A stretch of DNA of 64,000 nucleotides from contig JAUFOQ010000002.1 in NCBI GenBank assembly GCA_040285855.1, forward strand, positions 3,410,001 through 3,474,000. The letters are read 5' to 3'. The stretch comes from Eukaryota sp. GEM-RC1. Lineage: Eukaryota. How positions within the stretch are numbered: the first letter of the stretch is position 1; each line of letters starts with the position of its first letter. A program made the position numbers and the translations under genes. This document shows, piece after piece, positions 1 through 64,000 of this stretch. The notes below the pieces were generated by a model. That model saw only the letters and a program-made list of their open reading frames with translations. It made no database searches and was not told where the DNA came from.

Positions 1-1230
1 ATGATGGATTTCACGACTGTTGCTGCTTGTAATTCAAGATCAATTTCCAAAATGTTTGATGGTGATTTTTCAGCTCTTGAAGTGGCTGAAAAAGGAAAAA
101 TACAAAGTAATCGATATCCATCAAGAACTTCTCTTCTTGAAAGTACTTGCAGCTTTTATCTTAATCTCCGTGGTGAAATAGGAAATCTTTCTCCTGAGTT
201 ATGGTCGTCTTGATTTCCTGTTGATATCAAAGAAATTCCATGTCGAAACATTTTGTCTTTAAAGTTTGCTTTAAAAAAGCTACAAAATCATTTATTAAAA
301 TATTTTGAAAGTTTAGACTTTACAGTCCGTCTTAGCTCGGCTAAGGAAAGAAATCCAGTTTTCGCTAATTTTTTAATTGATTTAAAGGAGAGTTCTGCCG
401 TGGCGTTAATTAATCAAATTCCACAAGTATATGGTTTATTATAAAATGATTATCAATGGACCACTACAATGAGCCTTCGATGTTATTTATGGCCATATAA
501 TTTGCCAAATGATCTTCAATGTAGGTGTGGAAAACAATTAACGTTTTCTCATCTGTTAAGTTGTAATCGCTACATAACTTATCGAACGTGTATGCATGAT
601 GCTGTAAGAGATTAAATACATGCTATGTGTAAGTCTTACAAAATTCAGTCATTTGTTGAACCACTTCTAAGATCTTTAGAACCAAGGTATAATTGTAATG
701 TCGAAAAACAGAACCAATTTTTTGGTAAACAGAGAGCAGATGTTGTTGTCCCTTCTTCTGCAGACAAATTGTTTGTTGTTGATGTTGTGTCAGTGGATGT
801 TTGTAAAAGACATCTTTAAAGAATGCTTATTCTGAAACTTCCCCTTTAGACATTTCTGAACAAGCCAAACAGGATAAGTACAGAAAACCATTGCTAGCTT
901 TAAAACATGTAAAACATGTTGAATACGAATTACGCCCCTTTGCCGTTTCAATTTACGGTCGTTTAGGAAAAGTGCAATGAATTTTTTAAACGATTTCGGA
1001 AAAATCGTAAAAAATAGGATGAACAAACGTTTTGATCATATGTTATGGTTGAATCGGATCGTTTTTACTGTTTTTAAAACAGTTCCCCTAATCATCTCCA
1101 AAGCTTTATTAGCAGTGAGTGCCTTTTATGAGGATAAAGCTGTTGTAAGGTTCGATAGCGACGGGTGTTGTTTTAATGATATCAAATTTTAGTTGTTTGA
1201 TCTATTACATTTATAATAAAATAAAAGTAA
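1..1230 (+). mobile_element. Decayed 3' part of an RLE-type (CRE-like) non-LTR retrotransposon (family A); first ~115 nt are a separate RLE fragment
   Basis: Broken frames give the zinc knuckle C-x-CG...HLLSC...MHDAVRD, the restriction-like endonuclease motifs RADVVV...VVDVVSVD...EQAKQDKY and P(F/L)AVSIYGRLG; A-rich tail at ~1212-1240; near-identical inverted copy at 60531-61180. Confidence 0.85.
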
Positions 1231-1239
1231 AGTTAAAAA

Positions 1240-1592
1240 AGGGATTGCTACTTCATTAACCATTTGAATGTTGACAGGTACATTTCTTTTGTGTTTCAAC
1301 CTTTTGCGATGTCGATATATGGTAATATTGGACCAGCTGCACAAGGTTATATAACTTCCTTTGGTAAATTGTGTTCTGAGTACGGTAAAGTTTTCAATGA
1401 AAATTTTTGGTTGAGTAGGTTACCGTTTGCGTTGTTTCGTTCAATGCGCAGATATTTTAATTCAATTTTAGGTAAGTTGTTCGGTGATGGACAGAACGAT
1501 CATAGTTTAGATGCTTTAGTTAGTGTCTGTTAGTTATTAACTTCTGCAAATGCATTTATTTCACTGATTGATCATAAACCCCGTTTTTTTAA
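1240..1592 (+). mobile_element. 3'-terminal fragment of another RLE non-LTR family
   Basis: FQPFAMSIYGNIG...F..RL.FALFR C-terminal motif; its 3' tail (TGCAAATGCATTTATTTCACTGATTGATCATAAACCCCG) recurs inverted at ~58635-58685. Confidence 0.7.
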
Positions 1593-2059
1593 ATATGTAC
1601 AATAAATATATCGGAAAATGTGATCATTGCAATAAATGTACTGGAAAATGTAGTGATTGTAAAAAAATAATTGCAATATATTGGAATATTTCGGGTAAAA
1701 TTTGGTCTGTGAAAATGTAGGAAATTGAGATGTTCTGCTGAAATTTACTGACTGCAAATCAATCACTAGAACATCAGAGCTTTTAGCCGGTTACCCTTTC
1801 AGATACTATGAGCCTCATAGTTCAATTCTAACGTATTTTCTCTCTCTCTTGAACGACGGATCAAGTCAGAGAGGTCACACATCGAATCCTATCCTTAAAT
1901 TGACCATAGTATCAGTTTCCATTGATCTCAGAACTTGCAATACACTGTTCTGTAAGTGTACCTTGCTTGAAGGGTTGACAAACCCACTTAAAGTCTTGCT
2001 CATTCTCATTCAGTACATGTAAGGTATTGTACAGTGTCATAAGATTGATTTTGTGAAGA

Positions 2060-2385
2060 GTATAAATTGTAATATATTCCAATCAAGCCATAGATGAAAT
2101 AAATTGCTTGTTGATCATTCAAGCTTCATCAGATAGATGTAATCCAAACACCTTAGGAATTTGAGAAATATATCCAGAAGGACCACTATTACAAAGGTCC
2201 ATTAAAAAAGCAGCGAACTCGGGACTATTAGTTGTAGCCACGCTAATACGATTAATAAAACCCAAGAGTTGAAACTTCTTAGTCAATTGATTTTGCAGTT
2301 TACAAACAGCAGATGGTAAAGATGAATCATTTTTTAATGGAGTGTCCTTTAAGTGAGCAGAGAACAATGATTCCCACATACCAGG
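2060..2385 (-). mobile_element. Non-LTR retrotransposon fragment (family B)
   Basis: MWESLFSAHLKDTP...NSPEFAAFLMDLCNSGPSGYISQIPKVFGLHLSDEA matches the copy at 45240-46920. Confidence 0.8.
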
Positions 2386-2553
2386 AACAAAGATGATACC
2401 AAAAAATCTTTTGTTTTTCCATAGCAAAGGGCATGAATTAGAGTAGATAATTGCCATTCGTATTTTATACTATACACTGAAAATGCAGTCAACTTGTATA
2501 TTCAATTATTTGACCCACCAATAGAAATTGCAACCAAAATACAAAAATATTTT

Positions 2554-2625
2554 CTCGGTCACGGGGAATCGAACCCCGGCCTCCCGCGTGACAGGCGGGG
2601 ATACTCACCACTATACTATGACCGA
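2554..2625 (-). tRNA. tRNA-Asp(GTC)
   Basis: Reverse complement TCGGTCATAGTATAGTGGTGAGTATCCCCGCCTGTCACGCGGGAGGCCGGGGTTCGATTCCCCGTGACCGAG folds as a cloverleaf; anticodon GTC; GTTCGA T-loop; T-run downstream. Confidence 0.97.
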
Positions 2626-2930
2626 TTCATGCTTTACGTCAAACCAACATTAGGAGGATACACTGAAGAATTTAAAAAATGGATACCGACTTTTTTCTGA
2701 TCACGTTAATGATACTTGTTAAACCAACATCTGGTTAATAAACTGATGGCTCTTAAACAGATGAAACAAGGTGACGGAAAATTATGTCCTTTTAGTGTAT
2801 CAACTTAGGAATTTTTTGTTCAGAAAAGGTTAAAGTTACACATGATTTCCAAAAAAATCGAACAATCGTAAGGATGATCAAACGCTTTGATAGTGTACTT
2901 AATATGATTGAATGGTATTGTTTTTACGTG

Positions 2931-3135
2931 TGTTTATTCGGTAACCAAAAAGAAACCTTTCAATCACAATATCAAATTACAACAATACTAAGACTGAATC
3001 CCAACGACTTCATCCGGTAAAAAGCTGCGATTTTCAACATTAACCTTCACACCAAACTTGTACAATTTTTCAATTAATCGAGAGAAATAGAACATCATAT
3101 TCCGATACATGGAAAACACTATACGGTTGTTCCGT
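2931..3135 (-). mobile_element. 3' end of family B non-LTR element (uninterrupted paralog of the Fanzor insertion site)
   Basis: Aligns by eye with 45244-45470 (TTTATTCGG...CTAAGACTGAATCC...CGGTAAAA...AACCTTCACACCAAACTTGTACAA). Confidence 0.8.
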
Positions 3136-3149
3136 TCAGCAAACGAGTA

Positions 3150-3817
3150 CATGTATCAATATGATGAAAAAGATTATTATTTGTGGGGTGTCTCAAGATC
3201 AAAGAAAAAATGCCCACTGGTCTGTGCTTTAACTCCTCTTTCTGTCATGGACACCTATTACCCCACTGAAGTAGGATCCACCCTCTCATTTGGGTTCTTT
3301 AACGTCACTTTAAATTTGGAACAAATTTTTGAAGACTGCAAAGCTGTTTGCAGATCTTTCACGTTGTCATCAAGCTTCAATTCAACTTCTTGCTCTGAGG
3401 CTCAACCCTCTTCTCCATGTACTTCTGGAGTATTAATTCTTTGTAATTCCTACGCTTCCACTGTACACCACTGCACACACTTACAATACCTGGACTGGTC
3501 CGATGGTGGTGTTCCAACTTCTCTTCAGTCGTGTGGCTCTTTCTTTCCCTAATTTCTGATCATTGGTGGTTTCAATAGCCAAGAAGAAGAAGATGCGTTT
3601 ATGGTTGACCTTCTTCCTGTTGTTGTTCATTGATATGTATTTTAAATTATTTAAATTTCTAACTTTAGTCTAGCAAAAAGTTGGAAGGACCGGCACTTTA
3701 ATTTGTCTACTTGAGATGCTCAAATTTAAGTTTTTAAACAAAATTTAAAGTTTATTTTTCTCTCCTCTCTAGACCCCCGAATGAAGAATCTTGTTCTTCC
3801 ACTTCACGGCCCCGGAC
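3150..3817 (+). pseudogene. Decayed classical protein tyrosine phosphatase, hit by a hAT insertion
   Basis: HLQYLDWSDGGVP (WPD-loop-like), PVVVH followed by a disrupted C, then VGRTGTL (P-loop remnant); contains stops and frameshifts. Confidence 0.65.
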
Positions 3818-4767
3818 TAGGGATGGTAATGGATTGGTTTGGTTTGGTTTTGGTTCTCAAAATTTGAACCAAACCAACCCAGAACCACACACGTCTAAAC
3901 CACACCAAACCAGCACCATAGACGTCTGAACCAAACCAGAACCACGAACCATATGGTTCTATTTATTTGTATCAATCGTTTTGGGTTTACTTGGAATAAT
4001 ACACTACACATTTTTTCTTCCATGTCTGATATACAATATTTTTCGAGAGAGGAACCTCAATCTCAACCTAAAGCTGAACCCCAACCTGAAGCTCCTCCAA
4101 CTTCTCCAACGAAGTATATCGTGTGGAACTACTTCTCGAATATTGGTAGCAAGGCAATATGCTCTTCATGCCTCCTTAAAATTGAAGATTAAAATCTCCC
4201 GAAATTAATAGATATCTTGCGGAGGAAATAATCGGACTGGACAAAGATCTATTGGAGTGGTGGTGCTCATCTAAAAATCGTTTTCCGTGGACTTTCCAAA
4301 ATTGAAAGGCACTTTTTGTAATTCAAGCCACATCTCTCCCTTGCGAACAACCGTTTTCTTTGGCGGGAATGTAATGTGACCAAATTACGTAATCGATTAA
4401 GAGAAAACTCGTGAAAATTGCGTAATCGAGTGTACAAGCCTTGATGACTCTGCGATCTTGTCTCAAAAACAACATTAAATGATAGCTGATATATTGTGAA
4501 AGCGTTAATAACTACTTTAGTATACATATATTAATAAAAATGAGGTTTCAAATACTTTTGTTCGTAGGTACTTTTAGGATGTTATGTAAGTAAAATTTAT
4601 GCTGAAGTCATCATGGTTCTGGTTTGGTTCTGGTTTGGTCCTGGTTTCTGCAGTTGGAACCAAACCAGAACCAAAACCATGATGGTTCCGGATTTTAGAA
4701 CCAAACCAAACCAAACCAATCCTATCCATTGGTTTAACCAGAACCATTAGTTTTTCTACCATCCCTA
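3818..4767 (+). mobile_element. Internally deleted non-autonomous hAT DNA transposon
   Basis: TIRs TAGGGATGGTA / TACCATCCCTA; perfect 8-bp TSD CCCCGGAC (3810-3817 and 4768-4775); subterminal GGTTT/AAACC/GAACC arrays; BED-finger remnant (VWNYF...AICSSC) and dimerisation-domain remnant (LLEWW...FPGLSK...IQATS...RNRL). Confidence 0.93.
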
Positions 4768-5249
4768 CCCCGGACCTCCATTCATTAACTGTTTCTTAGA
4801 TCAGCAGTTGTTTTGCTCATTACCCTTATTTGTTCTTAAAGGTTGCTCTATCCTTTCTCCAACAACTGATCTGATTCTTGGGTCTCCTCTGTCACAGTCT
4901 TATCCCGATTGTGGTTCGGTTTCTCTAACTCCGTGTATCTTAGCAAGTTGCCTTAAACTCCAACATTGGATGTGTGGAAAGGCCTAACGTCGCTTTAAAC
5001 CGTTCTCGGAACATTTTAGATGGCCGCTCAGTACAAGTTCTTTGTTTGTCCTTTGTGGAAATTGGCATTGTTCTTGAATCACATTTGGTACTCATTCTAT
5101 TTTGTCATAGACCATGTTTAATTTAATTGCCGCAAATTAAATCTTGTTTAAATTGAAAGTTTTAATATTGATTACTTTATCTTGGAAATGAGAAATTGTC
5201 GAGCTTTTTGTACGGTTGAATCGTTTGATCAGTACTGTTTTATTCACCA

Positions 5250-5783
5250 ATTGGATCAGCCTCACTGACCGAGCGTAACTGGTCTTGTTTGGATCTGCAA
5301 ATGGATAAAAGAAGATCCTCACAAAGTAATGAAACTCTGGATGCTTCACTAAATGTTCAGTTCAATCTTCCTCAGCTGGAAAAACAGGTTGATGGTTTTA
5401 CTGGAGTGGAGATGAGAGACATCCATGTAATGAAGAGGGAACAAGTTTTTATGATGGCAAGACAATGGTGTAATAGAAGGTCAGAAATAGACGAATATCT
5501 AAGAGACATGGATGCATTGCCGGACGGAATCGATATTGTAGAAGGATTGTCACTATCAGAAGAAGACGTTGAACTAGATCAAAGAGTTGTGGTTGTTCAT
5601 CCTTCACCTGAAAGACAAGAAGAAGATGAAGATCCTTTAGCGGAACTTGTTGATAACAACAGTAGTGATCTAATAATGAATTGTTTCTCCCCTGATGCTG
5701 GAAAGCCACGGCGTAAAAATAGATCACGTATTATGAAGATGAGAGAAGACGAAAATCTGTTAGAAAGTAGCATATTCCAATAA
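5250..5783 (+). mobile_element. hAT-like transposase C-terminal remnant
   Basis: In-frame upstream of the listed ORF: SASLTERNWSCLDLQMDKRRSSQSNETL, resembling the hAT dimerisation motif S..ERNWS......KRR; followed by an acidic tail. Confidence 0.55.
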
Positions 5784-6267
5784 TTTGAGCAACAAACAAC
5801 AAATAGTTATTGTTTTTAATAAATGAATTTTTATTACTTGTATTTTTGTATTTTTGTGTGTATTTTTGTATTTTTGTATTTTTCAAACACGTGTTGGTTG
5901 TATTTGACAGCTATGTTTATAAGGGTATAAACAAGGTTAATAAGCCATTACACTAACAAAAACTAGCTTTCGAAAGGAACTCTAGAACATCACAGACGCG
6001 TGGCACAAAGAGTGCCAAGTGGACTTGACTTGGACTTGGACTCGAGTCAACTTGGAGTTCGACTCAAGTCAAGTATTGCCCAACTCTATTATGAAGATAG
6101 GACTTTTGCAATTTGTGGCAGGTGCTTTTTTTTTGAATACAAATATATCAGATAAAAAAGCAGTCTTTAAATATGTTTACTGCACAAAAGTTGCCATTCA
6201 CACCTTTATGATAGTTTTTGTGGCAACAAATTTTTGCTTCAACCAAACAACCAAAAATATATACAGT

Positions 6268-8124
6268 ATGCTCCCATCTCTCTGGTTACAAACGCTCTCA
6301 GAGGCTGAGTCAAGGAAGATATCTGATGAAACCACCCTATCTCTCTCTTATTGTAATCTTGGTCCATCCCTATCATCTGACATCGAGTTCCCCGCCTATA
6401 ACTCCTTGCTGTCAGTTACTACCGCGTTCCTTGATCACTGCTCTATTTCTACAATTTCCCCCTCCTTTGAATTTCATCATCTCCAAGAACTGTTCCTTGA
6501 CTACAACTCTATAACAGTTATAGATGCTGCCCTACCATTGTTCAAACGAGTTGAATATCTTTCCCTCTGTGGCAATCGACTCTCCTCCATTTCAAACATA
6601 TGCTGTTTCCGTCATCTTCGAGTTCTTAAACTTGCGGACAATTCTTTCTCTTCTCTTTCATCTTTCTCTTCCACAACTGCTCAAGTAAATCGCACCCTCG
6701 AAGTATTGGTTCTGAGTTGCAACGACGTAAGTGATCTCACAGAATTACAGTCGCTTTCTTGTCTACAATATTTAAAAAATTTGGATCTGAGGGGCAATCC
6801 TGTTATGGAATGTCATGGTGGTAATTTTTCCAATTTTTCATCGTCGTTCCAACATTTAAAATTTTTCAACGGTTCTGCCACCAGTTCTGTGAGTGATTTT
6901 GCCAGTTACGACGACAACGAATCTGACGCCGTACTCACGGTTTCTTCTCCCTTTCGTCATCAATCAAATTTGATTGATAGAGTTTCTCCTTACAATAGCC
7001 CCGAGCTCCAATCAAATTTAATTGAAAGCGGTCAAATTTCAGATGGAGATGACTTCCAAGCAGATTTCATTGAACATACTGTCGAAGATTTCCACACGGA
7101 AACCTTGGACGTCATCAAAAATGATGAAGTAATAGATGCTGATGAATTTCAATCAGATTTGATTGAAGATACTACTACCAATATCAGTGATGATCCCAAT
7201 TTGAATGATCAAAACGATCAAAATTCAAATGCTGAGGAATTTCAATCAAATTTTATTGAAGATTTGATTGAAGATGACGGAGAAATGATGTGGAAGTCAA
7301 TGACTGATAATCAAAAACGTGATCTACTTCAAGTTTTTCTAAAACAGGAAGGTTTAGATGGAGTTGACGTTGTGAAAGCTATTAAATCCATCGAAAAAGA
7401 ATCCATCGATCTTGACGAAGACCTTTTGGAACCTTCCCCAGCTAAGCCTATGGCAGCTGCTCAGGCAGAACTTAAAGCGGTTGAAGAACTTAGTTTGCCG
7501 GAAATAGATTCCGATTTGGATTTTGAACATCTCGATGATGTATCGGGTTCTGAATCTGAAAATTCTAATATATTCGATCAAATTTCAAATTTTTCAGATT
7601 CTTCTTTAACAGACCTCGCTGAGCTAATTTCTGACGATTCTGATGATGACGTCATGGGTCCACTGAACGAGGGTCAAAATGAAGACTTTAATGGTCAAAA
7701 TGACAACGATGACATAGTTAATGATGCCGCTCAAAAAGATGGCATTACCGACGAACAAGCTCACATTGCCGCTCAAAAAGATGAAATTGTCGCTCAAAAA
7801 GATTCTGATAGGATTGGTCGACTTTTATCTTCGGCCAAGTCAATATATTCCTCAATTCAAAGCGAATCAAGCGAGCCTTTGTTGAATTCAGAAAAGAAAG
7901 AAGAAACTCAAACAAGTGTTGAAAATCAACCCCTGTCAGCCGTTGAAATAATTAAAAAAATTAAAAATGAACGTGCCAAAGCAAAACAGTATGGTACAGT
8001 CCCGCACTTTAGTTCAGAAATTTCAATGGATGCGTCAGTGCAGGACAGGATTTCACGAATAAGGAAGTTACAAGCAGCAATATTGGATTCTGCTACAATG
8101 AAAATGTCTCTGTCAGTTGATTAA
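6268..8124 (+). CDS. Leucine-rich repeat protein (SDS22/U2A'-like LRRs plus LRRcap) with long acidic tail
   Basis: LQELFLDYNSI, VEYLSLCGNRL, LRVLKLADNSF, LEVLVLSCNDV, LKNLDLRGNPV; first plausible ATG at 6268. Confidence 0.8.
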   Translation: MLPSLWLQTLSEAESRKISDETTLSLSYCNLGPSLSSDIEFPAYNSLLSVTTAFLDHCSISTISPSFEFHHLQELFLDYNSITVIDAALPLFKRVEYLSLCGNRLSSISNICCFRHLRVLKLADNSFSSLSSFSSTTAQVNRTLEVLVLSCNDVSDLTELQSLSCLQYLKNLDLRGNPVMECHGGNFSNFSSSFQHLKFFNGSATSSVSDFASYDDNESDAVLTVSSPFRHQSNLIDRVSPYNSPELQSNLIESGQISDGDDFQADFIEHTVEDFHTETLDVIKNDEVIDADEFQSDLIEDTTTNISDDPNLNDQNDQNSNAEEFQSNFIEDLIEDDGEMMWKSMTDNQKRDLLQVFLKQEGLDGVDVVKAIKSIEKESIDLDEDLLEPSPAKPMAAAQAELKAVEELSLPEIDSDLDFEHLDDVSGSESENSNIFDQISNFSDSSLTDLAELISDDSDDDVMGPLNEGQNEDFNGQNDNDDIVNDAAQKDGITDEQAHIAAQKDEIVAQKDSDRIGRLLSSAKSIYSSIQSESSEPLLNSEKKEETQTSVENQPLSAVEIIKKIKNERAKAKQYGTVPHFSSEISMDASVQDRISRIRKLQAAILDSATMKMSLSVD

Positions 8125-8492
8125 TGTGGTTAATATTTCATTGTTAATTTTTTTGATTGGTGAGCTTGTTTCCTTATTGATTGTCCTTGAAAATTTTTTG
8201 TATTTGTATCATGTTTTATAATTTTTGGAACTTTCACATAGTTCTCTCATTTTTTTCGGAAAAAATAATAGTATAAACAATATTTATAGTTTTCGTTTTC
8301 AATACTGTGAATTTCATATGAAATGCATAACCAACAAGTTTCTTCTGATATAGTAATTGATGGTAGCAAGCTTTGAATGAGAATGAGATTCCAAATGTAG
8401 GTATTTATCGACTACCTTGGTTTGATATCGGAGATTCAAAACATTATCATTTTTAAGATTTATTTGATCAAAAACCGCCCACAAAAAGAAAA

Positions 8493-9658
8493 TCAACTCA
8501 CAGATTGGTAAAATTTTAATCTCAACAATTGCTCTGGTCGATCAATTTTGTTGACTGACTGGCATACTGGACATTTAAACCTCCGACCGCCATCACGGCC
8601 TTGAGCTGCAATTCTTTCCAAAGTAAGTTCATTAATAACGTGACCACAGTTCAATAATACAGGTTTGTTTTGATCCGTCGCCTGTTCTCTAGATACCGGA
8701 CAAACAAAAACATTGTGTAAGGCAGCAACAGGTCCGAGATCAAACTCTACAGTTACTGGTTGGTTTTTAGTGAAGTCATCGTCATCAAGATTGATTGATT
8801 GTGCCCTTTGCCTCATTTCAATCAAGGAAGGTAATCCAGTGAGCCCAACATTGACCGTCATTTCAAGGTCTGATTGAGGTGACAGATTGCTTAACTGGCA
8901 ATACTCTCGGAAAAAAAGACTTTCAAGTTCTGATAGTCGATCGTTTGAGAACAAATAATCATAGGGACTCGTGACATTTGACAGAATGTAATTTCGATAA
9001 GCCAAAGCTCCAAAAAGCCTCTTAATATTTACAAAGAACTCTGAAATAAAAACAGAATTTTTTAAAAAGAAAGACCTTATGCATAACAATAGCTCAGAGT
9101 TACTCGCATTGGTACGAAGGAGATTGCAGAAGATCAGTGAGCCAAGAGATACTAATAGTAACTTTCCAGATTGGTGGTTCTCTAGGGCATTGAAATGCTG
9201 GTCTGACCAAGTTAGAAGGCTGTCAAAAGACCCCTTTCTAAGATCTGAAGTTATACTGTGAAGATTGGCAAAGGTCCCTTCCCAATTATCACCAGCAGGA
9301 GGGACAACATTGGCTTCAGATAGAAGGCTTTTAGCGACGGGAATATGACCTGTTCTCATTAAGTGGTCAGCCACAGCTGAATCAAGGAGTGTTGGATCTA
9401 AGCAATTGGAAAAGAAAGCTGTGAGACAGAGGAGGGAAAACAATCCTGAACTGAACGGTTTACTTTTGAAAGGAGAACATGTGTGTCTTTTTGGACTTGA
9501 GAGACTTTATGAAGATCATGACAACTTTGCTCTAAAGCACCAACATCATTGCAATTAGAAAGAGATTTGACTGTCTGTGATATTGTATCTGAAGCCTTTG
9601 TACCTGAAAGATGTTGTCGTTTGATAACTCTGGCCCAAGCTGATTGAAGAGCATCCAT
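8493..9658 (-). CDS. RMND5: GID/CTLH complex RING subunit RMND5/Gid2 (one homopolymer frameshift near 9410)
   Basis: LisH (AVADHLMRTG), CTLH/CRA region and C-terminal HNVFVCPVSREQ...NKPVLLNCGHVI...FKCPVC; ORFs 9398-9658 and 8493-9443 join if one T is added to TTTT. Confidence 0.88.
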
Positions 9659-9692
9659 TTTGTGAGGATTTCATAAGACAATTCTAGATTCG

Positions 9693-10271
9693 ATGAATTC
9701 AAAGCCTCTTAAACAGGCTATTGATCGTATATCTTTGTGTGAAGATATTGAACAGCTAACATCTACGTATCAAAGGTCTATCAATCTGCTATCTGAATGT
9801 CAATCTTTTGTTCATTCAGCTGAAGATCCAAATACACAAATAAAACTGCAGAAAGAAGTCGATTGCCTTTATACCGAACTTCGTGCATCCTATTTTAATC
9901 AAGTTAAGGCCTTGAATGTGTCTCTTCGAGGTGCTAGGAGGCGTCTTCTTCAGGATTCTCAACCAAAGTTACACAACAAGGACACTTTAAAGCATAACAT
10001 CCACAATGGTCTCCTTCGGACAAAGGAACGTGTTCAAGAAGAAATCGAAAGAACTAGTGAAAACATATCTATTCTGGATCAAACTGGTTCTCTCCTAGGA
10101 ACTGTTGTCAATGTACATCACCATATAAAGTCACTAATGCAAATGAGTAGAAATACTTTAAGACGAATGAAGCGTGAAGAACTGATTTCAAACATCATGT
10201 TTTATTTTGGACTGATTATATTTTTACTGGTTATTCTTAAAATAATATTGGTAAGAATATTTAGGGTATAA
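9693..10271 (+). CDS. SEC20: Sec20/BNIP1-like Qb-SNARE
   Basis: Coiled coil LLRTKERVQEEIERT...LDQTGSLL...SRNTLRRMKREE followed by a C-terminal TM helix. Confidence 0.7.
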   Translation: MNSKPLKQAIDRISLCEDIEQLTSTYQRSINLLSECQSFVHSAEDPNTQIKLQKEVDCLYTELRASYFNQVKALNVSLRGARRRLLQDSQPKLHNKDTLKHNIHNGLLRTKERVQEEIERTSENISILDQTGSLLGTVVNVHHHIKSLMQMSRNTLRRMKREELISNIMFYFGLIIFLLVILKIILVRIFRV

Positions 10272-10302
10272 ATAACTAAATGTTTTAAAAAATGCTAATA
10301 AA

Positions 10303-13052
10303 CTAAGATAAACTAGAGATTTTTGTGAAAACATTTTCCACTAAGCTCACATCGGAGAATCTGTCATCAATCAATTTTGATTGAACCAACTGATTGTCCG
10401 TTGAACTTAGTAGACACTGACTGAGCACACCATCCACAATATGGGAATTTTTAAATAACTTGGACATTTTGTCGAAATGTTTCTGCAAATAAGGGAGAGT
10501 GGAAATCAGAAATGGTCGAATATTTGGAAAATGTAACAATTCAAATCCAAATTTTTGAACAATTTCGGTCAAAAGTCGTGCCCCAACAGTTCTAGAGTAG
10601 TTCATTGCCATCCACTGGGAAATAAAACTCATTAATCTCTCTAATTCTGATTGTTGACTCTCATGTTCATGATTGACCTCAACTTCATCATTCATCTCGT
10701 CAGCAACAGTCATTACATTTGCCAACACGTCAACAGTTTCTTCGTTCTCTTGCTTTTTTGGGACGGAAAGAGAAGACACAAATGACTGTAGATCAGAATC
10801 ACTCATAAGTCGACAGGAAAAAGAAGACTTCTTCCAAAGTCAAGATCCATCGAATACTTTGCAGCTAGTAAATACTTTTTGTTCTTGAGTAGTAAATTCA
10901 GGTCATTCATTTGTTTAACTTCTATCTCCTTGTTTAGTTGATTTTGTTCAGCAACTTCAGACGAAATGTCATTATAAATGGAAATAAAACCAAGATCATT
11001 TCCAATAACGAAGACCGGAGTCTCAAAAATTCAGAATTTTTCAAAAAATCTAACGACCAAATTTTTGAAGTTCCATTATTAACTACCAAATCAACTGCTC
11101 CTGTTTTGATATTAAAGAACCGAAAGCAACCATCATTTCCAACCGCCATGATTTGATTGTGATTGAAGAATTTAGACTTAAAAACAGGACCAGGAAATCC
11201 CTGGAAAGTTCGAACAATTTCTAATTCAGGAAGTTTCCACAACTTAACCAATCCATCAGACCCTGATGTGACCACTGCCTTTTCAAATCTAGAGAATTCA
11301 CAAGACCATATACCTCTCTTATGAGCTTTTGCAACAGAAGTCAAAAGACTTCCATTGACTGCGTCTAAAGAACCAGATTTTTGTCCTGACCTCCAAAAAT
11401 TAAATATTTTCGATTGATTGATAAATCGAATGAGTTGATGTCTTTTGAGGATCCAAAATAAGTCCAATCAATTTTGATTGATGAAACACCATCAAAATCA
11501 GTAATTGTCCATTTCTTAATGATTCCGTCGGTACCAACAGTGAAAAGACTCATGGAATTTACTAATTTATCACCAGCAACGATTTTGACCAAACAAATTG
11601 ATGAACTCTCGACAAGGGGAAAACACTGGAGAAATTTTCAATTTCTTGGATTTTTCAATTTTCCAAATAACACACTGGCCATCTTTTCCAGCTGTCGCCA
11701 ACACTCCAATCAAATTTGATTGATTCAGTTGTAGAAAATCAAGCGAAAGAATCTGTCCTTGGTGAGATGTAAACGTATTTGATTTTTTGGCAATATTTAA
11801 ATTTTTACTGGACAATTCTAAAGCCCAAAGACGACTTGTTTGAGTAGCACAGAACATAAGAAATTTACCATCACTCATCTCCATCGTTTTAAGATCAATA
11901 ATATCTTCTGAATTACCAAGCCAAGAAGATTTTTGAGAAATTTTAAAACCAACATCGTTCTTTGATAATTTTGCCCGAGTAAACGTCATTTCATGATCAA
12001 CGGTCCAAAATTCGTGATCTTTTAACCCGGGCAACAACGCCACCAACGGCTGATTAGTAAATGAAAGGGAAGTTCCATAAAGGACTCCTTGAGATGGGGA
12101 TTCATAAGCATTAGGAAAGTACTCAAAATTGATTGCTTCCAAAGAAGAAGCTTCCAAATTCAACCTAACTAAATTGACCTTACCTTTTTGACCGGCAATC
12201 ACCACAATCAAATCGTCATCTAATTTAATGATTAATTGACTGGAAGGCATTTGAGATAAAGAGATCATAGAGATAGGAGAAACCTCTTCTCGTGTCAAAT
12301 GTTTGGCTTTTCCATTGTAAAAATCAGTTTCTAAAGAAAATAGACCAACAGTAGAGTCATGAGACGTGACAACTAGGAATTCTTTAGAATTCAAATGAAT
12401 CAAATCCAGACCAACTAATTTGCCGGTAAAAGAAGAATTTAAGAAAACTTTCTTGGTTAAGAGTGAACAAAACCCAAGTGATCCATTTTCAAAAGCGACA
12501 ACAACTGAGTAGACCCCTGACGAACAAAACTTAACTAACGTAGGAGGATGTGCAAGGTTGATGGAGTGGGTGAGGGCGGGGAAGCTCTGATATCGTAGAC
12601 AAGTAAAGTTCCATCGGAAGTAACAAGGGCAAGAAGGGACGACGTTGGGTCAAAGGACATAGACTTTATAGTGGATGACTTCTTTACAGGAGGACGGATT
12701 GGATCGGAGAAATTAGAATAAGAAAGAGAAGAAGTCTCTAGAGAGTCGTCAAAAGAATATTTGAAGAGACGAACTGTGTTGTTCACGTGAGCTATTGCGA
12801 AGAGATTATTAGCACCCGCAGCAATGGTGGATACATTTGAAGAATCAGAATTGAGAAGAATTGAAGACGGTAGGTGCGCAGAATCGACAATACGAATCTT
12901 GTCATTTTTGGATGTGAAGAAAAAGCGGCGGTCTGACGAGTAACAAAGAGAACCACCTGGGATTAATACAAAATGGACGAAATACCTTCCCAAAAAGGAG
13001 CTAGGACGGTTGTAAGAGATAGTGAGCTGACATCAGAACTGGGTGTAGTCAT
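10303..13052 (-). CDS. UTP13: WD40 SSU-processome subunit UTP13/TBL3 (29-nt intron 12957-12985; several homopolymer frameshifts)
   Basis: Spliced N-terminus APFWEGG (TBL3 PFYxGG-like); WD repeats GNSEDIIDL, SKDINSFD, AHKRGIWSCEFSRFEKAVVTSGSDGLVKLW; Utp13 C-terminal W.MNYSRT...LPYLQKHF. Confidence 0.88.
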
Positions 13053-13152
13053 TGAATATGAGAGACGTCAAGCAAGGATTGTTAATTAGTTAAGGAGATC
13101 TAGGGAATTTGATATCGATGTGAAATTGTTAACATGACATCACCGGCAACAT

Positions 13153-13225
13153 GCTCCAATGGCTCAGTTGGTAGAGCATTCCTTTAGTAAGGGAAAGGTC
13201 CAGAGTTCGAATCTCTGTTGGAGCA
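13153..13225 (+). tRNA. tRNA-Thr(AGT)
   Basis: GCTCCAA/TTGGAGC acceptor stem, GCTC/GAGC D-stem, TTCCT-TTAGTAA-GGGAA anticodon arm, CAGAG-TTCGAAT-CTCTG T-arm, followed by TTTTT. Confidence 0.97.
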
Positions 13226-13254
13226 TTTTTGAGAAATGTTGTTTTTTTAACGCT

Positions 13255-13860
13255 CGAATTATTTCAGCCGCTGAAAAGCTTAAACACTCCAAGTATGACT
13301 CTCAAGTAGAAGAATTAAATCAAAACTCATATTCCAAATTTATTTCTTTATTTGGCAATGTGTTTAATAGCGCTGTATGGATTAATCGAATTATGTTCTC
13401 TCTTTATAGAAGCATTCCCAAGTATTTATGTTCCATTTATTCGAAGTTGTATAGGGACAATTCTCGTGTTGATGTGGAGAATTTAACTTCTTTCATTTTC
13501 TGAATTAGTATGTATTAATTTATTGTTGCAAATAAACTCTTTTTCCAAATTTGTGTTTCAGCCTTTTGCTGTTTCTCTTTTTGGATTGATTATTCCTGCT
13601 GGTCATCAATTTTTCAAGGATTTCGATGAACTGTGTAAAGAAAAATAGCGTAAGTATATAATGGTTGAATGGAAAAACCGTATAGTGTTTTTCCTATATC
13701 GGAATATGCATTTCTATTTCTCTCGATTAATTGAGAAATTGTTAATTTTGTTTACGTCTTTAGATTTTAAGTATCTTTGAGAGTATAAAACATAATTTTT
13801 ATTGAGAAATTGTACAAGTTTGGTGTGAAGGTTAATGTTGATAAACGTAATAGATTACTA
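13255..13860 (+). mobile_element. Mosaic of non-LTR retrotransposon 3' fragments
   Basis: AAEKLKHSKYDSQVEELN (family B) interrupted by VFNSAVWINRIMF... (repeated at 17660-17830), then family B resumes (VFQPFAVSLFG). Confidence 0.8.
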
Positions 13861-14408
13861 TGATGTTCTGTAATGACAGACTGTCATCAACTCATAATCA
13901 CAACAAATCAAGCACAAGTTTAAACGAATAGACTGATTTCTGCACGAGTCCAACTACCACAAAAGTCTGAATAAACTTTCCAAAATCAAAATCGAAAACG
14001 GTCGGAAGCCGAAAATGGCGAATGAAATCTCTAATAATAAACGTCATTCTTATAAATATACGAAACACTAGAAAACCAAATTCAGGACAAAGCATCCACC
14101 ATTGGATTTTTTTACTGTTACAAAGAACATTCGTGTGTGTGGCTAGCACCTTCAGAGTGACAAAGAACGATAGCCAACCATTTTTAGTCAAAAAATACAA
14201 AGAAAATACAAAAATACCAAAAAAAATAAATTTTTGAGACACTCTTGTTATTTTACAAAAATACAAAAATACAATGAAACTTTAACAAAGATGTTCCTGA
14301 ATCATTCACTGTTCCTGAATCATTCACTGTGAGTGGGAAACTGCAGAAACCGTTCATTGTTCAGTTTCTTAAACTCATTTTGCATTTCATATTTTTTCAG
14401 CTCCTGTC

Positions 14409-15026
14409 ATGCTGCCTTCCTACAACGTCCACAATCTCTCAGTTGCTCTACCACAACCACAATCAAGCTCTCATGATTTTGTCTCTAGCCGTAGTCTATC
14501 AGCAAAGAGTAAACAATCAAGACCGCGTCCATTCACAGCACCTTTGAATTACACCTCTACAACATCGAACACTTCCTTTGCAAAGAGTTCTGCTTCAAAG
14601 AAATCTTCTAGACCGTTTTCATGTGTTCCTTCTCGTTCTTTGAAAGAACGTTCATCATCTACAACCCTCCAAAAAAAGAAGTGGAGAAGTCCATCTATTG
14701 AGCTTCAAACATGGTTGGCTGAACAGCTGACAGCTAGGCATGCTGGGAGTGAACCGACTTGCCCCGTAAGGAGGTCAATTTTCAGAGCATTGGCATTGAA
14801 AATCGGATCTCACTTACCATCAACTGGATTGGAGGAGCTTCTGATGCTTTCATTAAACGAACTCCAGGCTTCTTCAATTGATCACGATGAAGTTGTGAAC
14901 GAGGTGTCTTTATTAAAAGAAAAGGACGGCGAAATTGAATTCTTGAAGACTAAACTACACGATCTAAATTGTGAAAATTCTATACAAATGGCGAGTGTTG
15001 GTTGTCAGACTTGTGATCCAGATTAA
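14409..15026 (+). CDS. Hypothetical protein, Ser-rich N-terminus and coiled-coil C-terminus
   Basis: 205-aa ATG ORF with coding-like composition inside a gene island. Confidence 0.55.
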   Translation: MLPSYNVHNLSVALPQPQSSSHDFVSSRSLSAKSKQSRPRPFTAPLNYTSTTSNTSFAKSSASKKSSRPFSCVPSRSLKERSSSTTLQKKKWRSPSIELQTWLAEQLTARHAGSEPTCPVRRSIFRALALKIGSHLPSTGLEELLMLSLNELQASSIDHDEVVNEVSLLKEKDGEIEFLKTKLHDLNCENSIQMASVGCQTCDPD

Positions 15027-15064
15027 AGTCAATCAAATGAATCAATCAAATTTGATCAAATGAA

Positions 15065-16290
15065 TCATAACCTGCCTTTGTCTATTATTTTTTGACGGAT
15101 TTCAGTATCAAATTCATTCATTCTGTTTGAATTTCTTCTTTGAATTTTTTTCGGGAACTGTTGAACTAACCTATTTTTGACCTTTTGGAAGGGTTTTTGA
15201 CCTGAGAGAGTGACATCGTTATTCACATTTTGAATATTTTCTTCAATAATAACGTTTTTCAAAAATTCCAATTGTTTTGACAGATTTCGGATAATGTCAT
15301 CTTTTTTTGATGAATCATGTTCTTTTTGTTTATGTAAAACAGTTTGCAGCTGAAAAATTGTACTTTTTAAAAATTTGACGAATTTCTTGAAATATTGTTC
15401 AACTTGCTCAATTTTTTTGGGAAAATTATCAGAAGAGTAAAACTCTTTCAAAACATCGTGGTCAATTAACGTATCAATTATCGACGAGAATGGCAAGAAA
15501 AGTCGTAAATAGGAGGTGCATTCTAAAAAGTCCAGTGATGATATGAAATAATAAAAGGAAGATAAATGTGAGTAATAGTTAATAAAATGTTGTACAACAA
15601 CCGCAAGAGAATAGTTGAGAGAACTTGAAGGAGATGTTTCCGTTTCCTGTGAAAAAACATCAAAGTTACGTGTGTGAAACATTTGAGAGATATTTAGGTT
15701 CTGGAAATTTGGAGAAGTCTCCAAAAGAGATTTCGAAGAAGTTTGAAAAGAAAATCAACATAATCCTTAATAGAAGTGTCATCACTGTCGAACAACTGGT
15801 TTAATTCAACAAAAGAAGAAACAACAGTAAGTGAGTTGAGGAGATGAAAAACCAGATCTTCTCTTGTTTCAAATGGATGAAACCCGCACTCAAAAGGTTG
15901 GAAGAAGGACGATATGAGACGATCAAAAGAGTATATACTAGCTTTCGGAGGCTGTAGTAGTTGAAGTCGAGTGTGATGTTTCTGTTCTAAACTCCTAATG
16001 ACGTGTGAAATCTTGTGTACGATGTTTCTGTTGGTATTGTTATGTTTACAACAGATATCACATAGCTGAGCGGAAATTGATGTTAATCGCTGATTAAGAA
16101 GCATCAACTCCTGTTTTTGTTGAGACTGAAAAACAGAAAGTGTTCGGGAGAGTGTGTGAACTATAGACCGAAGGCTTTGCTTCGTTTGTTCTTGTTCCAG
16201 AATGATCTCAGAAAGCAGTGATCTTGGATGGAGGGCAGACATAAAACTTGTAGAGTTTTTCAAGTAATCCAGAGGTATATGACCCAATAC
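15065..16290 (-). CDS. Hypothetical coiled-coil protein (frameshift near 15720)
   Basis: Two overlapping ORFs (217 and 219 aa) meeting at a T-run; start codon uncertain. Confidence 0.5.
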
Positions 16291-16329
16291 GGTTTTTTCA
16301 ATCAGCCATTCTAAGCTTACGCTTCTTTT

Positions 16330-17830
16330 CTTTACACAGTTCTTCAAAATCCTTCAAAAATTGATCACCCGTTGAAACTAGGAGTCATACTTGGAATGTT
16401 TGAGTTTTTCAGCTTAAAAGAAGAATCTAATATCCTACTAGCACAAGATTTGTTACAAACATCTACTGAAAAAACGCCTTTTATTTACTCACACAAATAC
16501 AAACTATCATCAATATTAACAAATGAGATACAAATACCTCTACATCATAATAAATTCATGTCTCAACGCAAAGACACGGTTCAAAATCGAATCAAAATAC
16601 CTAAACAGTGCTTTGAAAAGGGAAAACGACAAGCTTCCTCTCCAGTAACTTTCATTAAAATTCTTTCCATACTGCTTACACAATTTGCCAAAATCTGAGA
16701 AATTGTTGACCGAAGCAACCAAACGTTCCATAAAGAGAAATAGCAAACGGATGGAAAACAAAGGATTGTGTCGACGAGAATTTATTTTGGAAATTAATTC
16801 TAGTTCGCCATAACGATTTAATTTTTTCCTTTCAGCAGTTTCAAGAGATGAATAGTTTTTGTCAAATATTTTGTTAACAGAAGTTGAGTTACAAGGATCA
16901 ACCAGAGTAAAGTCCATAATTATTTCTTGAGAGGACAACCAAGGACCAATCAAATCACCTCTGCTCTTATCTCTCATAGTTGAGTCAGACAAAGTATTAA
17001 AACTGGTTCGATTTTCTCATGAAAACCATTGCTCTTAAACAATTGTAAACATTGACCACGTAAACTGTAGTGGATAATTGATCTTAAATGAATAAACTTA
17101 TGACAGGTGACCACATGATGGAAAGAGGCTAAAGAAGAACCACACACACAAGTAGACTGTTGCAGGAGACCAACAGGCCATAAACCGAACCTCAAACGAA
17201 TGTTGATAAGCCATTCATGATCTTTTTAAGTTGAAACTATATCTTTGAGGATATCGAGTAATCAAAGTAGAAACCTCATCACTAGAAATGTCTTTCAAAA
17301 AAGCACAAAAAGCGGGACTCTCGATTTTTGCCAAGCTAATACGATTTTTTAAAATCCAAGAACATCTACTGTAGTAAAATCTATTAATGATTGACTCGAT
17401 TTAAGCCACGTAGGATGGAGATCCCCTCTTTTTGATCAGTAAATTCATTTTCTGAAAGATGATTCAAAACTGGTTCAACTTTAGAGTGAAAACCAAATTG
17501 TTAAAATAGGAATCGCAAATTTCCCAAATGAATAAAAATGAAGAATCTTAATGAAGAATTATATTCTATATTTTCATTTGTTCCATTTTGCGATTTCAAT
17601 TTTTGGTAATATTGGTCCATCAGGTTTAATATTTTTCAGTGATTTTAGTCTTTTATGTCGTTCTAATGGCAAGGTTTTTAATAGTGCTGTATGGATTAAT
17701 CGAATTATGTTTGCTCTTTATAGAAGCATTCCCAAGGATTTAAGTTCCATTTATTCGAAGTTGTATAGGGATAATTCCCGTGTTGATGTGGAGTATTTAA
17801 CTTCTTTCATTTTCTGAATTAGTACTACAG
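16330..17830. mobile_element. Cluster of nested RLE non-LTR fragments in both orientations
   Basis: CVCG...HVVTC...RSIIH, RGDLIGPWL...MDFTLVDPC...AERKKLNRY on the minus strand; FAISIFGNIG...WINRIMF on the plus strand. Confidence 0.82.
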
Positions 17831-17941
17831 TCAAAACTGATTGTTGCATATGAACTCTAATATCGTTTTGAAAAAATATATCACATAGAATTAAATAAAA
17901 TACAAGTGAATTTATATCACAATCACAAAGTTCTTGAAAAA

Positions 17942-19608
17942 CTATGGAAAATCCTGATCAAGAGTAACTTTTTCCACCAATCTTTTTTTGATAACATCTT
18001 CAGAAACTAGAAATTCAACTAATTTGTCAATAGAATAAATAGCTTCTTTTCCCTCAGAATACTTGTGTGAATGTGCCCCCGATAACCATTTATACCTGTC
18101 TAATTTGGTTGTCAAGTCATTGATAATCTTGGTATAATGTAACACCAACTCTTTCTCCCGTTCCTCCCACGATAAAGATCTGTTCAAAGACGATGACCCA
18201 ATCAAATCACGTGATCGATGACGTGGCGGTGTTGTTAGAAGTGTTAGTCTTTCACTAATGCTATCAGTGGGAGATGAAGCAAATGAAGGAGGAATTGAAT
18301 GAGGTACTGGAACAGATTGTCTGTAACCTAAGGAGAGTGGTGACGATGGCAGTGATTGCTGATTGGATTGAATTGGTTTCGTTTGGAGTGACTCCACAGT
18401 AGTTCGAAGATCTTGAATCTGTTTTTCTAAAGTAGAGTTTTGTTCCAACAACACTTGATTCTTACTTTCATATTCCATAATCTTTGCTTCCAGAGACGAT
18501 TGACCATCATTAAACTCCGCCACTTCATTTACAACAGCACAATTCTTAACAGCCATGGCTCTAGTGGCAAAATGAAGTGACGAGTAAGTTTCTTCATAGT
18601 TAAAAGCTGCTGGTCCGATACAAACACACAGACATGTCTTAGAGTTTCCACCCAAGCTATCAGACAAAAGTCTAGTTAATTTCGAATCCCTGAATGGAAC
18701 ATGTGCTTTGTTTCCAGAACTTAGTGCAGCAACTACATTTCCTAATGCTGACAAACTCTTGTTGATCTTCTTGGCTTCTTCTAACCTGAACCCTTCACTT
18801 CCTGTCTTAGCCACTCTCTCAGATCCAGCTAAATCAATTATAGACAACGCACCTCTTTTTACACCAGAATTGTCCCTCTTTGATCTCTGTTCAACAGTCA
18901 ATTGAAGGATGACGTGTGACCTTGATGACGTTTTGTTCATCGCAGTGGATGAAATAGCTCTATTAGATGCACCTTCTCTAATGTAATCAAGAACTTGTGC
19001 TGGATTATCAGCTTGAAGGTAAGTTAAGTTATCAATAAAGACTCCATGATTCTTGTCTTCTCGAACGACAAGATTGTTTTTTGATTGATCTAATAAATCC
19101 ATGATGATCTCCATGTAGATCTGGAAAAAGATACAGACACTCTAAACTCAGTATCAGCAGAATTCTCCTCAATGTAGTCAAAAATTTGAAGGATTGCCCT
19201 GGGGACTATTCCACATTGAGAGAAAGGAGGAGGGTCGTCAGGTTTGCGAGAGGATTTGCGTTCTTCAGGTCTCTCCCAGTCAGAACCAGGACCAAATATG
19301 GTAAAAGACTTTCCTGTTCCTGTTTGTCCGTAAGCCATGATTGTAGAGTTGTAGCCATCAAGTACATCTTGAACAACATCTACACAGCCTGCACTGTAAA
19401 CGTCATCCTGAGAAGTAGAAGAGTCAAATACGGCATTAAAAGGAAACTCACGTTCAGAAACTCCAGCAGGAGAGGTAAGGCAGATAGCAGAGTGATCAGG
19501 AAAAGTTCTGACGATGTTTTGGAAAGGTTCTCCGTATTCGTTTTCATAGTCCTCACGAATTGGAGGACGAACTCGAACGATGACTTTAATGTTGTTTGTA
19601 TCGTTCAT
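17942..19608 (-). CDS. Kinesin motor protein (frameshift near 19125)
   Basis: NIKVIVRVRP, AYGQTGTGKSFT, SF(F)QIYME, NKTSSRSH, IDLAGSE, HVPFRDSKLTRLLSDSLGGN; C-terminal coiled coil. Confidence 0.95.
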
Positions 19609-19686
19609 GATGGTAGATACAAGGAAGAACAAGTGAGTTTTGCTGTTAGTGGAAATCTTTCTCCATCTTGAATCATCTACTAATAG

Positions 19687-20950
19687 ATGGCTGACCCTCT
19701 GTTTGTTCTTCGGGAATACTACCTTCAAAAAAAAGTCCGTTAAACTTGATGGAGATTTCTTAGTCTTTGAGGGTACTGCAGCACCTCGACGAATTCATCG
19801 CAAAGCTCCTAGTTCTGTTCTCCGTATTAACAAACCTTCTGAATGTTATCCTATTGATTCTCTTTGGCTTATATGGACCTTAATGATGGAACACGGTACT
19901 AATGTTGACACACCACAATGGAAAGCTGCCCAGAAGCACTATGATGTTGAAAATGTTAACATCATGGATCGTAAGTATATCATTTCGTTCATTTCTGGAC
20001 AAGCCGAAGCAGACACAAGAATCAAACCCCTCTCAACTCTTCCTGTCGAATCTATTCTCTACACCTCACGGTCTTCCCAAGTAGAGGAGAAGATCACTGA
20101 CCAGTTCGATATGAAGCTAGTAGCTGACGACAAGAAGAAGTGGATTGACCTAGTCAACTCTATTTCTTCCTCTTCTCATGTTCCTTTTGACGACCTTCCT
20201 GACCCTAAGAACAACCCGTACCTTAACGAATATATTAAGAGGAACATCCACTTGAGACCATTGCCTGAAGAAATCTTTCTCTCAGCCGATGCTCAACTTA
20301 ACGGATCAGTTGAATGGGTCAGAATGGCTCCAACTACTTCAGTAACGAGTCAGAATGCCTTTAATGTGCTTCCTTACATATCTACTGCTATCAATACCGA
20401 CAGACCTTTGGTACCTGAGGAAGCAGTGGTCAAAAGTTCAAAAAAATCACGTCATCCAATAATTCTGGTTCCCTCTAATACTGCTGCTCCACTTAATATC
20501 CATAATATTGAGTCCTTTTTAGTTGGGCATCGCTGGAAAGAAGGTAGACAATCAGTTAGTGCTGGTCAAAAGAAAATGCTGACTCTTTCCTATTCTGGAA
20601 AAAGAATCACTTTTGAGGTTGTCTCTGACCCTGATGAGCTCAAGGATGACACGAGTGTCCCTGATGGCTCTGATTGGCCACGTTTAGTTGCTCTAATTCT
20701 GTATCAACCCCAACAATCTCTAAGGGAACGATTTAGAGGAAAAGAGAGTGGAAGGTTTTTCTACGATCATAAGGGATTGGTTGTGAGGTTTGATAATCAA
20801 GAGAAAGATCGACGTTTGCAAGGATTAAATATCGAAGAAGTTGTGTTAAGTAGCAACAAACGACATTTAGATGTGAAAATTTCAACTCAATTGGTTGCTA
20901 GCATATTTGAATTTTTGAAAAAACGGAAAAAGAGTTTTTGGAATCAGTAG
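19687..20950 (+). CDS. CDC73: PAF1 complex subunit CDC73/parafibromin (frameshift in A8 run near 19730)
   Basis: True N-terminus MADPLFVLREYY lies in a different frame from the listed ORF; C-domain HPIILVPS...LNIHNIESFL...DWPRLVA...KRHLD. Confidence 0.85.
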
Positions 20951-21086
20951 TTCATTTGTATTTTAAAATTGGAAATCGAAGTCGATTCAAATTTGATTTA
21001 CAAACAAAACTTTATATATTACACAATCAAGAACCTATCAATTTTCAAATTATTTGAAAAATGAATAATAATTTGGTACAATCAAC

Positions 21087-22874
21087 TCATTTTTTCCTCA
21101 TCTTCATTGGTGTTCTAGGCCTTGAAATTCTTTTTTTCAATAAATTCGAATGACTTAATTCTGATAAAACCTCTGTGAAAGCAACATCATAATCGTCTGA
21201 TGATAAATTTAATAAAAAACTAAAAATAGAGTTCGACTTTGTTGATTCAAAATTCTTTGAACTGGAAATTTCTTTAGATTTTCGCATTCTTTTTAAAAAT
21301 GATTCAACTCCTTTTTTGAACGGAACTTCGTCATCAATTGGATTGCCATTTCTGTACTGGTCTAAATCAGGTTTAAATGAGCACTCATCAGCTAACTTCT
21401 CCTGTTCAATCATTTTTGATTGAATACGTTTTGAATGTAATCGTGATAGCCACTTTAGATTCCGGTCAAAAATGTCCCCCGATTGGCTGGTATGAAGTTG
21501 ATAGTTCGATGGAGCTTTGTTTCTACCTAATTCAAGTTCTGCCATTTCCTGTCGTTCTTCATGAACTTTTCTCAAATCAATTCTCTTTTTCCTAACTTCA
21601 GCTTCATTGTAAAGCTGTGTAATTCTGTCTGTTGTTGAATTCTTTGCAGCCATAACTTTTGAATTTCTGTTAATTTTTGGAGTGAATTCAGGTCGTTCAC
21701 TTGGTTTTTGAGCTCTCGGTCTACTTTTTGGCCTTGTGAGACGATCAAAACCAGAAACTCCCTGTTTTTCCTCGTAATTTTTAACTAATTTTTGACTACG
21801 GGGCGTGACCTTGACTTGCGTTGACTCTTCACTTTTCTTGAGCTTCGCCAATCGTTTGATCTCTTTTGATCGAGCTTGATTGAAAAGATGATCGGCAACT
21901 GGTTGATTACGGACCATCGACTTAGAAACGTGATTGATTACTGGAGAGAAGGTAGCATTGGGGTCAGCCTCGATTAAACCTTCCGTAATTGATTGATTGG
22001 GTTTCTTGACAGAGTATAATCTAGTGACAACATCAGTTTCAGTCTGTTTCTTGGCAAGTTGACGTGATTTCTTTGAGATTCTAGGTGTACTTTTGGCCCT
22101 CCGTTCTTTATCATTAGAGTTCTTTTGGACCGCGACTTCTTGTTGCTTCTTATAATGGCCTAAAAGAAGATCGTTTTCAACTTGTCCTTTCCTTCTTTTT
22201 GTAGAATTCTTCAAAATTTTAATGCTATTTAAATTGATCTTCGGTTTTGCAGTATAATTTTCTTGATTAATTCCTTCATGAATTTCTTTCAAATGCTTCA
22301 GTTTCTGCTCACGTTCATGACCCCAGCTCAAAAGAGCGTCTACGTTACGTGATTCAATCATTTTTGATTGATGATTGATCTTAGGATGAACTTGGTCTTT
22401 TTGAGCTTCCAGTTCAAAATATTCCTTCAGCTCTGACTGTCGTTGCATCTTTTGTTTGACAAAGAGATCTTGTCTTGAAAGAAAGTCGGAGAAGTTAGAG
22501 GTGGAATTTCGTGAAGACTGTGGTGAAATGGCTTCCAAGTCTAGATACTCGTCCTCAGACGGATCTGGAGAGATAGGAGAAGTAATATCAGGTACTATAG
22601 TGGGAGGTTCAACAACAGTAATGTCCTCAAGGACGGGAAGAGGAGAAGTGGAAGGAGAAGGATATTGGTAAGAGTTGTCAGATATTCCAGGAGAGATTGT
22701 GGGTGTTGGTTCTGATGGTATACTTTTTGAAGGAGAGAGTGAGTTCCGCCTAGATTTGGACTTACGACGACGTGAATGCAGCTGAAGTTGACGCTTAAGT
22801 TCATTGATCTCATCACTGACAGCTCTATAACCATGTTCTAGTTGTTTTGCTACATTGAGAGTTGAACTGGCCAT
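21087..22874 (-). CDS. Hypothetical basic coiled-coil protein with repeated (T/S)FxPxIN motifs (possible microtubule/cilium-associated)
   Basis: 595-aa ORF; repeats HPKIN, AKPKIN, TFSPVIN, FTPKIN, ECSFKPDL. Confidence 0.7.
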   Translation of the reverse strand: MASSTLNVAKQLEHGYRAVSDEINELKRQLQLHSRRRKSKSRRNSLSPSKSIPSEPTPTISPGISDNSYQYPSPSTSPLPVLEDITVVEPPTIVPDITSPISPDPSEDEYLDLEAISPQSSRNSTSNFSDFLSRQDLFVKQKMQRQSELKEYFELEAQKDQVHPKINHQSKMIESRNVDALLSWGHEREQKLKHLKEIHEGINQENYTAKPKINLNSIKILKNSTKRRKGQVENDLLLGHYKKQQEVAVQKNSNDKERRAKSTPRISKKSRQLAKKQTETDVVTRLYSVKKPNQSITEGLIEADPNATFSPVINHVSKSMVRNQPVADHLFNQARSKEIKRLAKLKKSEESTQVKVTPRSQKLVKNYEEKQGVSGFDRLTRPKSRPRAQKPSERPEFTPKINRNSKVMAAKNSTTDRITQLYNEAEVRKKRIDLRKVHEERQEMAELELGRNKAPSNYQLHTSQSGDIFDRNLKWLSRLHSKRIQSKMIEQEKLADECSFKPDLDQYRNGNPIDDEVPFKKGVESFLKRMRKSKEISSSKNFESTKSNSIFSFLLNLSSDDYDVAFTEVLSELSHSNLLKKRISRPRTPMKMRKK

Positions 22875-23599
22875 TCAGATGTTAGAATTTTAAGAAATCC
22901 TCGATATCACAATGCATTGTTAATTAGTCTGACTAAATACATTGTACATATATCCATGTCATCATTTTTCTTTGAGAAAACTTCTCTCTCATTCAAGTTA
23001 TCAATTTCTTTAACAATTAAATTCTGCCCTTGATACATCTGTGTTTCTTCACGATTTCTTGAAGATCAATGATCAACTTCTAATCATGCCAAACTCCAGT
23101 CTCATCTCCAGTTGGAACTTAGAAGATGCTCTGGGCCTTCAAGCTACGAGTGAAGCCATAAAAATTGATTTAGAGTGGTGAGAGGGGAATCATCTGGTTA
23201 AGTCGGGTTTTAAGTTGATCTTATCGGTCTAAAAATTCTTCTAACTAGTTATAATCAAACGGTAATAGTACTTCATTAGAAGTACTTTTCCGACAACTCC
23301 GTAAATAATTTGGGCATTTTAGGGAACGAATATTAATTACTACATGCAGTAAATATACTTACTGTAGTAAATATAGAATATTCCATGACATGGCTCTCTT
23401 ATAGTGTTTTAAAAATACATTATTTTTTAAACACAATACAGTTTATTGATGGAGGGTATAAAAAGGCATATCAAAATAGAAGCTATGAAACACTAGACAC
23501 AGAAAATTCCTGGTCAACAGTACCACAGTTCTTATGCAACTTTGTGATAATTGATATAATAAACTTAGGCATCGAACGGAAAAAGAAAAAAATCAAACG

Positions 23600-25900
23600 G
23601 TTATGCCAAATTGATAAGTTAAATCACTTACTCTGAGACTTACACATAGATCCAAAATCAGTTAAAAACTTAGAAGCCATTTCACCAATACTACCAAAAA
23701 TAGAAAAGCTAATGGAACAAATATAAATTTTGAATATAAATTTTGATTGAGTTAGGATTAATTTTACGTTTTTCAGCTGTTTCTAAGTGATTGAAACCTT
23801 TTAAATTTAAGCCATTAACATAAGTTTAGCACATGGATCTACTGTTGTAACATCAAGGATAATTTGACGAGAATCAACAAAACGACTATGTAGTCACCTC
23901 GACGAGAATTATTAATTAAATCAAGACCCAACTTACTAAATAAAGGTTCAACTTTGGCATGAAATCCATGAGCTTTAAACATTTCAAATGTAACATCTCT
24001 GACAGCATTATGAAGAACAGAACGGAATTGAATAAATTTGGGGCAATTAATTACATGTCTAAAAGTTGGACTGCGACGATGACTACAAACACATTCAGAA
24101 TTATCCAGCAATTCTGCAGGAAACAATCCTAAACGCAATCGCAGAATTTTATTTCCAAGCCTCATCAGACAAATGCAAACCAAAAGGACGTGGTTGTTGA
24201 GTGATCAAACAAGTTGAATTCTTAATATCATACAAGAAGGCAGCAAAAACGGGATTATCAATTTTAGTAACACTAAAACGGTTTTCAAAATCCAGGTTTT
24301 CGAATGCCTTCAAAAGCTTATTTTGAGGTTTGACCACACATAAAGGGAGATACAATATAGATTTTTCAGGAATACTGGGTAAATGAGAAGGAAAACAGCT
24401 GTTCCAAATATCCAAATCCAAATTGTCAATAACTGAGACTAACGAACTTAACCAAGGAGAAGAATGAATGAGATTTTCATTAAACAACCGCCGTATCTGG
24501 ATTTAAATTCAAATAGAAAATTCTTCATTCCACCAATAAACGCACTTTTAGTTAGGTATGAAGCTCGTGTAAAGCCCACACCGCCAAAATTTTGCCTATG
24601 AAAAAACGTGATAAGGCAATGTCGAGTCATTAACCTCTACAAGATCACTTAAGAATTTAGTTCTCAAAGAATTAAATTTTCTGGCTAAATCAATAGTAAG
24701 TGCGGGTTTGATTGAGCGCAAAAGGTGATTGATTTTGGACGCAAAACAAATCGTCAAAAGGGAAAAAGAAATATGCTTACCAATTTTCAGCTGACCAATA
24801 TGTTAAGAGAAATATTACGCATGTCCCCTACGAATTTTAGGCATGTCCCCTAATTTCATTCTTTTCTTGTTTGTCATAAAGTCCAGGAGTATTACGTGTA
24901 CCTTCTGTTCTTTGAACCACAATGTATGTCTGAACGCATCATTGCTTTTGAGAATGCTGTCAATGAATGACAGAAATGGATATCTGATAATTCTTCTCTG
25001 ACGCTCACTGATCAAGACTCGCAGTTCTGAGACTTCTTGTCGTGTTGTTTGTGACAGAAGTGAGTGATATCTTTCAAGAACCAGTGATCTTCTTCAACAA
25101 GGCCAAAGACTGGCGAAGATTAACGGTTTGTGACTGTTTCTCTGCTTCGTTTCTCCCATCACTCACTGCTTTGACATCGAGAGCAGTACGGTACCTAAAC
25201 GACAATTGTATTCCATATGAGCATCTTTGTAAGAGAACAACGAGAGTTAAAGGTGAAAACATAAATTAAGGGACATGCCTAAAATTGGGAGGGGACATGC
25301 GTAATAATTCTCTATGTGTAAGCTTTACTGATATTTTTTCCAATGACTTATCCAACTTCAGGCGAATTTGATCGCCATTGCCAATGAAAGTACCCAACAA
25401 CTTAATAGCATCGACACTATAATTGGAACAATGAATAGTATGCCCTTCAAAAATGAACTCAAAAGGTGAAGAACCGATAAGAAAACATTTTTCATAATTC
25501 AACTGAAGACCAATTTCATTAGAAAGCTCAATCAATACTGGAAAAGCTGATAATAAATCATCAATAGATCCAACTAAAGAAGCATCATCAGCATAAACAC
25601 ACATATTTAAAGAATGGAACTTCATTTGAAACTTACGAAAAATTGACTGCAAAGCCACACAAAATAAAAATGGACCAAGAGGATCGCCTTGTTTGACTCT
25701 ACGTTGAGAAACCAGATTATTAGAATCAGAGTTCTGACCATACATTAGCAAAAGTAAGGGACTAATTCAGGAAATTCTAGTTTCAGTTCAGCAAAAATGC
25801 TAGACCTTAAAACAGAATTGAAAGCCTTTTGAAATCTATATTCAAAAGAAAATTCGAAGGAGATGCATTAAGAAGAACATCAGCAGATGATGTGCCAGGA
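23600..25900 (-). mobile_element. Decayed RLE non-LTR retrotransposon with RT domain (family C), interrupted by a MITE
   Basis: RT motifs VKQGDPLGPFLF, VYADD, KLLG; GGVGF; zinc knuckle CVCSH...HVINC...LHNAVRD; RLE RRGD. Confidence 0.9.
24807..25312. mobile_element. Non-autonomous long-TIR DNA element (MITE; Mutator- or Sola-like GAG...CTC ends)
   Basis: ~50-bp TIR GAGAAATATTACGCATGTCCCCTACGAATTTTAGGCATGTCCCCTAATTT versus the reverse complement of 25263-25312 (about 4 mismatches); flanks TATGTTAA / TATGTGTAA (imperfect TSD); host retro reading frame continues across it. Confidence 0.85.
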
Positions 25901-25929
25901 TATTGATCATTAGATGTATTTTCACTGTA

Positions 25930-26700
25930 GTGTTGTTGTCAATAAAAATCTTTGGACAACAAAAAGACGTTGTGACATCCCCCTACAAACGTCGATATAC
26001 ATAACATCAGCAATAATGAAAGATCCATCGAGACCAGGAAATATGACATCACCACTGCTGATTCCAAACGATTTGTCAACATTTGTATCATCAAACAAAC
26101 CAGCCAGAACTGGTTCTAAAAAGGAGACTATTCCATAAGATTTACACATACAATATAATTGATCCCTTACTGAATCATGAACCTTACCTCTAAAAGAAAT
26201 AAAGCGGTTACAATTCAATAAATGTGTAGGTGATACAGTTTGCCCACATCGGTATTTCAAATTATGTGGTAGATTATCAGGCCAAATATATGACCGTAAA
26301 CTATGTTTAATGACCAAGAGTTATTATAAAGAAAAAAGACCGTAAAGTTGAGGGATTTGAGTAATCAGACATGAAGCAGAGCTATTAGAAACATCTATTA
26401 AGAAAATTACAAAGGGAGATGTTTTTCCTTGTCCATGCCATGTCGAACATTATAATCCAAGCTTTGAAAAATATTTGTTAGTTTCTGTTGTAATTTTTTC
26501 AGACAAATTTGAACATTAGTCAAACATCTTTCAGGAATTTCAGACACAGATTCTGGGAAACATTGAGACCAAACTTCAGAAAGTAATTTGATCAATACTT
26601 CGTTTAAGTCAGATATATATTTACACGAACTGGGGTTAATAAGGCAAATATCATTAGGAAATCGATTAACAAATGCAAAAATCAAATATTTCCGCCCCCT
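25930..26700 (-). mobile_element. RLE non-LTR fragment (family D, related to family A)
   Basis: RCGQ...HLLNC...VHDSVRD...GDVIF...IADV; related fragment at ~63240-63530. Confidence 0.8.
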
Positions 26701-27108
26701 AAAACATAAATATCATCTTTACTAGTATTTGTTTCTGAATTAGAATATGTGTATCAATTGCTAGAAACATATATAACCACTTCACTACAGTGCACATAGA
26801 TCCAATAAATGATGGATGCCAAAGTGTAAAAAAAACATATTTGGAAATTTTGAGCAATTCTGTATTCATAATACATTCCAAGAGATAATACAGATCAAAA
26901 TTGACTTAACCTTTTCTGTAAAATGGAGCATACTGGTGTTCATGTTGGATTGAATGAAAATTCTAAGAAAACCTTCAGGCTAAATGTCAGCTGAGAGATA
27001 TTGATTAGGTAGTTAGTCACTACCATTTTGGTTTCAACATGTGTTTTATTTCTCACAAACACCTCTACTAGTAGCCGACTGTTCTAATTCCTTTCAATAC
27101 TCTTATCA

Positions 27109-27690
27109 ATGTGGCTACTCATCGTGTTTATCTTAGTTGCTCTTAGTCTAGCCATTATTTATCAGAAGTTTCTTGGGTCTATTTCGATCTTTGAGTCCTT
27201 CTCAGTGACTTCCCACATCGTTTCTTTCCTTGTTTTCCTTCTTGCCTTCTACACCATCTACTTTCTTTCACTTAGTGTCTTTGCACTCGCTTTTGCTATC
27301 CCACCTCAATTTCTACACGTGTATTACTCTCCGTCATTCTCCTTTACTTCTTCTTCTGGGTGGCTGTCTGTCTGCTCTCTGTTCTTTTCTCTTTTGACAT
27401 CGTCGATTTCTTTTATTGCACTTTTCCGACCTTCATTTGTTACCTTCGACTTCTTCATCTCTTTGTCTTTTTGTCACGTCATCATGCTTACTGTAATCTA
27501 CGAAATTCCCTCCACGTTCGTCTTTTATCTTGTCCTTCTGCTAGGATTCTTCGCTGGCTGGTTCGTAAGTGAATTGCTAACTCTTAATTTGAATCTTTTG
27601 TCTTATAAACCATTTTCATCAGTTGAAAAGGAAGTTACACGTGATTCGACTGAGATGGATGTCGTTATTGATCTTTCTGATTCTGATTGA
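27109..27690 (+). CDS. Multi-pass membrane protein, SYS1/TMEM244-like
   Basis: About five hydrophobic segments; DFFISLSFCH...IP...F..ELL pattern. Confidence 0.5.
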   Translation: MWLLIVFILVALSLAIIYQKFLGSISIFESFSVTSHIVSFLVFLLAFYTIYFLSLSVFALAFAIPPQFLHVYYSPSFSFTSSSGWLSVCSLFFSLLTSSISFIALFRPSFVTFDFFISLSFCHVIMLTVIYEIPSTFVFYLVLLLGFFAGWFVSELLTLNLNLLSYKPFSSVEKEVTRDSTEMDVVIDLSDSD

Positions 27691-29090
27691 TTATCTAAAT
27701 GAGCTCTTTGCTTTCTGTTGTCAATTTTGTTGCTACAGTTTGTAATTCACCTTTGGATTTTTAATTTTTTGATCTTTTTTTAATCCAGTTTTTATTGTAC
27801 TTTACGGTCCCTTTTTGATCGTTTTCCGGTTTTTTTGTGTAATTTTTTCTCGAAAGGACTATTGTTGTAATTAATTTCAAATTTTTACATAACACTGTAG
27901 TTTCCTAAACAAGATCATTAATGATTGAAATTATTTATTCCAATAAAAAGCCAATTGATTACAAAATTTAAAATTTCCATCAATTCTAACGGACCTTCAT
28001 TACTGATAGAATTCCCTGACAGATTGATCTTCAACCTGGGAAAATTTTAAATTTTGAGTAGTTGAGCTACGTAGCAATGGAAGGGCTATATTTGAATCTT
28101 CAACATCAAAATCTAATAAATCAACTTTAACAGTTAAAGAACTGTTCTTATGCAAACTGTTTTAAACAACCAACGTGTTTTTTAATATAGTAACCTTTAA
28201 CCACAGACTCTTTGAGATTATTTTCTCGAAAGAACACAATCATTGTTCACGCAACAATGAGAAAACACTGCAGTAGATTACGAGGAAACGAATATGAAAT
28301 CAATACTATTATTGGTATTATCGGAAAAAAAAACGGATTTATGTGCGGAGAAAAACATGATTGGCAAGTCTGGGATTAGTTTGTGGTTAAACATACCTTG
28401 GAACATTCACTGCACTGAAACTGAGTTGAATGCTTGGCGTTCACGTGGCTCCTTAATCCACTTTTGGATCCGAAAACTGCATCACAGTCCTTACAAGCAT
28501 ACCCTCTTGTGGACATGTGAGAAGACTTAATGCCGGTAGAAAAGTGAATTTCATCTGTTGAACTTCATTTCTTCTCATTTCCTCTTTTCTTACATTTTTA
28601 TTTGTTCAATGTTTCTTCTTTGAGTCTACTATTGCTTCATTTGTAATGACCTTAACATGTTAATTAAATTAAATGGGAGATCCCCTATTATCCCCCCTCG
28701 CAGTAAAAGAAGTTGAATAGTACTGACGCTTTAATCGTACTGACATCGTTCAATTTGTAGGTCACATGTGTTGTATCGTGGTATCTAGTACAATAATAAT
28801 ATTATCTTATTTATGCTTTTGAAATTCTCAATACACTTAAATCTACCTTCATGTGTTAACCAGTTCAATTAATACGAGTCAATAAATTTCACATAACATA
28901 TTGCTACTTTTGTATCCATGACAGTTGTTTGTACCGTATACTACTTCATCATTTCCATCATTTCAAAATTTGTTAATCCGTGCTTCAAGCTATGTATCGA
29001 TAGCTTCTGTGTTATTAAAGCAATCATCAACTTTTTTTTCGATTTACTAAATAAAAGCCTTTTTTTAAAATACAAATTTATTGAACTCCC

Positions 29091-30806
29091 TTAATTCCAA
29101 AGTTTTACAGTACAATCACTAGAAACTGATAGCAAAGCCTTACCATTTCTCAAAAAAGCACAATCATTGACCATATCCTCATGCTCTGAGAAAGTAAACA
29201 ACTGCTCAAACTTATCATCCTCTGTACTACATCCTACAACTGACCCATCGTCACCACAGTAAGCAACATAACGATCAGTAGGATGAACAGTAATAGAATT
29301 AATTCCAAAAGAACCTGAATTCAGTGACAGAGGTGCCTTCTCACAATAGCGAAGATCAAATTTTAAAATATTACCATCCGAATCAGTGGAAAAGATGAAG
29401 TTACAATCGTGACTGAAATCAAGACTTCTAATGGCATTGGTATGTCCAAAGAAACTCTGTATGCATTGACTAGTTCTGCAATCCCATAAAGAAACTGTTT
29501 TATCAGCAGAACCTGACGCGATGATGTTGGAGCTAGGCAGCCATTTAATAGAGTTGACGCTATCAACGTGGCCTCGAAGGGTTAACAAACTTTGAAAATT
29601 TGAATTAATATTGAATATTTTAATTGTGTGGTCCAGACTTGAAGCAGCTAGAAAATCACCAGTATAATGAAAACTCAAATCCCAATAAGCAATCATTTTT
29701 GATTGATCATATGCCACTTCTCCCTCCTCCAACCTCTGTAAATCGTACAAAGATAACCTTCCGTCTCCAGAAGAGGTGGCCAGAAGAGTCCCAAAGGGGT
29801 GGAAGATAGCAGAAGAAAGCCAAGAAGTAGCAGTGACTGAAGCAATTGTAGTTAATTGATTAGTATCGGAAATTTCGTGTAATTTCCACGAGAAATCATC
29901 GGAAGTCGTACAGAAAACGTCAGAATTTGATGGATGAACTGTTACGGAACTGATACTAGCATCATGAATCTTTTCAGAAAACATTTGACGAGTAATTGAT
30001 GGCTCTGATGATGTGGTACTTTCTAATTCTGGATGACAATCAGGAAATACGGCCAATGTCTGCTCCAACTTGCTAACAGTCACATTCTTACTATCACTAT
30101 GATCTCTTAATTTTGATTTTTGCCCTGATGATTGTGGGATGAGCTCTCGTAGTTGCCCCTTCAGTTTATCATTCTCAAGTTTTAGCAAGGACTTCTGTTT
30201 AATCAGCGAGTCGTGGCGTTCTTGTAGAGCTTTCAATGCTTCGGGGTAGTGTTCATAATGCTTCTTTAAACGCTTAATGTCAGTCAGGAGTCTCTCTTTT
30301 TCTTGAACAACTCTTCGGTGGTGCATCTTATGGAAGTCTCGTTGCTTCCTAAACTTGTCCCACGTTCCCTTGACTTCTTCTGAAACTTCCTTGAGCTCAT
30401 CTAGTTGCCGTTCCAGTGATTTAACCTTAGATGTGAGCTGTTGGTTTTCAATGTAGACGTCAGTTGGGGGGTCAATGAAAGACGATGGGTCAGAAGTAGA
30501 CGAGTGTGCTGACGTCATTGCTAGCCACTCGTTTTCAAAGGTTTCGTAGGTTTGAGAAAGGTTATGTTGTATAAGGAAGTTGCGAATATAGTCAGCTACA
30601 ACAGAGGGTTGCGAATAGGTAGTAGGAGCAGAGATTGTGTGGCTTTCTGCTGTTTGAGGTTTGTTGGTAAGTGATTGGAGAAGAGTATCAAGATCTTCAT
30701 CATCTGACTGAGTTAAATTTGGCACATCAAATGATGAAACATCAATATCCTCATAATTAAAATCATCTTGAGTATCATCGTGAACTTCAGCAGAATAAGA
30801 TGCCAT
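29091..30806 (-). CDS. SPAG16: Central-pair WD40 protein SPAG16/PF20
   Basis: VVADYIRNFL...TFENEW, KFRKQRDFHKMHHRRVVQEK, followed by seven WD repeats (LRGHVDSVN, SGSADKTVSLWD, FFGHTNAI). Confidence 0.93.
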   Translation of the reverse strand: MASYSAEVHDDTQDDFNYEDIDVSSFDVPNLTQSDDEDLDTLLQSLTNKPQTAESHTISAPTTYSQPSVVADYIRNFLIQHNLSQTYETFENEWLAMTSAHSSTSDPSSFIDPPTDVYIENQQLTSKVKSLERQLDELKEVSEEVKGTWDKFRKQRDFHKMHHRRVVQEKERLLTDIKRLKKHYEHYPEALKALQERHDSLIKQKSLLKLENDKLKGQLRELIPQSSGQKSKLRDHSDSKNVTVSKLEQTLAVFPDCHPELESTTSSEPSITRQMFSEKIHDASISSVTVHPSNSDVFCTTSDDFSWKLHEISDTNQLTTIASVTATSWLSSAIFHPFGTLLATSSGDGRLSLYDLQRLEEGEVAYDQSKMIAYWDLSFHYTGDFLAASSLDHTIKIFNINSNFQSLLTLRGHVDSVNSIKWLPSSNIIASGSADKTVSLWDCRTSQCIQSFFGHTNAIRSLDFSHDCNFIFSTDSDGNILKFDLRYCEKAPLSLNSGSFGINSITVHPTDRYVAYCGDDGSVVGCSTEDDKFEQLFTFSEHEDMVNDCAFLRNGKALLSVSSDCTVKLWN

Positions 30807-30866
30807 GAAGTGAAATAGTGGAGGAGGTTTCGCATCAACTTTTCAATTTCAACACGTGTTTTTTTT

Positions 30867-32303
30867 ATGGAACGCCCTGATGCAAAAACTGACGTTCCAG
30901 ACTGGAAAAGGGCCAAACTGGATGACTCTGATGGCTGGTCTGACTCATCGGACGACGGTCCTCCAAGTTCCTTCCAGTTTGACCAATCCCCCATCACTTC
31001 TTCAGATGAATCCTCAACCGAGGCTGATTCCTCCGTAAATGTCACACATACTGATCTTCCGTCTCAACCCGAGAGCTCTTCTCCCCTTAAAACTGAACAA
31101 TTGTCACATCCCAGTTCTGTTCCTCAAGACTTATATTTTTCCCAATTTAGTGATTCTGATGATGATGCTGATTTCTCCCGACTTGAGTCCCCTCCGACCT
31201 CTCGCAGTGCTAGCCCGCCGTCGTTTTTGGCTCACCAAGCCTCTCCGCTCAGCCACACCACTGATACTACTCAACTACCTGAATCAATGCCTTCTATACC
31301 ACACGAACATGAGATTCCTGCTCATCTACCATTACCACGCGGAGTATGCTTCAATCTCTTCATTAACTATAGGTCATCATCGATCCTCTATCGTACGTTT
31401 ATGGCAAGCTATCATACAAACCAAACAACCCCGCTAAAATGCCCATCAAAATAGGTCCGTGTTATCAAGTAGTTAATCTCCCCGTGCTCAATGACCCAGA
31501 TGTTGTCATGCCTCTCACATCCAATTCACTTCCCTTCGCTCCTTTCACTCAAGGAGTTCTGCTGCCGACGACTGTACTTCCCTTACCCAGTAGAGAATCT
31601 ATCAGAAAGAGCGAAAGTCCTGAACCAACACCACGACAGACACGCCGGTCGCACTTTGCCTTTACTGAAATGCCTCATGAAGAACTTGTTGTTTCTCCAT
31701 ATCTTGTTTCAGCTTATGACTCTGAGATTACCGACTTTTTGTCTGCTCTTCGGTCTGTGTGTGGTAATAGTGGATTTTCAATGGAAATGGCGCTCCAGGT
31801 TTTGAAAAATCATCATTATAATTTTTCAAATATCCGACAAGCTTTTGCTGATCAAGATCTTCGACCATATGTACATTTTTTTTGGCTGCAGCTCCTATGG
31901 AATTCCAATCGCTGCATGCCAGTTCACTCAAAAGTATTTTGAGCTCAATTGGAGTTCTGCTGAACACGATCAGTTTACAGAGTGCTTTATTGATCACGGT
32001 CGAAACTTCCGTCGTTACCTGCCTTTCTTGAAAGGTCGTCCTTTAAATGAGCTATACTTTTACTTCATGCACTACTGGAGGTCAGCCTCCCCCGATTGCC
32101 AGTATCTCTTGGAGGCTGATAAGGAACGTGTTGAACGTCAACTCCACAGTAGATTCTTCAACCTTGACTTGTTACTGCAACGACACCATCATCCTTCCCT
32201 TTATCATCCGAGTGGAGCTCAATTACCTGCGTCACAGGCAGTAATCAGTGCTGATGATGGAAGTCAAGACGGACATGTTTGTGACTTTGGTGAACCAGAA
32301 TAA
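30867..32303 (+). CDS. ELM2-SANT chromatin/co-repressor protein (29-nt intron 31344-31372; frameshift at T8 near 31880)
   Basis: Splicing joins the first ORF in frame to IKIGPCYQVVNLP (ELM2), EMALQVLKNHHYN; SANT-like WSSAEHDQFTECFIDHGRNF. Confidence 0.75.
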
Positions 32304-32523
32304 CATTTTTTTGAGGTTTTTTTGTATTTTTATATTATTTATTTCCAATTTCATTGTCAGAATGCAGTTTTTGTTACTGAAAAGGATCCTAAAAGGGAAT
32401 CGTTTGTTTATAGGAAAATATTTATTGGATCCAATCATGTTGAAAAAAAGAAAGATATATTACAAATTTATTACAAAAATAAATATTGTTGGCTTTCAGT
32501 TAAATAAAAACTATTGTAAAATA

Positions 32524-35500
32524 TTATTTTAACCCCAAACGGGCAATGTTATTTTTAACATAATTCTTGGGACGGCTATGTTTGGCCTTTTTCAATGCAG
32601 ACAAATGTTTTGAGTCTAAATAACTGCTAAAAGTGGCATTTCCAGATGGTGGTCGATAATTACTATAAGTTGCTGTTAAGGAAATTCGCCATTCAAAATT
32701 CCAACAAGAAATTAATAGAATGGCGTTGCATTTTGAACTGAAGTTAGAAGTATCAAACTTAACTAAAAATTTGAAATCTTCTAAATTTGGAGTTAATATT
32801 CCAGACGACGGGGCAACTGAAAATTTCTTAAAGTGTAGCGATGGAATGAAAGAAGCCGTATACTTGACAGCTTCCCTAGAAATCAAATGATTTTTCAAAG
32901 TAACCTCAACTTCTTCATAGTTTTTCTTATTTAATGGGTCTACAATGATTGAAACTTCCTCATCAATAGAGCTACTTCCATCCGCAACTACATTGATTGG
33001 AATCACCCATCGACCACCTGATTGTTGATCAGTAAAAATAACATTAAAAGTACTAGAAATAGATTTGAATGGTAAAAAATCAAAAGGTAATTCAAGGACA
33101 TGGTCAACTGAAGTCACTACTTCGGGGAATAAAAGCCACTCCTCAATCAATTTTAATTGAGAACTTCCGGTGTGATCAGGACTTTCCAAATGAACATCAA
33201 AAGTGGAATCTTGTTTCAAATATGTCAGTGAAAATTTCAAACTTTGTTGAGTTTTAAATCTAGTGGGTCCAGAAACAGTGTACTTTGTAGTTAAATCAAC
33301 GACTTTTGATTGACCAACAATTGGCACAATCCAGTTGAACTCATTTTCCATAACTTCTGATTGAGATGAGCTCACAATCAAAAATGATTGATATCGTTTC
33401 ACGTCATCAGTGGTAAACAGAATAGGAATCGTGAGAGATTCATGGGTATTGACGAAAAATTCTTTGGTTTTAATTAAAGCAACAAAATTTCCAAATCGGA
33501 ATCCATTGTCAACTTTTTCGGAAATATCAAAGCCATCGGCAGTTGATTCGTGACTGAATGCAATATTAAAGGAAACAGGAAATTCAAAAGGATTTTTGAA
33601 AACTAACGACTTTTCAGTAAAATTCAAAAATTTGGACCGCTGAAAACACACTCAATCAAAAATTCGTCTGTTATGGAAGGTTTTTCTCCTTGTCCTTTGA
33701 CTTCAAAAGACCAGGTCAAAAAGGGAAATTCAACACAACTAAAAGATATTAGAGAAGACACCGTTTCAAATCTGCTTGGTTTAAACAACAAGTGAACTTT
33801 TTCAGTTGATTGAGCAAGAATTTTAAAAGTGGGATTTTGTAGAGCAAAATTTCGAGGATTCGTAATATCACTTTGAATTGTAATTGTCTCAGCAGTGGGA
33901 TTGAAAATTTCAATTATTTTAGAATTGATTGATCCTAATGGTGCGTTGATAACACCTAAATCTTCACAATCAGGGGCTGTTGCAGTCAAAACTAATTGAT
34001 ACCACGAAACCGGAAGGTCTTCATGATTGGGAATAAACTTGATGAACCCTGAAAGCGACTGTCCTTCAAAAATATTTGAAATATTGCTTGATTTTTGATT
34101 GAACGGAACATACATAAACTCATATTCCAGTGAAGACTGTCTCGCAATAGAGAAATTCAAGGGACCCTCCAGATAAGGTCCACTGAAGTCAACAGAAAAG
34201 TTGACGTCAACACTGAGTGGGTTAAAGAGCTCAACTGCAATCACTGACGTCTCAGAAATGGAAGTTTCCACTTCAATCGTATCAATTGGTGGAAGGTCTT
34301 TGGAGTCAATCACAATGTTGAAAGTGGCATTTAGATTGGCATTATCTGAGTTTTCAAAGCTGATTTGACCGTCACTTAATCCAGATACAGTGGTATAGAT
34401 TGAAAAGTCGTATTTGGCAGGAACTGATTTGATTGTAATTGATTGACTACCACCTAAGCATTCGAGATCAGTCTTGATTTTGATTACTGAGCCGATTGGA
34501 AAGAGATCAGGTAGAGTAAGAGTAGCAGATTCTGGCTGACGACAAAAAACAGAATATTTTAAATTTTTCTCAAATTTGGGGAGAGAAACTTGGCCAATTA
34601 ATTGGTATGATTGATTAAACTTTTGATCTAATTTTGACCTGAAACTAATCTTTCCAGAAACATTATGATCTAAGGAACGTGGTTTGAAAGTGATTGGATA
34701 CAATTGATGTGATTGGGAAGGAACTTTGATATGATTGGGACCGGACCAATCACGACAGTCAAAAACGACATCAAATTCGTTATCCAAGTCGGAATTTGCA
34801 AAAACAGGGATCTTTTGAGTGATTGTCTTTCCAATTTCACATTGAAATTCTAAAGTACCGAGAGAACTCATTGGAGAGGAAATTTGACAAGATAATTTAA
34901 AAACTCTAATATCAAAGCAAGATGCTAGAATAATTCGAATGTCGTAGCGACCGGAACTAGAAGTTTTAAAGGTACCGACTAATTTGTTTGAATCAGACTT
35001 TTGATTGGTAGAGACTGTTGATCTCATTGAGATTGATGACATGATTGATTGATCACGGAATAAGTTAGCCAGACTTCCAGTTTTTTTGATTTTTGACCCT
35101 CTGGAATTGGAAAGTGTTAACGTGTCAGGAATTGACAAGTCAGTTGAATTTTGAATAATCTTGTAATTAATTGAAGACTGACCAATCATTGAATTATAAA
35201 AGCTTTCAACATTATTTAAATTTTTGGCCATGGAAAAGACCTTATCCAATGCTAAATTTTTAAAATTAATTGGATAAGTGACAGCAATATCTTGATCAAC
35301 TTGGCCTTCAATCTCAATAGTTCCACAAGGCAATGGCAACGAAGATTCACCAGCAAGGTCAATAGAAAACTCACCAATAGTAGAGTCAATGAGATCAATT
35401 TTACCAGCAAAGTTTCCCAAAACTAAAGGTAAAAAACCAATGGAAATAGAACAAGTAGCTCCTTTTGATAAGGAAATTTGACTGGACTTCAACATGAATG

Positions 35501-38500
35501 GATTGCACTTCAATGGGGTGGTGACGTTATCAGATCCAGAATAGGAAAGAGATGATGTGACGTCTAGAAGGGAGGCAGAAAGTTCCAGGTTAACATCAGA
35601 ATCAAATGGATTAGTAATTTGAAAGTCTGTCCAAGTCAAGGCGTACACGTGACCAGTGAGCTCTACTTTTTGAGCGGGGGGTGCAGCCTTTGTTTTGGAC
35701 ATTAAGTTAAAGACAAGGGGGGCTGGAGCAGAGATATCAACTTTAAGTGGGATTAAATAAAGCTGAGAAGATTCTGATTTTGAGAATCTGAAATAATACG
35801 AAATTTTTAAAGATTTCTGTGACTTCGAAGGAATTGAAAGAAATTCCAGCTCTGAAGAGAAATTATTGAAATTATTATTGAACAGAACAATACGGTAATC
35901 AATTTGCTTGTCAGTCGGATTCGAAACTTTAATCGCCTTTACAGCAGTGGTCGACAATTTATCGTAAAATTGAATAATTTCAGACTGTGGTTCGAAGTTA
36001 GGCAAAATATGGGCCAACATGGACAACAAGACAATCATGTTTCTAGCAATAGGAAAGAGTAGATCATTGGGTTTTAAACCGGTTGGAAACCCAAGGTGAT
36101 TGTGCAAAACATCTAATATTTCCCCTGCATTTTTCTCCTTTTCTGAATCAATCAAAACTTGACATGTTTCATACTCAACATCTGACATACTTGAAAACTT
36201 CTGAATAAAAGAAAATTTGTCCTTACAAAAGAGCGGTAAATAAGAATACAGAAGACAAGCTAGAGGTATACAACTACAGAAATCAAAATCAAAATTAGTT
36301 ACTTGGATACCGAAATTTTTAAAATTTGAAAATATTTTAGAAACATGAAGGTTGACCCATTGAAGAAGAGTTCTTTCTGAATAACAAACAATCATTCCGT
36401 GACCGTCATCAATCAAATCATTTCCCATCACATCAACTGATAGCTGATCAGTTAGAGAGGTCTTAACACATTGATGGAGCAGAAAAGACCACGAATGAGT
36501 TGACACTAGCTCAAATGTAGACGTGTAGTGATTATGAAGTGATTGACGAACATGGGGGTCATTAATGTTCAAGTATGGTCGTAATTTGGAAAGTTCGGAG
36601 ATACTAGCTTCAATAAAAGAACTTTGAGGTAACAGATACTCTGGTCTAATGACATTAATTAACAAACCATACGATTTTAAAAGTCGACAACATTTTTCAA
36701 CAAATTTTAATTGTTGGTCAAATGCATCAGAAAATTTTTCTCTAGCAAAGGTATCGATTGGTTTTCCAGTTACTTTTGCAACCAAAATTTTAAAATTCTT
36801 GAAATTATTAGCAAAGAAATGATCACAACCCTGCAAATTCTTCTGAGACAAAATGAAACAATTTAAATAACACTGAATTAGACTTTGAGTACTACTGGTA
36901 ATCACTTCCTGTAAGTAAGGTGTTGTAGGTGGCAGTAGCGAAGGAAAGTTTCCTAAAGCAACAAACGAACTGGAACATGACTGAGTATCTGAGAAATTTG
37001 AAATATTGTTAAACAACTGGTCAACTTCAATTGAGTCCTTTTGAAGTCTGCCATCTTCAACTAAATGAATAAAATTTTCAAAATTTCGAGAAAACAAAGG
37101 AAACAACGTCATCATTGAGTCATCAAACACTCCCGAACACGGTACGGAATATAAAAGACCATCTCCCGCCAAAAAGTCAATCAAACAAACAAAAGAAATA
37201 GGTTTTGGAGAATTGATTTTGATCAGAACGTCAACACTTTCCTGATTGAAATCTAGTTTGTTTCCAGATACAAACTCAGCAGAAATGGGAATCTGAAGTT
37301 CTTCTGGTGGTAAGCGAATCTCCAACGTAATGTTGGAAAACCCAACATTGTGAATTGACATTGTAGTTTTGAGCTCGAATCCCACCGGCGCCGGGGGAAA
37401 AGACAAACGGTCATGACTAAATAATAAACTCGGAGCTGTAGATTCACCAGCAAGATATACTGATTGGGATTGACCGTCATCACTTTTGATTAATAATTTT
37501 GAATTGAATGTACCAAGTTTAGTAGGGGTGAAGGCAACAGAAAAAGTAAAGATTTCTTCAAAAGTCAAGAAGAATTTGTTAGACTTTGATGCAAAGTTGA
37601 GTGCAAAGTTCTCAGAATCTTCCAAGAAGAGCTCAAATTTGACTGGTTTAATCGGGTCAACGCAAGTCAATGAGATCTCATTTTGGTATAAAGTCCAAGG
37701 CTCTTCAGTTGACGAACTTACCACGACTTTTTGTCCAAAATTTAAATTATTATGAGACAGAAGTAGACTTCCTTCAAATGACGATACTGATACTTGACAC
37801 GTGTCTATGACGTCATCAGGAAGTCCAGAAATGGAAAGAGGAAGAGAAAAGTGGAAATTCTCAATGTCAATTGGATTGTAAACTAATGAAACTTGTACAT
37901 TGGACGTGCCTGGAACAGAAATTTTAAAAATTCTGGAAGTTTGACCACCACACGTCACATCCCAATCAATTTTTGATTGAGGTTTCCCTACCATCATAAC
38001 TAATTGACGACTTTCAACTAAAGATAACGAGTCATAAACAGAAACAGGTTTGTTACAAGGAGAAATTTCTTGGATAATGGCAGTTGAACTATCTAAATCG
38101 AGGGAAAACTGATTGTACTGAGAAAGGTCAAGAATGAGATCAAGATTCGATTTAGATTGATTGGAAATGGAAAGTGGCTGTGATCTTGATTGGCCAAGGA
38201 TCACATCATGATATTGAATTGATTCTGGGGTGATTGAAATATTAGGAATTTCTATTTGACCTCTGACAGCTATTTTAACAGGAGATTGCCCTGGACTTAA
38301 AATTTCAAGGAATTTTTGAAATTTACCCTCAAATTGCTCTACATTGCTCAACGACATCAATGAAACTTCAGTGTCTTCCCCTGGGCCAAGAATTTTACTT
38401 TCAGTAGATATTTTAAATATTTTGGATGCTTCAGGATCTTTGAAAGACAGTTTAAAAGGCCATGCAAAGGTACCTTGATTCTTGATGAAAAAACTCTTTT

Positions 38501-41041
38501 GGACAGTCGAACCAGCGGTCAAAAGTCCAAAATCAATCACTTTTTGACAGTCGACGTTATACGACCTTCCACAATGGTACCAATAACGTCAACCTTCACC
38601 ATCGGACCAAAATCAACCTTGAATTTGATTGAACCTGAATAGGAAACTCTTGAATCAGGTCTCAATTCGACCTTCAATCGAGCCGTCTTGAAAGGGGCAA
38701 TTGAATCCTGTGGACAGAAGAGTATACACCAAGAGGGGCACTCTTTAAGAGAGAAAAAGGCTGTAGAATTAGAGGTATTGGTGAGAACAAGTTCTTGGTA
38801 AGCTGGATTTAAAAACATATTAGAGCTGTTTGACCATTCAAAAGCTAGAATATCATTCACTGGTTGAAGAAGAATTTCAGTGATTTCAGCAAATAATTCC
38901 AAATTTAAAATTGATTGGTTGTTGATTGACACAGAGGGTGAAGCAGTGAAGTTACCAACCATATTTAAAATATTCGGCAATGTCTTGTCAATATTTAAAA
39001 TAATGTCAAATCCAGCCGTAGAATTAGGAGGAATTAGTTGGGTTTTGGAACAAGAAAGTAGAGGAAATTGAGCTAAATCAACTTTGATTGCAATTGATTG
39101 AGCAGTCCCATTATGAATATTAAAACTTTTGGCCACTTTTGAGCCAATAGCCAACTTACCAAAATCAATTTCAGTGACTCCGGCAGATATCAGTTCCAAA
39201 TCACAGTCAGAGAGCGCGTGCAACTTTCCTAATTCAGTTTTGGAAGGAGATGGAAACTTTTTAGTCACAAAAGAGTCAGCAGAAGTCAAGAGACTAGTAC
39301 TGGCAACTGATTGACGAGACTTCTGTAGCACAATCTTCTCAGTTAAAGGTAAACAACTTAATGAGGGAGGATTGATCTCGTCACCAGGAATCATTCCTAA
39401 ATCAACGTCATTTTCATACTGTTTCCTGAGTTCACGTGTCATTCTGAGCTCTTGTTTGACCCTTTGGCTTCTCATATGTTTAATGTATCCCATTCGGTGC
39501 ACGTGATTACCTTCCATTTCCTCCAAAGGAAGTTGATTGGGGTTTAAGGGATCAATGATGGTCGGATCTGTCTTAAACAAGGGTTTTTTAATAGTACTCA
39601 GTTTGAAAGAATCACGAGTATCAGGAATGATTGGGGTTTTAGACGTGATGGACGAGTGGAGATCACACTTGCCAAAAACAGAAAGTGGGTGCAATTGGAA
39701 AGTGGATTCCTGAGAAACACCTACAAACACAGGAATAGATCCTGTCAACTCACCTCCTTGCTTGGGACAAAAAACTACTGGAATAGAAATTTGAGAATTT
39801 TTTAAAATTTGAATTTGGGGAGAAGTGACGTTAAAGTGTGCAATTTTTCCAAAAGATACAACAAGATCATGCCCAGTTAAGTTCGAGACGGAAATGGTCT
39901 TTGTCGATGAGTGATTAATGACAGTCGAATCAAAATAGAGCTCGTACTGGTCAATTGCAATCAAAGGAACAACTGCAGATCCTTCAAAATTAAACTGAGT
40001 TGCTTTAGTTTCTCCTAAAGTAGTTGATGTCAATGTCAGAGTATACTCTAGTTTGAAAGGCGTTATAGGTAGGGACTTGAACTGTTTGGTCATAATTAGC
40101 CGCGAGAGTTTCAACAAGTTTTGACTTGACAACTTGGGCGTGAATGAGATTGAAAGTTTTACATTTTGATCTTCAGTTGTAATGGTTCCAACACGTGGCG
40201 TGACTTGTAGAAAAGTATCTGAGAGAAACTCGTCATGTTTACTTAATCCGGGGGTGAAATTTTTAGAAAAATTAAATTTTACGGATCCCCCAGAGTTATT
40301 CCAAAGGCAATATTCTTTTACTACAGATTTACCGAAAAACATTTGACTACAATCAAAATTGATTGATTTGACAACGTGATCGAGATTCCGTAAATCATAC
40401 AATGACAAAGTTTCCCCAAAAACAATAGCTCTGACCTCAATCAGTTGCTCATTAATGGGAACCTTCTGATGCTCGTCCATTGACATTGCCTGTATGTAAG
40501 AAGAGAAAGCTCCTGGATCCTGGGTGGTGAGATTCACTGAAACTGTAGAGGAAGATGCAGGCAGCAAGTGAACAGAAGAGGGAGAGACTTGGAGGTTAGG
40601 AAGGGATGCGTTGACTACAAAGGAGATGTTTGCAGAAGTTTGAGAGGAATTAGTGACACATAGAGGGAGGGAAGACTTTGAGAAGGACGGAATACGGATG
40701 AAATCAATTAGTTTATGGGAGAATGAGAGAGAGGGTTTGGGAGGTATAGCTTCGAGAGAAACACTTAGAGGGGGGTGATTGGAAAGAAGAATGATGAAGG
40801 AGTCATAATAGGGGGATAGTTTTGTACATGAAAAAGTGATCGTGAGGCTGGTGGAGATTCCTGGTGCAAGAGTGTATGATTTTGGTGGTGAAAACTGAAA
40901 AAATGAGGTAGATGGTCTTCTGAAACGAAGCTTTATACACGAAGAAGAGACGTTTTTGAGTGTTACACATTGAGTATAGGTGGTGTCAGTTGATATAGAA
41001 GTAAAGGACACCACCTTTGGAGATACCTCAAGGACGGGCAT
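32524..41041 (-). CDS. CFAP47: Cilia- and flagella-associated protein 47-like (multiple ASH/PapD Ig-like domains and a CH domain), two homopolymer frameshifts
   Basis: About 2830 codons after joining three ORFs; repeated IDFG...N motifs; CH domain SERTLLQWVNLHV...VTNFDFDF...LACLL. Confidence 0.8.
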
Positions 41042-41357
41042 TGGAAATGGAATTACTATACAATATTAATAAGCACGTTATCAATGTTCATCAATGAAGC
41101 AAATGTATACATTGTCATTGGTGTGCGTTTTACACATTTTGGATCTTGACGACCAACGCTTTTTCATATAAAAATTTTCTCCAAGGATATTGTTTTACAC
41201 CGCATCAACCACACTATCAACCACATAACTGTAATACGACTCCAAGTGTTGGAAGATGCCACGTATAAGAGGTTTGTAAAGGATTAGTATTTTCATTAAC
41301 AGTCTCAAAATTATAAAGGGGCTTCGTCACAAATACCAATTTTCTCACACACCTCAA

Positions 41358-41700
41358 TCACAAATACCACTTTTCTGAATAACATCTTTTATAAATACCA
41401 AACAACTTTCTTACCCTTTTCTTTCGGAAAACATCCACTCTCTTTCTTCTCGGTCTGCCCACTGATTTTTTCACAAGAGGTGGTAATGGAAGAGATTCAG
41501 GATTGATTGCTTTGACCCAATCTGTTCTTTGTTTCATAGGCATAATTGATGTTGCATAAGTTTCAATAAAGTTCTGTACAAGAAACACTTTGTCAATGCA
41601 ATCTAAAATGAGTGATAAAATAGTCCCGTTTGGATCATTTCGATGCATCTAATTTCTTAAAAGTTTGCAATTTGACAACACTGGTAATTTCCCATCCTAG
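41358..41700 (-). mobile_element. Mutator/MULE transposase C-terminal remnant
   Basis: VF.VQNFIETYATSIMP...W...LPPLVKKSVGRPRRKR, typical of the region after the SWIM finger. Confidence 0.6.
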
Positions 41701-42241
41701 ACCGTTCGATCAAGATCTCGAATTCCTTTGATGATTCCATTTCCAATTTTTAAGACCTTTGTCAGCTTTCTGTTGTGTGGTTGTTACCGTACTACATGAA
41801 ATCAATGGATGTTCTGCCATTTAAAGAAATACATCAAAAAAGGTTTATAGAATTGAGGCCATAAATAGTCATCTGATTCAACCTTTTAAATGTTATGTAC
41901 ATAGTCATTTTTTGGAAGGGCTACCTGGGTGTTAAAAACTGGATAAATGGACTCAATTGAGCTTTAGTTGTGATTCATTCATTCTTAAACTTATCACAAG
42001 CTGGTCTCTAAAGTTCTCATTTTGAAGAGATCGTGATTTTGAAGACACCAAAGGGATACAATTAAGCAAAAGTCAAAGAGAGAAGCACATTGGATGGCCG
42101 GATAGACATTTAATAACAGTGAATCAAACAAACTAACAAACAAGCCAAAAAGACGTTAGCTCATATACTTTAATAAAAGAACGGATTGGCTTAAAAAAAC
42201 ACTGAAGAAAACACACCGGATTTATGATAAAAATACAAGAT

Positions 42242-43723
42242 CTATGAACTTTTTGGTTTTAATAGTTTTTTAAAAAGCACTCTCTCCGAGTAAACAAAAC
42301 TTAAAACATTGATGACCACCAGAAAACCCCCAAAGGCTAAATAACCAATAAACGACATTGAAAATTGAACAAGAACTGGAACAAAAGGATTGTAAAACAA
42401 ACGAAGAAGAGCCAAAGTTAGGAACAACAAAATGAAGGAAACTTTGCCAGGTAACAATGAAGTCAGTCTAATAGGAAACACGTCATCCTGATTGCCCTTC
42501 AACACTATATAGTTGTAGGAAAGCAGAGCCCTGGTGCTCATATTTAAAATAATTGATAAAATAACACCATTAAAAAGACCAAAAATGAATCAATATCAAA
42601 CTCATTACTACATTACAAACACTTAAAGCAATATACCAAAGATTTAACTTCTCCAACACTTCCCTTGATGAAACTGAATGAAGTACTGCCTCAAGGATAC
42701 CATTAATGGTAAGAAAAGGCAAAGTGGTGCATATCAGTGTGAGCAAACGAGAAACTTCAAACTCACAAAAAGTTGATTTAGAAAAGAGGAATCGTATGAC
42801 AGTCGCACTGTAAAAGTAACTAAAAATGATTGACAGACAACCTACAAACACCCCAATTCTCACCAATCCTAGGACTTTATATAAAACCTCGTTGTGATTG
42901 CTTTTAACAGTACTTTTGGCATACACTCTGTACACTAACTCCTCTATTGGTTGATAGAAAAACTTAATAACAAATGCAATCAATCCTTGGCAAAAGAGTA
43001 AAGGCCAAGTTGATGATCCGAAAGGAGAAAGAAAAGAACATTGTTTTCAGCTTCAGTAAGAATATACTTTAGGACGGTTTGTTTTGAATAAATCTTTAAA
43101 TACTGATACTCTTCTCCAGTCAAGTTAGAGTTAGTGAATTCCACTCTCAGTAAGACTGCCACGGAATACGAACACAAGAGAAAGAGAGAGCGGAAGAGAT
43201 AGCCCACGGCGTAGGACATTGCAACAGAGAAGTTGAAAAGGAAGCAAGCCATTGAGGCAAAGGTTTTGACCAAAAAAGATAAGGACAGAAACAGATTAGA
43301 AACACTGAAATTGTGTTCAGATGTTAAAAGAAGATTGTAAAACGGTTCTGAGGAACATTCGAGAAGTGAAGAGATAACAACGATTAACAAAGCACTCGAA
43401 TTTTGCTGTAGAATGGAATCTTCAGATCCAAATGTGAAGAAGAACAACAGAAGAAAGGAAACCACTAGTGAAAGAGGAAGTTCTAAGAAAAGCAGCTTAA
43501 GCAGCGACTTTGAAGGTTTGACTTCAACATTTTGGAGAATCAGACGACGAAAGGGTTCACGAGAAAGGAAAACAATCGATCGATTCAGGAGATCAAAACG
43601 AAAAGTAGCTACTCCAAATGAAGATGTATCTTTAGCCAAAGCGGACTTGTTGAGTAGGAATGATGAAAGTTTATTGAAAAGCTGGACTGATATAAGTTGT
43701 CCCAACCCATAGACATCAAGCAT
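42242..43723 (-). CDS. RFT1: Man5GlcNAc2-PP-dolichol translocation protein RFT1 (two homopolymer frameshifts)
   Basis: VFLSREPFRR, LECSSEPFY, KYILTEAE, FYQPIEE, INGILEA; many TM helices. Confidence 0.88.
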
Positions 43724-43783
43724 AGAACAATAATGATCCCACAAAATTTATCAGCTAAAATGGATGAAGAATTCTCTAAAGAA

Positions 43784-44244
43784 TTAACGACGCTTGGACT
43801 TGGACTTCGCGCTTTGTGCTTGAGCGGCTTCCTTCTGAGCCTTTTTCTGCATTTTAGTATCCTTAGCTTCCTTTGCGCTTCTGTAATTAATTGATTTACA
43901 ATAAACAATGCATACCTGATAGCAGATTCTCTTTTAGCGAGACGTTCTTCTCTTGATTCCTTCTGACGCTTGACGATTTCCTCAATAGAGGCACCAACAA
44001 CAGCTCTCTGGACCTTAACAACCTTTCTGCGAACACGTTTGCCTAAAGCGATTTCTTGTTCCTTCTTATGATCTTTACGCCAAGCAAGGGTCCATCCATG
44101 CTTACGGGGATTCCAACGGTGGTTGTAATGTGATAGAGCCTTGTGGCTTTCGAAGATGAAAATCTTTCCATCAGTACGAACGGCACGAATACCAGTGGCG
44201 GGAGCGATTTTATGTCCAGAGTAGGAGCAAACTTCTGTCTTCAT
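43784..44244 (-). CDS. RPL24: 60S ribosomal protein eL24 (35-nt intron 43881-43915)
   Basis: MKTEVCSYSGHKI...NPRKHGWTLAWRKDHKK...QRAVVGASIEEI; after splicing ends AKEAK...KSKRR*. Confidence 0.93.
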
Positions 44245-44552
44245 TGCTATGATAAGACTATATTACGTGTAAAACGTACAAAAAGAAAGGAGGGGAAAGG
44301 CGTTTCTTTCTCAAACATTCCAATTCACACTCTTTCATACCAAAACTCCCATCACATCCATTATACGATTCGGTATTACCAATCCGTACTTCGTGACTTC
44401 TACAAACAGTTCTTTACGATGTTGTCATCTCAAAAATTTATCAATTTAATAATCGTCAGTTTTCGTTTGAACCATAAAGCATTGTATGAAAAAGAACGTT
44501 AAATAACACATCAAAAGCACTACTAATACAAAATTAACAAAATTGCATTGAT

Positions 44553-45064
44553 TTAAAGGTATTTTCTCATATCATAAGCATTTTCTCCATCTGCATAATA
44601 CCCTTTTTCTTCAGAATAAAGAGTATAACCCAAAACATCTCGATACATATGTAATGCAGCTGCGTTAGACATACGAACATGCAGCGAACAATACCGTGCA
44701 TCATAAACCTCTCTAATGTAAATCAAAGTAAAAAACAACGTACTTCATCATTTTGTGTGCTAACCTCATCATTTTTGTTGCAAGACCCAATTTCCTGTGG
44801 GTCCGTAGTACAGCTACAGATGTTATATGTCCATGTGAAACAGAAGCATTTTCTTCCCTAAGATCAGGACTAGAGAAAAGATATACATTTTGCTAGTACA
44901 TAGCCCACGACTTTGCCCTGATCCTCTGCTACCCATAAGAGTTGTGGCCAGGTCGTGGCGTGGTAGAGATAGTATTTAAGATTGTAGTTTTCAGGAAGAC
45001 AGTGAAGATTACAGTCTTGGATAGCAGGGAGGTCTTCAATCTGGGCTTGTCGAAGGCAGACCAT
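44553..45064 (-). CDS. NAA10: N-terminal acetyltransferase A catalytic subunit NAA10/ARD1 (introns 44858-44886 and 44713-44743)
   Basis: [25 protein letters not shown](M)[47 protein letters not shown]. Confidence 0.95.
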
Positions 45065-45239
45065 AAGAAGAGAATTCAATGCAATGGAATTGGAAGATAT
45101 CTCGATATACACTGTCTCTGTCAGATTTGTTCTACATTCAGCTATGTACATGCATTACCAATTTCCTTAACGGTTAATGTTGAACAACGTAACCTTTCAC
45201 CAGACTGGGAAGTTGTTTGAAGCTAACCTTATTAAGAGA

Positions 45240-46920
45240 GAGATGTTTATTCGGCACCCAATAAGGTAACCTTTCTACAAACTATGAAATTGTAAAAACA
45301 GACAAATAATACTAAGATTAAATCCAAACGACTTCATCACCACCCGGTAAAAGATTACGTTTATCTACATGAACCTTCACACCAAACTTGTACAATTTCT
45401 CAATTAATCTAGAGAAATAGAAAGGCATATTCCGATATATGGAAAACACTATACGGTTTTTCCATTCAGCCATTCTAAACTTACGCTTCTTTTCTTTACA
45501 CAATTCTTCGAAATCCTTGAAAAATTGATCACCAGCAGGACTAATAGATCCAAAAAGAGAAACAGCAAAAGGTTGAAACACAAATTTGGAATATGAGTTT
45601 CTATTTAATTCTTCTACTTGAGAGTCATACTTGGTGTGTTTGAGCTTTTCAGCTGCTGTTAATGGATTAAATGAAGAATCTAATATCCTACTAACACAAG
45701 ATTTGTTACATACATCTACTGTAGTAAAATCCATTAATGCTTGACTCGATTTAAGCCACGGAGTATGTAGATCCCCTCGTTTTTGATCAGTAAATTCATT
45801 TTCTGAAAGATGATTCAAAACTGGTTCAACTTTAGAGTGAAAACCATGTGCTTTAAACATGGAATAACAAGAATCACGTACACCATCATGAATTATTGCA
45901 CGGAGATGAATAAAATAACGACAATTAATTAAATGACGAAAAACACCATTAGCTCCACAAGAGCACGTTGAATAGTTTAATAAATTTGCAGGCCAAATAG
46001 CCAAACGAAGACGCATATTGATCATCCAAGCTTCATCAGATAGATGTAATCCATACACCTTTGGAATTTGAGAAATAAATCCAGAAGGTCCACTATTACA
46101 AAGATCGATTAAAAAAGCAGCGAACTCGGGACTATTAGTTTTAGCCAAGCTAATACGATTATTAAAGTCCAAGAGTTCAAACTCCTTGTCAATTTATTTT
46201 GCAGCTTACATACAGCAGATGGTAGAGATGAAATATTTTTAAAGGAGTCTCCTTCAAATGAGCAGGGAACAAAGATTCCCACATTTCAGGAGACAAAGAT
46301 GATAACAAATCTTTAGCAGATTGAATCCAACGGCAATTACTGGAATTCAACAGATTGATTCCATCCAAGGGAAACCGTTTCAAAAATTCAAACATAAAAT
46401 TCTTAACACCTCCTAAAAGAGCAGATTTTCTAATGATTTTTGCATGGGTGAAACCTACTCCTGCGAATTCAGAAGAATAAAAAGCATGAAATGGAATCTT
46501 AGACTCATCAATTTCAGCCAAGTTAGAGAGAAAATTTGTTCTAATAGAATTAAATTTCTTGGCAAATGTTTCAGTAAGGGAATAGTCTAATGAACGTAAA
46601 AAATGATTAATTTTCCCGGAAAAACAGACCTGAAGCATAGCAAAGGAAACATGTTTGCTCACATCTAAAGATAATATTTGATTTAGTTTTTCTTCAATTG
46701 TAGTTAATGAACTCTCCAATTCTGAATGAATTTTCTCATAATTTCCCAAAAACGTGCCAAGGAAACGAAAACATTGAGTAGAATAATCGATGATAGGAAT
46801 ATTACAAAAACCAAGATTAGAAACATTCGAAGACTTAACAACAAGAAAACACTTATCAAAATTGATTGTTAAACCAATACTCAAAGAAAGTTCGATGAAA
46901 CGTGAAAAACACTTTTTGAA
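45240..46920 (-). mobile_element. Best-preserved family B RLE non-LTR retrotransposon (5'-truncated within the RT)
   Basis: End of RT (IGLTINFDKC, FRFLG), CSCG...HLINC...IIHDGVRD, KRGDL...MDFTT...AEKLKHTKY...FQPFAVSLFG; stop codon at 45318-45320. Confidence 0.9.
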
Positions 46921-46989
46921 CCTTATTAATACTGTACTAGTATTATTTGTACAAATTAAATAACAAGAATTTACTAATATTGTATTTGA

Positions 46990-47099
46990 TTCAATAAGAG
47001 TTTATTCGGTACTCAAAACGGTACCCTACCTACGAATATATAAATTTGCAAAAGAAGCAATTAATTCTAAGACTAAATCCAAATTCTTCCAGACCACCA
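46990..47099 (-). mobile_element. Left part of an interrupted family B retrotransposon 3' end
   Basis: TTTATTCGGTACTCAAAACGGTACC...CTAAGACTAAATCCAAA...CCACC resembles 45244-45344. Confidence 0.7.
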
Positions 47100-47387
47100 A
47101 CCAAACAATATTTGTTTATTCCAATAAACGATGGTATCTTTAATAATCAAGCTACTCACTGGACTCTGTTGATTTGTGATATTAAGAGAAAAAGATACTA
47201 TTCCCTTGATCCAATGTTTACTCAAAATCAACATCAAAAGTTTTCAGATACTTTAGGTCGTTGCGAAGATATTATTAGACAATTTCATGAGCGTGTGTTT
47301 TTTCCTTTCAATTATCATTATTTAGGAAGGCTTTTCGTAACTCAACACCAAACACAAGGTGACTGTGGACCTTTTATTTTAGAGTAA
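47100..47387 (+). CDS. Ulp1/SENP-like (C48) cysteine protease domain, 5'-truncated
   Basis: YLFIPIN...HWTLLICD...YSLDP...QTQGDCGPF gives the His-Asp-Cys triad plus the oxyanion Gln. Confidence 0.8.
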   Translation, partial: TKQYLFIPINDGIFNNQATHWTLLICDIKRKRYYSLDPMFTQNQHQKFSDTLGRCEDIIRQFHERVFFPFNYHYLGRLFVTQHQTQGDCGPFILE

Positions 47388-48320
47388 AAATTACGAAGAA
47401 TGTCAAAGTTCGCAAGTAGTTGAAGGTTCGACTGGTTCTTTGAATGAATTTCCTGAAATTCCAGTTGTTAAAGGAAAAAAGGAAAAAGAATCAAGAATTC
47501 CATTTATTGACATTGCAACTGATACTGTTGTTGATGACTCCCTTCCTACAGTTATTATAATTGATATTGAAACAAGAAACATCAATGAGAAAATTCCTTC
47601 AAGAGTGAACAAAGAATTGAATGAACATCGTAGAACGGAAAAAGAGTCTTTGAATCAGAGAAGATCTCTAATGAATGATTTTGAGAAAGAAGCTCACGAC
47701 CTTGATTTTCTCGCAGATCAACAAATCATCATGATCTCTGTCATTATTGCAAAATTGCAATCCAATGGTGAGGTACAATTTGACAGCTCAATCGTCCTTT
47801 ACACTGACTACAATTATAAAATCAAATTCAGTGAATCAGAAACACAAGCTTTTAAATTAGATCTTTTGGACTTCCCAAATGAAAACGAATTATTGGTTAC
47901 ATACGCTAATATTGTTAGTCAATATAAACCAAATGCTTTTATTGGCCATAATATTTTCAATTTTGATTTGCCCATAATTGATTGATAGAATGTGGGCTCT
48001 TGACCTTCCTCTTTTAACAAATCCAAATCCAATTGAGTTACCTTTACATAATAGATGGCTGGATATCATAAAAGATCACAATGGTTTTACAGTTTTGGAT
48101 ACCTTCTTGTTTGCAAAAAAATCATATTGGTCTCAAGTATGGTTGTAGTCTAGCCAATTTATCTTGGAATTTACTTTCTGAACCCAAATTGAAATTGGAT
48201 AAAGACTTGGACCACTTACTCCCAGTTGATTGTATAAGAAGTGATAAAAGAATGAAAACGCTAATCAACTACTGTCTTTATGATTCCATTCTGGCGTTTA
48301 AATTGTTTATTTTATTTCAA
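47383..48320 (+). CDS. PolB-family DEDDy 3'-5' exonuclease domain (N-terminal part of the Fanzor fusion)
   Basis: ExoI IIDIET (47560-47574), ExoII GHNIFNFDLPII, then VLDTFLFAK, SLANLS...LL.EPK, ExoIII YCLYDS (48270-48287). Interrupted by a 4-bp ATTG duplication (~47977-47984) and an A7 indel (48115-48121). Confidence 0.85.
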
Positions 48321-50630
48321 AAAGACAAAATTGTTTTTCAATCATGGGCTTCCATTAAAACTTCAGTTGATAGTGTAGTAAAACATCAAGAAGTTCAAGA
48401 TGCCATGCTTTTAGGATCTCAGTTCTACAATGCGTTAAGACAACAGACTACAATGTGTGTTAAAGAATATCTGTTGGCTCGCTATCGTCTTGGACAAGAT
48501 TTGTCTAAGTTTGATTACAAGTTGTTTTATCATACAATGCTTTCAATTAGAAATCTTTCATCTGAAGTTCATGAATTTAAAATTCCAAATAATCGTCCTA
48601 TATCAACAATTGATGCAGACCTTCGTGATTTTGTTGCTGGAGAAGGAATCTATACAGCCAATTCAAACTACCCCGGATATAAGCACTGTGTTACTGATAC
48701 ATTTGGCACATGTCATATACCAGAACTTGATTTTGATCATATCAGCAGAGCTTTTAAATACACTACTCAGTATGAAATGTGGCCTGCATTTGAACTAAAT
48801 ATTCGTCGCAATTATGAGTTGTACATTAAAAGATTTATCAATACAGTAATGGGTAAGAAAGAGTTTGAAAAGGGAATCAAGAAGAAACGTAATTTAGTTT
48901 TAGGTCCAGAATTTGCAGGACTAACAGGACGTGAAGCTCAAAAATTCACTAGTTACTTCAGATTTCGCTTAAAGATATTGAAAGATCAAATTTTGTATCG
49001 ACCTACAAATGAAGCCTTACAGTATATTAATTCTTTTAACTGTGCCACTCACACTGAAAATGTTAAGTTTATTGATGAAGTTTCCAAAGTTTTTGATGAT
49101 GATTTCAGTATGTTAATATTTGAACAGGTTAATTCTCTAATGGCTGATAAAATTCCAGAATTACTTCAAAGATTTAACATCATATTTCCTACTTCAATCA
49201 CTACTAACGACAATGAAACTGTAAACGTTCATAATTTACTTTACACAGTTCAGGAGTATCCACTTCATTTTCTTAGAAATTCTCTTCAAATCTCAGATTA
49301 CTTGGAATCAAAGGGTGCTAAGTTGTATAATGAAATTCCTCTAAGTTTAGAGAATACTCCCTGTTTTTTCCCAATAGACACTAGAACTCTTTGGGGACTG
49401 GCTAAGCACTGTTTTGGATATAAGAATAATGATAAGAAGATTGGTCCTTTACATTCAAAAGTGACTAATTACATGTCTGCTGATCAGATTAAAAACTTGA
49501 CCCATTCTCAACAACAGGATTACTGGAAAAGATGGTTTAACTATGATGACAGAAGTTTTCACAAAGCCAATTTTGAATTCAACAACTATGCTGTAACTGA
49601 TGGAATTTCGATTTGTTTTCAATTTGTGAGAAAGGATTTGAAAGGAATGAAATGTAAACCTGATTCAAGTAAAGCTTCAGTAAAAGTACAATATTTCAAT
49701 GAATGTGATAGGTCTGATTTTATTTCTAAACAAATGGTTTATGTGGACATTGGAAAACGAGATATGCTACAACTTGCATCTAAATCAGATAGGGAAACTC
49801 AAAATCCTCTAAAGAAATACAACTTCTTACGATTGACATATGCTGAGTGGTCTAGAGTTTCAAGAAAGCATAAAAGAATCCACCAGTACCTTGTTAGAAG
49901 GAGATCAGGTACTACTACCGTGAGAGCAGGTGATGACAATCCAATAACTGTGACAATGAAAATTGAGAAATGGAACACTTGGTTAAGTGAAGAACGGAAT
50001 TCTAAAACTGTTAATTACAATAAATTTAGAAAGTTTATTCTGGCTAAATGTATTCACTACAATGCAACTAAAGACTTCTATGCTTTGCATATATGGAGGA
50101 TTCACAAAATCCAAAAATCATGTCCATAAGCAAAAGACAGAGTCGAAATTGGTTAGCAGCATTGTAAAAACTTTTGGTAGCCGTGATAAAATCGTACTAT
50201 GTATTGGTGATTTAGGTCAGAAGCCAATGCCCAACTTAAAACACAGTCCACCATCCAGAACTAAGACTTGGACTTCATTCTTTCAGAGAAACGGTTTTTT
50301 AACAGTGATGAATGATGAGAGAAACACTTCGTCAAAGTGTCCAGAATGTCATGAAGATGTTTTTGAAACTTCTATTGAGGTTGTCAACCCAAAGCCCAAA
50401 TCAAGAGAGAAGAGAGAATGGATTCACCCCCATGGCTTACTAGAGTGTAAGAGCAAACATTGTCTGGGAGAAGTCAAGAAGCGATTGAAGGGGGGAAAAG
50501 AAAAGGGCACACAGTGCCCAGTCAAGTGTATTGGAATCGAAACAAGATGGCTTGTTTGAACATGATGAACATGTTCGAGCATTGGATGAATGGTAGTGAT
50601 GAGAGAGTAGAGTATCTGAGTAGAAATTAG
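48320..50630 (+). CDS. Fanzor1-like (eukaryotic TnpB-family) RNA-guided nuclease
   Basis: N-terminal SIKTSVDSVVK...VKEYLL; IDT; TDGISICFQF; RuvC-I VDIGKRDML; bridge-helix-like KQKTESKLV...FG; IGD; RuvC-II DERNTSSKCPEC; HGLLEC...C; RuvC-III WNR(N)KMACLNM; ends ERVEYLSRN* at 50630. Two 1-nt indels, near 50115 and 50495. Confidence 0.88.
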
Positions 50631-50700
50631 TTTTAATTTTGTTAGCTGGCTGGTGAAACCCGGCCATATTTGGTTAATTCCATTCGGTAAAAGATCACGT
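50631..50700 (+). ncRNA. Candidate Fanzor omegaRNA 3' region (scaffold hairpin plus downstream guide)
   Basis: Hairpin TGGCTGG-TGAAAC-CCGGCCA (50647-50666) between the Fanzor stop and the right junction; position matches where TnpB/Fanzor omegaRNAs are encoded. Confidence 0.5.
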
Positions 50701-50860
50701 TATTAAACATTAACCTTCACACAAAGCTTGGACAATTTCTCAACTAATCGAGAGAAAAAGAATGGTATATGGAAAACACTAAATCGAAATCCTTGAAAAA
50801 TTGATCACCAGCAGGACTAATAGATCCAAAAAGAGAAACAGCAAAAGGTTGAAACACTGA
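50680..50860 (-). mobile_element. Right part of the interrupted family B retrotransposon
   Basis: CGGTAAAAGATCACGTTATTAAACATTAACCTTCACAC...GATCACCAGCAGGACTAATAGATCC matches 45345-45580 with a deletion. Confidence 0.85.
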
Positions 50861-51600
50861 TTTTAAGCTTGGAAATTATATATGCGAGTACCTTTAGCTT
50901 TGTTTCCTGCAGAATTGCTGTACAATTCTGAATATGTTTTTAGTCATCGTCGCATTTTAGACATGTACTTAATTGTCCCAACTTTATTCAATTTCCTTTC
51001 AGTTCTTCATAATGCTGTCGGAGATGTTACATTTGAAATGTTCAAAGCTCATGGATTGCATGCCAAAGTTGAACCTTTATTTAATAAGTTGGGTCTGGAT
51101 TCAATAAATAATTCTCGTCGAGGTGACTTACGTGGTCCTTTTATTGATTCTAGTCAAATTCTCCTTGACAATACAACAGTAGATCCATGTGTTCAAACTT
51201 ATGTTAATGACTTAAATTCAAAAGGTTTCAATCACCTAGTAACAGCTTAAAAACGTAAAATTGATTTGTATTCCTAAGATGTTGCTGAACTCAATCAAAT
51301 TTATATTGACAATTATTATTTGTTTCGTTTGCTATTTTTATTTTTGGTAGTACAGTATTGGTGAAATGGCTTCTAAGTTTTTAATTGATTTTGGATCTAT
51401 GTGTAAGTCCCAGAATAGGATATTCTTGTTTTCAATTTTACATAACCGCTTGACTTTTTCTTTGTTCCGTTCTGTGCCTATGTTTTTTAAATCAATTTTC
51501 ACAGAGTTGTATACAAACTGTGGTATTGTTGACCAGGAATTTTCGGTGTTTAGTGCTTATATTATGATATGTATTGTTGTACCATTCATCAATAAACTGA
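50860..51600 (+). mobile_element. Family C non-LTR 3' fragment
   Basis: LFPAELL...LHNAVGDVTFEMFKAHG...NNSRRGDL, similar to 23640-24170 in inverted orientation. Confidence 0.85.
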
Positions 51601-52166
51601 TTTGCAATCTGATTTTTGATTTGATTCTTCCACTTGCGAGTCCTACTTGGGATGCTTGAGTTTTTCAGCTGTAGTTGACGGATTAAATGAAGAATCCATT
51701 ATCCTACTAACACAAGACTACAAAACTGATTATTGACGGTACAAAAATACATATAATAATAGAAGCTATGAAACTAAACACAAGACTTGTTACAAACTTT
51801 AACTGTGTCAAAATGCATTTATGGTTGACTCGATTTTAGTCACCAAATAATTAACTGCTTGCTAATGGTAACAACACCAGAACCATGGAAGATCTTGAAA
51901 AAGCTGCAGTGAACAATGAGTCTATACTTGTCCTTCTATTCTAAGACAGTAAAATTAGAAAACTGTTAAGAAGGCAAGAGCTCTTTTTCTCAGATCCAAT
52001 TTGTAAAAATGCAAAAGTACATGTATGGTGATATTTTAAAATTTTCATTCTAGTTGTGTGTTTAGAGACACCAAAAGATTGACGTCTACGATTGTGTTAC
52101 ACTAAAGAGCAACACACAAGTCTATAACGGAGATCTCTTCAACTTTGTTTGAAACCTACGAATCCT

Positions 52167-52998
52167 ATGCTGTACATCAAATCTATCTCGTTTTTGGTTT
52201 TGGGGAATGTCTTTGTCCTGTTTACTAGCCCCATTGATTCAACTAGCTACATTAGTTACTTCATGGCTTCTAACTAACACCCTGAATCCCATACCCGGCG
52301 AAAAGTTCCCAGTCATCTCCAAGACACATCTGTATGTATACTCTCATTAAATCTAACATTAGTTATTGGCCACAATCCATAGTATGTTTTTCAGTCATTG
52401 CTAATCGTCGATTTTTGTCATTGGAAGTACCATTTCAGCTGTTCTATTTTGCTTAAATGCAGACAAGGTGTCGTCCATTGTTGAAAGAGAATCAAAGACC
52501 ACTACTTGTTTAGTTGGTTATAGACCGTTTCCACTTCTCGGACATCCTTTGTTCCTCAGATTCGTCATCTTTGCGTGTGGAGGTTTGGGCCATTTCTTCT
52601 TTCCCATGTTAGCGATATATAGTTTGGAAAATGCCCACACTGAACATTGGATCGTTGCCGGCATTTTTGCTCTATCAGCAGCTCTTGAAATGATCACTGT
52701 TTTCCTTGTTCTTGAGATCAATTCTTACTACCTGAGATCCTTCAGAAGCCCAGCAAACATGGGTTCACAGCTGATGTTCCTGCCGGCAAAAACTTTAGCT
52801 TCTAGAAATAGCCTGCTCCTCAAGGTCGCTTGCATAATAACTTCTGCATTGAGTATTCTTTCATATGTCTACCTACGATTCTATTGTCTTTCTTTGAAGC
52901 TATACTGTGATTACTATGCCATATCACAGTATACCAGTGTCTTGTCCATTTTGGTGTTTAGAAGCACCTATATCATTGAAATTTTAAATTCTGAATAA
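52167..52998 (+). CDS. Frag1/DRAM/Sfk1 (PGAP2-like) membrane protein; exon structure partly uncertain
   Basis: PVISKT..., probable 31-nt intron 52332-52362, EHWIVAGIF, YAISQY; multiple TM segments. Confidence 0.55.
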
Positions 52999-53042
52999 TT
53001 TTAAGGCAAAAAATAAAAAACTAACTAGAACTTTCAAAAAAA

Positions 53043-54389
53043 CTATGAACAACACTGAAGTTGTACAGAAGCAATACTAGATATTGAAACTGAAGAAGTT
53101 TCGGAAGGACTAAATATACAACAATCTGAATCATGACATAAACATCGACATTGGTAAAAGAAAGAGTGGGGAATCAAAAACGATGGACATTCTGATAGAT
53201 CAAAAATAACGTCATGGAACTCACAGACTGAGTGAATAGAGATCAGCTCTGAGAGTCTAGTCAGAGCTATGGCATCTAATGGAGATGAACAATTAACAAT
53301 TTTCAAATTTTCAACCCGGGAACAGGTCTTCAACAACTTGTAAACAACGCTAAAATCAGTAACAGACACTTCAACAGAAGAAAACGAAACAAAACTATTT
53401 TCAGATACACGTTTAGTCAAAAGAACGAGCTGATTTAGAATTTTGGCAAAGTCAACGTGTTTCTTAGACGAGTCTGGAGATTTCTTTTGAACCAATCGTA
53501 CTGATGACGTGGAAGTCTTGGAACACCGTACAAAACAGGTGAAATTCTTAGTGTCTAATGATACATCTATTTCATTCAAATCTTCCAAAGAGATGAATTG
53601 ATGTAACTGTTGGAACTTTGAGCAAGGAATTCCTCCAGTGATTTTGAGACTCTTTTTCATGGTGGAAACGTCAACATCGGTGGAATTCAAAAGACCAGAA
53701 AGTACATGAGGCAGGCAACAATGGAGATGATTAATGATGACTTTGGAGTCTATTTCAAGGGAGCTAAGACGATGTGAAGAGAGAATAGTGAACAGGGATT
53801 TGAGTTGGGAGCATGAAAAGACTTGTTTAGGTGACGAAGCTAGGAGAGCAAAGTGAGAGAGAGTGGGAGGTTGACTGGCAAACCAGCGGAGGAAGGGATC
53901 AAACGTAGCAGACGTAGAGCGTAGAGAGAGTGACGTATGGTGGGGGGAAAGCTTTTGCCAGACTTGGGAGAGATAAGGCCAGTCATTTGTGTCAATTAAA
54001 ACATTGGCCAAACGGGGAAACCAGGATGAACTGTGGCACGATGACGCGGATAGCGGCGGGGCAGATATTGTGCAGCGCGCGGGAAGATCGGTGGAGCATG
54101 ATCTCAATGAGTACAGGAATCCTTGGTGAGAGAGGGATGAGTCGCAGTGGAGGCGTTGGATGTTAGTGCAACGGGTTAACAGCTGGGGAACGGCAGAGTA
54201 TCGGTGGATATACTGGCCAATCGGTCCGTCGATGGCAAATGAAGTGATGTCAAGAAGTGTATTCGAAACAATGAGGTCGAAGAATCGGGAAACACCACAG
54301 AGGCGCTGAAGTAAACATGGGGAGGCATGTGCGAAAACACTAGGCAGAATCGATTGGGGGCAGGCGAAAGCAACTGAGCGTGAGGTCAT
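53043..54389 (-). CDS. F-box-like/LRR protein
   Basis: N-terminal PQSILPSVFAH...LCGVSRFF resembles an F-box; degenerate LxxLxL repeats follow. Confidence 0.55.
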   Translation of the reverse strand: MTSRSVAFACPQSILPSVFAHASPCLLQRLCGVSRFFDLIVSNTLLDITSFAIDGPIGQYIHRYSAVPQLLTRCTNIQRLHCDSSLSHQGFLYSLRSCSTDLPARCTISAPPLSASSCHSSSWFPRLANVLIDTNDWPYLSQVWQKLSPHHTSLSLRSTSATFDPFLRWFASQPPTLSHFALLASSPKQVFSCSQLKSLFTILSSHRLSSLEIDSKVIINHLHCCLPHVLSGLLNSTDVDVSTMKKSLKITGGIPCSKFQQLHQFISLEDLNEIDVSLDTKNFTCFVRCSKTSTSSVRLVQKKSPDSSKKHVDFAKILNQLVLLTKRVSENSFVSFSSVEVSVTDFSVVYKLLKTCSRVENLKIVNCSSPLDAIALTRLSELISIHSVCEFHDVIFDLSECPSFLIPHSFFYQCRCLCHDSDCCIFSPSETSSVSISSIASVQLQCCS

Positions 54390-54778
54390 CCAATGTATAA
54401 TCCCTTTTCGGGTAGCGAGAATAGAAGTCAGTACTCAAGAGGGAGGAAAAAGGGAAGGAATTGTAATCGTCCTTCATCAAATTAGCAACACAATCCTTTT
54501 CGAGAAATCTTCTCCCCATTCCGATATTGACGAAATCTCTTCTCTGATGTCGGCTCCATTGAGGAGAATAAACACAGCAAATTTATCTTTCTCAGTCCAA
54601 CTTTTGAGAGAGGTTGAGATCAAATGACTACTGAACAATAGAGTAAAGGAAGGTTCATAACTGCGGAAACATCAGAAATAGGTTCACGATTCTGTTGAAA
54701 TTGTCCATACAATATGAACCAAATTGTTCCCTATACCGGGATCAAAGTTCTTCATTCAAAGTTCTTCATTTCCAGAGA

Positions 54779-55255
54779 TCACTGCAACTGCTGGGCAAGT
54801 CCTCTCAAAGACGAGAGTCCAACATCACCTACTTTTTTGGTGTCTCTGTTCTCCTTATACTGTACATGTGCCTGTCGTGCAGAATACCATTTGACAGGGT
54901 CATCTTTGAATAAAGTGTCCATAAGATTGTCAGGATTACGAGTGCTCTTATCGGAGACACCATAAGCAACACCTTCTAGAAACTCTATGGCCATGTCATA
55001 CAAAACCTCCATTGTTTGAAGATTTGAAGGTCTTCTGTCACCACAAGCTTCTAGTAGCTGAGCAATACATTCAAGAGCTTCATCTTTATCTTTAGTTGAT
55101 ATTGTTGGAAGTGTATCATCATGAGATTGATCAGGTGTTTGCATAATAAAAGGATGTTTTACTGGTACGGTAGGTGTTGTAGTTTGAGAACTAGAATAAT
55201 TGACTTTTTCCGTTTCCTCTAAATCATTAACTGCCATTCTACTAGTAGAACCCAT
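54779..55255 (-). CDS. TAF13: TAF13-like histone-fold protein (TFIID 18-kDa family)
   Basis: IAQLLEACGD...TMEVLYDMAIEFL...LFKDDPVK. Confidence 0.6.
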   Translation of the reverse strand: MGSTSRMAVNDLEETEKVNYSSSQTTTPTVPVKHPFIMQTPDQSHDDTLPTISTKDKDEALECIAQLLEACGDRRPSNLQTMEVLYDMAIEFLEGVAYGVSDKSTRNPDNLMDTLFKDDPVKWYSARQAHVQYKENRDTKKVGDVGLSSLRGLAQQLQ

Positions 55256-55276
55256 CGTTCAGTATTTTCCCACAGC

Positions 55277-58254
55277 ATGGACGATTTCTTTGAGTTAACA
55301 GAACTCATCAACCTTGATGAGGGAATTGTTACATCACGATCTCCTATCAATTCCCCTAAACCTTTCATATTATCTGCTTCACACACCAATGTAGACTCTT
55401 TCACCCTCTCTCTATTCGCTTTATCCAACAACAACCTTCTTTTACTATTTTCCTCACAAACCTGCATGAAGAGTGTCCGTCTATTCCCACCAGTCCCTTC
55501 TGACAATCCCTCCATCTCCTCGGTTGCTCTAACTCAGGATGGTGAACAAGCTATCATAATCACTGACTCCTTCCAACTTTTCTCTCTCTCCCTCACCCCC
55601 TTCTACCCTTCATTCATACCTGGATCAACCTCTTCCTACCCTCCCAACCAACCTCTCTACAAATCTCACTCTTGGGGTCTCTTCACTGCCACTGCTCAGT
55701 CTCTGAAGTCCCAGTCAAGTAATAGGAGGATATTAGGGTTGTTTGCTTTCTCAAAGAAAGAGGATGTTAAGGAGTCACTGTATCTGATATTGGTGCCGGC
55801 AAAATCTCAAAATTTAAAAAAATTCGGAATTGAAAATTTGGATAATTACTGTTGCCACTGGATCTGTTATAACTGTTCCGATTAAGGAAGGAGAGTTTTG
55901 ACTGGGTCAATAATCAATCGTAATCAAGAGCTCCTTTTTGTCTATCAAACTTCAATCAAAAACTCAATCACGACATCAGCAATCAGGTTAAAAACTGTAT
56001 TAGAATCCAAACCACAGGACCATTTTTCTCTAATCAGTTTATCACCTTCAATCATCCAACACGTGTCTGAAAAGAACTGTCTGGCAACCCTTGTGATTAA
56101 AGGAAACTTGCCTGGGAATAATGACTCTTTTGTGACTTTAAAACCAATCCCATCGTCATCAATCTTTCATGATCGATTGGGGTCGAAATCATTGATTGGA
56201 GAGTGTTTTGATGTCTATAAAGCTGTCCCCTTGTCCACGTTTCTGCTCCAATCAGAAGTGATTGGTGATTCAGAACCTTCCTTTGTCATCCCTCTATCCA
56301 CTCTTCTGATTGTCGTGATTGATAATGGGTCAAGCTCAGTCATTTACGGACTTTCCCTTTCCAAAGCTATGTTGAGTGCAGCTGACGTTTTGAATTCATT
56401 GTCTTTATTTGGATCTAGAGCAGATCAATGTGATGATTGTCTTTTGTTTAAGAAAGTTCTACCGAGTAACACTTTTATTCGTGGATATTTTGTGTTTCAG
56501 AACAGAAACGGAAAGAAATTGTCGATGATTGGTAGTGATTGTGTGTGTTTTTGGACTTCCAAGACAGTTTTTATGTTGACTGAGCAGAATTGTATGGGTC
56601 ATTATTTAGAATCAAAACTTCTGAATGATGGTCATTTTTTAAATAATTTTGAAAATATTTCAACTTTATTTGATCCAAAATTTGTAGGTGAATTTCAACA
56701 GCTTTGTTATGATCTGTCTTTTAAAATTTTGGAAAATTTTGAAACTTCTCAATCAGATGTTCATTTTGATCAATTAGAACTCTCTGTTAAGCTCTTTGTG
56801 AAGTCAAAATCTACTAAAATTATCGACTACATTGAAATTATTCTATCAAAGTTTAATGATTATCGAATTGCTGATCTTTTCTTTTCTCTATTCCGTTTTG
56901 AATCTCTAAATCCAAATAATAATTCTTTGGGTTTAATTGTTTTGTTGTGTTTAGTTGCCGCTCTTTTGGTTCAGATTCGATTAATTTAAGAACAGAAGAA
57001 AATATTCAAAAATTGACTTCGTTTTTGACTGTTGTGGATGTATCGAATTTGCCTGACAAATATTTGAAGATTTATACCAAGTTAAAAAGCTTAACTCTTT
57101 GCGTGTTGTTGTCAAACCCTTTTTCTGATGAATTCTGTCTGGATTTCAATTATTCCCAAATATTTTCAAATTTAAATTTATCGCATTGTCTTCCATCACA
57201 CCACAGACTTTCTGCTATTTTCTTGAAAAAGGCATTATCCACGAATATTTCAATTATTCCTGTTATGCTTCCGTTTGTTAAAGTTTCTTCATTGCCTCTG
57301 TTGTCGAATTTGTCTGATAAAACGTCACCACAATCACCACTGGCAATCAATAGCTCAAAAAGATCACGGGCTTACTCTATTGCAATCAACAATCAACAAA
57401 AATCCAAGCTGATGATGAATGCCAATCAATCAGAGTCTGTGCTAGTTGCCTGTCATGTTTTTGAGCTCCATTTACTTTCCGTTTTGATGATGAATGTGCA
57501 ATCATCGACGATAACTCACAGTATACTCGATAATTGTAGAGCGTTCTTCTGGAATTCTTTTCTTTTGGATTTTAAAAGGTTCAAAATTCTACATCATCAA
57601 TCAAAAATGGTTGGTGCGTTTGATTTGGCGTTTTATTATTTCTTAAAGAATTCGGATCACGATGTGCGAAGCATTGTTAATGAATTTAAGAGTCTTGTAA
57701 AGATCTGTTTTTCAGGTAGCATTAGGAGAAACATTTACAAATATTTTTTAAATTATTTGAATTCGGCTCCTAGTTCTGAAATTGATGATCTTGAACAGTT
57801 TATTCAAACATCACCTTCACCAGAAATTTTAAAATTCATTGAATTTTGTCTCGACTCTCTCTCAAGCGATTCACTGCCATTTTCTCTAGACTTTTTAATA
57901 TTTATGGAAAATTTGTTTTTGGAAGAACAAAAGTCAATTTCGGTCTCATTAGATGCAATAAGTCTTTCTTTTGCAAACTCAAGTCGACCAATTTCAAACT
58001 TTTTTAAATTTTGTACACCTTCTAATTCCTTCAATTCTAGTTTCCAATCGCTTTCTCTAACTGAAAGTAATTGGACTGATGATCTTTGCGCATTTTCTTG
58101 TGGGCATTTGATGTCCGGTGTTGATGTGTCTCAAGAGTATCAGCAATTGTTGATCACGGAAGTTGATAGTCATTTGATTGACGAGTTTATTTCCCGGTTT
58201 TCTTTTAAAACTGGTGTTCTGACAACGTGTTGTCCGCGATGTTGGCTAAGCTGA
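55277..58254 (+). CDS. Large hypothetical protein (~990 aa; two frameshifts) with predicted beta-rich N-terminus, helical middle and C-terminal Cys/His zinc-binding motif
   Basis: Three consecutive same-strand ORFs; C-terminal AFSCGHL...CCPRCW. Confidence 0.6.
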
Positions 58255-60530
58255 GATATTTAAAATTTGTTAGTTGTGTTTAGTCCGTCTATGTAGTTTT
58301 TCTTGTTATTTATTATTTTGTATATATTTGTTTAATCTCTTCTTCAAGTCTCTTTTTTAAGATGTGTTATTCTTTGGTTTTTAAACAATGAAAAGTTTTG
58401 AGTAATTCAATCATCAATTTAATTGGAATTGTCATTAATTTCGAACGTCTTTGTTTTTAATATAGATAAGCGTGTACAAGGAAACATTGGGATGCACGCT
58501 TTTATTGAATGCTTGTTACATGTTTTTTTTGAATAGAAATGCTAACATTCACACCAAACTTGTATAGTTTCTCAACTAAACTAGAGCGATTGTATGGCAA
58601 ATCTTAATGGCGGAAACACGTTTCGTGCAACACTAAAAAACGGGGTTTATGATCAATCAGTGAAATAAATGCATTTGCAGAAATTAATGCAACACTATAA
58701 TACACACAGTCAAATACATAAATATTTCCAACCAGTCTTTCTGCTAGTGGTAATCTTGAGTTGACTTATGCCCATATCAATTGTTAACCTAAGTCTACAT
58801 GATTTACACTGTCTTGAACAACAATCTGGCATCTTAGCTTTGCCATGTTCTCCGTCACATCCTCTATTCCAAACTTCACTTCCTTTACAAACTCCGAAGG
58901 CTGTCACTAGCTTGGGAACCCCAAAAGAGCATCTTCTTGACAGTAGAATCGCTTCCTTTCTTACTTCTCCTGTTGTTATTCCTATACTCGATTCACCTGA
59001 GTCTGTGGCTGTTCATCAAACTTCACAGCTTTCTATCTCTTACGCAGTTCCTTCTGATGATGAGCCACATTCTGATGACGTTAGCGATGACCCTATGGAT
59101 TGTAGTTCTGAAATGGAAATGTCTGATTAGTTATGTACTTTTTTTCAAGAAACAGTTTTTGTAGAAGACTTGTATTCATTTGGTTGGTTGATTGGCAGGC
59201 TTCTTTCATTTCTTTAAGTGAAAGGTATCACTTCATCAAGATATCTCTTATTGGAAGGACCTCTCCTGATCTTTGTCTTATCACATCATCAAAATGAGTA
59301 GAACTTGGGATTCTTCCCAATTCAAATCAACATTGCTTTGTTCAAACAACACTAGTAAACCTCCACTCAAGACACTTCAACCCAATCATCAGACGTCATC
59401 TTCAACCCAATCATCTTTGAACACTCCCTTTCCAATGGAATCTCCAACAATTCGATGGGGTCAAAAAAGGTCGTTTTCAGACCATCGCAACCTAGATTAG
59501 TTAACAAAGTTGTAGAAAGAGCGGAGAGAAAGCCGTTCTTTATTGGGAAAACTTGTCTATTTATGTGATAAATATGTCCAAATTTGAATTCGATTTTCAG
59601 CTGTCCAGATCACTCCCATTAGTAATTCTTTTACAACTAAAAACACAGACTTTTCAACACCTTTCTCCTAGTATATTATAAAAGATATCCTAATAGAATA
59701 TCTGAATTCCTTCAAGATACTTCCACATTTCCTTTAATGAGATACCCAAGGTTACTTTTCAAAGACATCAACTTCTTGTAAGTACTCTTCTGAACCTCAA
59801 TACAGGCTACACACGTCACACAGTGATTCTATTGACGATATTGCCCAAAGGATAAACCCCAGAGATGGTATAAGTCCAGATAGAGATCCGTTCAACGTTG
59901 AGCTTCCATCAAGAAAAATAGGTATTCATCTTTCAAGATTTGAAGGCACAAGCGGAGCTAGAGTATTGGAACTACGGGAGGGAGAGGAAGGATGGTCACC
60001 AGCACTGTTTTTTAAACATTTACAAGACAAGCTTTTGGGGGTGTCATTTGGTGGAGTAGCAAGCATCAAGTCGCTTAAGTACGTTGGTCTGACTCACGCT
60101 GACGACGGAGACGAATTACCTGTTTATAGATTGGTATTAGAAGATGAACAGGACGATTCTGTGTTCTGATAATTATCTTTTTTTAAAAATATAGCCCTTC
60201 CCAAATTTTTTTTAATGAAATTGTCTGTTTCACAACACAACACCACACGTAGTCACTACAGATCAGCACATCAAGATGCTAGAACAGAAATGTTACAATA
60301 TCTTAATCCCAAATACATTGTAGGTTTGATTGACAACAAATGGTCTCTCTCAATCATTATAGCGAGACTTTTTGTAGACACCCCTGTTTCTGTTAAAGAA
60401 ACTTTACTCTAATATTTCAAAGTAAACCTGCAAATACGTATTTGCATCTGTCTATCAGGAATGTAAAATGAATTAATATATTGCACAATTACAATAAATA
60501 TATTTAATGTTCTCTTATTGTGACATCTCT

Positions 60531-61180
60531 CTTTTTTTTTATACTAGAGTTTATTAAAAATGTAATAGATCAAACAACTAAAACTTGATGTCATTAAAAC
60601 AACACCCGTCGCTATCGAACCTTACAACAGCTTTATCCTCATAAAAGGCACTCACTGCTAATAAAGCTTTGGAGATGATTAGGGGAACTGTTTTAAAAAC
60701 AGTAAAAACGATCCGATTCAACCATAACATATGATCAAAACGTTTGTTCATCCTATTTTTTACGATTTTTCCGAAATCGTTTAAAAAATTCATTGCACTT
60801 TTTCCTAAACGACCGTAAATTGAAACGGCAAGGGGCATAATTCGTATTCAACATGTTTTACATGTTTTAATGCTAGCAATGCTTTTCTGTACTTATCCTG
60901 TTTGGCCTGTTCAGAAATGTCTAAAGGAGAAGTTTCAGACGAAGCGTTCTTTAAAGATGTCTTTTTACAAACATCCACCGACACTACATCAACAACAAAC
61001 AATTTGTCTGAAGAAGAAGGGACAACAACATCTGCTCTCCGTTTACCAAAAAATTGGTTCTGTTTTTCGACATTACAATTATTACTTGGTTCTAAAGATC
61101 TTAAAAGTGGTTCAACAAATGACTCAATTTTGTAAGACTAACACATAACATGTATTTGATCTCTTACAGCATCATGCATA
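60531..61180 (-). mobile_element. Family A non-LTR 3' end with poly(A) tail
   Basis: Near-identical to ~590-1220; the C-terminal 71 aa are identical in the ORF track; T-run at 60532-60540 is the poly(A) on the minus strand. Confidence 0.92.
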
Positions 61181-61922
61181 CACAACCTCTCTCTCAACAA
61201 TATATTAATCTTGAAAACTCAACAATGTTCGATATATTTCAATAAGATAAGATAAGTCAAGGGTATTGATTTTCATTCTGTAACCAGATTTTATCTTGAA
61301 GTCAATTTAGGATAAAGTAGTATTGTTTTGAAGCATTTGAACTCCAAGGTAACAGAGAGCCATGCAGTGACAGTGGCTTAAATAACAGATTGATCAAACG
61401 TAAACAGTAACGAACTAATCAAGATTGAAAATATATTGATTTAAGTTGCATACGTGCAACTAGAAATGAAGACGGGATGCTGTTCTGTAGAGCTAAAAAG
61501 GACTCTAGGAAACAATAAACCAATCTGAGCTCAAAAGTGTTAGGAAAGCAACTGTTCTTGTTGTAAAATGTTGATCTGTGGGATCAATCTACTATTGGAA
61601 ATTTTAATAAAGTATCCTCACACCTCAACCAAATCAGGCAAGAGTTGATGAATTTGATTAAATTCATGTTCCTGGTGATTTGGTACTGTTGTTATTGAAG
61701 ATATATTTATTGTTTTGAATCTAGACATCCAATAAATAGGATAAGATATCAATCCAAACAATATATTTCTTGTTGAATGTCACAACAACAATAAGATTCT
61801 GTTACAAACTACAGTAATGGACAGCTGCTGTGTATTACTGTAGTTTGACAAAATTAAATGCATTCAATAAGGTTTGTACCGTATCAAGTTCTTACAACTA
61901 CTGATTCGAATGAACTAAATTA

Positions 61923-62799
61923 TATGGATGTTAAATGGTTCAGTTCAGAACCGGTTCAGTCGGTTCAGTTCAGTTCATTGAACCGGTTTAGTTCACGATT
62001 TTGATGAACTGAACCGGTTCAGTTCAAGTGTTTGTGAACCGGTTCTGAACCGATTGAACCGATCATTTTTAGATGTTTGAACTAACACATTAAAATATAA
62101 TTATATTAGCACATGCGTTTTTGATAAGGCACCACAGATGTAAATCCAATAGAAAATGGGACATTTATTGAGAAATTGTAGGTTTGTGTACACTGTATAT
62201 TGTTTCCTCCCACCTAGACCGCACTTTACTTATCTTCAAAATCTTCTCTTAACATGATGGACATCTCTGACGATGATTTGTCGTGTTACAGGGTTTCTGA
62301 TAACACTGATGACTCTCAGAATGTTGCTGTTACTATCGATGACTCTTCTTCTGTCATTAATTCAACATTAAACCAACAAACAATCTTATCCTCGTTTATC
62401 ATCTTTATTTTTCTCAAAAGCTTCTATTCAACCCACTAGTGTTGCATCTGAACGTTTATTTTCACTTGCTGGACTTATTGCCAATACAAAGAGGGCGAAA
62501 TTAAGTGAAGAGTCTCTACAATCTCTTGTATGTCTGGACTCATGGCTTAAATCAAACCTAGATTAGTACATGACATGTAGATAACTCTATTTTCAAGCAA
62601 ATAAATTTATGTTTTCGTTCACTTTATTGACAAATTTGAGTTGAAGTCTTTTATTGAGTACACTTATTAAACTGAACCACAGTTCAGAACCGGTTCAGTA
62701 CCAGTTCAGTTCAGTTCAGCGAGGTGGTGAACCGGTTCAGCACCGGTTCATACTAGTAGTGAACTGAACTGAACTGAACCGAACCATTTAACATCCCTA
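61923..62799 (+). mobile_element. Internally deleted non-autonomous hAT DNA transposon
   Basis: TIRs TA(T)GGATGTTAAATGGTTC / GAACCATTTAACATCCCTA; perfect 8-bp TSD CTAAATTA (61915-61922 and 62800-62807); GTTCA and GAACCGGTTC subterminal arrays; dimerisation domain TSVASERLFSLAGLIANTKRAKLSEESLQSLVCLDSWL*. Confidence 0.93.
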
Positions 62800-63239
62800 C
62801 TAAATTATTAATAATATATTCAAAGATAAGATTTGCAATGTGTAATTCTCAGCGATCTGATCTTAACAAAACTTATAATCAAATTTCTTGTTCATTCTTT
62901 TTTGACAACTTTCTCAAAATAAGAGAGAAAACAAACGGCATCTTTACCAAATCGACCATAAATTGAAATTGCAAAATGACATCACATCATTACAAACATC
63001 GATAGACATAACATTAGCACAACAACACTACAGTGTACATACATCTCATAATCAATATCCTCAAAGTCCAGATTGCCTATCTGGAAATTCTCACCTACCT
63101 TATCCTCATAATGTCTGCCAAGAGATTATAAAAGCGCTAGATACAGAAGTCACCAAACCTTTAAAGATAGCAAACACAATTGATCTTTCATTATTCTGTT
63201 GTAATTTTTAGACAAAACTGAGGACTGGTCAAACACTTT

Positions 63240-63530
63240 CAGGTATTTCAGACATAGATTCTGAGAAACAATGAGATCAAACGTCAAAAGGTAATTTGAT
63301 CAATACTTCATTTAAGTCAAATAAATATTTACATGAACAGGGTTAGCAAGTGAAATATCATTAGGAAATCGATTAACAAATTCAAAAATGAAATTTGTTT
63401 CCGCCTAAAAAGCAAAAAACTGGACGAAACCAACAGCACAAAAATGAGCAGCAGTAAACAAGTTACTTGTAAGCAACGTTGAATCAACTTCTAACAAAGA
63501 TGCAGAAAAAATGAATCAACAATTAATTAT
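63240..63530 (-). mobile_element. Family D non-LTR fragment
   Basis: Similar to 26530-26700 (TCATTAGGAAATCGATTAACAAAT...; FVNRFPND). Confidence 0.7.
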
Positions 63531-64000
63531 AAATTGTACACTGTAGTGTTGTTGTCAATTAAAGTACTAGTATTCTGCTCAAAAAAAATTAATTTCAAAA
63601 TCTACAAAAATTCAGATAAATTGAGTGAGCAGTAGATCTCAAAATAAATAAAAAATCCTACATGTAGTTTGTTAATACATGTATGCGTAATGAAATTAAC
63701 ATCTTCGATTTGAATCAACAGATTTTCTTCCAAATTGTTGACTACAAATCTCATAATACTCTGAATCGTCTTCCCTTAATACCTTGATGCTGAGATGCTG
63801 GTTCTCTAAATCCAAGAGTTTTGTATCAAATCATCCCTGTTTCATTACTGGCTCGTCAGTAATTCTCCTTGGTTCATTATACCATATCCAACGACGACGT
63901 ACTTCAGGCGGATTCTTGCCCAAGATGAATCACACAGAAGCATGTCAGATTCTGAATGTTTCCAAGTTGGAATCACTGTCAGCACCTACTGTACATGATT

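Follow-up and report, generated by a model that had tools for sequence, protein, structure and literature searches.

Does this locus encode a single protein in which a 3'-5' exonuclease of the DNA polymerase B (PolB) type is joined to a Fanzor nuclease, and what would such a protein do? A first-pass annotation of the window, the whole 64,000-nucleotide stretch of DNA that was analysed, had proposed an exonuclease-Fanzor of about 1080 amino acids, counted from the start of the ORF at 47383 to the stop codon. The fusion is real. A product of this extent is backed by intact relatives, by sequence matches to PDB entries and by the fold, and the same junction in relatives from three species argues against a chimeric join. 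The earlier picture was right about the exonuclease-Fanzor core and too small as to the unit: the core belongs to a larger polyprotein led by 2A-like peptides and an Ulp1 protease, it is encoded by a multi-copy mobile element, and the locus is a broken copy of that element, a relic.

Reading frames of the window copy

The features of the locus are collected in Table 1. In the window DNA, one frame without a stop codon leads from the ExoIII motif YCLYDS to the RuvC-I motif VDIGK, and SIKTSV, at the start of the Fanzor1 part, lies 27 codons past YCLYDS, close to the 25 or so first estimated. The claim of an uninterrupted ORF (48081-50129) that holds both ExoIII and the Fanzor1 start thus stands, but not its start, since the ATG at 48081 opens codons that are out of frame relative to the relatives and the true frame runs from 48123. 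ExoI and ExoII lie upstream where they had been placed and can be joined to the rest, but by a different repair. The three relatives that span 47983-47989 all read D-N-R/K-M there, so that the break amounts to a net gain of one base; the 4-bp duplication proposed instead results in the same frame but loses one residue relative to the relatives. Four frameshifts disrupt the window copy. The two within the RuvC half, +1 at 50115 and net -1 at about 50490-50504, had escaped notice, and they place RuvC-II with the zinc finger, and RuvC-III, in other frames. All four acidic DEDD residues and the ExoIII Tyr are present, as had been stated, and no polymerase domain follows the exonuclease: from residue 383 onward, the chain of a relative is Fanzor by its fold match.

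Table 1. Features of the window copy and its flanks (positions in the window)
Feature	Position	Strand	Evidence and remarks
Left flank	47000..47083	-	Forms the left half of the insertion target and belongs to the 3' end of a non-LTR retrotransposon relic; 77.6% identity over 85 columns with 45245-45328, where the neighbouring RT-endonuclease relic ends; retrotransposon homology ends at 47083
Ulp1/C48 SUMO-type protease, 5'-truncated	47084..47387	+	Pfam PF02902, E 1.3e-8; retains His 47157, Asp 47178, Gln 47355 and Cys 47364; P0027, 97% identical, extends about 85 residues further upstream, including a 2A motif
Internal-deletion joint	47385..47394	+	Ulp1 C-terminus and the 2A before the exonuclease removed; P0027 runs on past FILE, and P0008 has DGDVETNPGP ahead of EECQSS
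Linker and first half of exonuclease	47395..47985	+	ExoI DIET 47563-47574; ExoII GHNIFNFD 47944-47967; Pfam PF03104, E 3.6e-11; product 94% identical to P0008 residues 40-235
Exonuclease middle, shifted frame	47990..48121	+	Flanked by +1 breaks at 47983-47989 and 48122, relatives uninterrupted at both; product 95% identical to P0012 residues 1-44
ORF from ExoIII motif into Fanzor1	48072-50129		Unbroken
Exonuclease end	48123..48332	+	ExoIII YCLYDS 48270-48287; counterpart in P0183 reaches to residue 381
Fanzor1 N-terminal (WED/REC) region to RuvC-I	48336..50114	+	Single ORF, in frame with ExoIII, no linker; SIKTSV 48351-48368; TDGIS 49596-49610; VDIGK 49743-49757
RuvC-II and C4 zinc finger	50116..50500	+	Follows the +1 break at 50115, within an A run; DERNTSSKC 50314-50340; CPEC 50338-50349; CKSKHC 50446-50463; aligned to SpuFz1 via P0022, E 1.6e-14
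RuvC-III and stop codon	50505..50630	+	WNRNK 50532-50546; beyond the net -1 break in G/A runs
Element right end, candidate omegaRNA scaffold 3' part	50631..50680	+	Hairpin 50647-50666; boundary from flank homology
Right flank	50681..50863	-	Continues the retrotransposon relic that the insertion splits; identity 78-82% with 45345-45451 and 3011-3092, 97% with 45508-45587

The Fanzor1 domain

Pfam alone leaves the Fanzor part unrecognised: the 685-aa ORF had no match, and Cas12f1-like_TNB appeared only below the cut-off (E 0.023). The Fanzor assignment is based on PDB sequence matches and predicted-fold matches of relatives. The window ORF is 94-95% identical to P0001 and P0012 and about 50% identical to P0022, whose residues 861-1229 match SpuFz1 with an E value of 1.6e-14. 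In a structure model of the relative P0183 (pLDDT 79), the exonuclease and the Fanzor follow each other without a linker, and residues 383-1096 align to residues 18-631 of SpuFz1 (Z 27.7, rmsd 3.5 Å over 573 residues). A Foldseek search with this model reached an E value of 1e-28, and its best seven matches were all Fanzor1; a C-terminal part unlike Fanzor, the outcome that the annotation had named as fatal to its proposal, is thereby excluded.

The window encodes the RuvC-I Asp (VDIGK) and, six residues before a C4 zinc finger, the RuvC-II Glu (DERNTSSKCPEC...CKSKHC), a spacing that is a Fanzor feature (PMC13565253). The third RuvC residue is Asn (WNRNK) and not Asp, at the place where SpuFz1 has YWNRD, which gives the window copy a D-E-N triad. 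RN occurs in the window and in all 23 family proteins of a motif census, and in 3 of the 79 Fanzors from outside the family; P0018, a sibling, carries RD. Taken literally, the Fanzor motif of 2013, which ends in RD with the third catalytic Asp, is not matched by the window. Asn is found in GtFz1 too, which is accepted as an active Fanzor1, so RN is no bar to membership of Fanzor1 as currently defined. A reading of RN as the mark of a dead RuvC was rejected, since the D-E-N triad is active in GtFz1; moreover, the D606N variant of SpuFz1 cleaves better than the wild type (PMC11423790). By its sequence and its modelled fold, the element's Fanzor is a variant of Fanzor1.

The exonuclease domain

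The Pfam profile DNA_pol_B_exo1 (PF03104) scores above its curated cut-off for the ORF 47383-47982 (E value in Table 1) and for the relatives scanned. ExoI D-x-E, the ExoII Asp and ExoIII Y-x3-D are all found in the window. Among 28 exonuclease-bearing relatives, 19 show the ExoI D-x-E and 22 the ExoII Asp, the misses being models that start, end or skip outside the motif; every relative that spans the acidic DEDD residues has kept them, and P0123 alone carries another residue in place of the ExoIII Tyr. The polymerase domain PF00136 was found in no family protein scanned with Pfam. Residues 131-381 of the P0183 model match PolB exonucleases (Z 15.9). A profile of the exonuclease, run over 200 proteins that cover the best 150 of 757 representatives, matched nothing outside the family apart from one bacterial Pol II, and an ESM Atlas search with P0196 residues 880-1300 gave only PolB exonuclease leads below 0.9. 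Since the PolB groups (Pol delta, epsilon, alpha, herpesvirus, archaeal) are tied as matches, the donor of the domain is not singled out.

The DEDD fold also includes RNA 3'-trimming nucleases. The exonuclease might therefore mature the guide, trimming the 3' end of a read-through transcript to a guide of 15-20 nt, or clear cut DNA for turnover of the enzyme, in either case leaving the chromosome end alone. Trimming would suit the position of the guide at the 3' end of the RNA, where only about 15 bp are protected (PMC11423790). Arguing against such a role, all fold and sequence matches of the domain are DNA polymerase B proofreading domains, and the Fanzors studied so far reach mature guides without an exonuclease domain; we consider it decidedly unlikely.

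Relatives and the polyprotein

Relatives at 25-95% identity occur in three skoliomonad protists from soda lakes, with clusters of 18 and 11 family members within single species. They are automatic gene models in which false introns may bridge frameshifts (P0191 skips ExoI, and P0022 lacks 8 residues). The exonuclease-Fanzor junction is kept in 25 of the 28 exonuclease-bearing models, and the other three end before it; six models (P0022, P0033, P0182, P0183, P0196 and P0197) run from ExoI to RuvC-III in one chain. Exonuclease identities among six subfamily representatives range from 26 to 50% and track those of the Fanzors (Mantel r 0.86, 4 of 720 permutations), which suggests that the two domains were inherited together, in a test of six proteins driven by two close pairs. 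In a tree of 126 of 187 profile hits, each covering 380 or more profile positions (which left out P0184 and P0188 as too short), the skoliomonad Fanzors form one clade of 21 rows with a support of 1.0 and no outsider within it. Searches of IMG/VR (415 and 601 pattern matches) and of JGI metagenomes (592 and 42), made with short exact patterns that miss distant forms, confirmed no relative, and the ESM Atlas gave no usable match for P0022.

These relatives bear on the view that the fusion is an artefact of a chimeric join or that the RuvC is inactive throughout the family. The window copy, with its four frameshifts, deletion and truncation, could prompt such doubt, as could the many fragmentary sibling models and the family motif of Bao and Jurka, which ends in RD where the window has RN. 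The junction nevertheless recurs in three separately assembled species and across six or more subfamilies that share 25-53% identity, the catalytic residues being kept, and D-E-N is a known active triad, which makes either form of this view most improbable.

The full order is seen in P0196 (1846 aa): a 2A peptide, an Ulp1 protease, a basic linker, the exonuclease and the Fanzor. Across 200 proteins examined, a 2A-like motif was found in 15, every one of them from the element family; 10 match the 2A/StopGo motif D(V/I)ExNPGP (10.64898/2026.09.24.754024) exactly, four have His for Glu and one has NLGP. The motif always precedes Ulp1 or the exonuclease and never separates the exonuclease from the Fanzor, so that a predicted separating device present elsewhere in the ORF is left unused at the junction. 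At the window locus itself, a sequence search found no 2A motif. The His-Asp-Cys triad of Ulp1/C48 with its oxyanion Gln is present in the window (HWTLLICD, QGDCG), and PF02902 exceeds its cut-off for the window, P0027, P0029 and P0196. Relatives carry one or two Ulp1 domains. That Ulp1 is a gene of the retrotransposon was ruled out, Ulp1 and the exonuclease being combined in one model in six relatives (P0025, P0123, P0191, P0196, P0198 and P0199). The 5' modules are exchanged: the P0199 protease is 76% identical to that of P0123, the exonuclease of P0123 is only 24% alike, and the linker and exonuclease of P0199 are nearly identical to those of P0198. Such swaps fit copying that starts at the 3' end and changes template on the way.

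The fused protein could be the cargo of a larger parent, Helitron-, Polinton- or virus-like, with a replication gene further upstream; exonuclease, Ulp1 and Fanzor would then have accessory roles independent of one another, and the fusion would serve co-expression alone. The missing left end of the window copy would leave room for such a gene, P0182 has a DEAH helicase upstream, the sub-terminal hairpin 11 nt before the right end resembles Helitron ends, and 2A peptides have a co-expression role in retrotransposons (PMC3708506). We judge this unlikely, because the exonuclease and the Fanzor are joined with no linker and never by 2A, which does occur at other places in this ORF, because no Rep, polymerase, RT or DDE domain was found among the relatives scanned with Pfam, and because the pattern searches of IMG/VR confirmed no relative on viral contigs. 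The same Pfam scans showed no PIF1 domain.

Insertion and right end of the window copy

Truncated at its 5' end and internally deleted, the window copy splits a retrotransposon relic after CCAAA, with no target duplication and with 3-6 nt of the target missing. The flanks are only about 80% like other copies of the retrotransposon, so the missing bases may predate the insertion, and the junction argument is based on this one insertion. The neighbours of the element are eukaryotic, and 7,377 of the 64,000 window bases lie within repeated matches. An origin of the Fanzor as part of the flanking retrotransposon was ruled out: it lies on the opposite strand and interrupts the end of that ORF.

At the right end, a 3' hairpin is followed after 11 nt by the terminus at TTAA(TTC). 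No terminal inverted repeat, fixed target duplication or DDE transposase was seen in the window copy, which lacks its left end, and neither a transposase nor a left end was found for the element in the window or the relatives. The segment 50631-50680 folds with a z of -2.2 (5 of 200 shuffles equally good), short windows give -2.2 to -2.4, and longer right-end windows -0.8 and -0.03; as a candidate omegaRNA its fold is weak. Rfam holds no match for the right end, and its hairpin is present once in the 64-kb window.

Proposed mechanism

The best explanation, to which we assign a probability of about one half, is a homing element that couples a guided cut to 3' trimming. The Fanzor, a nuclease of a kind that is RNA-guided in its studied members, would use a guide RNA from the right end, with the first 15 nt or so of the right flank (+ strand) as the guide, to cut empty or look-alike sites. 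The tethered exonuclease would trim the 3' end at the break, and repair would then copy the element in. The Fanzor1s studied cut the non-target strand 14-17 nt past the TAM (PMC10432273), so that the TAM-side end has a 3' tail of guide-matching sequence, for which the donor offers no matching sequence next to its left end. The exonuclease would remove this tail and also block re-ligation; from the trimmed end, primed synthesis could then run into the element, or a copy truncated at its 5' end could be joined without a target duplication. Ribosome skipping at 2A would release the polyprotein from the leader; in two species it would also release Ulp1, whose role would be to remove SUMO from proteins of silencing or repair.

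A further step, which we put forward only tentatively, is that the element is transposase-free and self-propagating, homing under RNA guidance from repeat to repeat with no target duplication. The 2A-processed polyprotein would then supply both a SUMO protease that opens silenced chromatin and a single-chain cut-and-trim enzyme, and each new flank would become the next guide.

The same enzyme could instead be a destructive cutter directed at competing repeats or invading DNA, in which chew-back would prevent re-ligation and lead to deletions or microhomology joins; spread of the element would then be a by-product. Fanzor1 ends can be 5' overhangs or blunt, and SpuFz1 leaves 5' overhangs (PMC10432273), which a 3'-5' exonuclease would lengthen, a point that counts against homing. 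TREX2-Cas9 fusions enlarge deletions via microhomology joining instead of promoting copying (PMC13370227), a further point against homing. The right flank, and hence the predicted guide, belongs to an abundant retrotransposon relic; this abundance, however, also makes a chance insertion plausible, with one insertion readable. The family is multi-copy and decays like a selfish element, as its clusters show, unlike a single-copy domesticated gene. We regard the destructive cutter as rather unlikely and retain homing with 3' trimming as the preferred reading.

No description of a natural exonuclease-Fanzor fusion, and no catalogue entry for one, was found in the searchable literature; within these bounds the cut-and-trim design is in no paper, in agreement with the annotation. 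If the transposase-free reading is true, no earlier natural Fanzor would have had an end-processing nuclease of its own, and target duplications, variable in Fanzor elements that lack an exonuclease, could be explained as untrimmed guide-matching tails. Homing has been shown only for the prokaryotic TnpB and IscB (PMC13565253). A catalytically intact 3'-5' exonuclease kept down to about 30% identity points to events after the cut, and the family would have a D-E-N active site at the ready. As far as the searches reach, the leader of 2A and Ulp1 would add a Fanzor element, and the metamonads, to the known range of ribosome-skipping polyproteins.

Comparison with known systems

The closest known proteins are Fanzor1 nucleases. 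SpuFz1 of Spizellomyces punctatus (PDB 8gkh, 9ceu-9cez), PpFz1 (9cf0) and GtFz1 (9cer) match the modelled fold over their whole length with Z of 27.7, 25.7 and 22.8. The element shares with Fanzor1 the RuvC-I Asp, the Glu six residues before the C4 zinc finger, the multi-copy state and an ORF that stops about 50 nt short of the right terminus; with GtFz1 it shares the D-E-N triad. It differs by a 250-residue DEDDy exonuclease that is attached directly, with no linker, where SpuFz1 has its residue 18. Ahead of the exonuclease come 2A-like peptides, either one Ulp1 domain or two, and the basic linker, and whole models measure 1233-1846 aa, compared with about 600-750 aa for the solved Fanzor1 chains. 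Unlike in Fanzor1 elements, no terminal inverted repeat or transposase was seen.

Among Fanzor-bearing elements, CRe-1, -2 and -3 (Fanzor1 in non-autonomous Helitron2 of Chlamydomonas reinhardtii) and MCi-2 (Mucor) resemble it in 5'-truncation, which is frequent in CRe-1 to -3, internal deletions, intact 3' ends, a sub-terminal 3' hairpin and a Fanzor 3' part that stays constant while the 5' modules vary (PMC3627910). The accessible part of that report names no exonuclease, protease or 2A in them. Truncated copies of CRe-1 to -3 have target duplications of 7-19 bp after TTTT (PMC3627910), whereas the window copy follows CCAAA with none.

The exonuclease is like the PolB proofreading domain in its ExoI, ExoII and ExoIII DEDDy motifs and in its predicted fold (Z 15-16, rmsd about 3.1 Å over about 185 residues) and unlike PolB in having no polymerase domain. 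Homing of the phage T4 td intron, which involves I-TevI, the 3'-5' exonuclease of the PolB polymerase gp43, DexA and RNase H (PMC2988022, PMC12153337), likewise has a PolB-type exonuclease promote copying at a site-specific break. This is an analogy only, and the element is not a member of that system: separate phage proteins would correspond to one chain, and RNA recognition would replace protein recognition. The fusion would also be the natural counterpart of the exonuclease-Cas fusions that engineers make for editing efficiency and deletion size. In TREX2-SpCas9 (PMC13370227), too, a 3'-5' exonuclease is tethered to an RNA-guided nuclease; that protein is man-made, TREX2 is not a PolB exonuclease and Cas9 is not a RuvC-only nuclease of the TnpB family, whereas the skoliomonad element combines a PolB-type exonuclease with a Fanzor1 in a single natural chain.

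Structure of the window copy

The six motifs named in the first-pass annotation were all located (see table). As had been claimed, the join of exonuclease and Fanzor needs no frameshift correction because YCLYDS through VDIGK share one open frame. The upstream ORF was recognized as an exonuclease by Pfam (DNA_pol_B_exo1, E 3.6e-11, above the cut-off), and directly upstream of it lies an Ulp1/C48 protease fragment (Pfam E 1.3e-8) with its catalytic residues present. That the copy is broken was also seen correctly, but the two lesions first listed, a 4-bp duplication and an A-run indel, are too few, as comparison with the relatives gives more.

Features of the element copy and of its surroundings (positions in the window)
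Feature	Position	Basis
ExoI motif DIET	47563	
ExoII motif GHNIFNFD	47944	
ExoIII motif YCLYDS	48270	
Fanzor1-type N-terminus, SIKTSV	48351	
TDGIS	49596	
RuvC-I motif VDIGK	49743	
5' truncation	47084	
Internal deletion	about 47385-47394	
+1 break	47983-47989	versus relatives
+1 break	48122	versus relatives
+1 break	50115	versus relatives
Net -1 break in G/A run, before RuvC-III	near 50490-50504 (site 50484-50504)	versus relatives
Stop codon	50628-50630	
Hairpin	50647-50666	
Retrotransposon pieces (examples)	142-1503, 2110-3140, 13261-13857, 16238-17858, 23430-26697, 45245-47001, 50681-51843, 60550-63405	

Of the six close siblings that span the break before RuvC-III, five are out of frame there, in two different frames. 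Since the named relatives are proteins from Nanopore-based assemblies, a systematic homopolymer error is likely at this position. The run also contains G_GGA_AAA, a heptamer of the slippery type whose frame would suit a -1 shift. Bases 47400-47410, at the internal deletion, can be read in two ways: in frame with the protease they give MSKF, which comes after FILEY in the relative P0027, and in frame with the exonuclease they give ECQS, which P0008 also has. This double reading points to a deletion steered by a short near-repeat.

The two flanks, 47000-47083 on the left and from 50681 on the right, are halves of a single retrotransposon relic, as shown by their matches to 45245-45328 and 45345-45451 in a neighbouring copy. 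The element therefore extends from 47084, where this copy starts within the protease, to about 50677-50680. Comparison of the flanks of this one insertion revealed no target duplication, and 3-6 nt of the target are missing. The fold at the right end is modest, with 5 of 200 shuffles equal or better for 50631-50680 and no signal in longer windows.

The window belongs to a compact eukaryotic genome (about 35% G+C). Scattered across it are numerous degraded remnants, frequently nested in one another, of a non-LTR retrotransposon family that has a reverse transcriptase, a CCHC finger and an endonuclease of restriction-like type; these labels come from reading the translations, and Pfam gave no match. 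A tblastn search with the endonuclease ORF found 30 pieces in the window, including the query itself, and repeated matches cover 7,377 of the 64,000 bases. Compact genes at 42242-45154 and 33627-41065 presumably belong to the host; they resemble RFT1, ribosomal protein L24 and the N-acetyltransferase NAA10, together with what we take to be two long cilia-type proteins.

Relatives and inheritance of the fusion

A search with the long ORF as query yielded two clusters. One, P0001 (830 aa, 95% identical), has 18 members and is named from Eukaryota sp. GEM-RC1; the other, P0002 (44% identical), has 11 and comes from TZLM1-RC. An exhaustive search with P0012 gave 757 matches at E up to 0.001; ten of the best 150 were looked up, and nine of these belong to skoliomonads, with TZLM3-RCL, the third species involved, supplying seven. 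Four further TZLM3-RCL proteins, together with one bacterial Pol II, came from a profile search. Skoliomonads, a group of metamonad flagellates, live freely in soda lakes (part of PMC11316075 seen). Because the relatives are skoliomonad proteins, the host of the window is, judged by these sequences, a skoliomonad or close kin. Outside skoliomonads the fusion was not found; scans of viral and metagenome contigs, which are insensitive, were blank.

ExoIII continues into Fanzor in 25 of the 28 exonuclease-bearing relatives examined, the other three models stopping sooner. The ExoI D-x-E is present in 19 and the ExoII Asp in 22 of the 28; each miss comes from a model whose start, end or skip leaves the motif uncovered. 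Six models form a single chain from ExoI through RuvC-III. The relatives are automatic gene models, some of which bridge gaps, whereas for the window the junction was taken straight from the DNA sequence; an artefact is hardly credible, and the architecture itself is almost certainly real. Between six subfamily representatives, identity is 26-50% for the exonuclease and 25-53% for Fanzor, and the two identities co-vary (Mantel r 0.86, 4/720 permutations, six proteins only). The 21 family rows group as one clade (support 1.0) in a tree built from 126 Fanzor regions. P0001, P0033, P0196 and P0197 carry a precomputed Pfam accession, PF26935.1, in the database.

Polyprotein and domain identity

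The relatives place the Ulp1 protease within the same element, with 2A-like peptides at intervals along the ORF. TZLM3-RCL has 2A, one or two Ulp1 domains, basic linker, exonuclease and Fanzor (P0196, 1846 aa; P0123, P0191, P0198) or 2A, exonuclease and Fanzor (P0049, P0187, P0188); TZLM1-RC has Ulp1, 2A, linker, exonuclease and Fanzor (P0025, P0022); in GEM-RC1 one 2A precedes Ulp1 (P0027-P0031) and a second the exonuclease (P0008). Of 200 proteins surveyed, 15 contain a 2A-like motif, all of this family, and none of the 15 has it between exonuclease and Fanzor. These peptides are predicted from their motif; 2A peptides are known in viruses and non-LTR retrotransposons (PMC3708506, in part).

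In P0196 both members of the tandem Ulp1 pair that follows 2A have the His and Cys motifs. P0199 is a mosaic, its protease 76% like that of P0123 and its linker and exonuclease nearly identical to those of P0198. P0182 (2027 aa) has, ahead of linker, exonuclease and Fanzor, a DEAH-box helicase of divergent sequence whose best PDB matches are DHX8/Prp43 (E 1e-21); as this arrangement was seen once, it is possibly a merged gene model.

P0022 matches SpuFz1 over residues 861-1229 (E 1.6e-14) and human Pol delta in the exonuclease (E 0.008). With an AlphaFold2 model of P0183 (150-row alignment, mean pLDDT 78.8), the top seven Foldseek matches were all Fanzor1 structures. In VIA-align, residues 383-1096 superpose on SpuFz1 18-631 with Z 27.7 and an rmsd of 3.5 A over 573 aligned residues, and residues 132-381 on PolB exonucleases with Z 15.9 and an rmsd of 3.1 A over 185; no linker separates the two parts. 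Viral matches were Fanzor-like proteins of giant viruses and polymerases of viruses, the two kinds in separate proteins. The RuvC triad is D-E-N, its third residue being Asn in all 23 family proteins caught by the census as against 3 of 79 others; the sibling P0018 has Asp there. The site is probably live, because GtFz1 with D-E-N is active and SpuFz1 D606N exceeds the wild type (both from the part of PMC11423790 seen).

The linkerless DEDDy exonuclease-Fanzor that ends a 2A/Ulp1 polyprotein is thus a real, lineage-wide variant of Fanzor1, of which the window holds a relic, and it is apparently undescribed. Full-text literature searches, judged by titles and the starts of abstracts, did not find it (supplements of 10.1101/2023.08.09.552727, subscription journals and Repbase lay outside their scope), nor did titles and abstract starts of Fanzor literature on Helitron2/TnpB, DEDD, Ulp1, domain-protease fusion and Fanzor1 evolution. 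"Exonuclease" is absent from the main texts of PMC10530073, PMC10432273 and 10.1101/2023.08.09.552727, from the searched supplements of the first two, one PDF excepted, and from the 2026 review PMC13565253; the parts seen of PMC6338049 and 10.64898/2026.06.03.729735 hold nothing further on such an architecture.

Possible role of the exonuclease

Homing with end trimming has a probability of roughly 0.5. In the Fanzor1s that have been studied, the non-target strand is cut 14-17 nt beyond the TAM (PMC10432273, in part), so the TAM-side end keeps a 3' tail of guide-matching DNA, partnerless beside the left end of the donor. Left in place, the tail would give rise to a target duplication; a tethered proofreading-type exonuclease would remove it and block re-ligation. 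The duplication-free junction of the window copy and the mosaic 5' modules fit homing with trimming. Against it stand the single readable junction, with flanks about 80% like other copies, the fact that 5' overhangs trimmed 3'-5' give no recombinogenic ends, and the deletions that result from TREX2-Cas9 fusions (PMC13370227, in part). Destructive cutting is an unlikely function, and maturation of the guide by the exonuclease a distinctly improbable one; that the fused domains are cargo of a larger, unseen element is quite unlikely.

For homing with trimming, two known systems offer comparison. The 5'-truncated Fanzor copies of the Chlamydomonas reinhardtii CRe elements have 7-19-bp target duplications (Bao and Jurka, PMC3627910, in part), which we infer may be untrimmed tails, and T4 intron homing employs 3'-5' exonucleases of this kind (PMC2988022 and PMC12153337, each in part).
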